From the UHGV virus genome UHGV-0115522: a DNA stretch of 34,277 bases; one strand, 5' to 3'. The first letter of the stretch is position 1, and every line of letters starts with the position of its first letter. Position numbers and translations under genes: made by a program. This DNA comes from a virus. This document shows positions 1 through 34,277 of the stretch, piece by piece. The notes under the pieces were generated by a model, which searched no databases, was not told where the DNA came from, and saw nothing but the letters and a program-made list of their open reading frames with translations.

Positions 1-861
1 CCATCAGCAAAAGGGGATGATAAGTTTATCACCACCGACTATTTGCAACAGTGCCCCCGAGGCCTACTAAAGGATATTGAGTCAAGCAATGTACTTACAG
101 TTGAGCAGCAGGCAGAGACAGATCAAATAGCAACGGCAGTAAACCAAATGGTGGCAAGCATTCAAGAGGTTGCGAGCAATGCACAGCATGCTGCAGATGC
201 GGCCGGAAGAGCAGACACTGAGACGGCATCTGGCCAGCGTCTGGTAGCCCACACAAGCCAGTCAATCACTGCCCTTGAAGGTGAAATTAGGCAAGCCACT
301 CAGGTTATTCATGAGCTTGAAGGTCAAAGTAACGAGATATCAAAAGTTCTTGACGTTATACGAGGGATCGCCGAGCAAACGAATTTGTTGGCACTCAACG
401 CAGCAATTGAGGCCGCGCGTGCTGGTGAGCAGGGGCGTGGTTTTGCTGTTGTCGCCGATGAGGTTCGCAGTCTTGCTGCTCGCACACAGCAATCGACAAC
501 GGATATTCAAAGCATGATCAGCGCTCTACAAGAGCGAGCGCAATCCGCTGTTACAGTCATGGAGCAAAGTAGTCGGCAAGCGCACACGAGTGTAGCTCAC
601 GCAGAGGAAGCAGCTACAGCTCTTGATGGAATTGGCCAACGCGTTAACGAAATTACCGACATGAACGCGCAAATAGCGACTGCGGTCGAGCAGCAGGGAG
701 CAGTAAGTGAAGACATAAACCGCAGTATTATCAATATACGCGATGCTGCTGATACCAATGTACAGACCGGGCAGAATAATTTGCAAAGTGCGAAATCTGT
801 CGCTCAGTTAACTAGCGCTCTGAGCGAACTGGCAAAACAGTTTTGGGAAAAACGAGGATAA
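1..861 (+). CDS. Methyl-accepting chemotaxis protein, C-terminal signalling domain; 5' end lies outside the window
   Basis: Frame 1 is open from base 1 (listed start at 43 is TTG). Translation contains the conserved MCP signalling motif [36 protein letters not shown]. Stop at 859-861. Confidence 0.85.
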
Positions 862-881
862 CGCTTTTCAGTATCTCGACA

Positions 882-915
882 GGGATAACTTACTTTACCA
901 TCGGTTATCCCTTTT
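882..915 (+). terminator. Putative intrinsic terminator after the MCP gene
   Basis: Inverted repeat gggataac (882-889) / gttatccc (904-911) followed by TTTT (912-915), about 20 nt after the stop codon. The loop is long (14 nt), so this is tentative. Confidence 0.35.
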
Positions 916-1097
916 AGCCGCACAAATTTTAGCCATGGCTTTTCAGGAAGTCAGGGCTATCAGAATGGCCTTAGAAAGCCTAGTCAAAGAGCTGTCACGA
1001 GAACACCGTTAGCTTAGCGTACGATTTTTTCCGAATTCTGCGGTTCCCCCATTAAGTAGTGAGTCCAAAGTCGTATTACGAAATGGCGGCAAAACTA

Positions 1098-1114
1098 TAA
1101 TTTATTAGAGCAAT
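1098..1114 (-). promoter_or_regulatory. P1 C1-repressor operator-like site
   Basis: Reverse complement reads ATTGCTCTAATAAATTA, 16/17 matches to the C1 operator consensus as I recall it. Confidence 0.7.
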
Positions 1115-1180
1115 TGTCAAACAACTATGAAAAACAATCCAGTTTTTAGCTGGTGGAGTGGGATTTTTCTCTCAAAATTT

Positions 1181-1197
1181 ATTGCTCTAATAATTCT
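1181..1197 (+). promoter_or_regulatory. P1 C1-repressor operator-like site
   Basis: ATTGCTCTAATAATTCT, 15/17 to consensus. Opposite orientation to the site at 1098-1114, 66 bp away. Confidence 0.7.
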
Positions 1198-1240
1198 TGA
1201 TTTTTGTGCGCAGCTGGACGTAAACTCCTCTTCGGACCTA

Positions 1241-1274
1241 ATAACTTCGTATAGCATACATTATACGAAGTTAT
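1241..1274. other. loxP: loxP site (Cre recombination target)
   Basis: Exact ATAACTTCGTATA-GCATACAT-TATACGAAGTTAT: two 13-bp inverted repeats around an 8-bp asymmetric spacer. Confidence 0.97.
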
Positions 1275-1455
1275 CTTAAGGGTTATTGAACATGATCAAT
1301 TTACCTGTAAATCCATACAGTTAAATACCTTATCAGGTCAAATAGTGATCATTTGATCAAGGTTGCGCTACGTAAAATCTGCGAAATGTTGGCAGTGTTA
1401 GTGCTCCAGATTTCGCGTAGCGCACTTAGCACCACCAATCAATCAGAGGTGAAAA

Positions 1456-1677
1456 ATGGGATATTCAGCTGCTAAAGTGTCCACTCATCTTGAGCTTGAG
1501 AAAAACCGTGGTTACTGGCGGGCAAAAGGGTTTGATCGTGATAGTTGCCAACTGTCATTATCGCGCGGTGAAGAGAAAATAGAACGCACGCGCGGTCGCT
1601 GGCGTTTCTATGACGAGAACCATAAACAGGTAAAGGCAGAGCCAATCCTGTACACTTTACTTAAAACTATTATCTGA
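1456..1677 (+). CDS. Small protein immediately upstream of cre
   Basis: 73-aa ORF with GAGGTG Shine-Dalgarno 6 nt upstream of ATG; ends 8 nt before cre. No recognisable motif. Confidence 0.5.
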   Translation: MGYSAAKVSTHLELEKNRGYWRAKGFDRDSCQLSLSRGEEKIERTRGRWRFYDENHKQVKAEPILYTLLKTII

Positions 1678-1684
1678 GTGTTAA

Positions 1685-2716
1685 ATGTCCAATTTACTGA
1701 CCGTACACCAAAATTTGCCTGCATTACCGGTCGATGCAACGAGTGATGAGGTTCGCAAGAACCTGATGGACATGTTCAGGGATCGCCAGGCGTTTTCTGA
1801 GCATACCTGGAAAATGCTTCTGTCCGTTTGCCGGTCGTGGGCGGCATGGTGCAAGTTGAATAACCGGAAGTGGTTTCCCGCAGAACCTGAAGATGTTCGC
1901 GATTATCTTCTATATCTTCAGGCGCGCGGTCTGGCAGTAAAAACTATCCAGCAACATTTGGGCCAGCTAAACATGCTTCATCGTCGGTCCGGGCTGCCAC
2001 GACCAAGTGACAGCAATGCTGTTTCACTGGTCATGCGGCGGATTCGAAAAGAAAACGTTGATGCCGGTGAACGTGCAAAACAGGCATTGGCGTTCGAACG
2101 CACTGATTTCGACCAGGTTCGTTCACTCATGGAAAATAGCGATCGCTGCCAGGATATACGTAATCTGGCATTTCTGGGTATCGCTTATAACACCCTGTTA
2201 CGTATAGCCGAAATTGCCAGGATCAGGGTTAAAGATATCTCACGTACAGACGGTGGGAGAATGTTAATCCATATTGGCAGAACGAAAACGCTGGTTAGTA
2301 CCGCGGGTGTAGAGAAGGCACTTAGCCTGGGGGTAACTAAACTGGTCGAACGATGGATTTCTGTCTCTGGTGTGGCTGATGATCCGAATAACTACTTGTT
2401 TTGCCGGGTCAGAAAAAATGGTGTTGCCTCGCCATCGCCCACCAGCCAGCTATCAACTCGCGCCCTGGAAGGGATTTTTGAAGCAACTCACCGATTGATT
2501 TACGGGGCTAAGGATGACTCTGGCCAGAGGTACCTGGCCTGGTCTGGACACAGTGCCCGTGTCGGAGCCGCGCGAGATATGGCCCGTGCCGGAGTTTCAA
2601 TACCGGAGATCATGCAAGCTGGTGGCTGGACCAACGTAAATATTGTCATGAACTATATCCGTAACCTGGATAGTGAAACAGGGGCAATGGTGCGTCTGCT
2701 GGAAGATGGCGATTAG
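1685..2716 (+). CDS. cre: Cre tyrosine site-specific recombinase
   Basis: 343-aa translation (MSNLLTVHQNLPALPVDATSDEVRKNLMDMFRDRQAFSEHTWKMLLSVCRSWAAWCKLNNRKWFPAEPEDVRDYLLYLQARGLAVKTIQQHLGQLNMLHRRSGLPRP...MVRLLEDGD) matches P1 Cre along its whole length from memory. A few substitutions (GVASPSPTS where I recall GVAAPSATS) point to a natural variant. Confidence 0.97.
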   Translation: MSNLLTVHQNLPALPVDATSDEVRKNLMDMFRDRQAFSEHTWKMLLSVCRSWAAWCKLNNRKWFPAEPEDVRDYLLYLQARGLAVKTIQQHLGQLNMLHRRSGLPRPSDSNAVSLVMRRIRKENVDAGERAKQALAFERTDFDQVRSLMENSDRCQDIRNLAFLGIAYNTLLRIAEIARIRVKDISRTDGGRMLIHIGRTKTLVSTAGVEKALSLGVTKLVERWISVSGVADDPNNYLFCRVRKNGVASPSPTSQLSTRALEGIFEATHRLIYGAKDDSGQRYLAWSGHSARVGAARDMARAGVSIPEIMQAGGWTNVNIVMNYIRNLDSETGAMVRLLEDGD

Positions 2717-2733
2717 CCATTAACGCGTAAATG

Positions 2734-2750
2734 ATTGCTCTAATTCTTTG
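2734..2750 (+). promoter_or_regulatory. P1 C1-repressor operator-like site
   Basis: ATTGCTCTAATTCTTTG, 13/17 to consensus (first 11 positions exact), 18 nt after the cre stop. Confidence 0.55.
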
Positions 2751-2867
2751 ATATTTATGGTGACATATGAGAAAGGATTTCAACATCGATGGAAAATATG
2801 TAGGGCTGTCTGTAAGCACTAATATTCAGTCGCCAGCCGTCATTGTCACTGTAAAGCGAGCGATAGA

Positions 2868-3077
2868 ATGCCTGATATTGATTCAATATCCGTTGCGTTC
2901 CCTGTCAAAAGTATGCGTGGTGCTGAACATTTCGTGATGAATGCCACCGAGGAAGAAACACGGCGCGGTTTTGCTAAAGTGATGTCTGAGTTTGGCGAAT
3001 TTTTGGGGCACGTTGACAAAGCCCTCTCAATCAGTTCAGCAAGGTCCAAAGCGTTAACAACTTCCATGATGAAATAA
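2868..3077 (+). CDS. Hypothetical small protein between cre and ref (position of c8 in P1 as I recall)
   Basis: 69-aa ORF in the cre-ref interval; weak ribosome-binding site; no motif recognised. Confidence 0.4.
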   Translation: MPDIDSISVAFPVKSMRGAEHFVMNATEEETRRGFAKVMSEFGEFLGHVDKALSISSARSKALTTSMMK

Positions 3078-3082
3078 AAAAA

Positions 3083-3103
3083 AGCCTGGCAAGGAGCCAG
3101 GCT
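3083..3103. terminator. GC-rich hairpin flanked by an A-run
   Basis: agcctggc-aagga-gccaggct (8-bp stem) right after the 2868-3077 stop. Preceded by A8, so on the minus strand it is followed by a T-run. Direction of function unclear. Confidence 0.35.
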
Positions 3104-3209
3104 GCACAAAAGAGCGGGTTTGTATTCCGCATCCAATCAATCAAGAAGGAGTATAGCACACAGGTACTGAAGTGAAAAAATGTGATTAGCGATAAACAAA
3201 ATATCTATC

Positions 3210-3226
3210 ATTGCTCTAATTAATCG
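3210..3226 (+). promoter_or_regulatory. C1 operator-like site overlapping the ref promoter
   Basis: ATTGCTCTAATTAATCG (14/17), immediately followed by a TATAAT -10 hexamer at 3227-3232, about 95 nt upstream of the ref ATG. Confidence 0.7.
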
Positions 3227-3324
3227 CTATAATTGAGCCGCAGTTTTTGTCAACTACGAAGACGTTGCCATTACTTCACTCCTTGACATCATTGGCGGCC
3301 ATTAGGCCGCCTTTTTTTTGCCAT

Positions 3325-3885
3325 ATGAAAACAATCGAACAAAAAATTGAACAGTGCCGCAAGTGGCAGAAGGCAGCCAGAGAACGAGCGATCGCTCGGC
3401 AACGGGAGAAGTTGGCTGATCCGGTCTGGCGAGAATCTCAATATCAGAAAATGCGGGATACTCTCGACCGCCGTATCGCTAAACAGAAAGAGCGCCCACC
3501 AGCCAGCAAAACGCGGAAAAGCGCGGTAAAAATAAAATCTCGTGGCTTGAAGGGGAGAACACCAACGGCGGAGGAACGGCGCATCGCCAATGCTCTTGGC
3601 GCTCTCCCCTGCATTGCCTGCTATATGCATGGAGTAATATCTAATGAGGTGTCTCTGCACCATATCGCCGGTCGTACCGCGCCGGGTTGTCATAAAAAGC
3701 AATTGCCACTTTGTAGATGGCACCACCAGCATGCAGCTCCGGCTGAAGTAAGAGCAAAATACCCCTGGCTGGTCCCTGTTCATGCCGATGGTGTGGTTGG
3801 AGGCAAGAAAGAATTCACCCTGCTGAACAAGTCAGAGATGGAGTTACTGGCTGACGCCTATGAGATGGCAAACATCATGCACTAA
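3325..3885 (+). CDS. ref: Ref (recombination enhancement function), HNH-type endonuclease
   Basis: 186-aa translation from ATG 3325 (MKTIEQKIEQCRKWQKAARERAIARQREKLADPVWRESQYQKMRDTLDRRIAKQKERPPASKTRKSAVKIKSRGLKGRTPTAEERRIANALGALPCIACYMHGVISNEVSLHHIAGRTAPGCHKKQLPLCRWHHQ...) matches P1 Ref from memory. The listed 3247 start is an upstream in-frame extension. Confidence 0.85.
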   Translation: MKTIEQKIEQCRKWQKAARERAIARQREKLADPVWRESQYQKMRDTLDRRIAKQKERPPASKTRKSAVKIKSRGLKGRTPTAEERRIANALGALPCIACYMHGVISNEVSLHHIAGRTAPGCHKKQLPLCRWHHQHAAPAEVRAKYPWLVPVHADGVVGGKKEFTLLNKSEMELLADAYEMANIMH

Positions 3886-4073
3886 TAAATATATTATTTT
3901 TAATGATAAATGATTGACAACTGACAAGTGACTTCAGTCAGAATCATCACATGCCCGGTACGGATGGATCCCCTTTCAAATATTCCATGGACGGCACAGT
4001 CTGAGTACCGGGCGCTACCTTCAGTTGTATTGCTAAGCCGCCGCTGGTGGCTTTTCTTTTTTGTAGGGGCGCT

Positions 4074-4718
4074 ATGGATAAGAAAATATGCGTTGTTTCA
4101 ATGAGCGTCGGCAAACCGGCGTCAATGACTGCTGCATGGATCAACAATGAGCTGATAATGGCTGAGCGGACCAGCTACCCTGAACGCCGCCGCGATATGG
4201 AACTCCAGCTGCTGCGCGAATTGCGAGAAAAAGAGGAAAAGGGTTTTATCGTGCTGGTGGAAGAGGAAAACAGCTTTATTACCGGTCGAGTTGGCCAGCG
4301 TGTAAGGTTGCGTGATCCCTTCATGAACGGCAGGCCGGTACTAATTGAAGCAATGCAGATTTACAAGGAGTTGGAACGCCAGAAAGCGATCAAGTTACCG
4401 CGCAAGGAATCCGGCAAATACATCCTCCACCAAAGCATCTTCGATTCCGAACACGATAAAAAAGGCGATGAGTTTTTCAACATCAACTGGAGCGAAATAA
4501 CGACAGAGCATGTTCTGACGTTGTTATGCTGCTTCGCAACAGAATACAACAACGTGGTAAGCGCAGACTACATCAGGACAATGACAGACACCGTTACTAA
4601 ACAAGACAACGAATATTCACCATATGAGCCATTTGTAAATATGATAAAAGCATTTTATCGGATGGAGCTCACTAAAGTTCCTCAAGGTAAATTAACAGGT
4701 AAGGATAACATCTTTTAA
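4074..4718 (+). CDS. Hypothetical protein (position of mat in P1 as I recall)
   Basis: 214 aa from ATG 4074 (MDKKICVV...) with AGGGG ribosome-binding site; listed ORF starts 27 nt upstream at a non-ATG codon. Confidence 0.6.
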   Translation: MDKKICVVSMSVGKPASMTAAWINNELIMAERTSYPERRRDMELQLLRELREKEEKGFIVLVEEENSFITGRVGQRVRLRDPFMNGRPVLIEAMQIYKELERQKAIKLPRKESGKYILHQSIFDSEHDKKGDEFFNINWSEITTEHVLTLLCCFATEYNNVVSADYIRTMTDTVTKQDNEYSPYEPFVNMIKAFYRMELTKVPQGKLTGKDNIF

Positions 4719-4771
4719 GCACAGTAATGAGGTGCTTAGATGTTCATATCAATATCCTAACTCTCTGCATC

Positions 4772-5461
4772 TCATAAATCTGATAGCCACTTACTATCTA
4801 TGGACTCAATCTCCGTCAGCGGAATTGATGGGAAAAAATATCCCTGAGCGCCCCATAGCCCTATCCCTTTTGATAACTTATGGCAATCAATGTTTTCGAC
4901 GCCTTCAGCGATGATATTCGGACATAACTTTTTTAAATTGCTAATAATGACATCAAAATGAGGCTTAATCATATGCTCTTGAAAAAATGACTTATCAAGT
5001 TTTATTGCATGATATTTATTTTTAATTAATGCTTTCATGGTGGCGTTACCACTTCCAAAATCATCAAGCCAAACATTATCTGTCAAAGTCAGTAGAAAGG
5101 ATATGATGTAATCCTCATCGCTTAAATCAGGATAGTTTTCTGATATCTCAATCGCTATAAATTTATTGTTTATTAGTAGTTCTTGAATTTGTTTATTGCC
5201 ATATATATATAAACAGGTATCATAATCTGCATTGATAGAGCATAATATATTATGGCATTCAAAAAAATACTTATACTTGATTATTGTGTTAAGTTGAGAT
5301 TTTAGCAAGTTAATCTTCATCTTGCTTGTAAACATACCTAATACTTTCTGAGTAGAAAGAATAGCCCCCTCGTTGGAATAAAATCTGCTCAACACTTCCA
5401 CTGCTATCAACTTGTTAGTGCTTGTGGAAATGATTGGTTCTACTATGTAGATAACTTCCAT
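4772..5461 (-). CDS. Standalone EAL-domain protein, predicted c-di-GMP phosphodiesterase
   Basis: 229 aa with EAL signature positions in order: EVL (in AVEVLSRF), EISE, DDFGSGNAT, IKLDKSF, IIAEGVEN, AQGYFF. GAGGG-type SD upstream of ATG. Gene is visibly AT-rich relative to the P1-like flanks. Confidence 0.8.
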   Translation of the reverse strand: MEVIYIVEPIISTSTNKLIAVEVLSRFYSNEGAILSTQKVLGMFTSKMKINLLKSQLNTIIKYKYFFECHNILCSINADYDTCLYIYGNKQIQELLINNKFIAIEISENYPDLSDEDYIISFLLTLTDNVWLDDFGSGNATMKALIKNKYHAIKLDKSFFQEHMIKPHFDVIISNLKKLCPNIIAEGVENIDCHKLSKGIGLWGAQGYFFPSIPLTEIESIDSKWLSDL

Positions 5462-5683
5462 GCTCCCACCCTCTATTTTTAAATTGGTTGGCTTTAGCAG
5501 ATAAAGTGCCCTTTATATTTACAGGGGTTACACACTATGTCAATTTATTTATCTGTAGTGAAATTGATAAAAATTAAATAATAAAAAGCAGCAACTATGA
5601 CACAAATCAATATTTTTATTTTTTGCACAACTTCTTGATTTCAGTGCTGCTGTATCTCTATTCTTGTTCAAAGCCTCTTTAGA

Positions 5684-6417
5684 ATGGTGGTAGCTATGTC
5701 AGGAGTCTGTTACTTCATCCTTATAAAGAAACCGATAAATTTTCAATTTCTTAAGGATTTCTTAATATTAAATTATGGTGATGTGCTGTTGCTTAAACAT
5801 TCTGAACGCGAATTCTTACAAACCTATTCAGATAAATATATCGAATTCGAACTTAATGATAGTGCTGTAAGAAACTATTTATCTTGTCACAATCACCAAG
5901 GGAAGCAACTTCTGGATAAATGCCCACATTTGCTAAAAAAGTCTTTTGCTTATCCTGATTTATTAATCAGGATGATCGATAATATAAGTGACCAGAATCA
6001 TATACATCCTGATTTTAAGGATGCTTTAACTTTTTCATTACTTTCAATTTTTAGTGATGTTGACAACCTTAGAGCTTTTCTTAAGTCTGGTATGCCTACT
6101 TTCTCAGGGAAAGTACGCAGCATATTTCTTTCAGATGTATCTAAACATTGGAAACTAAGAGACTTAACTGATTATCTATACATAGTGAGAGTTTAATAAA
6201 GAAAAAACTCTTATTAGAAAACACCTCCTTCAGTAAGTTATTACTTGATACACGAATGGCTTTTGCTATTAAATTACTAAAGCAAACCCGCCCCCTCAAA
6301 CAAGTATCAAAAAGTTGTGGTTTTAGTAGCATATCGTACTTTGTGTGCCTATTTAGGCAGTATTATAATTGTACACCATGTGAATATGTAAAACATCAGT
6401 TATCATCTGGGAAATAA
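5684..6417 (+). pseudogene. AraC-family transcriptional regulator interrupted by a frameshift
   Basis: Frame 2 ORF (5684-6196) ends with the first helix of an AraC HTH (KHWKLRDLTDYLYI). Frame 1 continues from about 6172 to stop 6415-6417 with the rest of the domain (SESLIKKKLL...LDTRMAFAIKLLKQTRPLKQVSKSCGFSSISYF...YYNCTPCEYVKHQ). The shift is near 6181-6190 and not in a homopolymer. Confidence 0.55.
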
Positions 6418-6455
6418 GATGCATTTATCTCCCAGATAGTATTGTAATATTAAAC

Positions 6456-6704
6456 TCAGTCAGCATTTAGTAGCAGAGCATTATCTATGATGATCTGCTC
6501 CCATTCTTCGAATGCCCGGTCGCGGACGCCCTGGGGAACGCTGTTTGTTTTGAAATCGACGACCGTCCGCCATTTCCCGTCCGGACGGTACATGCGCAGA
6601 GCTTTACTTCCCCCTTCCCTGCGCACCTCAACGTTATGCTTGTCAGCAAACTCTTGTAATGCTCGTAGCGTCCCATGCTTTACTGTGTAGTATCGCTTTT
6701 TCAA
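6456..6704 (-). CDS. lxc: Lxc/Bof-like C1 co-repressor (tentative)
   Basis: 82-aa ORF; size and position (downstream of the darB-like gene, same strand) fit P1 lxc/bof as I recall. Assignment rests on synteny and length, not a verified alignment. Confidence 0.5.
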   Translation of the reverse strand: MKKRYYTVKHGTLRALQEFADKHNVEVRREGGSKALRMYRPDGKWRTVVDFKTNSVPQGVRDRAFEEWEQIIIDNALLLNAD

Positions 6705-7141
6705 GTTTTCTCTCCAGCCTGTGCCAAGGCTTCAACTTCCAAATCGTAAGACTCAAACTCATAGTCCTGGTCGTCAACTTCTTCAGGGACTGGCAGTAAA
6801 TGCCAGGCTGAGTATATCTGACCATTATCAAAACGCTCCTGGCTGTAGAGCGTCGCGGCTATGAGTGTTAGCGCCGGGCGGTCATAACGGTAAAATTTGC
6901 GAACGTCACGGTCAACGAGACGACCGAAATTACCATAACCGCGCTCCAGTAATAATTTTTTAATTTCCGGCCAGTATGGGCCATAGCTGCGGTACAGGCG
7001 GGGATTTTTCAGTAATCGCCCGCGTAGCCCTGACAGGAAGAAATCAACGTATTCGTCTTCTGTCTTTCCTAACAACGCTGTACGGAGTACCGCCTCAAGA
7101 TATGTTTTATTCGGTTTTATTGTATCAGATAGTGTGGCCAT
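6701..7141 (-). CDS. Hypothetical protein (position of ulx in P1 as I recall)
   Basis: 146-aa ORF overlapping the next gene by 4 nt (translational coupling); no motif recognised. Confidence 0.5.
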   Translation of the reverse strand: MATLSDTIKPNKTYLEAVLRTALLGKTEDEYVDFFLSGLRGRLLKNPRLYRSYGPYWPEIKKLLLERGYGNFGRLVDRDVRKFYRYDRPALTLIAATLYSQERFDNGQIYSAWHLLPVPEEVDDQDYEFESYDLEVEALAQAGEKT

Positions 7142-7174
7142 ATTATGCGACGCCCGGCGAACCGGGCGCTCCTG

Positions 7175-10100
7175 TTATGCGTATTGTTGGATGACGGCCA
7201 GAACGTCCGCCACGTTGTGTTTTGTCTCGATAATCCACCAGTTGCCCGGGAAATCGCTGTTCTTCGCCTTCGCTGGCAGCCAGCGAGCGCCGAATTTTTT
7301 CTTGATTGCGTCTTTAGCACGGAAAAGAACGCCTTTCATGCCGGACGCCTCCTGAAGCCCAAATACCTCACCAGCTGCGAATTTTGGTGCGTACATCATC
7401 TTCAGGTCGGCGGTGGATACGCGATAATTCAGACCAAGAGACTGAGCTATGCTGGTGGCATCACCCTGTATTGATGATAACTCTTCTTGTTTCTCGTTTC
7501 TGGCGGCAATTTCTTCCTCCGTGATGTTGCCTAGGGCCAGGTTTATCCGATCAGCGTCGGCCTGTTTCTCTTCATCGGTGCGCCCGGCAAGAACCGTGTT
7601 AATTCTCTGCAATATCTCAACATGATTCTTGCGCATGCTAAGCAATTCCGGCGTAACCTCGTTAAGGTCCACCAGCCCAAGGATGGCAAGGTCGGAAAAC
7701 ATTGATACCAGGTTGTAGGTCATGCGATAGCTGAGTTGCCCATAGGCTGATGGCAACTGCACCGCATCCATTTGATAGGCATCCATAAATTTAGAGCCGT
7801 CGTTTACGACATCCGCAATTGCCGGTGTGATTTTCCCTGTGGTGGCGACCTCCCTGATTGCTGTTACCCACGATTGAGTCAGCGCGGCGACTGCATGATT
7901 CAGATTGGCTTTCCGTTCTGCTGCAATACGCGCGCTTGCAGCGTCCATTGCCTGCTTGATCTCGTCTTTATTGCTGTAAATGCCAATGGTGCCAAACTGT
8001 GCTGTGGTGATCTCATAATCTGACGCCCGGAACTCATGGGTACCGAAAATGGCATTGGTGACCTCAAGTTCAGAATCCCCGTTACGAGTAGCCCCCTGGC
8101 TTGTTTTCTCCGGCATTCTGGCGATCGCATCCGCTATTTTCTCCTGAATTGCTTCAGGGGATAGCGTATCTCCGTATGACGCGATTACTTCGCCATAATT
8201 GGAGCCAAACAGTTCAGTCAGGAATACTTCTGCCAAACGGACCTGGCGGTTATTCCCTTCCGACATCATACCAAGCACCCATTTTGCAATTGACGACTTC
8301 AGCGCGCCGTCACGGCGATCCTGGTAAACCGCATGCTTCAGTGGGTCCGTATAGGTACCAACAAAATCAATGCTATAGCCTGACTCTGTAGTCTGAACGC
8401 CGTATGAGTCAGTGATTTTGATCATGCCGCGCTGCTGGAAACGGTAGAAATCGTCACAGGAAATGATGTCGTTAATCCCGGCGATGGAGACGCCACCACT
8501 GATTTTCTGCATAACAGCATCTTCATCGGGAGTTACATCCACCTGTTTATCCAGCGTCTTCACATCCCAGTTACCCGATTTGGTGCCTTTGAAGGTAAAG
8601 ATGATCTCCACGTCTGCGCGCTGGCTGTCGAAGTCCAGCGACTTAATGCGAACGATATCACCGGCACAATCGTAGTATTGGCCTACACGCCATGAGCGAT
8701 CGCCGATAACAAGGAACTCATTCGCATGGTTAACCAGATCAGGATCAACATCCAGAATGCCTTTATTTATTGCATCCTCCACCAGCGGGCGCAGGCGTTT
8801 GATATCCGTCGCGGCCTTCTGAGTACGGTTCAATAATTTCTCATAGCGGGAGATGGCTTGAGTGATATTAGCCTTGCGCTGAATGGCGCTTTTCAACGAC
8901 GCGCGATAATGTGCTAACAACGTACGGTCTGTGTGATGGACGCTACCCCAGCGGGCCTTCCAGTCTGCATTATCAGCTGCTTTGGCCATTACCGCCTGTT
9001 TAAATTTAGCTACCTCGGCGGTGGTCTTTTCAAGTTCCGCTTTACTTCGCTCTAATTCAGCGGTAAGAGCCGCAACATCCTCGCCAGCTGCATGTTGCGC
9101 CTTGATGTAGTTCTGAAGGTCGATAGCGGCCTGTTCTTTCTGGCGGGCGCGTTGCGCGGCTTTCGCCTTATCCATTTGAACCTGCATCATTGCCAGACGT
9201 TCGCCATCATCCTTAGCGGTATACATCTGCATTTCGATCATATCGTTGGCGTCGGCGTTCTCCATTTCTGACTTATCTGAACGGAGGATATCGGAGATCC
9301 AGCCTGCTTTACGCTTCAGCGTCTTCAGTCGGTATTCATCGAAAGAACCCTTGCCGCAGTAGTAATGAACGCGAACGCTTGCACGGTTGGAGCCAACTCG
9401 GGCACCGCGACCGTTACGCTGTGCGACACTGGCTGGTGTCCATGGCAACGTCAGATGATGGATGTCAGTCGTTCCTCGATGCAGGTTGATACCCACCTCT
9501 GCCTTTTTGTTGCAGATGATGATCGGAGTCCGGCCCTCCTGGAAGTCGGCTGCAATCTTTTCCAGACCGCCCAACGACATTTCATTTTGCTGCGCGATAT
9601 AGGCGTCATACAGAGCCATTTGCTCGTTGTATTTCGCTATCTGTGCATCTGTTGGTTCATCCGGTAACTCTTTCGGCGGTTTAACCGCTTTCAGTTTCTT
9701 ACCGGTTTTACCTGCCTCGGCAACCGTCTGAGCATTCAGGATCCTTACCTTTGAAGGTTCAAGGTTAAGAGCATTGCAGATAATGCGCTTGAGCTTCTGG
9801 TGCTGCGTTTTTTCGTCGGTGAAGATGATTTGCTTCCCTTCCGGGAAAAACTCCTTCAGCGTGGCAATCAGCTTCGCGTATTTGGGCGTAACGGGGTGAG
9901 TTACGGTCTGTTCGTCAATGCCAAACCTGGCCAGGCGCTTATTCACTTCCTGCTCGAACGCTTCCGGAACCTGCAACTGAATAAACTCGCCCTTATCTAT
10001 CAGGGAGTATTGCGATTGCTGCGTGATTGAATCATCACTGTCGTCGTCTTCGCTGGTGGCTTGTTTAGGCAAACTGTCCGCCAGCTGCTGCACCGCATCG

Positions 10101-11200
10101 GCGTACTCCGGCAGGAAACGATAGGTGATCCGGCGATAGTACAGGTCCATGTCAGTACATACGCGGTCCATATCCCTGATTATTGAGAAGATCGGACGGG
10201 CTTTCTCGTGCTCAATCACTCCGTCTTCATCGACCGAGGTCGTTACGCCATTGTTGGCTTTGGCCACCGCTTCCGCCTGCTGGCGTAATTCTTCATACGC
10301 CGCCAGTTGTTCTTCAGTAAGTGGTGCATCCTGCTGGTGTTCGTCCAGTTCCGGGATCTCCACGGTATCCTTAACGTCTTCCGCCGTTTTAAGCGTTGTC
10401 CAGCGATGGAATATGCCGCGCAGCGCATCAAGGTTTTCAAAGCCCACCAGCGCCATTTTTTCTTCAACTTCACCGCTGATTTTCTGTACCGTTTCCAGCC
10501 TGGTCTTGCCGAAGAATTTAACGAAGTCATCAGGACCGTAGATCCCCATCTTCTGCCAGTATTCCTTCGGCAGCACATGAGAAAGCATGTTGTATGCATC
10601 GATCGGGGTGTTAACGACTGGCGTTGCAGTCAGGAGAACCGGTCCGCGCCCACCATTCTTTTTCATCAGGTACGCGTTTTTAATTGCCATATCCCGCGCC
10701 GATTGCGCCACCGCGCTGGTGGGCAGATAGGCCAGTTGTGACGCTTCGCGACCATTTTTATAGCTATTGCGGTAGTTGTGACCTTCGTCAGCGATCACAC
10801 TATCGAAGCCCATATCCTCAAAGTACGGATACTTCTCTGCTTTTTCGGTACCGGTATCTGAATACTCCGACAATACCCGGCGACGCGCGGCCTCTTTGCG
10901 GTGGGAGTCGGAGTCCATTGCGCTGGCTACGCGCCCGGCGGCAACGAAGTCATAAAGCATATCCTGTGCATGCTCATCTACGGTGTCATCACGTAGCGGA
11001 GTGCGGGCGTATTGTTCTTTGGTAAACACGACTGCACGGTAATTTGAGTGCGGGATCGCGTTCATCCGCGCCGTGATAGTGGCTTCATCTGCCAGTTTTA
11101 GGGCATCGCGCATAACTGGAGTGCCATCAGTACCAAGAACAGGAGCACCTCCCACGCTAACGCGCGGGCCCCGAATCTCACCGTTCTGAAACCACAACAA
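7175..11200 (-). CDS. DarB-like superfamily-2 helicase, apparently missing its 5' portion
   Basis: 1341-aa ORF with helicase motif II (VIADEGHNY), motif III (LLTATPVVN) and motif VI (QRNGRGARVG), but no Walker A (GxGKT) in the 135 aa before DEGH. Frame closes at 11207-11209 just upstream of a TTG start. Long C-terminal extension. Confidence 0.65.
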   Translation of the reverse strand: MLWFQNGEIRGPRVSVGGAPVLGTDGTPVMRDALKLADEATITARMNAIPHSNYRAVVFTKEQYARTPLRDDTVDEHAQDMLYDFVAAGRVASAMDSDSHRKEAARRRVLSEYSDTGTEKAEKYPYFEDMGFDSVIADEGHNYRNSYKNGREASQLAYLPTSAVAQSARDMAIKNAYLMKKNGGRGPVLLTATPVVNTPIDAYNMLSHVLPKEYWQKMGIYGPDDFVKFFGKTRLETVQKISGEVEEKMALVGFENLDALRGIFHRWTTLKTAEDVKDTVEIPELDEHQQDAPLTEEQLAAYEELRQQAEAVAKANNGVTTSVDEDGVIEHEKARPIFSIIRDMDRVCTDMDLYYRRITYRFLPEYADAVQQLADSLPKQATSEDDDSDDSITQQSQYSLIDKGEFIQLQVPEAFEQEVNKRLARFGIDEQTVTHPVTPKYAKLIATLKEFFPEGKQIIFTDEKTQHQKLKRIICNALNLEPSKVRILNAQTVAEAGKTGKKLKAVKPPKELPDEPTDAQIAKYNEQMALYDAYIAQQNEMSLGGLEKIAADFQEGRTPIIICNKKAEVGINLHRGTTDIHHLTLPWTPASVAQRNGRGARVGSNRASVRVHYYCGKGSFDEYRLKTLKRKAGWISDILRSDKSEMENADANDMIEMQMYTAKDDGERLAMMQVQMDKAKAAQRARQKEQAAIDLQNYIKAQHAAGEDVAALTAELERSKAELEKTTAEVAKFKQAVMAKAADNADWKARWGSVHHTDRTLLAHYRASLKSAIQRKANITQAISRYEKLLNRTQKAATDIKRLRPLVEDAINKGILDVDPDLVNHANEFLVIGDRSWRVGQYYDCAGDIVRIKSLDFDSQRADVEIIFTFKGTKSGNWDVKTLDKQVDVTPDEDAVMQKISGGVSIAGINDIISCDDFYRFQQRGMIKITDSYGVQTTESGYSIDFVGTYTDPLKHAVYQDRRDGALKSSIAKWVLGMMSEGNNRQVRLAEVFLTELFGSNYGEVIASYGDTLSPEAIQEKIADAIARMPEKTSQGATRNGDSELEVTNAIFGTHEFRASDYEITTAQFGTIGIYSNKDEIKQAMDAASARIAAERKANLNHAVAALTQSWVTAIREVATTGKITPAIADVVNDGSKFMDAYQMDAVQLPSAYGQLSYRMTYNLVSMFSDLAILGLVDLNEVTPELLSMRKNHVEILQRINTVLAGRTDEEKQADADRINLALGNITEEEIAARNEKQEELSSIQGDATSIAQSLGLNYRVSTADLKMMYAPKFAAGEVFGLQEASGMKGVLFRAKDAIKKKFGARWLPAKAKNSDFPGNWWIIETKHNVADVLAVIQQYA

Positions 11201-11209
11201 AAAAAATCA

Positions 11210-11720
11210 GGAATAAAAAACACCACACAAACACAGCACTGTACCCCCCCTCATAACTGAAAAGCGCCGCCGCCCCCGCCCGAAGGGCGGGAACAACATC
11301 GCTTTTAATTATGAATGTTGTAAGTACATTGTCATCGCTGTCAGTCTTCTGGCTGGAAGTCCTCAGTACACGCTCGTAAGCGGCCCTCACGGCCCGCTAA
11401 CGCGGAGATACGCCCCGACTTCGGGTACACCCTCGTCGGGACCACTCCGACCGCGCATAAAGGCTCTGTCATGGCTGAAAACGGGTATGGCTTAGCAGGG
11501 CCGGGGGTGGGTAAGGTGAAATCTATCAGTCAGTACCGGCTTACGCCGGGCTTCGGCGGTTTTACTCCGGTATCATATGAAACAACAGAGTGCCGCCTTC
11601 CATGCCGCTGGCGCGGCATCAGGACAATTGAAGAGTGACGGCGCACATTAACATCAAACAGACTTGTTAAGCAGTCTTTCAGGGTGTAATCTGAAGACCT
11701 GTTAAATAGTCTCAGAGGTG
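11210..11720. other. GC-rich, hairpin-dense noncoding segment at the darB break
   Basis: No convincing ORF. Perfect hairpin cccgccc-gaag-ggcggg (about 11276-11292), cccgac/gtcggg (about 11414-11440), atgccgc-tggc-gcggcat (about 11592-11609) and a near-palindrome cagtctttcag/ctgaagacctg just upstream of stbD. Confidence 0.3.
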
Positions 11721-11724
11721 TGTT

Positions 11725-11976
11725 ATGCCCAGTATCATTTTGTCTGACACCAGTGCAAGCGTCAGTGAGCTGAAAAAAAATCCGATGGCAACTGTCAGTG
11801 CCGGAGAGGGGTATCCTGTTGCCATTCTTAACCGGAATCAGCCAGCATTCTACTGTGTCCCTGCTGAGCTCTATGAAAGAATGCTTGATGCCTTGGATGA
11901 CCAGGAGCTGGTAAAACTGGTTACTGAACGCAGCAGTCAGCCTCTGCATGATGTGGACCTGGACAGTTATTTATGA
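11725..11976 (+). CDS. stbD: RelB/StbD-family antitoxin
   Basis: 83 aa (MPSIILSDTSASVSELKKNPMATVSAGEGYPVAILNRNQPAFYCVPAELYERMLDALDDQELVKL...) matches plasmid StbD antitoxins from memory; overlaps the toxin gene by 4 nt (ATGA). Confidence 0.85.
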   Translation: MPSIILSDTSASVSELKKNPMATVSAGEGYPVAILNRNQPAFYCVPAELYERMLDALDDQELVKLVTERSSQPLHDVDLDSYL

Positions 11977-12260
11977 CTTATACAGTAAAATTCCGGGATG
12001 ATGCACTGAAAGAATGGCTCAGACTGGACAAGACCATTCAGCAGCAGTTCGCAAAAAAACTGAAAAAATGCAGTGAAAATCCTCATATAGCTTCTGCAAA
12101 ACTACGTGGATTAAAGGACTGCTATAAAATCAAACTTCGCGCATCAGGTTTTCGTCTGGTTTATCAGATTATTGATGATATGTTAATTATTGCGGTCGTC
12201 GCAGTAGGTAAACGTGAACGCAGCAACGTTTATCATCTCGCCAGTGAACGGATGAAATAA
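11973..12260 (+). CDS. stbE: RelE/StbE-family toxin (mRNA interferase)
   Basis: 95 aa (MTYTVKFRDDALKEWLRLDKTIQQQFAKKLKKCSENPHIASAKLRGLKDCYKIKLRASGFRLVYQIIDDMLIIAVVAVGKRERSNVY) with RelE/ParE-fold hallmarks; coupled to the antitoxin. Confidence 0.85.
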   Translation: MTYTVKFRDDALKEWLRLDKTIQQQFAKKLKKCSENPHIASAKLRGLKDCYKIKLRASGFRLVYQIIDDMLIIAVVAVGKRERSNVYHLASERMK

Positions 12261-13119
12261 TATCCTGGTCAGCACTCTTTCTTACCTGCTTCCATTTTTT
12301 CAGTGATTCTTTTCCTGCATGCAGAAAAAAAGCCTACCCTGTGGGCAGGCATAACAGACAATCGCACAGTCAGTGTTGAAATTAATGATGTCACGCATTA
12401 TACCCGGTGGATACACAAACCATCCCTGCAAATGCATTGGCATCCTAATCAACGTCTGAAACAACTGCAATGGCCGGACCTGTGATTTCAGAGAAAGTTA
12501 TTATGTTTATTGAATATAACCGAAGTGATAAATAAAAGTATTATCACCTTTAATATTTATGCTTATTGCGTGGTTTTATCTGGTTATATAAAGCACAGAT
12601 GTTCTTATTATTTTCTGAAAAATAACCATATGGATCGATTTCCCCCACCCAGCCGAAGCGGTTCGGCTCGTTCGGCGTATCGTCGACACTGAAGCGCTTA
12701 TCCATTTCGTTCCAGCGGTAAGAGTTGTCGCTGTCGCTGACGAATGCCATCGGGTCGCTAAACAGCGTGATCCGCCATGCGATCAAAAAGCGTAAGTGTT
12801 TCCGACAGACGAGCCGGTGAAAAAAGTGGTGTGTCTGGCAATACAGGCATCGTCCCCGAAATGGACGATGCCGTTGAAGGACTGGGGTATGGCAATAAGC
12901 CGCTTTATTATCGGATTCAGTGACCGCCTGGACGGTTACTTTTGAGAAAAGGCATTTACACACAATCCTAAACAGACTCCTATATTTCAGATTTTGTTAT
13001 CAACGCATTTCAAATCTCTTAGAAATCATTACTGTCGTCATATTTTCCGAGGCAGCTCACCACCTAACTATGTCTTATCAACAATATTTTGTGAAGGATA
13101 TTTATAATGTAAAGACACA

Positions 13120-16100
13120 TCAGAAACGATATTCCACACTCAACATGGCAGATGTATTATGGTATCCATGTTCTCCAAGTTGAATGCCTGCATCAGCCCG
13201 GAATGCTACTTCTGGTGTTATCATTCCCACAACACCACCATTTATTTCTCCGATATCACGCGCACCATCCTGGTATATACTTACACCATTCATACTGGTG
13301 CCGAAAACACGACTATTGTGCAACCAGTGTGCCTCCACAAATGGTCTGAACGGAACCGCATACCGCGTATTTTTACCGTTTTTGCTGGTAAGCCATGTTC
13401 TTGCTCCCAGGCGGGTGAGAATATTTCCGTTACCGGTATTTTCAATACTGGTTCCGTTACTTTCATGATATTTGTCTGATTTTACATTCATCCGGACAAC
13501 CTGAAGCTGCGGCTGAACATACCATTCATGACTTCCCTTGTAATTGTCGGTAAACTCTCCAGCCTTCCATGAATATCCTGCTTCCAGAGATACCGTAAAC
13601 CCTTTTGACTTCCATGACTCAGCAGGCAGCCGTTCTCCATTTATATGATTATCAAACCAGCTGTATTGCAGCCAGCTATCAAGATAAGAACCATTGTGTG
13701 TTTCATCATTGGCATACCATGTTGCATAAAGACCCGCTGTGTATCCATTCATTCTTCCTTCCGAATGGTATCCGGTGCTCAGGGCATTCGTACTGTTATT
13801 ATTATGACCATAGCCAGCCATCATACCTGTATGCCAGCGATCGGTACCATTCAGGCTCCACTGAGCTATATCTCCCCCTATTAACACAACGTAGCTATTC
13901 CCCCGGGTTCTCAGCTGACTACTGTTGTCACGCCAGCGATTATGTTTTCCTTTATTATACATCCAGATACCTGCTTCATTTTCTTCTCCTGTCATGTGGC
14001 TGATATACAACTCCTGTCCCTGTCGTTCATACAGATTCGTTACAAACAGATTATTTGCAGCAGCAATACTGGCAACATAGCTACCTGCCTCAGGACGCAA
14101 ATTATTATCATGGCTTTCCGGTACAGCTTCAGGTTGTGGTACAGGAATGTCTTTTCTGCTAATCAGATACCAGTTAGTGCTGTTAATCCCCTGACCACGT
14201 TTCAGTATGTAATCATAAGCTCCGGCTGTAATACGTTCCGTCTGAATGAATTCAGCATTATCAGCATTGCCACTGACGTGAATCACTTCAATCCCATTAA
14301 GTGTCTCTGCACCAGTACCACCGGCCTGAGTAACAGCGACACGGGTACGGCCACTGGCATTACCTTTAATCACCAGACGATCTGTTTTCGAATTGTCACC
14401 ACCTGTTTCTGTCTGGAGGAGAATAAGTCCATTTCTGCCAGTGTAATTCCCTCCGACAGTCAGTATATTACCCGGCATATATGTAGTGAGATCGACTATA
14501 CCACTATTGCTCAGATTTCCTGCAACGCCCCCAAACCCGGAGAGTTTGCCCTGCTCTTCAACAATGACCTGGTTACTGCCGAGCATCACCGGTGAATCTG
14601 CGTTCCCCAGTATCACTGTCCCCTGAATAATATCTGTCATCCCGGTCCATTTTGCGTTATCGCTAATGTTCAGTGCACCTGCTCCCGTCTTGCGAACATT
14701 ACCATAACCACTGATATTGTTGGTAAGCTGCCATGCTGATGTACTGTTCAGAGTTAATGTGCCATAGTTATCAACAAAGGCTGTCCCCAGATTATCAGCC
14801 GTGGATACAGCCAAATGAGCCCCCTTATTCACGGTAAAAACACCGGAAAAATTACGATTATTACCCGTTATATCAAGCATTCCCCCATTTATGTTCAGAG
14901 AACCATCCCCTGCAATAGTACCTGCAGATTCTCCTCCATTATTCAGTATCAGGCTTCCGCCATGAATGTTCAGCACAGAGCCTGCAGCCGTCAGTAGTTT
15001 GCTTATTGTCTGAGGATACCCATTCATATCCAGTTCTGCGCCACGGGATAAATATAAATACTCAGTCCGACCAAGAGCATCAGGTGCAGCAAGAATTAAT
15101 ACGCCAGATTTAACCTCTGTATTTCCTGTATAATTGTTTGTTGCAGAAAGTATAAGAGTACCATTACCTGATTTTGTCAGACTTTTGCCGTCCCAGCCAT
15201 CATATAATAAAGGTGAAAGATTATCGGAAAGAGAAACGCCTATGTTCAGAGTGGCATCTTTTTCTATATTAAAGGTTCCATATCCCATCCCTTTTGTATT
15301 ATTCCATCTCAGCATGGATATCAGTTTGTTATCGTCGTCATTTAAAGACGTATAAACATAACTTTCAGCACCTTCTGTCAGTAATGCATTGTATTGTACA
15401 ATGTGACTATTATCAGCGATCGAGATACCTGTGTCTGACGACAATAATGTGTAATAGTCCTGAGTCCAGTTCTTAATTGATGTGTCTATATTAAGCCATG
15501 AATCACTTTTTAATGTAATAGTATTTGCGTGAACATTAGCATTTCCTACAGACAGGTTCATAGATGCGTCTTCATCAATACTTATATTTCCGTTAAAAAT
15601 GGAGTTCTTGCCTGACAGATAAACAGATGAGCCATTCCCAATCATTAGCCCACCATTAATTGCTGTTGCGTTATTGATGTTTTTAATAATTAATTCATTT
15701 GTACCATTAACAGGTATACTAGCTAGTTTAATATCACCATTAATCACAGAATCTGAATAAATATCTAATGAATTATACCCGCCAGAAAAAATTATTGATG
15801 TATTATAAGCATCTTTTTGGCTATTATATAATCCTGAAAGATTACCATGATTACTAATATGGATATCTTCTCCATAAACAGAGCAACCACCGTCGGGGCC
15901 ATATCCCCCCTGAACAATACCGTTATTATTCAAAGTGATTTGATTTCCAGAAATAGCATCTCCCCCTTGTTTTATTCCATATCCTCCAGATATCATGTTG
16001 CCGTTAGTAATGAAAAGATTACTACCATTAATACCATCACCACCGTTTACGCCATTACCGCCCAATATTCCTCCGGAATTATGCACTGTAATATTGCTAC

Positions 16101-16617
16101 CGGTTACACCGGAACCACCTGTCCCACCTACATCATCACCTCCGTATATACTTCTGTAATTATCAACTATAATATCATCCCCGCTTAACCCTGCACCTCC
16201 GCTACTTCCTGAGCCACCAAGACCATTACCCCCATATACATTTCTGTAATTGTTTATAGATATTTTGTTGCCACTAACAGCAATTCCACCATTATATCCA
16301 TCGCCTCCCCAAACACTACCATTATTATTTAGCGTAAAGTTTTCACCGTAGACACCTGCACCACCGATTGATGTATTGCTTGTTCCTCCTTTGATGTTAA
16401 TACTGCTTTCAACAGATAGTATATTTTGAGTATAACTTGTTTTATACGGCACGCTGATATTAAGCGCCGCGTTTCCATCAACACCTGTAATACTCCTGGT
16501 TATACTTTCAGGTATACCATTACCATTCAGTTGTATTGTTTGCGCACCAGAAAAATGAGACTGCACAGAATAAATTATACTGACCAGAAATTGTAAAATT
16601 CGTATATTCTTATTCAT
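13120..16617 (-). CDS. Autotransporter (type Va) with AIDA/pertactin-like glycine-rich passenger and C-terminal beta-barrel
   Basis: 1165 aa. N-terminal signal peptide (MNKNIRILQFLVSIIYSVQSHFSGAQT), long passenger with reiterated GG-x-G-x-NG-type repeats, and a C-terminus ending ...SAMLSVEYRF typical of outer-membrane barrel closure. AT-rich. Confidence 0.85.
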   Translation of the reverse strand: MNKNIRILQFLVSIIYSVQSHFSGAQTIQLNGNGIPESITRSITGVDGNAALNISVPYKTSYTQNILSVESSINIKGGTSNTSIGGAGVYGENFTLNNNGSVWGGDGYNGGIAVSGNKISINNYRNVYGGNGLGGSGSSGGAGLSGDDIIVDNYRSIYGGDDVGGTGGSGVTGSNITVHNSGGILGGNGVNGGDGINGSNLFITNGNMISGGYGIKQGGDAISGNQITLNNNGIVQGGYGPDGGCSVYGEDIHISNHGNLSGLYNSQKDAYNTSIIFSGGYNSLDIYSDSVINGDIKLASIPVNGTNELIIKNINNATAINGGLMIGNGSSVYLSGKNSIFNGNISIDEDASMNLSVGNANVHANTITLKSDSWLNIDTSIKNWTQDYYTLLSSDTGISIADNSHIVQYNALLTEGAESYVYTSLNDDDNKLISMLRWNNTKGMGYGTFNIEKDATLNIGVSLSDNLSPLLYDGWDGKSLTKSGNGTLILSATNNYTGNTEVKSGVLILAAPDALGRTEYLYLSRGAELDMNGYPQTISKLLTAAGSVLNIHGGSLILNNGGESAGTIAGDGSLNINGGMLDITGNNRNFSGVFTVNKGAHLAVSTADNLGTAFVDNYGTLTLNSTSAWQLTNNISGYGNVRKTGAGALNISDNAKWTGMTDIIQGTVILGNADSPVMLGSNQVIVEEQGKLSGFGGVAGNLSNSGIVDLTTYMPGNILTVGGNYTGRNGLILLQTETGGDNSKTDRLVIKGNASGRTRVAVTQAGGTGAETLNGIEVIHVSGNADNAEFIQTERITAGAYDYILKRGQGINSTNWYLISRKDIPVPQPEAVPESHDNNLRPEAGSYVASIAAANNLFVTNLYERQGQELYISHMTGEENEAGIWMYNKGKHNRWRDNSSQLRTRGNSYVVLIGGDIAQWSLNGTDRWHTGMMAGYGHNNNSTNALSTGYHSEGRMNGYTAGLYATWYANDETHNGSYLDSWLQYSWFDNHINGERLPAESWKSKGFTVSLEAGYSWKAGEFTDNYKGSHEWYVQPQLQVVRMNVKSDKYHESNGTSIENTGNGNILTRLGARTWLTSKNGKNTRYAVPFRPFVEAHWLHNSRVFGTSMNGVSIYQDGARDIGEINGGVVGMITPEVAFRADAGIQLGEHGYHNTSAMLSVEYRF

Positions 16618-17201
16618 ACTGTTTTTTCTTTAGTGATGCATTTTTTATCAACCATACAAGCACATTATTTCATTGATACTAATCACATCAGGATGAATGT
16701 TTTTTCTCAATAGAAATAAGTGTCTTTATTTCTTACCAATTTATTCTGGTTATTCCTCTTATCCAGACGTCTCGTGATACTCCCTGTATTTATTATAGAG
16801 TATATATATGTACTGCGTTTAAATCATGAAGACGACAACCTGTTTTACATAAATTATTCCTAAGTATTTTTCCAGAGAAGACCTAGGTATAATGATGTGC
16901 ACTGTCTGGTTTTCTTACAACTGACTTAGCGATCTGCATATCCGTGATAACGCCTGAATAAATAGGACGAGAGAACTCTTAACCAAATAATCTAACACTT
17001 TTAATCGACAGGAATTAAAAACCCGGGGAGGTTAAAAAAACACAAAAAAATGGATGTTTATTCAACTCTGGTTACGTACCATGAGGACTGCATCCACAAT
17101 GCACCGGCAATTAAATGGCTTTCATTGATTGATTTTTTATATCTGTGATGATTTTTTGCTCCATTCCTCAAAAAATGGACGCAACTTCCCCTCTGCGGCT
17201 C

Positions 17202-17555
17202 TCAGCTGTATACCCGCTGTCGTGCCAGTGGCTCATGCATCATGACCAGCTCTGCCAGACGGTAGCCCCGCTTCAGCCCCGTAAACCGCATCTGACCTCC
17301 GCACAGGATGCACTTCAGCGGGTCAACCTTCAGTAACCGCTGATACACCCTTCTCCGCCTGATTTGCATCGCCGTTTTTCTCTCCGTTTCTGTTATGACG
17401 TACACAACATTTTCCAGTAACCGGCGCTTCACCGGACTCAGGAACCCGTTGTCAACGCCACGATGTTTGACCGTTCTGGGGATGCGGACGATTTCCTGGA
17501 CTGCTTTATCATTCCAGCCCGCATTGTTGGCGGTACATTTTGGGGCTGACTGCAC
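17202..17555 (-). CDS. C-terminal fragment of an unidentified gene cut by the adjacent IS (possible transposase remnant)
   Basis: 117-aa ORF whose 5' end overlaps the end of the IS3-family transposase. Contains CILCGG; family not recognised. Confidence 0.25.
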   Translation of the reverse strand: MQSAPKCTANNAGWNDKAVQEIVRIPRTVKHRGVDNGFLSPVKRRLLENVVYVITETERKTAMQIRRRRVYQRLLKVDPLKCILCGGQMRFTGLKRGYRLAELVMMHEPLARQRVYS

Positions 17556-19043
17556 CCGGCGATAATTTTATACGCCGCTCGTTATACCATCTGATGTAAG
17601 TATCCACTTGCTGCATGAACTTTTCTGGCGTGATGCCCGACCATTTACGCCCATAATACATTTCCGTTTTCAGTCTGCCGAAAAAGCCTTCGCATGCCGC
17701 ATTATCAGGTGAACATCCTTTGCGGGACATTGAGCGAATAAGACCTTCTGCATTCACTCTTTCCAGCCAGCCTGACCAGCGATAATGCCCACCTCTGTCA
17801 CTGTGTATCACCGGTCGTTCACCAGCATTTAACGTTTCGACAGCGCTATCCAGCATAGTGTTGACCAGTTCAGCATCGGGGCGTGTACTGAGAGACCAGC
17901 TCACAACTTTTCCATCGAAGCAGTCCACCACCGATGATAGCCAGACTTTACCTGCAGGGAGGTGGAACTCCGTGATATCTGTCAGCTATTTCTGATTAGG
18001 TTGCTCCGCCTTAAAATCTCTGGCGATAAGGTTATCCGGAGCCGGTCCGATTTCTCCGCAATATGAGCTGTAGCGGCGACGACGGTTACGGCTGACGACA
18101 AGCTGTTCTTCCACCATAAGTCTGCGTACAACCTTTTCTGATAGCCGCCCCCCCCCTCATGCCTGAGCATCGCATGCAGGCGACGATAGCCATAACACTG
18201 GTAATTACTGTTAAATATATCTGTCAGCATCGTACGTATCGTGGCGTATTTATCACCGGCTTTCAGTGCAGCCCGGTGATAAAAATAACTGCTACGGGCA
18301 AGGCCCAGAACATGCAGTAATTCTGTCAGGGGATATGTTTGTCTCAGGGCATCAGCGATCTTCGTTTTCTCTCTGTTGTTCAGGTGACTGATACTGATGC
18401 CCGGGTCTTTTTTTATGATTTCCTCCGCCTTTTTCAGAATATCCAGCTCCATCTGCCGGCGGCGTATTTCCTGATTCAGTCGGGCGACTTCCTCCCGCAA
18501 CGCATCGCGTTCTGCCTCCAGGGAAGGTTCGTTATGTTTACGCATAGTCTGGTAAGCACTGTTGCCGATAATTTTATCTTTCCATTTATACAATACCGCA
18601 CGACTGACACCAATACGCCTGGCGATTTCACTGGCTGATACTTGTCGTGTACAGAGTGCCATGACAGCCTGACGTTTGACTTCTGGTTCAAAGGGCGCAA
18701 CCGGGTTGGCCTTACTGGTAAATATACGTCGTCTGTCGGGATAAAGTTCATTAACCCAGCGAGCGAGTACATCAGTGCAGGGATAACCCAGGGCTCTGCT
18801 GGTAAACGCCAGGCAGCAGCCGTGGTTAAGATAATGTTCAACGGCAACCTGTTTTTGCTCATCGGAGTAACGGTGCTTATGACGAATGGATTCTTTTGCG
18901 CCACCACCTGCTTCCCATGAGCGGATCCAACGCCGCAGATTTCTTTTCGAAGGGTAGCCCAGTTCGCGTACGACGGGAGCCAGCTTCTTACCATATTTGA
19001 AATAAAGCTCAATGGCGCGGATTTTTTCTTCTTCAGTAAACAT
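17509..19043 (-). pseudogene. IS3-family transposase (OrfA-OrfB), disrupted
   Basis: ORF 17982-19043 has two HTH modules plus the OrfB N-terminus; ORF 17509-17931 has the DDE-integrase C-terminal part (HSDRGGHY...SPDNAACEGFF...WYNERR) in another frame. A 9-nt C homopolymer (18148-18156, G9 on the coding strand) lies in between. Confidence 0.65.
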
Positions 19044-19095
19044 GTTTTATCTCCTGAGAGTCCAGGAAATCGTCCGCATCCCCATTTACCGTCTT
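17509..19095 (-). mobile_element. IS3-family insertion sequence, degraded
   Basis: Boundaries approximate, set from the extent of the transposase ORFs and the start of the adjacent IS911-like element. Confidence 0.5.
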
Positions 19096-19108
19096 ATATC
19101 TGTAGTGG

Positions 19109-21229
<2,121 letters not shown>

Positions 21230-21492
21230 GTAGCCTTTTTTAATATTTCATTTTCCATTTCAATACGTTGTAGCTTTTTCCTGAGCTCACGGATTTCAAT
21301 TTGTTCCGGGGTAATGGGGGAGGCTTTTGGTGTTTTTCCCTGCCGCTCATCACGTAATTGTTTCACCCATCGCGTCATTGTGGAAAGGCCGACATCCATA
21401 GCGCTGGCTGCATCTGCCACGGTGTAATTCTGGTCAACGACCAGTTGAGCGGATTCGCGTTTAAACTCTGCGCTGAAATTTCTTTTTTTCAT
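21230..21492 (-). pseudogene. IS911-like OrfA, interrupted by IS30 near its 3' end
   Basis: Starts [88 protein letters not shown], then runs into IS30. Removing IS30 and one GT copy restores ...[16 protein letters not shown]-stop using 19955-20008. Confidence 0.8.
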
Positions 21493-21676
21493 TATGGCAC
21501 CTGTGTTGTTCTGAGGTGAGCATATCACCTCTGTTCAGGTGGCCAAATTCAGTAAACCACTTCAGAGGGAAACGTTCAAAAGCAACCGCCGGGAAAATGA
21601 AGGCTGAAGGGCAGAAAAAAGGTTACCCGATGTTAAAGAACGTGAGGTCAGAGACGGCGTTCTGTGCTTCCGTCGT

Positions 21677-22021
21677 GTGGCTGAGCGCGGCACGGAGCCA
21701 AAAAATACGAATTCTCCCGAGTGGTGGGCGTGGCGCTGGTCCGCACATTTCGGCCTTTGCGAAGATGAGAATGAAATTGCCAGCGGCAATAGTGCATATG
21801 GTGCTCTGAACCTGGCTTTCCATATCGGATTCAAACATGTAGCCCTGGTGGGCGTTGACGCTACGCAAGAACCACGCGTTCATTCCGGCGGCACGCCAAA
21901 AAATCTAAGTCACCTGCCTTTGTTATTCCAGTCTGCGCGTGAACAGATTGACGTTGTTTCATGCGGGAAAATGGGAGGTATTCCGCAGATGACTCTTAAA
22001 GAATGGCTGAAGAATACATGA
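21677..22021 (+). CDS. Hypothetical ORF between the IS block and the phosphatase gene (possible remnant of the preceding P1 gene)
   Basis: 114-aa ORF with GTG start; its stop (22019-22021) overlaps an in-frame ATG of the phosphatase gene (ATGATG), suggesting coupling. No motif. Confidence 0.3.
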
Positions 22022-22695
22022 TGGCACCAACAATTTATCACCGTATCGACGGTACCAAATACAGGAATATCTGGGTTGTTGGTGATCTGCATGGTTGCTA
22101 CACCAGACTGATGTCCGAACTCCATCGTGTGGATTTTGACCCTGCGCAGGATTTACTGATATCGGTCGGCGACCTTATCGATCGCGGCACCGAAAATGTT
22201 AAATGCTTGGAGCTATTGCAGATGCCATGGTTCAGAGCGGTTATGGGCAACCATGAGCGGCTGATGATTGATGCGTTAAGTCCTGATGGCAACGTGAATA
22301 ATTGGCTAATGAATGGCGGTCAATGGTTCTTCATGCTGGACGCTGATCAGGAAATATTAGCCAGGGCGCTGGTGGAGTTGGTAAGACGACTGCCCTATAT
22401 CATTGAGTTGAACACCGGGCAAGAAACTATCGTTATAGCCCATGCCGACTATCCGGATAATGAATATCAATTCGGTAAGGAGGTGCCGCTTTTCAACGTT
22501 GTCTGGGCGCGCGAGCGTATCAGTGATTCGATGGATGATATTGGTGGCGAAATTTCGGGCGCAGATCGTTTTATCTTTGGTCACACTCCGGTGAAAAGCC
22601 CGAAGACATTCTGGAATCAGCATTATATCGACACTGGTGCCGTATTTTGCGGAAACCTGACATTGATGAAAGTGAAAGGTGATGGTGCAGCATGA
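22003..22695 (+). CDS. ppp: Ser/Thr protein phosphatase, lambda-phosphatase/PrpA-like metallophosphoesterase
   Basis: Motifs GDLHG, GDLIDRG, GNHE and C-terminal GHTP in PPP-family order. True start may be ATG 22018 or 22021. ppp is the P1 gene name as I recall it. Confidence 0.8.
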
Positions 22696-23393
22696 AGATT
22701 GCTTTAGTTCTTCGCTCTGGTGGTGACTATAACGCTTCCGATGTGCAGTGGCTGGTTAATCAACTGCCAAAAGGCTATGAAATTATTTGCCTGACAGACC
22801 TGAAGCGTTTACATGTACCTGGCGTCAAAGTTGTCCCATTGATCAACCAGTGGCAAAAGTGCCGTGGCTGGTGGACGAAAATCGAGTTGTTCCGACCGGA
22901 TATAACAGATGATCTGTTCTATCTGGATTTGGACACAGTTATTGCCGGTGATATACGCCCAATCCTTGAGAATCCACCAACCAGCTTCACCATGCTTAGG
23001 GATTTTTACCATCCACAATATCGTGGTAGCGGTGCCCTGTGGATACCAAATAGTGTAAAAGCGCATATCTGGAGTTCATTCTGGCAAGATCCGGAAGGTT
23101 GGATTTCTCGTTGTGTCACTACTGAGTGCTGGGGTGACCAGGGGTTCTTACGAAAGGTTATGGGCGATGATACACCAGCATTTCAGGATCTGTATCCAGG
23201 ATGGTTTGTAAGTTACAAGGCCGATGTTGTGGAACCTGGTTCAAAATATGCGAGCGCGCGTTACTCCAGGGGGAATGGGGCATTACCAAAAGACTGCCGA
23301 ATAATCTTTTTCCACGGCAAACCGCGACCTCGCGAAGTGTCAGAGGATTGGCTTCCCCTTATCAGCTCATTTTTTGAGCGAGAATCAGAATAA
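22692..23393 (+). CDS. Hypothetical protein with a possible GT-A-like DxD motif
   Basis: 233 aa, start overlaps the phosphatase stop (ATGA). A hydrophobic strand followed by LDLD ([14 protein letters not shown]) resembles the DxD motif of GT-A glycosyltransferases. Weak inference. Confidence 0.6.
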
Positions 23394-23394
23394 T

Positions 23395-23411
23395 ATTGCT
23401 CTAATAATTTC
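23395..23411 (+). promoter_or_regulatory. C1 operator-like site
   Basis: ATTGCTCTAATAATTTC (15/17), beginning 2 nt after the stop of the preceding gene. Confidence 0.7.
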
Positions 23412-23420
23412 ATATTTTTA

Positions 23421-23449
23421 AAACGTGATGTACACTCATCACGTTTTTT
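23421..23449. terminator. Symmetric hairpin with A/T runs on both sides (possible bidirectional terminator)
   Basis: aaacgtgatg-tacact-catcacgttt (10-bp stem) with T-runs on both flanks, between two oppositely oriented operator-like sites. Confidence 0.5.
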
Positions 23450-23460
23450 ATTAGAGCAAT
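23444..23460 (-). promoter_or_regulatory. C1 operator-like site
   Basis: Reverse complement ATTGCTCTAATAAAAAA (14/17); inverted relative to the site at 23395-23411. Confidence 0.65.
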
Positions 23461-23474
23461 CTACAAGGTGCGCT

Positions 23475-23693
23475 ATGTGGCCATTCCGACGGAAATATCA
23501 CTACTGGCTGATCGCCTTTGTTACGCCGACCGGCGGTATCAGGCATGTAATCACCAGGTATCGCAACAAGAGACTCACCTTAGCCAGAATTTTACAGGCT
23601 GCCATAGGTGAGGGACTGGATACAAATTGCGTAGTCCTTCCACCTTCATACTTAGGAAAAATGACCGAAGCACAAGCTAATACGGAACTTTGA
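23475..23693 (+). CDS. Small hypothetical protein, first gene after the operator pair
   Basis: 72-aa ORF with AAGG 7 nt upstream of ATG; ends 1 nt before the next gene. Confidence 0.45.
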   Translation: MWPFRRKYHYWLIAFVTPTGGIRHVITRYRNKRLTLARILQAAIGEGLDTNCVVLPPSYLGKMTEAQANTEL

Positions 23694-23694
23694 A

Positions 23695-24957
23695 ATGAGC
23701 ACTTCAGCACAAAACCAATCAATCGAAAATGTATCTATCCCTGACGTCCTGAATGCCGGTATCCCAGCCATTATCCAGAACATCCGGGCCGCGCAACGCC
23801 GCGTTAGTTGTGATGACCTCACAGCGCGTTTTTTTGATAATGCGGTTCAGTCAGCGGAGATGCTTCACGCACAGCTTATTGATGTTTATAACGCAGAAGC
23901 TGATAGCCATAACTCCCTGGTAGATGCAGCTGAAAATATGCAGTTGGATCTCGGTCTGAAGGGTAAAGAAATTGAAGAGCTTCAGCTACAAATTGAACAT
24001 TTGAAACGCCAGCAACAGGACGCGATCGACGATGCGACGCATGACGCCAACCAGCGTGCTGATAATGCCGAACGTATAAGCATTGAGCTGGAAACAAAAC
24101 TCAATGAAATGACCGCGATGGTTGAACTGCGGAACTCACAGATTTCAACGCTAAAATCTCAATATAAAGAGATCATGAAACTTGATCCTTTTAACCTTGA
24201 GAAACGCTATAACAAAGCTAAAAGCGAGCGACAGGAACTGCGTAAGCAGGTCGCCGATCTTAACCAACAGCTCAAAAAAACTATTAAAGATGCAAGCGAA
24301 GCGCGCGTGGCATTTGCTAATAAAAAAGCAGAGGTTACCGCGCTGGTTAATGAGAATGCCAAATTTGCGACGCTCAAGAAGGAAATGTATGGCATTACTG
24401 AGCGCCGTTTCCCTGCAAGCAAACTTCATCCGACGTTAGGGCAAATCTCCTTCTTCCCGCGCCTCCTGGCTTATGGGATCTCATCGCCTAAAGAGTTCAA
24501 TAACGAGCGTCCTTATATCGTTTCTAAGCTGGACTTTGCTTATCAGTTCTGCTGCGACATGGGCTATGCCATTGATATCCGAATCAACGAATGGTTGATG
24601 CCAAACTTCCAGCCGCTGGCCATTTTCCGCGAGTTCCAGCCGGAAGGTTGGGTAGAGTTCTTCCATGAATTGATCTGTAAAGAGATGGAAAGCCGCCGCC
24701 CGGAACTGGTCCGCCGTGTCGAGTGGGCGCAAGAGGTTATGTTGGCAGATGCAGAGCTGCCGTTCGAACCGGAATTTATTGATGATCTGGCAGCTAAAGG
24801 GCTGCATACCCTGTTTGATGTGGTTACCCGCCGTCATGAGCAGTTGGTTGTCGAATTGGGTTTAGAGGAAACAGCGGCAAGAAGACTTCTCGATGTTTGC
24901 TATGCACGTAGCGATGCATGGGAAAAAGAGAACGGCGGCACTATTTACGTTCGCTGA
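23695..24957 (+). CDS. Hypothetical protein with a long coiled-coil-like central region
   Basis: 420 aa; central about 200 residues are rich in E/K/Q/L heptad-like sequence. No catalytic motif recognised. Confidence 0.7.
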   Translation: MSTSAQNQSIENVSIPDVLNAGIPAIIQNIRAAQRRVSCDDLTARFFDNAVQSAEMLHAQLIDVYNAEADSHNSLVDAAENMQLDLGLKGKEIEELQLQIEHLKRQQQDAIDDATHDANQRADNAERISIELETKLNEMTAMVELRNSQISTLKSQYKEIMKLDPFNLEKRYNKAKSERQELRKQVADLNQQLKKTIKDASEARVAFANKKAEVTALVNENAKFATLKKEMYGITERRFPASKLHPTLGQISFFPRLLAYGISSPKEFNNERPYIVSKLDFAYQFCCDMGYAIDIRINEWLMPNFQPLAIFREFQPEGWVEFFHELICKEMESRRPELVRRVEWAQEVMLADAELPFEPEFIDDLAAKGLHTLFDVVTRRHEQLVVELGLEETAARRLLDVCYARSDAWEKENGGTIYVR

Positions 24958-25029
24958 CAGTTACAGTGTCACTTTTAATGCTGGTGGAGTGCGCCCACCA
25001 GCATTTTTTTCGTCCAATGAGGAGGGCAT

Positions 25030-25536
25030 TTGAGTATTTTCAATAAACACGCACACCAGGAACGTCCGTATATCGTCATAGTTGATATTGATGGAACAAT
25101 ATCAGAGGCAACTGAAGACAGACTGCATTTGCTTCCGCCACCAGGTAAAGGTGCATTAACAAAGGACTGGAACGAGTTTAATCTCGCCTGTGACACTGAT
25201 ACTCCCATAACTCCAGTTATTGATATTGTGCGCCAGTTATTTAACGTTTACACGGTCTGGTTTGTAACCGGGCGCTGTGAGATCGCAAGGGATAAAACAC
25301 GAGCCTGGCTGCGGAAGTACGTAACAAACGGGGCTGAGCCTTTGCTATCTATGCGTCCTGCCACCGATGACAGAAATGACGGCCCAGCAAAGATTGATCT
25401 CCTTAAGAAAATTGGTCTAAGTAAAATCGCGTTCGCGCTGGAAGATAAGATTGAAGTGGCGCGTGTTTTCAGGAGGCACGGCGTGCTTACGTTAATGGTC
25501 AGGGAGTATGAAAACGCGCTTCTCCATCAACAATAA
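25030..25536 (+). CDS. HAD-superfamily phosphatase-like protein
   Basis: 168 aa; N-terminal VIVDIDGTI fits the HAD motif I (DxDGT). TTG start with GGAGGG upstream. Confidence 0.6.
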   Translation: MSIFNKHAHQERPYIVIVDIDGTISEATEDRLHLLPPPGKGALTKDWNEFNLACDTDTPITPVIDIVRQLFNVYTVWFVTGRCEIARDKTRAWLRKYVTNGAEPLLSMRPATDDRNDGPAKIDLLKKIGLSKIAFALEDKIEVARVFRRHGVLTLMVREYENALLHQQ

Positions 25537-25552
25537 TTGCTCTAATAAATAT
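25536..25552 (+). promoter_or_regulatory. C1 operator-like site
   Basis: ATTGCTCTAATAAATAT (16/17), overlapping the stop of the HAD-like gene. Confidence 0.75.
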
Positions 25553-25634
25553 TGATTTTTAAAACAGAGAAAGTGAAAATAAAAACATGCCGCAAGGCGC
25601 GGCATGTATCCAATCAATCACAGGAGCTGAAAAT

Positions 25635-25721
25635 ATGAACACGGCATTCAAAATCATTATGGCCGCGATCTATTTCTGGCTGTTCTCTATCACTTTTGGC
25701 GGCATTGTCGCGCATGGGTAA
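25635..25721 (+). CDS. Unlisted 28-aa hydrophobic peptide
   Basis: MNTAFKIIMAAIYFWLFSITFGGIVAHG; AGGAG SD 8 nt upstream of ATG; stop TAA followed by the GGGGGA SD of the next gene. Below the 60-aa ORF cutoff. Confidence 0.4.
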   Translation: MNTAFKIIMAAIYFWLFSITFGGIVAHG

Positions 25722-25730
25722 GGGGGATGC

Positions 25731-26312
25731 ATGAAAGGCGAAGTGAAAGAGCGCGGCATGATTTTCAACGATGAGATGGTCCGGGCAATTCTTGGCGGGA
25801 ATAAAACACAGACTCGCAGGATTGTTGAAGAAAAATTCTATGGACGGGCAGTGGCCGCAGAGTTGCTTGCTAAACATTGTCCATATGGTCAACCGGGAGA
25901 TCGTATTTGGGTTCGTGAAACCTACCGGGTACATGGCAAAGCGACGGACGTCGCAACGCTGGTTTATCGCGCAAGCGTGCGTAACTCCTGGACAGAACAA
26001 ACGCACCGGGTTCCGGTTGAGGTTTGTAATAAGCCAGTATCAGAAAAGTGGACGCCATCAATTCACATGCCGCGCTGGGCATCGCGCATTTTGCTGGAAA
26101 TTACCAACGTGCGCGTTGAGCGGTTGAACGATATCAGCGAATGCGATGCAAGGGCTGAGGGCGCACCAACAGAATTTACCCTCATTGGCGATAAGCATTA
26201 CCCAGGTTTCCGTAGCCTATGGGAATCAATTTATGGCGAAGAAAGTTGGAACGCTAATCCCTGGGTTTGGGTAATCGAGTTTGAGCGTATTCAGGGGGCA
26301 ACCAGTGAGTAA
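25731..26312 (+). CDS. Hypothetical protein, possibly ASCH/PUA-like
   Basis: 193 aa; N-terminus MIFNDEMVRAILGGNKTQTRR resembles the start of ASCH-domain proteins as I recall. Moderate. Confidence 0.6.
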   Translation: MKGEVKERGMIFNDEMVRAILGGNKTQTRRIVEEKFYGRAVAAELLAKHCPYGQPGDRIWVRETYRVHGKATDVATLVYRASVRNSWTEQTHRVPVEVCNKPVSEKWTPSIHMPRWASRILLEITNVRVERLNDISECDARAEGAPTEFTLIGDKHYPGFRSLWESIYGEESWNANPWVWVIEFERIQGATSE

Positions 26313-26322
26313 CCGTTTTTAC

Positions 26323-26655
26323 ATGATGTGCTCGCGTGAAACTGTGGGTAATAACGCTTCATTCCATTGCCATAACGGCAATGGTTACAGCTCTGATATC
26401 GATCGCGCTCATGTTTACACGCTGGAAGAAGCCCAAAAAGCCTGGAATTGTGGGCGAGATATCGAGCCACCTGTTAGCGCTAATCTTGATGTTGCTGGTG
26501 CCAGGCTGGTTTCGGTTCTATTTGGTGATTACCGCGACGACTTCTTTCAGCCTGAAGAAGTTGATGTAGTGCGAGAAGCATTAAACGAGCAAAGTGTTGA
26601 TAACGATGATGCTCATGCGGAAATCATCAAAAAAATGAAGCTGCTAACTCACTAA
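26323..26655 (+). CDS. Hypothetical acidic protein
   Basis: In-frame ATG at 26323 (MMCSRETVGNN...) just after the upstream stop; the listed 26281 start overlaps the preceding gene by 32 nt. Confidence 0.5.
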   Translation: MMCSRETVGNNASFHCHNGNGYSSDIDRAHVYTLEEAQKAWNCGRDIEPPVSANLDVAGARLVSVLFGDYRDDFFQPEEVDVVREALNEQSVDNDDAHAEIIKKMKLLTH

Positions 26656-26703
26656 ATTATCAATTATGGTGCTATCACCTACGACACCGAGAGAAATTTT
26701 ATA

Positions 26704-26826
26704 ATGTCAAAAGTAAATGTTTTGATTTTTTCAGCAATTGTAGGCTTTGGTTTTACTGCTGGAGTGCAGATTTATATTGCGTGGGAAAAAATCATCAACT
26801 ACGCATGGAGTTGTTTTATTAAGTGA
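26704..26826 (+). CDS. Unlisted 40-aa hydrophobic small protein
   Basis: MSKVNVLIFSAIVGFGFTAGVQIYIAWEKIINYAWSCFIK; stop 26824-26826 followed 8 nt later by the next ATG with TGAGGTAAG SD. Confidence 0.4.
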   Translation: MSKVNVLIFSAIVGFGFTAGVQIYIAWEKIINYAWSCFIK

Positions 26827-26833
26827 GGTAAGT

Positions 26834-27127
26834 ATGTGGAGAGGTAATAGTCATGGCAAAAGCCAGATGATACTTACCGAATATCAATTCGACCACAAAA
26901 CTAATGAATCACGATCAGTATATTTGCTTCGGCACAATAGCCGTGTCAGGAATACCGTGTTAGAGCAAAATCTGACAGTTGAAATGGATAATTTCGGGAA
27001 CTTCAAGCCAACAATATCGCTTGATGATTTCCCGCGTGGTTTAAGCGAAAGAGAAGCAATGCTGAAATTAGCAGAATGGCTACAAAGGTTGAGCATTGTA
27101 ATTGAAGATAACTGGAGCACCCCATAA
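26834..27127 (+). CDS. Hypothetical protein
   Basis: ATG 26834 with SD; the listed 26747 start lies in a different frame from the small ORF it would overlap, so the shorter start is preferred. Confidence 0.5.
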   Translation: MWRGNSHGKSQMILTEYQFDHKTNESRSVYLLRHNSRVRNTVLEQNLTVEMDNFGNFKPTISLDDFPRGLSEREAMLKLAEWLQRLSIVIEDNWSTP

Positions 27128-27291
27128 TGAAAAAGAAACAGTTTTGGGCGACGTTTATATTTGTCTGTGTTTGTGGTTTTTTTGTGGCTTTGGCTGGTGG
27201 CGTTGAATGGGGAACGGAGAGCTGCGGTGCATTGGCTGGTAGCACCTTATTCCTCGTTGGTGCGTTAGCTATATCTCTATCTGGAGACTGA
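27127..27291 (+). CDS. Unlisted 54-aa membrane peptide
   Basis: MKKKQFWATFIFVCVCGFFVALAGGVEWGTESCGALAGSTLFLVGALAISLSGD; ATG overlaps the preceding stop (TAATG); two hydrophobic segments. Confidence 0.45.
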   Translation: MKKKQFWATFIFVCVCGFFVALAGGVEWGTESCGALAGSTLFLVGALAISLSGD

Positions 27292-27357
27292 TTATAACTT
27301 TATTACCCTGCTGTTACGGCAGGGAAGCAGCCACACTGTGTAACTGATTAAATTTAT

Positions 27358-27732
27358 ATGATGACATTCAAACATTTTCTTGACTGCCCATTATGGGCGG
27401 CAGCCGCAGGCTATGATTTTAATTATATGGATTGTATGTCTTATAGCGCTACTGCATACGACCATTCGTTCAGTCTGCTGTTTAACTCTTTAAAGATATT
27501 GCCTGAAACAGAAGTAGGGGAGCTTCATTTGTGTCTATTGGACTTTATCGTGGCTGTAGTTGGTATTGCTGTCTGGCCTTTTATTTTCTGGCTGGTGGCT
27601 ATTGTAGTGTGGTTTAAGTGCAAGACATACCGGGAAAGGTATTTCTTAGGCGATGGAATGACTGATATTGCCAAAATGAACATTGAAAAATGGACTAAGG
27701 AATGTGAAAAGAAATGGCGCAAAAAGAAATGA
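27358..27732 (+). CDS. Hypothetical membrane protein
   Basis: 124 aa with a hydrophobic segment (LCLLDFIVAVVGIAVWPFIFWLVAIVVWF) and a basic C-terminus. Confidence 0.55.
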   Translation: MMTFKHFLDCPLWAAAAGYDFNYMDCMSYSATAYDHSFSLLFNSLKILPETEVGELHLCLLDFIVAVVGIAVWPFIFWLVAIVVWFKCKTYRERYFLGDGMTDIAKMNIEKWTKECEKKWRKKK

Positions 27733-28463
27733 CCAGAATCACTAAAGAGCGTATATCAGAGATTATTTCCCGTATCGAAATGTATGGTCACGGTGCTGGA
27801 TATACGGCAGATGAAGTATTTGGACTTGCAAAAATGGCGTTAGCAACTAGCAAAGATGATAAAAAAATGAAGCTTATCGACTTGTTAGTGAAGGAGCTGC
27901 CTAAGTGCGGCGGGTGGCCTGATGGTATGATCGATTGTCGCCTGCTCAGTGCCAATTTAATGGCGCCATGCGCGACTTTTGCTTTTGGCTCAGACCACAA
28001 AAAAGACACGTTCTTTGGGCGCAATTTTTGTTGTGAGATTGAGCTTCCAATTGGTGATCTTGATAGCGATGAATACCAGTCAGTTGTCACTCGCGAACAA
28101 TACGAATCAGCTCTCATAGCGTCGCAGAAAGTCGAGTTCAATGGCGATGAACTTGAAAGTAAGGCTTACAGGTTGGATTTTGGGCAATGGCTGGAACAGC
28201 AACGCGGGAAAATCGATGTGGACTGCGGTTGTGTGTCTGCGGAAACATTCATGCACTGGTTGCGGATAGCTTATGAGGCTGGGAACCATCCGGATCTTCC
28301 GGATAGTTCCCAACAGGCGCCCAGGAAAAGCGTAAAAACCACTCTGGAAAGAGGCTATCTTGAGGCCGCATTAAAGATTAAGCCGGGCCATACGCTAGGC
28401 GTCATTGATGCCATGTTGGTTCATGAAATGGCTAAGGCGTTATTGCCACTGGAGGCTGATTAA
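27714..28463 (+). CDS. Hypothetical protein
   Basis: 249 aa; ATG overlaps the end of the preceding gene by 19 nt; no motif recognised. Confidence 0.6.
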   Translation: MAQKEMTRITKERISEIISRIEMYGHGAGYTADEVFGLAKMALATSKDDKKMKLIDLLVKELPKCGGWPDGMIDCRLLSANLMAPCATFAFGSDHKKDTFFGRNFCCEIELPIGDLDSDEYQSVVTREQYESALIASQKVEFNGDELESKAYRLDFGQWLEQQRGKIDVDCGCVSAETFMHWLRIAYEAGNHPDLPDSSQQAPRKSVKTTLERGYLEAALKIKPGHTLGVIDAMLVHEMAKALLPLEAD

Positions 28464-28500
28464 ATTCCTGATAAAGCTGATATCTGATCACCATGCTAAA

Positions 28501-28529
28501 ATCCCCTCAATTCACAGAGGGGATTTTTG
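28501..28529 (+). terminator. Rho-independent terminator
   Basis: atcccctc-aattcaca-gaggggat followed by TTTTT, 38 nt after the stop of the upstream gene. Confidence 0.55.
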
Positions 28530-28532
28530 TAT

Positions 28533-28799
28533 ATGTTGCATAGAGTTTTATGGAAAAGCGTTATTGTCGGTGCGATGCTGGCTATGTCCGGGTGTGCAAT
28601 GGTGCAATACAATGACGGTGAAAAGGTAAGCATCCAGTCTGATGGCTGGTATGGGCTGGATAGCCTGCAAAAAACCGCAGATAAAGCCTGTCAGCAATAT
28701 GGAAAGTCTAAAGCCGTATATCAGCATAGCGCGAACGCTAATCCACATCTCGCGCCCGGCACGGGCGTTCAGAACACTATTTGGAAATGCGAACCATAA
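28533..28799 (+). CDS. Small putative lipoprotein
   Basis: ATG 28533 (MLHRVLWKSVIVGAMLAMSGC...) with signal-peptide-like N-terminus and a Cys at a lipobox-like position. Confidence 0.55.
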   Translation: MLHRVLWKSVIVGAMLAMSGCAMVQYNDGEKVSIQSDGWYGLDSLQKTADKACQQYGKSKAVYQHSANANPHLAPGTGVQNTIWKCEP

Positions 28800-28982
28800 C
28801 GCAGGTTGGCTTTTTACATCTTGGGCCGAATACTGATTCCGCGCTAAGTTGTTTGTGCGGAAGTGACACTGTGGAGCTTAGAAATAGTAAATACTGGTGG
28901 GCAACAAATTGAGCCTTCACACGCTCACCAGCACACACAAAAAATGGTTAAACAGCAAGGGAATTAATATCTCAGCGCGACA

Positions 28983-29120
28983 TTAAATAAGCCAGCGCAC
29001 GCCTCTGTTTATCACTGACTTGAAAAACCATATCAGAACCACGATGAAGACAATCGCCAGCACTTGGCTAAGAACAGGCGCATTTAAAAATGCACTTAGA
29101 AACTGAAAAATTACAATCAT
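28983..29120 (-). CDS. Unlisted 45-aa hydrophobic peptide on the opposite strand
   Basis: MIVIFQFLSAFLNAPVLSQVLAIVFIVVLIWFFKSVINRGVRWLI; GAGGA SD 8 nt upstream of ATG (29118-29120); lies in an otherwise ORF-free interval. Confidence 0.4.
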   Translation of the reverse strand: MIVIFQFLSAFLNAPVLSQVLAIVFIVVLIWFFKSVINRGVRWLI

Positions 29121-29588
29121 CAGGGTAATCCTCGTCAAATGTAAAGCTGTGTGCTCTCACGTTGACGTAGAAACCCAACCTCTATATAGTTGGATTCGGT
29201 GAAAGAAAGTCGTTAACGTGAACTTACGGCACATGTTTTCGGTATAAAAATCAGGGAACTGTGAATTCCTTGATGTAGTTGGGGCCTGTAATGCAGGCCC
29301 TATCTATTAATGTCATGATTACATCTCAAATTTTCTCCTTATCATTATTATTTAATAAAATTCAATTAATAAAATATCCATTTCCTGTGTGTGCAAACAC
29401 AGTATGAGGAAAATGGCCTCGTTGCAAGTGCATAACTTTGTGGATAACTCTGAAGGCGAATTTACATTTCGGCGCACCGCAAGCCAGATAAGCTGTGCGC
29501 AAAAAGCAATGGGGTGAGAAAAAAACTTTGAAGATATTGCGGCGACTAAATAATAGCCGTTATTCAATTATTCTGGATGGGATTTAAT

Positions 29589-29840
29589 ATGAACGAATGG
29601 AACATAGCAGCTAAAAGCCAGGAAGAAAGGAATAAAGTTAACGTTGACCTGGCTGCTAGGGGGGTTGCCTACAAAGAGCGATTGAACATACCTGTCATAG
29701 CTGAACAGGTAGCCCGCGAGCAACCAGAGAACCTGCGCACCTATTTCATGGAACGTCTACGGCACTACCGGCAGTTAAGCCTCCAGTTGCCAAAGGGAAG
29801 CGATCCGGTATACCAAAAAGACGATACCATCAAAAAATAA
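29589..29840 (+). CDS. hot: Hot, homolog of DNA polymerase III theta subunit
   Basis: 83 aa from ATG 29589; [43 protein letters not shown] aligns with E. coli HolE ([43 protein letters not shown]) from memory. Confidence 0.8.
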
Positions 29841-29846
29841 CAGCAA

Positions 29847-30422
29847 TCATCCGTTCTGTACTTCTTTAATCCGCGCCAACACAGCTTCACGTTGTGCCTG
29901 GATAGCTGCTTTTTCTTTTTCAAGCCGGGACAGCGATAACTCAAGCTCATTGCTGTACCAGATAAGCAGGTCGAGGTTCATACTCTTGTGATCCAAAAAT
30001 GGTGAAACTCCAAGATTCTCTTCTTGTTCCTGTTTCATCGTGAAGAGGTTCATTTCTTCCCTTGAATCAAATTCGGCAACAATCTCTTGCTGTTCCTGGT
30101 CTGGTCGCTGCGGCATCCTTGCTAGGATAAATGGCGGTTCTATTGAAAACATGAATGACGGTTTAGACCGTGTTTTTACCCAGCTTGCCTGCTTTCTTTC
30201 TGCAAGTTCACAGGCGTCATCATAGTTATCTGCCAAACAAAGCATGGATGGACGGTCCCACGCGCCACCGTTTAGACAAAAAACAACAATTTTCCCGTCA
30301 GATTGTGTAACTCCATACGGATGATCCCACCAGGCGTCCAGCTGAGCTTTAGAGCGTTTCTCGTTAGGAGTGCAGTCAAAATTTTTGGGCAATACAGGAT
30401 CGAGAGGAATGCGATTAGGCAT
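29847..30422 (-). CDS. Hypothetical protein divergent from humD (position of lxr in P1 as I recall)
   Basis: 191-aa ORF; start codon about 136 bp from the LexA box. No motif recognised. Confidence 0.55.
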   Translation of the reverse strand: MPNRIPLDPVLPKNFDCTPNEKRSKAQLDAWWDHPYGVTQSDGKIVVFCLNGGAWDRPSMLCLADNYDDACELAERKQASWVKTRSKPSFMFSIEPPFILARMPQRPDQEQQEIVAEFDSREEMNLFTMKQEQEENLGVSPFLDHKSMNLDLLIWYSNELELSLSRLEKEKAAIQAQREAVLARIKEVQNG

Positions 30423-30557
30423 AGCTAATTCCTTATTAACTGATTGGCAACGAGGTTACGCTGATCCGTTGGTGATGAATAGTAGCAAAGCGCACAAAAT
30501 CATCTGCGGTGGTTGATGTACATAACGCGTTTGCACCAAAGGTGTCTCTTTAATGTA

Positions 30558-30577
30558 TACTGTATAAATAAACAGTA
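30558..30577. promoter_or_regulatory. LexA box (SOS operator)
   Basis: TACTGTATAAATAAACAGTA: CTGT-N8-ACAG in an AT-rich palindrome, 20 nt upstream of the humD start. Confidence 0.8.
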
Positions 30578-30596
30578 TTGTTGAGGTGAAAACGCT

Positions 30597-30986
30597 ATGG
30601 GCTTCCCTTCTCCTGCGGCGGATTATGTTGAAAGCAGAATTTCTCTTGATCAGCAACTAATCAGGCATCCATCAGCGACATACTTCATGCGGGCGGCAGA
30701 CAGCCATCACCGTGAGGGAATATTGCAGGGTGCTTTGCTGGTGGTTGATTCCTCGCTTACTCCGGTTGATGGTTCGCTGCTTGTCTGCGCTATGGAGGGT
30801 GAATATCGCATAAAGAGATACCGAAAGTATCCGCGCCAGCACCTGGAGGATTTAAGCACCGGGAAGAAAGAGGCGTTACCAGTAGATGACGATGGTTACA
30901 CGGGTAGTAATGCTGTTTTTGGTGTGATCACTCATGTCATCAATGATGCCCGAAGTGGGGAATTTGATGACTGTCCGGTGATTTAA
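30597..30986 (+). CDS. humD: HumD, UmuD'-like translesion-synthesis accessory protein
   Basis: 129 aa with the S24-peptidase/UmuD fold signature (ATYFMRAADSHHREGILQGALLVVDSSLTPVDGSLLVCAMEGEYRIKRY). Confidence 0.85.
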   Translation: MGFPSPAADYVESRISLDQQLIRHPSATYFMRAADSHHREGILQGALLVVDSSLTPVDGSLLVCAMEGEYRIKRYRKYPRQHLEDLSTGKKEALPVDDDGYTGSNAVFGVITHVINDARSGEFDDCPVI

Positions 30987-31021
30987 GCTGCAAAGTGCTG
31001 GTGCTTTATGCCTGTGAAGTT

Positions 31022-31050
31022 TATAATTGTGTACACATAACGAGTACACG
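31022..31050 (+). promoter_or_regulatory. phd-doc promoter/operator region
   Basis: TATAAT at 31022-31027, then perfect palindrome TGTGTACACA (31028-31037) and a second GAGTACAC half-repeat, just upstream of the phd SD. Confidence 0.6.
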
Positions 31051-31058
31051 AGGTGTTT

Positions 31059-31280
31059 ATGCAATCCATTAACTTCCGTACCGCGCGCGGCAACCTTTCT
31101 GAAGTGCTCAACAATGTTGAAGCCGGGGAAGAGGTTGAAATCACCCGCAGAGGCCGTGAGCCAGCAGTAATTGTCAGCAAGGCTACTTTCGAAGCCTACA
31201 AAAAAGCGGCGCTGGATGCTGAATTTGCATCCCTGTTTGACACCCTGGACTCCACCAACAAGGAACTGGTTAACCGATAA
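31059..31280 (+). CDS. phd: Phd antitoxin
   Basis: 73 aa from ATG 31059 ([73 protein letters not shown]) matches P1 Phd from memory. Confidence 0.93.
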
Positions 31281-31660
31281 TGAGGCATATATCACCGGAA
31301 GAACTTATTGCGCTTCATGATGCGAATATAAGCCGCTACGGCGGCCTGCCGGGAATGTCAGATCCGGGTAGGGCAGAGGCCATTATCGGGAGAGTTCAGG
31401 CCAGAGTTGCCTACGAAGAGATCACCGACCTTTTCGAAGTCTCCGCCACCTACCTGGTGGCTACAGCGAGAGGGCATATATTCAATGATGCCAATAAGCG
31501 TACCGCGCTAAACAGTGCGCTGCTATTTCTACGCCGTAACGGGGTGCAGGTATTTGATTCACCTGAACTGGCAGACCTTACTGTAGGCGCTGCGACTGGC
31601 GAGATATCTGTATCTTCTGTCGCCGCCACGTTACGTAGATTGTATGGTTCTGCGGAGTAG
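31280..31660 (+). CDS. doc: Doc toxin (Fic-fold kinase)
   Basis: 126 aa ([78 protein letters not shown]...) matches P1 Doc from memory; start overlaps the phd stop (TAATG). Confidence 0.93.
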
Positions 31661-31664
31661 ATTA

Positions 31665-31844
31665 ATGGCACGCAAATACAACAAATTGTCCCGTGAAGCG
31701 TTAAAGATGCTTCTTGATGGCGTGAGTCGCCGCGAGGTAAAGCAATACCTGGTTGGTAAGCAAATTGGAGCCAGGACTGCTATTGCTGTGTTATGCCGTC
31801 AGGAAATGGTTGTGCTTAAACAGATAATGCCGGGCAGCAGATAA
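31665..31844 (+). CDS. Small basic hypothetical protein after doc
   Basis: 59 aa from ATG 31665 (MARKYNKLSREALKMLLDGVSRREVKQYLVGKQ...), 4 nt after the doc stop. Confidence 0.45.
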   Translation: MARKYNKLSREALKMLLDGVSRREVKQYLVGKQIGARTAIAVLCRQEMVVLKQIMPGSR

Positions 31845-31871
31845 AGCCCAATCAGTGATTAAAGGTGTGAT

Positions 31872-32771
31872 GTGAAAGCCGTAATTACTCCCTTTGTACA
31901 GAAAGAGCTTGGCCTCGCCACGTTCAAAGTGGATCAGGAGGTCCGAAAGCTGGTGGAGGCTGGCCGTAAATTTATTATGGAGCCGGTGCCGCGTGAGTTA
32001 ATCGAGCACATGGAAGACGGCCTCGTTGTTACGGAGCAAACCATGGCAACAAATGAGGCGTTGCAGCCGTTTTTTAACAGCGATGAACTGTTTCGCCGTA
32101 TTGGTGGAATTGACGCGCTGGTGGCGTGGTTGCGTAGGAAAGAGGGTCAATGCCAGGCCGCAGATCGTAGTTGGTGTGACAACCATATTGTCCACGCAGA
32201 ACGAGACAATAGCGCGGTGTTGTTGTGCTGGCATCACGATAACCATTACCGGATGCGTGGTTTTAATGAGCTGAAAGAAACGCTGCACAATAATCGCGTT
32301 AACTGGATACTGGATGTCGCCCGTCAGGAAATGGGCCTTTCAAATAGCCATGATTTAAGTATTCAGGAGCTGTGCTGGTGGGCTTTCATGCGCAACATGA
32401 TGCACCTGATGCCGGAAGAAGTCTGCCGCATATCAATAAATAAGATGAAGGCTACTCCGCAGGATAGCGGACCTCTGAAAGAGGCGGATATTCGCCCGTA
32501 TGACGATCGCGCTACAGCATATGTTCAAATGATGGAAGAACGCGCCGCGCCGATGCGTGCAAAAGTATGCCCTGTGGATGTTGACTCCGACCCAGGTATG
32601 GCGCATTTCAAAATACCAAAACTTCAATCGCTAAAATTGCCCGAGTACATGGACTTTGTGGCTTCCCGTCCATGCTGTGGCTGTGGAGCTGCGGGAGCTG
32701 GCGCTCACATTACGCCTTATATCGTTCGTCATAGTCGATTATTTCACGGTGAAAGAAGTGGTGCTGGATGA
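31872..32771 (+). CDS. Hypothetical protein; the 3' end may be frameshifted
   Basis: 299-aa ORF (GTG start, AAAGG SD). Its last 35 residues are Gly/Ala/Cys-rich filler ([13 protein letters not shown]...), while the overlapping frame 32656-32883 encodes a well-formed tail (...QIRLTPQLTGKGQQWLTRKLLDAGLLKPVAAE). Confidence 0.5.
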
Positions 32772-32915
32772 TGAAGATGGCTATCAGATACGGTTGACGC
32801 CTCAATTAACGGGTAAAGGCCAGCAGTGGTTGACGCGTAAACTGCTCGATGCTGGCTTGTTAAAACCGGTGGCGGCTGAATAATGGAAGAATGCCCGGTT
32901 GATGCCGGGCATAAT

Positions 32916-33767
32916 TTATTGCGCGCTTTCGGGGTTGTCGTTTACTGGCTGCCCCTTCTTGGTTTTACGGCTGCGCGTAACTGATGCGGCTGACTTAACC
33001 TTTTTCTCTTCGCGAGTGATGGCAATTTGTTTTTTTACATTTTCAATATCTGCCAGGCGATATATTTTTGCTTGTGGCCAGCGGTCGCAGATGATCGGTT
33101 CTATGGAGTCATAAAGGCTAAATTTTGCTTTCTCGAATTCACCGTTGATGATGATTCCATCACGGAGAGTTTCATCGCAGATAAACACGCCACACAGCGG
33201 CACATGGTAACTAACTGATTTACCGTTATTGTAGTTAGGACTACTGGAGATGTAGTGAACGCGCAGCATTGTTTCGCTAAAGCCGTGTACGCGCATACGG
33301 AATTTTTCATCCTCCGGGTACTGCTTCATTAGCTCTTTTGTTGCTTCCAGGTTCTCTATGTATTTCGCACTGTGCTCATTGAACCCCGCGCTTTTTTGGA
33401 TGCGAATGTCCTTATCAATCAGATGAATAATGCGGCCAGCGGTCATGTTGACGCTGTTTACAGCTTCTGTCTGATAGGTCGTAACCTTACGCACACCGCG
33501 AAGGATGTTAGGCACAGGATATAAAATAGTCTTTGGGATATTGAGGTCTGGGTACTGTTCCAGTTCCCGCGCCATTAAAGTCCATTTATCAATTTCAGCC
33601 TGAATGCTGTCCGTTTCTTTGAACGGCAGAACGACAACCGGGCGTACAGGACGACCGTCGCTGGCGGCATCAACGTGTTGGGCGCGTGCAACAGCTTTTT
33701 TTAGAAAGAGATCCCTGAAGCTGACGAACTCCTGGTACAGTTGTTCGCCGTAGACATAATTTATCAT
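32916..33767 (-). CDS. c1: C1 repressor of lysis
   Basis: 283-aa translation (MINYVYGEQLYQEFVSFRDLFLKKAVARAQHVDAASDGRPVRPVVVLPFKETDSIQAEIDKW...) matches P1 C1 from memory, and cognate operator-like sites recur across the window. Confidence 0.9.
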   Translation of the reverse strand: MINYVYGEQLYQEFVSFRDLFLKKAVARAQHVDAASDGRPVRPVVVLPFKETDSIQAEIDKWTLMARELEQYPDLNIPKTILYPVPNILRGVRKVTTYQTEAVNSVNMTAGRIIHLIDKDIRIQKSAGFNEHSAKYIENLEATKELMKQYPEDEKFRMRVHGFSETMLRVHYISSSPNYNNGKSVSYHVPLCGVFICDETLRDGIIINGEFEKAKFSLYDSIEPIICDRWPQAKIYRLADIENVKKQIAITREEKKVKSAASVTRSRKTKKGQPVNDNPESAQ

Positions 33768-33862
33768 TGATCCTCCTCCAGAATTGACATGGCCAACAAC
33801 TCACAGCGAATTACACTGGGAGTTGTTGGCCACCATTATAGAAGGATCCAACGAAAATAATA

Positions 33863-33879
33863 GATTTATTAGTGCATTT
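33863..33879 (-). promoter_or_regulatory. Degenerate C1 operator-like site in the c1 upstream region
   Basis: Reverse complement AATGCACTAATAAATCT (14/17) between the coi stop and the c1 start. Confidence 0.5.
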
Positions 33880-34087
33880 ATTGTGAGTCTGGCTGGTTAG
33901 TGGCCATGAGATATTCGATTGTGTCAGTGAGGTCATCCAGGTCGTCTTGGGTGATGCGGTACTCCTGATTGGATATCTTTGAGTAGTGTTCAGCAATGGC
34001 GCGGGCAGCGTCGGTTTCGGCGGGGTCTACAGATAAAGCGTTAGAGCAATGTCTAACATCGTCGATGGTTGGTGGAATGAAAGCCAT
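33878..34087 (-). CDS. coi: Coi-like C1 inactivator
   Basis: 69-aa acidic ORF immediately upstream of c1 on the same strand; length and position match P1 coi as I recall. Not verified by alignment. Confidence 0.7.
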   Translation of the reverse strand: MAFIPPTIDDVRHCSNALSVDPAETDAARAIAEHYSKISNQEYRITQDDLDDLTDTIEYLMATNQPDSQ

Positions 34088-34222
34088 AATTATGCCTCAC
34101 TGTATTGACAACACAGAGCCTGAAGCTCTGACCTACTGTTTCACCCATGTTCCATGCTGGGGTTATCTATCAACATTGCGCTGTGTGTAAGATGAGCAAT
34201 GCATAGCGGTAATGCCGTTGTA

Positions 34223-34277
34223 GGTGATGCTGCCAACTTACTGATTTAGTGTATGATGGTGTTTTTGAGGTGCTCCA
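34223..34277 (+). mobile_element. IS1 terminal inverted repeat; element continues beyond the window
   Basis: GGTGATGCTGCCAACTTACTGATTTAGTGTATGATGGTGTTTTTGAGGTGCTCCA is the insA-proximal end of IS1 as I recall it, truncated by the window edge. Confidence 0.85.

What the first reader, a model, noticed from the sequence alone, without database searches (positions are those of the whole stretch)
28983..29120. Opposite-strand 45-aa hydrophobic peptide in an otherwise empty interval, resembling a type I toxin
This ORF has a strong GAGGA ribosome-binding site, is almost entirely hydrophobic with a short basic tail, and is transcribed against the surrounding genes in a 780-bp gap. Size and composition resemble small membrane toxins of type I toxin-antitoxin systems; a GC hairpin at 29282-29300 lies about 160 bp upstream of its start.
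Basis: inference. Interest (0 to 1): 0.45.

Follow-up and report, generated by a model that had tools for sequence, protein, structure and literature searches.

The report
Antisense-controlled membrane peptide cassette in P1-like plasmids
The 45-codon reading frame is a real, conserved gene for a tiny membrane peptide in P1-type phage-plasmids; it lies downstream of a borrowed host nrdA-like promoter and opposite a conserved antisense promoter, so it looks like an undescribed type I toxin-antitoxin-like module, although toxicity and transcripts are untested.

Summary
ORF 28983-29120 (-) has GAGGA 8 nt before its ATG, a hydrophobic 45-aa product with a basic tail, and a GC hairpin at 29282-29300.

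The window is a P1-like phage-plasmid. The "empty" gap is a discrete, optional ~790-bp cassette (28800-29588) just upstream of hot, the DNA polymerase III theta homologue.

The ORF is conserved in five sequence clades. It is 45 aa in four clades and 42 aa in the fifth. dN/dS is 0.28-0.48, and the SD and ATG never vary. PGAP sometimes calls it a hypothetical protein. The P1 reference instead annotates upfM and upfN on the opposite strand, and both frames are broken here.

An nrdA-like promoter with two DnaA boxes, already noted in P1 record M95666, points at the ORF through a ~270-nt leader. That leader is more conserved than the ORF. Inside it, an invariant near-consensus sigma-70 promoter (29162-29190, +) would produce a strongly folding antisense RNA.

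No known toxin, protein or RNA family matches. The best reading is a new type I TA-like module (confidence ~0.45). The main rival is a non-toxic small membrane protein whose leader overlaps the hot leader head to head. No transcript, translation or toxicity data exist.

The parts
28800..29588 (.). Optional cassette lying between the stop codon of the lipoprotein-like gene (28799) and the start of hot (29589).
   Evidence: In related P1-like contigs (L097, L111, L116, L118, L156) the upstream gene's stop is followed within 2-3 nt by the hot ATG, and the whole interval is absent. P1, P7, the L058 type and the L185 type carry it.
28983..29120 (-). Gene for a 45-aa single-pass membrane peptide (stop codon included): N-terminal FQFLSAFLNAP motif, transmembrane segment at about residues 15-33, basic C-terminal tail.
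   Evidence: The ORF is present. Five clades carry it. dN/dS is 0.28-0.48, and intact plus equally conservative outcomes occur in 0.0004-0.033 of simulations for inter-clade pairs. It is intact in 102 of 103 loci. PGAP calls it WP_000123562.1 and WP_162883679.1.
29129..29133 (-). Shine-Dalgarno sequence GAGGA, 8 nt upstream of the ATG.
   Evidence: AGGA and the ATG never vary across the clades, while the 8-9-nt spacer between them varies freely.
29134..29146 (-). Block CTTTACATTTGAC just 5' of the SD. It is invariant in the four main clades but has single-base variants (CATTAGAC in a window-type subvariant, TTTGAA in L185). Its role is unknown.
   Evidence: Alignments. The L019/L028/L031 subvariant failed the exact-match anchor.
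29156..29222 (-). Composite stem-loop in the - strand leader. The outer helix pairs 29156-29167 with 29211-29222. The inner hairpin is 29171-29197. The + strand promoter is embedded in this element.
   Evidence: All cells of the outer helix and 98% of the inner hairpin form standard pairs. Clade L185 shows one compensatory A-T to T-A change, plus G-C to G.U and C-G to U.G changes that pair only on the - strand.
29162..29190 (+). Near-consensus sigma-70 promoter TTGACG-17-TATAGT, with a predicted start near 29197. It fires antisense to the ORF leader and towards hot.
   Evidence: The consensus scan gives 10 of 12 matches. The position-weight score is 14.2 bits in every clade scanned. The hexamers are also unchanged in L185 although their flanks changed. 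A score this high appears in 25 of 1000 shuffles of the cassette. P1 annotates it as the predicted 'PupfN'.
29197..29312 (+). Structured antisense RNA, which may be a separate small RNA or the 5' leader of hot mRNA. Stem-loop 2 is 29250-29274.
   Evidence: MFE is -37.5 kcal/mol with z -4.56, against -24.5 and z -3.1 for the complementary strand. 97.8% of cells pair, with 9 G.U positions that would be A.C on the other strand. The P1 upfN frame across it is broken in the window.
29282..29300 (+). GC hairpin GGGCCTG-TAATG-CAGGCCC: a weak candidate terminator or stabilising stem of the + RNA.
   Evidence: Two compensatory double changes are seen (C-G to U-A in P1/P7, G-C to A-U in L058). L058 also has U-A to U.G, which pairs only on the + strand. 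L185 has one U.U break. The U-rich tail is only on the + side and is interrupted (TATCTATT).
29303..29343 (-). 5' conserved block of the leader. UUGAGA (29329-29324) and UCAU (29318-29315) can pair with the start-codon region AUGA (29120-29117) and with codons 5-6 (29108-29103).
   Evidence: RNAalifold proposed these helices. All cells pair in 10 distinct sequences, and 5 one-sided changes all keep a wobble pair. Two terminal pairs are lost in L185, so the evidence is mixed.
29344..29398 (-). AT-rich, poorly conserved first part of the leader, containing length differences between clades.
   Evidence: Identity to the window is 42-58% here, against 81-91% in the core.
29399..29427 (-). nrdA-like promoter: -35 TTGCAA (29427-29422), a 17-nt spacer, -10 TACTGT (29404-29399). 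The predicted start is near 29392, giving a leader of about 270 nt.
   Evidence: It is homologous to the E. coli nrdA promoter region in the same orientation. Its -10 sits at the position of the nrdA TATCTT. It is the only - strand promoter candidate conserved in all clades. P1 record M95666 annotates an 'nrdA-like promoter' on this strand.
29427..29447 (-). Two DnaA boxes immediately upstream of the -35: TTATGCACT (29435-29427) and TTATCCACA (29447-29439).
   Evidence: The sequence is. A 42-bp match at 93% identity is found upstream of nrdA (ypaB) in all 5426 E. coli chromosomes. A DnaA box is annotated in M95666 and in the P1 genome record.
29413..29517 (+). ORF homologous to E. coli ypaB and P1 upfO. 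It overlaps the DnaA boxes and promoter and reads towards hot.
   Evidence: Translations are and the alignment. Whether it is coding was not tested.
29589..29840 (+). hot, the DNA polymerase III theta-subunit homologue. It flanks the cassette in all five clades.
   Evidence: Pfam PF06440 matches at E 3.4e-32. The linkage holds on a different backbone in L185.

Best explanation
The ORF encodes a real 45-aa single-pass inner-membrane peptide. It belongs to a self-contained, optional ~790-bp cassette found in P1-like phage-plasmids.

Proposed mechanism:
1. An nrdA-like, DnaA-box promoter (-35 at 29427-29422, -10 at 29404-29399) transcribes the - strand through a ~270-nt leader. The conserved part of this leader folds into several helices and then runs into the SD and ATG of the peptide gene.
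2. Inside that leader, a near-consensus sigma-70 promoter (29162-29190) fires the other way. It makes a stably folded RNA that is perfectly complementary to at least ~110 nt of the leader, and to up to ~195 nt if it reads on towards hot.
3. I propose that this antisense transcript keeps peptide synthesis off, through duplex formation with cleavage or through transcriptional interference. The peptide would be made when the antisense RNA falls or when the DnaA-controlled promoter is derepressed. It would then insert into the membrane and inhibit growth. This is a type I toxin-antitoxin-like module next to phd/doc.

What is shown computationally: the gene is under purifying selection; both promoters are conserved; one promoter is homologous to PnrdA; both strands carry strand-specific RNA structure; the cassette is present in some relatives and absent in others.

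What is inferred: that both RNAs are made, that the antisense RNA controls the peptide, and that the peptide is toxic.
For: Gene:
- Five clades keep the ORF with an invariant AGGA and ATG and a variable spacer.
- dN/dS is 0.28-0.48, and simulation p values are 0.0004-0.033 for inter-clade pairs.
- It is the only open frame in all clades and is intact in 102 of 103 loci.
- The opposite-strand P1 ORFs upfM and upfN are broken in the window.

Peptide:
- GRAVY is 1.3-1.9 with a transmembrane window at residues 15-33 in every clade. The basic tail (2-3 K/R) is seen in the four 45-aa clades, while L185 keeps only a terminal R.

Sense promoter:
- It is homologous to the nrdA promoter and DnaA boxes in the correct orientation.
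- It is annotated independently in M95666.
- It is the only conserved - strand promoter candidate.

Leader:
- The core is 91% identical between the window and P1, against 77% for the ORF.
- The - strand helices show one compensatory change and wobble changes that work only on the - strand.

Antisense:
- The 14.2-bit promoter is invariant in all clades and arises in 2.5% of shuffles.
- The + RNA folds with z -4.56 and is 13 kcal/mol more stable than its complement.
- The + structure has 9 G.U positions against about 0 A.C.
- Hairpin 3 has two compensatory changes.

Modularity:
- The cassette is present in some relatives and absent in others.
- It travels with hot onto a second backbone.
Against: - No transcript, translation or toxicity data exist.
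- No known type I toxin family (Pfam, NCBIfam) or antitoxin RNA family (Rfam) matches.
- The antisense overlap lies in the leader, 64 nt or more from the SD.
- No conserved SD-occluding structure was found; the MFE partner of the SD differs between clades.
- No trans complementarity to the translation-initiation region was found.
- Hairpin 3 has only an interrupted U tail, and no + strand terminator lies before hot. The + RNA is therefore probably the hot leader rather than a dedicated small RNA.
- The cassette-hot linkage in two backbones fits a role as hot's regulatory region.
- Clade L185 has lost the basic tail through a 20-nt deletion.
- Diversity is only five clades, so covariation support rests on few events.
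- From my own recollection, P1 addiction has been attributed to phd/doc alone.
Confidence: 0.45

Rival explanations
1. The peptide is a genuine but non-toxic small membrane protein, for example a modulator of a host membrane protein. The cassette would then be mainly the regulatory region of hot. The + promoter makes the hot mRNA, whose long structured leader overlaps head to head with the peptide leader. Expression of hot and of the peptide would be mutually exclusive (an excludon-like switch), with DnaA as an input.
For: - The cassette always sits directly upstream of hot, even on a different backbone.
- No + strand terminator is predicted between 29197 and hot, and hairpin 3 has a poor U tract.
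- Relatives without the cassette have hot's ATG only 2-3 nt after the upstream gene's stop, so in carriers the cassette would supply hot's own promoter.
- DnaA boxes fit regulation of a replication protein.
- No toxin family matches.
Against: - This reading does not explain why a peptide of this size and composition would need a ~270-nt conserved structured leader.
- P1 already has a late promoter directly before hot.
- The layout of a small hydrophobic ORF with an antisense promoter in its leader is the classical type I TA layout.
Confidence: 0.3
2. The ORF is not translated. Its conservation would reflect constraints on RNA or DNA, for example a non-coding - strand RNA from the nrdA-like promoter or binding sites, and the hydrophobic frame would be a by-product of T-rich sequence.
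For: - The non-coding core is more conserved than the ORF.
- Diversity is low.
- dN/dS is not very low (0.28-0.48).
- The C-terminal third is altered by frameshifts in L001 and L185 and in database variants P0003-P0006.
Against: - It is the only frame open in all clades, and its length is kept.
- The SD and ATG never vary while the spacer varies.
- Substitutions are conservative hydrophobic exchanges, and simulation p values reach 0.0004.
- Even after the 20-nt deletion in L185, the SD, the ATG and a 42-aa frame with the transmembrane segment remain.
Confidence: 0.1
3. The peptide is a phage life-cycle membrane factor, such as a holin or antiholin-like protein, a superinfection-exclusion protein or a lysis-timing factor. 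It would be expressed in lysogens or early in infection.
For: - It is a small single-pass membrane peptide with a charged C-terminus carried on a phage genome.
- The region is dispensable for plaque formation in P1. The overlapping upfN and upfO are nonessential and upfM was not tested (PMC10695390).
Against: - It is not adjacent to lysis genes. Its neighbours are hot, lxr, humD and phd/doc.
- It is absent from many close relatives.
- No conserved late promoter points at it on its strand; the only conserved candidate is nrdA-like sigma-70.
- PHROGs gives no functional match.
Confidence: 0.1

Closest known systems
hok/sok of plasmid R1 and its relatives (pndA/pndB, srnB/srnC): a cis-antisense type I toxin-antitoxin system
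   Same: - It has a small (~50 aa) single-pass membrane peptide on a plasmid or prophage.
- The mRNA has a long structured leader.
- A strong antisense promoter lies inside the leader, and its RNA is complementary to a region upstream of the toxin start.
- Long-range pairing involving the initiation region is possible.
   Different: - Pfam and NCBIfam find no match to any listed family, including Hok/Gef, and Rfam finds no match, including Sok.
- There is no conserved overlapping leader ORF like mok; the 21-aa upstream ORF is lost in L058.
- 5'-3' fold-back pairing was not significant.
- The antisense RNA may be much longer and may continue into hot.
tisB/istR-1, dinQ/agrB and zorO/orzO: chromosomal type I systems with long 5' UTRs
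   Same: - The peptide is very small and hydrophobic, and the 5' UTR is long.
- A divergently oriented RNA gene lies upstream of the toxin ORF.
- Toxin transcription is wired to a stress or DNA-metabolism signal (LexA in those systems, DnaA boxes here).
   Different: - Those antitoxins pair through short trans complementarity at a standby site. Here the overlap is perfect cis-antisense, and no trans site was found.
- The promoter here is nrdA-like with DnaA boxes, not LexA-controlled.
- There is no sequence similarity.
E. coli nrdAB promoter region (DnaA boxes, ypaB)
   Same: - A 42-bp match at 93% identity covers the -35 and both DnaA boxes, and the alignment extends upstream through the ypaB-like sequence.
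- The orientation relative to the downstream unit is the same.
- The -10 lies at the same position.
- It is annotated as 'nrdA-like promoter' in M95666.
   Different: - Homology stops at the -10.
- The functional NrdR boxes 1 and 2 downstream of the promoter (PMC12176259) and the nrdA leader are replaced by unrelated sequence that ends in the 45-aa ORF.
Excludons: head-to-head overlapping 5' UTRs of divergent genes
   Same: Two divergent transcription units would have leaders that overlap by up to ~195 nt, so each would be antisense to the other.
   Different: - No transcript maps exist for this locus.
- One partner is a 45-aa hydrophobic peptide, which is typical of type I toxins rather than of excludon partners.
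P1 phd/doc, the type II addiction module about 1.5 kb away
   Same: It sits in the same accessory region of the same element, so the two could serve redundant maintenance roles.
   Different: phd/doc has a protein antitoxin and a Fic-family kinase toxin. Its mechanism and sequence are unrelated.

Membership tests
Type I toxin-antitoxin system (generic) | Toxin is a small (<60 aa) hydrophobic peptide with one transmembrane helix. | tested here: met
   The product is 45 aa with GRAVY 1.75, and the 19-aa hydropathy window at residues 15-33 scores 2.59. The same holds in all five clades.
Type I toxin-antitoxin system (generic) | An antisense RNA, encoded in cis or nearby, base-pairs with the toxin mRNA. 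| tested here: inconclusive
   An invariant 14.2-bit sigma-70 promoter lies inside the predicted leader on the opposite strand, and the + RNA structure is strand-specific. Neither transcript has been observed, and the 3' end of the + RNA is undefined.
Type I toxin-antitoxin system (generic) | The toxin mRNA has a structured leader that limits translation. | tested here: inconclusive
   The leader helices are conserved, with one compensatory change and wobble changes specific to the - strand. A helix covering the start codon is supported in L058 and L110 but loses 2 pairs in L185. The MFE partner of the SD differs between clades.
Type I toxin-antitoxin system (generic) | The peptide is toxic when over-expressed, and the RNA neutralises it. 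| not testable with these tools
   This needs induction and rescue experiments.
Known type I toxin families (Hok/Gef, Ldr, TisB, Ibs, ShoB, DinQ, ZorO, Fst and others) | Significant match to the family profile. | tested here: not met
   Pfam gives 0 families at E<=1. NCBIfam gives only noise at E<=10 for three clade variants. PHROGs gives only a weak match to an unknown-function family (E 0.015). The full HMM search of 1.84 billion proteins finds only copies of this same locus.
Known antitoxin or regulatory RNA families (Rfam) | Match to a covariance model. | tested here: not met
   There are no hits at gathering score in the whole window. In 28800-29600 the only hits have E values of 0.8-10 and score far below their thresholds.
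nrdA-type DnaA-regulated promoter | DnaA boxes directly upstream of -35 TTGCAA, a -10 seventeen nt downstream, and sequence homology to PnrdA. | tested here: met
   Searches show 93% identity over 42 bp, the same orientation and an aligned -10. M95666 annotates an 'nrdA-like promoter' and a DnaA box.
nrdA-type DnaA-regulated promoter | A pair of NrdR boxes downstream of the promoter. | tested here: not met
   Homology to the nrdA region ends at the -10. Only a single 11-of-16 resemblance to the box consensus was seen by eye in 29171-29197, and it has no partner box.
Intrinsic terminator (for the hairpin at 29282-29300) | A GC-rich stem followed immediately by a run of U. | tested here: inconclusive
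   The stem is met (7 bp, extendable to 13 bp with G.U pairs on the + strand). The tail TATCTATT is interrupted, and the scan did not report this site. L058 has the better tail TATCTTTT.
Phage holin or lysis cassette protein | Encoded beside endolysin or spanin genes and expressed late. | tested here: not met
   The neighbours are the lipoprotein-like gene, hot, lxr-like, humD and phd/doc. No late promoter points at the ORF on its strand.

The most novel reading that the evidence does not exclude
The cassette could be a replication-status-sensing type I toxin-antitoxin switch. In this reading a phage-plasmid captured the host nrdA promoter and its DnaA boxes to couple synthesis of a membrane-active peptide to the host's DnaA and replication state. 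The opposing transcript would act both as antitoxin and as the mRNA leader of hot, the polymerase III theta homologue. The element would thus toggle between helping replication (hot on, peptide off) and arresting the cell (peptide on). This would be a second, RNA-based addiction or abortive module in the classic phage P1, and none of the literature searches run here turned up a description of it.
Probability: 0.15. Interest if true: 0.75.

Novelty: new member of a known kind. Interest (0 to 1): 0.5.

Why it matters
P1 is a textbook phage-plasmid, and its maintenance is usually credited to phd/doc. This region of the reference genome is annotated with three "unknown protein function" ORFs on the + strand. 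At least two of them (upfM, upfN) are not conserved, whereas the conserved gene on the opposite strand and its RNA partner are missing from that annotation.

If the cassette is a type I TA-like module, three things follow:
- It adds a new toxin and RNA family.
- It explains what the long-known "nrdA-like promoter" of P1 drives.
- It provides a case of a mobile element borrowing a host DnaA-regulated promoter.

About 4% of complete E. coli genomes carry the cassette (216 of 5426), nearly all on P1-like plasmids. The first search shows that such plasmids occur in isolates from human, livestock and wastewater sources. A maintenance or stress function would therefore have practical relevance.

Tried and rejected
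1. Membership of a known family. Rfam (gathering and E-value modes), Pfam, NCBIfam and PHROGs gave nothing usable.

2. P1's own + strand ORFs upfM and upfN as the real genes. I rejected this because both frames are interrupted in the window.

3. A 21-aa upstream ORF in the leader (29312 leftwards) acting like mok. I rejected this because the start codon is absent in L058 and the frame differs in L185. The 106-aa ORF P0008 is a gene-caller read-through.

4. TTG at 29138 as the start (a 51-aa product). I rejected this because it has no SD and is out of frame in P1.

5. 5'-3' fold-back pairing as in hok. It was not better than shuffles in most clades.

6. Trans pairing of the + RNA with the initiation region. 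It was not significant.

7. A conserved SD-sequestering helix. The MFE partners differ between clades.

8. Stem-loop 1 of the + RNA (29210-29242). It is weakened by the L185 change, and that same change is compensatory in the - strand helix.

9. Widening the family.
   - The genome-contig scan gave only chance 17-mer hits in unrelated taxa (L066-L084).
   - The gapped metagenome pattern gave 0 hits and the exact pattern gave 19 loci with no new clade.
   - blastn against plasmids, phages and E. coli genomes found only the window and P1/P7 types.

10. Literature.
   - No paper on this locus was found.
   - The P1 genome paper and the hot expression paper are not held.

11. - strand promoters close to the ORF. 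TTGACG-17-TGTAAT and TTTACA-18-GATGAT would start transcription inside the ORF and are not conserved.
Full report
**What is in the sequence**

- The ATG is at 29120-29118 on the - strand and the TAA stop at 28985-28983.
- The product is 45 aa: MIVIFQFLSAFLNAPVLSQVLAIVFIVVLIWFFKSVINRGVRWLI.
- GAGGA lies at 29133-29129, 8 nt before the ATG.
- GRAVY is 1.75. One transmembrane-length hydrophobic window covers residues 15-33. The tail holds three basic and no acidic residues.
- The GC hairpin GGGCCTG-TAATG-CAGGCCC is at 29282-29300.

**Where the window comes from**

The region matches P1-like phage-plasmids of Escherichia, Salmonella and Shigella, with identical copies in several. The neighbouring genes are these:
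- hot, the DNA polymerase III theta homologue (29589-29840, +)
- an lxr-like gene (29847-30422, -)
- humD (30597-30986, +)
- phd/doc and c1 further on

**The gap is a discrete optional cassette**

In many related contigs the stop of the upstream lipoprotein-like gene (window 28799) is followed within 2-3 nt by the hot ATG. The whole 28800-29588 interval is missing from those contigs. Where the interval is present, it always lies directly upstream of hot.
- The carriers are P1, P7, the window type and the L058 type.
- A fifth, more divergent type (L185) carries it on a different backbone, beside an H-NS-like gene and a TsiV-domain gene.
- In complete E. coli genomes the ORF plus core is found in 216 of 5426 genomes, almost always on plasmids.

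**Is the ORF a gene?**

Evidence that it is:
- A syntenic - strand ORF exists in all five clades. It is 45 aa in four clades. In L185 it is 42 aa, because a 20-nt deletion replaces the tail.
- AGGA and the ATG never vary, while the 8-9-nt spacer between them varies freely. That pattern is typical of a working initiation region.
- It is the only one of the six frames that stays open in all clades.
- dN/dS is 0.28-0.48 for comparisons between clades.
- I placed the observed substitutions at random in simulations. The frame stayed intact in 3-15% of trials. It was both intact and as conservative as observed in 0.04-3.3% of trials.
- The frame is intact in 102 of 103 loci collected.
- PGAP annotates it as a hypothetical protein in some RefSeq plasmids (WP_000123562.1, WP_162883679.1).

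The P1 reference genome does not annotate this ORF. It lists upfM, upfN and upfO on the + strand instead. The upfM and upfN frames are interrupted in the window, so they are probably not genes.

Evidence that weakens the case: diversity is low, and the C-terminal third tolerates frameshifts in L001, L185 and P0003-P0006.

**What drives the ORF**

The segment around 29405-29520 is homologous to the region upstream of E. coli nrdA.
- A 42-bp stretch is 93% identical in all 5426 E. coli chromosomes, where it lies in ypaB.
- The orientation places nrdA on the side of the small ORF.
- Alignment puts -35 TTGCAA (29427-29422) and a -10 hexamer at the position of the nrdA -10 TATCTT. The -10 reads TACTGT in the window and L058, TATTGT in P1/P7 and TAGTGT in L185.
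- Two DnaA boxes sit directly upstream: TTATGCACT (29435-29427) and TTATCCACA (29447-29439).
- My position-weight scan found this to be the only - strand promoter candidate kept in all clades.
- The 1993 P1 record M95666 annotates an "nrdA-like promoter" and a DnaA box on this strand. No downstream gene was assigned to it there.
- Homology to nrdA ends at the -10, so the functional NrdR boxes described in PMC12176259 are not part of the cassette.

The predicted start is near 29392, which gives a leader of 253-272 nt depending on the clade.

**The leader is the best-conserved part of the cassette**

Identity between the window and P1 differs sharply by segment:

| Segment | Identity, window vs P1 |
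|---|---|
| ORF (28983-29120) | 77% |
| Core (29156-29343) | 91% |
| AT-rich first part of the leader (29344-29398) | 42% |

The core does not code for protein on the + strand, because indels break upfN.

*Minus-strand structure.* On the - strand the core folds into a composite stem-loop. The outer helix pairs 29156-29167 with 29211-29222, and the inner hairpin is 29171-29197. 98.6% of cells form standard pairs across 10 distinct sequences. Clade L185 adds three informative changes:
- a compensatory A-T to T-A change in the outer helix
- a G-C to G.U change in the outer helix that pairs only on the - strand
- a C-G to U.G change in the inner hairpin that pairs only on the - strand

*A possible helix over the start codon.* A longer-range helix would pair 29329-29324 and 29318-29315 with codons 5-6 and with the start-codon region AUGA. 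It is fully kept in 10 sequences, through five wobble-type changes. It loses two terminal pairs in L185, so I rate it as possible and not established. No consistent SD-occluding structure was found.

**The antisense side**

An invariant TTGACG-17-TATAGT promoter lies at 29162-29190 on the + strand.
- It matches 10 of 12 consensus positions and scores 14.2 bits.
- The hexamers are unchanged in L185 although their flanks changed.
- A score this high arises in 2.5% of shuffles of the cassette.
- It would start transcription near 29197, inside the - strand leader, reading towards hot.

The RNA it would make folds well.
- RNA 29197-29312 has an MFE of -37.5 kcal/mol and z -4.56. Its complement has -24.5 and z -3.1.
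- In the three-hairpin model, 97.8% of cells pair. Nine pair positions are G.U, which would be A.C mismatches on the other strand, and almost none run the other way.
- Stem-loop 1 is doubtful. The L185 change that breaks it is the same change that is compensated in the - strand helix.

It shows these changes:
- a compensatory C-G to U-A change in P1/P7
- a compensatory G-C to A-U change in L058
- a U-A to U.G change in L058 that pairs only on the + strand
- one U.U break in L185

Its U-rich tail lies only on the + side and is interrupted (TATCTATT). The terminator scan did not report the site, and no other + strand terminator precedes hot. The + transcript is therefore probably leaky or reads through. 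In that case it may double as the sigma-70 leader of hot, overlapping the peptide leader head to head by up to ~195 nt. From my own recollection, hot is reported to be expressed in lysogens as well as late in infection. That would fit, but I could not read that paper.

**Interpretation**

The anatomy is that of a cis-antisense type I toxin-antitoxin locus:
- a small conserved membrane peptide with a good SD
- a long structured leader
- a stronger opposing promoter inside that leader
- strand-specific RNA structure on both strands
- modular presence or absence on a plasmid-like element

I give this reading a confidence of 0.45.

The main rival (0.30) is that the peptide is not a toxin. The cassette would then be mainly hot's regulatory region, with mutually exclusive divergent leaders. 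This is supported by the constant linkage to hot and by the weak terminator.

The less likely rivals are an untranslated ORF (0.10) and a phage lysis or exclusion factor (0.10).

**Comparison with what is known**

- No known toxin family, antitoxin RNA family or any wider protein family matches.
- A search of 1.84 billion representative proteins finds only copies of this locus.
- The literature searches run here found nothing on this locus.
- A CRISPRi survey of P1 lists the overlapping upfN and upfO as nonessential and did not test upfM (PMC10695390).

If the module is functional, it is a new member of the type I TA kind. Two features would be unusual: a promoter captured from host nrdA with its DnaA boxes, and an antisense partner that may be the leader of a replication-protein gene.

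**Limits**

- Only five clades are available, and most of the sequences are near-identical within a clade.
- The covariation support rests on a handful of substitution events.
- The structures were partly derived from the same sequences used to test them.
- Promoters and transcript ends are predictions.
- Nothing here tests transcription, translation or toxicity.

Noticed in passing
window 29051-29148 and 29210-29400 (equivalents of P1 upfM 86099-86212 and upfN 86228-86425): The reference P1 ORFs upfM and upfN are not conserved as reading frames. In the window, upfM stops after 12 codons and upfN after 9. They are probably annotation artefacts laid over the - strand peptide gene and the non-coding core.
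   Followed up: yes
window 29413-29517 (+): An ORF homologous to E. coli ypaB and P1 upfO (MASLQVHNFVDNSEGEF...) overlaps the DnaA boxes and the nrdA-like promoter. Its conservation may only reflect those DNA sites. Whether it is translated on the way to hot is open.
   Followed up: partly
L097, L111, L116, L118, L156 at about 2500-2510, corresponding to window 28799/29589: In relatives without the cassette, the lipoprotein-like gene's stop codon lies 2-3 nt before the hot ATG. This suggests hot is co-transcribed with the upstream gene there, and possibly translationally coupled to it. Cassette carriers would give hot a separate promoter region.
   Followed up: partly
L185 1-6321 (Logan SRR16987663 contig): A divergent copy of the cassette plus hot sits on a different backbone, next to an H-NS-like gene, a TsiV-domain gene and a VRR_NUC-like gene. 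This type has no close match in PLSDB (best 85% identity). Gene callers fuse its leader and peptide into a 106-aa ORF (P0008).
   Followed up: partly
window 30560-30575: A LexA-box consensus CTGTATAAATAAACAG lies between the divergent lxr-like gene and humD, as in P1. Read-through from lxr on the - strand would run antisense through hot towards the cassette. A second consensus match is at 1305-1320.
   Followed up: no
window 29171-29197: The - strand sequence CCAACTATATAGAGGT resembles a single NrdR box, matching about 11 of 16 positions of the consensus as I recall it. No partner box lies at the required spacing. It may be chance or a relic of the nrdA leader.
   Followed up: partly
window 29259-29265 (loop of stem-loop 2): The loop differs between clades (CTGTGAA, CGGCTAA, CGGCCAA, CGTGA) while the stem is kept. 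On the - strand the 7-nt loops of the window, P1 and L058 types begin UUNR, a YUNR-like U-turn motif of the kind seen in antisense-RNA target loops; the shorter L185 loop (UCACG) does not. This could mark clade-specific recognition or could be neutral drift.
   Followed up: no
NZ_CP030285 (L001 4850-4999), and proteins P0003, P0004, P0006: A few natural copies carry frameshifts or rearrangements that alter only the C-terminal tail of the peptide. The N-terminal ~31-37 residues and the transmembrane segment stay intact.
   Followed up: partly
window 28527-28799 and 27358-27732: The upstream + strand genes are a 90-aa protein with a lipoprotein-like signal sequence (phrog_7757) and a 124-aa membrane protein (phrog_2638, with a weak KleE-like Pfam hit). 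They replace pmgT/U/V of P1 at this position, so this arm of the element is mosaic.
   Followed up: no

Follow-up and report, generated by a model that had tools for sequence, protein, structure and literature searches.

The stretch between doc and c1 in the P1-related DNA described here raises the question of what has become of the packaging genes, and of what the two overlapping open reading frames (ORFs) found in their place encode. The window, by which is meant the whole stretch of DNA that was analysed (34,277 nucleotides), had been the subject of an earlier note, which stated that in P1 lpa and the pacA-pacB terminase genes lie between the post-doc genes and c1, proposed that these had been lost, attributed the overlapping ORFs to a probable frameshift and considered that the element would be unable to package itself.

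The doc-c1 interval of the window and of P1

The interval extends over 1,251 bp from the start of pdcA to the base before the c1 stop codon (31665-32915), with doc ending at 31660 and the c1 stop at 32916, in keeping with the length of about 1.25 kb that had been reported. Upstream lie the intact genes for the Phd antitoxin (31059-31280, plus strand), assigned by colinearity with P1 phd and by the PGAP annotation of identical sequence in pLKSZ04, and for the 126-aa Doc toxin (31280-31660, plus strand), while the downstream genes for the 283-aa C1 repressor (32916-33767) and the C1 inactivator Coi (33878-34087) are intact on the minus strand. The interval itself contains, all on the plus strand, the pdcA ORF (31665-31844; 59 aa according to PGAP, 66 aa from 31644 as in the P1 annotation), a 299-aa ORF (31872-32771, stop codon at 32769-32771) and an overlapping 75-codon ORF (32656-32883) in the +1 frame relative to pdcB.

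In P1 (NC_005856), as annotated by Lobocka et al. (2004), the region between pdcA and c1 is occupied by pdcB (347 aa), Olpa/Plpa, lpa, pacA with the pac cleavage sites, and pacB, the stop codon of which is 24 bp from that of c1, and the gene order given in the note was therefore correct. Comparison of the whole window with P1 by blastn found no match anywhere in the window to P1 89730-93231, and tblastn with P1 Lpa, PacA and PacB as queries likewise gave no match in the window, such that lpa, pacA, pac and pacB are found neither in the interval nor elsewhere in the window, bearing out the proposed terminase loss. The possibility, raised as a refutation, that P1 has the same gene content here is contradicted by the alignment. 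The genes humD, phd, doc, pdcA, pdcB (codons 1-290), c1, coi and imcB are colinear in P1 and the window, with 98.3% identity over window 30500-32742 and 97.2% identity over c1-coi-imcB. In contrast, the window lacks P1 89730-93206, comprising the pdcB 3′ end, the C1 operator Olpa, lpa, pacA, pac and pacB, and has beside c1 a 134-bp fragment of the 3′ end of ant, of which P1 has none at this place.

Between the convergent ant and c1 stops, a terminator-like hairpin (32891-32912, plus strand), called by consensus match only, consists of nine pairs rich in G+C followed by AATTTATT. The hairpin is also kept in intact relatives, lying as it does within the colinear block. It was the only notable result of a promoter and terminator scan in which counts were otherwise at chance level, and Rfam at the gathering threshold found no structured RNA in the whole window.

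The ancestral layout and its probable deletion

By blastn, colinearity with P1 ends inside pdcB at window 32742 (P1 89729), window 32740-32873 matches P1 49588-49721, the 3′ end of ant1/ant2, with 90% identity, and the match to P1 resumes in c1 at window 32917 (P1 93232). The break is therefore at 32740-32742 and not at 32640-32700, where a check for an indel had been proposed. Base-by-base comparison with pMRE162, P1 and pLR-21-1_3, with the blastn end points at 32742 and 32740, placed the junction at 32740-32742, where the trinucleotide TAT is common to the pdcB side (CGATTAT^GCGCG) and the ant side (GGGTAT^TTCAC). The junction is thus a direct observation, as is the layout from which it would have arisen, which is preserved in relatives.

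In pLR-21-1_3 (NZ_AP027490.1), which is 94 kb in size, non-mobilisable and otherwise P1-like, the gene order is pdcB-lpa-pacA-pacB-"ash"-icd-ant-c1. The ant gene encodes a 370-aa antirepressor with ORF6N and KilAC domains, c1 is convergent with ant, and Rfam detected two RNAs immediately before icd, one isrK-like and the other a C4 antisense RNA. Together the isrK-like RNA, the C4 RNA, icd and ant make up a complete second immI-like module between pacB and c1, present in many P1-like plasmids and lacking from reference P1 and P7. The module occupies 6256-7978 of the pLR-21-1_3 locus (L013), and what is left of it in the window is 32740-32883. On either side of the junction the window is colinear with pLR-21-1_3 at 96-98% identity, with positions 2778-7801 of the locus (5,024 bp) skipped. 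The ant fragment, the terminator hairpin and c1 are arranged in the window as in pLR-21-1_3, whereas the pdcB 3′ end, Olpa/Plpa, lpa, pacA with pac, pacB, the isrK-like and C4 RNAs, icd and ant codons 1-323 are absent from the window.

As such, the interval is very likely a deletion scar in a P1-derived plasmid that has stopped being a phage. The mechanism and the order of deletion that we infer would start from an ancestor with the layout pdcB - Olpa/Plpa - lpa - pacA (with pac) - pacB - second immI-like module - terminator - c1, in which illegitimate recombination at the 3-bp TAT microhomology would have fused pdcB codon 290 to codon 324 of the 370 codons of ant, with the loss of 5,024 bp, whether in a single event or as the final one of a nested series of deletions. 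An IS-mediated deletion at the window junction was also considered and, while historically possible, was set aside, there being no IS left at 32740 and nothing in the window that shows it; the equivalent junctions in CP098980 and phi456 contain IS1.

The alternative that copying or recombination brought an ant fragment from the canonical immI (P1 48.7-49.7 kb) in between pdcB and c1, in place of lpa-pacAB, is very unlikely. While it would be consistent with the observation that neither reference P1 nor P7 has an ant adjoining c1, and with the 90% identity of the fragment to P1 ant, the fragment is closer to the c1-adjacent copy than to P1's own ant, with 98% DNA identity to the 3′ end of the 370-aa ant of pLR-21-1_3. 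The colinearity of both flanks with intact relatives that hold the whole second immI module between pacB and c1 likewise argues against an imported fragment. A further argument against it is the frequency of the ant-c1 adjacency, as a 216-bp probe running from the 3′ end of ant across the spacer into the 3′ end of c1 gave an unbroken match in 400 of about 703 c1-bearing PLSDB records.

Occurrence of the junction in public genomes

A 501-bp sequence across the junction was 100% identical in 12 complete plasmids of PLSDB and 99.8% identical in a thirteenth. These 13 plasmids came from several laboratories and from E. coli, E. albertii, E. fergusonii, Shigella flexneri and Salmonella enterica, and the junction was also found in 12 complete E. 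coli genomes of RefSeq, a set that overlaps the PLSDB 13. No read or assembly error can account for a junction that recurs in 13 PLSDB records of several laboratories and five species. It is thus extremely improbable that a short-read assembler collapsed the region or mis-joined pdcB to ant-c1 through a short repeat. In keeping with such an artefact the window is bounded by 55 bp of IS26 and 56 bp of IS1, as is typical of short-read contigs, and ant-like sequence is present more than once in P1-like genomes; however, the overlap at the junction is merely 3 bp, far under any assembler k-mer, and different laboratories have recovered the identical 501 bp. The deletion of the pdcB-ant segment has also left its mark on existing annotation, with PGAP describing both pieces in pLKSZ04 as partial pseudogenes, the pdcB piece missing its C-terminus and ending at the equivalent of window 32741, and the ant piece missing its N-terminus and ending at the equivalent of window 32883.

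Two gene ends at the junction

The two overlapping ORFs derive from different genes. The pdcB pseudogene (31872-32741, plus strand) comprises codons 1-290 of the 347-aa PdcB, a member of the DUF968/HNH-endonuclease family, without the C-terminus. Alignment with PdcB of P1 and of pMRE162 showed that the 299-aa ORF consists of PdcB 1-290 followed by nine unrelated codons (FHGERSGAG). Its match to the Pfam DUF968 profile covers only 1-114 of 171, the domain being incomplete, while P1 PdcB covers 1-171, and PHROG 96 (HNH endonuclease) was matched over 1-283 of 334. The ant fragment (32740-32883, plus strand) is in the +1 frame relative to pdcB and comprises the last 47 codons and the stop codon of an Ant/KilAC antirepressor gene. 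The 75-codon ORF at 32656-32883 accordingly begins as out-of-frame pdcB sequence before running into the ant fragment. It matches the Pfam ANT/KilAC profile at 69-106 of 108 and has no N-terminal (ORF6N/Bro-like) domain, while the intact antirepressor of pLR-21-1_3 has ORF6N together with ANT profile 2-106. With tblastn, residues 296-345 of P1 Ant1 matched the window with 88% identity (E 7e-25).

It follows that the "well-formed C-terminus" ascribed to the second frame is that of an antirepressor (47 aa) rather than that of PdcB. There is next to no chance that pdcB is complete but for a frameshifting single-base indel, whether real or introduced in sequencing, with its true C-terminus in the other frame, as had been proposed from two overlapping ORFs in different frames that do superficially resemble a frameshift, for the upstream frame is PdcB 1-290 and the downstream frame Ant 324-370, pdcB homology at the DNA level stops abruptly at 32742, and the last 57 residues of PdcB (CAHDIYAIPLCQSCQ...) were absent when all frames were translated. 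On sequence grounds, no indel would restore pdcB. The 57 residues missing from the truncated PdcB include a pair of Cys belonging to the HNH-like motif, and there is no start codon on the Ant piece. From this domain truncation we infer a loss of PdcB function, and nothing functional would be encoded at the junction.

Other deletions between pdcB and c1

The window deletion is not alone, with at least eight different deletion junctions identified in this interval, at least seven of them in related plasmids. In coordinates of the pLR-21-1_3 locus, the window allele, with its TAT microhomology, has its left end at 2777 and its right end at 7802. The corresponding end points are 3178 and 7802 in pEF-3, 3178 and 7876 in pRWS531, 3236 and 7001 in pMRE162, 3199 and 7648 in pEC974-2 (with about 67 bp of filler) and 3045 and 5891 in pCrono684-2, while IS1 is present at the junctions of CP098980 (2825 and 7391) and phi456 (2370 and 7583). 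All have lost lpa and/or pacAB from the pdcB-c1 interval, and in most, as in the window, the deletion stops within the ant gene beside c1. The window allele is the only one among the IS-free alleles examined that truncates pdcB.

End points match to within a nucleotide on the right between the window and pEF-3 and on the left between pEF-3 and pRWS531, such that single and nested deletions are indistinguishable. Two SNPs separate the window from pEF-3 within 25 bp beside the junction. Sharing of end points by chance is unlikely. It could reflect recombination that prefers certain sites, with hot spots at G(N)(A/T)TA(T) motifs, but a first junction might equally well have been widened stepwise on one side. 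Such erosion would be driven by selection, once the element persists as a plasmid, against keeping the late activator, the pacase and the Icd/Ant module for induction. That the lpa-pacAB-icd-ant block is a preferred target for deletion in P1-derived plasmids is a doubtful proposition. The 92-kb pEC974-2, whose deletion here is smaller, shares the same decayed backbone and so does not place terminase loss ahead of the wider decay.

One of the IS1-containing alleles is from a genome deposited as a complete phage ('Escherichia phage phi456', OR339795.1), which has no lpa, pacA, pacB or ban and is also without P1 63-79 kb, which includes the tail genes 5, 6, 24, 7, 25 and 26. It has been reported as spontaneously released particles in a paper that nowhere mentions a terminase (PMC10967188).

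Packaging and retained functions

The absence of lpa and pacAB is observed in the window and equally in p13QT4 and pESA118_2, near-identical plasmids that are its closest complete relatives. Neither blastn nor tblastn gave a match to pacA, pacB or pac in any of the three, and a translated search for PacA and PacB homologues, as had been advised for the rest of the assembly, was thus negative in the window and in both relatives. Lpa gave no match in the window with either program and is absent from p13QT4 and pESA118_2. No other terminase was found in Pfam and PHROGs scans of 19 other window ORFs. By analogy only with the complete relatives, other contigs of the same assembly would hold no copy of pacAB.

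In P1, late transcription is abolished when Lpa is lost, and without PacA, PacB and pac headful packaging can no longer be initiated. If P1 biology applies, an element with no late-promoter activator would therefore have no late transcription, and one with neither pacase nor pac site would have no headful packaging. Loss of the Icd/Ant module would, again by reference to P1, remove one route to lifting C1 repression. The full set of head, tail and lysis genes is not present either, the window skipping P1 14437-79115. By comparison with its relatives, the element is very probably incapable of packaging itself. With no Lpa, PacA or PacB in the window, or in relatives that keep about 29.3 kb of P1, the earlier note's statement to this effect is supported and, if anything, was understated. 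What remains is, to judge by its gene content, plasmid equipment in the form of an intact phd-doc addiction module and the c1-coi immunity region. Seven C1-operator-like sites were found elsewhere in the window as opposed to 0.2 expected.

The mosaic backbone and its closest complete relatives

The P1 sequence of the window is retained as separate remnants (lox-cre-c8-ref and truncated mat; lxc-ulx and truncated darB; pmgP to truncated pmgT; upfM to truncated pdcB; and c1-coi-imcB) interrupted by IS3, IS30, an autotransporter gene, a RelE/ParE pair, an EAL-domain gene and a fragment of a methyl-accepting chemotaxis protein (MCP) gene. The P1 res-mod restriction-modification genes are replaced at window 4583-6460 by the EAL-domain gene (4772-5461, minus strand) and an ORF of 170 aa belonging to PHROG 1450. 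The darB gene is truncated at window 7175-11200, leaving a 1,341-codon ORF in which P1 homology stops at P1 14437. From there the window jumps to about P1 79115 across 10 kb of foreign and IS DNA. This segment of about 10 kb that is not from P1 (window 11143-21565) carries a RelE/ParE-Phd/YefM pair, the 1,165-aa autotransporter (13120-16617), IS3 and IS30. Between 25822 and 28926, pmgT-pmgU-pmgV are strongly divergent from P1 with only short matches of 82-94%, and several small ORFs match phage families lacking assigned function.

At its left end the window begins within an IS26 end (1-55, inverted repeat at 40-55), adjoining which is an ORF (43-861) with the signalling domain of a methyl-accepting chemotaxis protein and no N-terminal sensor part, probably a truncated passenger gene. 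At its right end it stops inside an IS1 copy, of which it contains the terminal 56 bp (34222-34277); this IS1 interrupts imcA, upstream of coi, at P1 position 94537. Both ends are typical of a short-read contig broken at repeats, and the window is therefore probably an entire contig. In p13QT4 the IS1 (118619-119387) is flanked by a 9-bp duplication of P1 94529-94537. The other side of IS1 differs in the genome of the window, where P1 resumes only at 94593 (window 1050), after unrelated DNA.

The closest complete relatives, p13QT4 (136.8 kb, carrying tet(X4)) and pESA118_2 (94.5 kb), are 99.5-99.98% identical to window 1050-34277, with 99.7-99.95% for p13QT4, and retain only about 29.3 kb of the 94.8 kb of P1. 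Neither has portal, lysis, tail fibre, baseplate, sit, tub, immI, kilA-repL or ban genes. The only morphogenesis genes left are bplB-pmgG-21-22-23, with Prt, Sit, Tub and Lyz absent, and the RepB-type initiator is only 42% identical to P1 RepA. The near-identical complete relatives encode MobI(A/C) and a TraI-domain protein (MOBH), together with tet(A), tet(X4), floR, sul and qnrS2. Within the window itself there are no relaxase, oriT or resistance genes.

Relation to known P1-derived plasmids

PLSDB contains 702 records with c1 but only 554 with at least 80% of pacA-pacB, and there would therefore be approximately 100-150 P1-like plasmids without an intact pacase. As regards annotation, the 299-aa and 75-aa ORFs should neither be called genes nor be "repaired" as a frameshift, and the contig should be classed as a defective P1-derived plasmid and not as a prophage. 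The junction is in addition a handy lineage marker for a backbone associated with tet(X4), tet(A) and other resistance genes in Escherichia, Shigella and Salmonella.

P1-like phage-plasmids have been shown to become plasmids by gene loss, mostly within one clade of the p0111 type, with the plasmids so derived often gaining mob or oriT and carrying more resistance genes (Pfeifer and Rocha, 2024; PMC10879196). The finding made here is already known, in that the window fits this published conversion of P1-like phage-plasmids and that the identical sequence is present in RefSeq with both of its pieces marked as partial pseudogenes. Like the P1-derived plasmids of that study, the window has many P1 homologues and is missing essential phage functions. 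Plasmids p13QT4, pESA118_2 and pLKSZ04 are of the same kind, keeping about 29 kb of P1 without the terminase and most morphogenesis genes and carrying MobI(A/C)/TraI (MOBH), many IS and resistance genes, with the mobilisation genes lying outside the window. The window thus belongs to a known kind, the defective phage-plasmid turned plasmid, from which it does not differ in kind.
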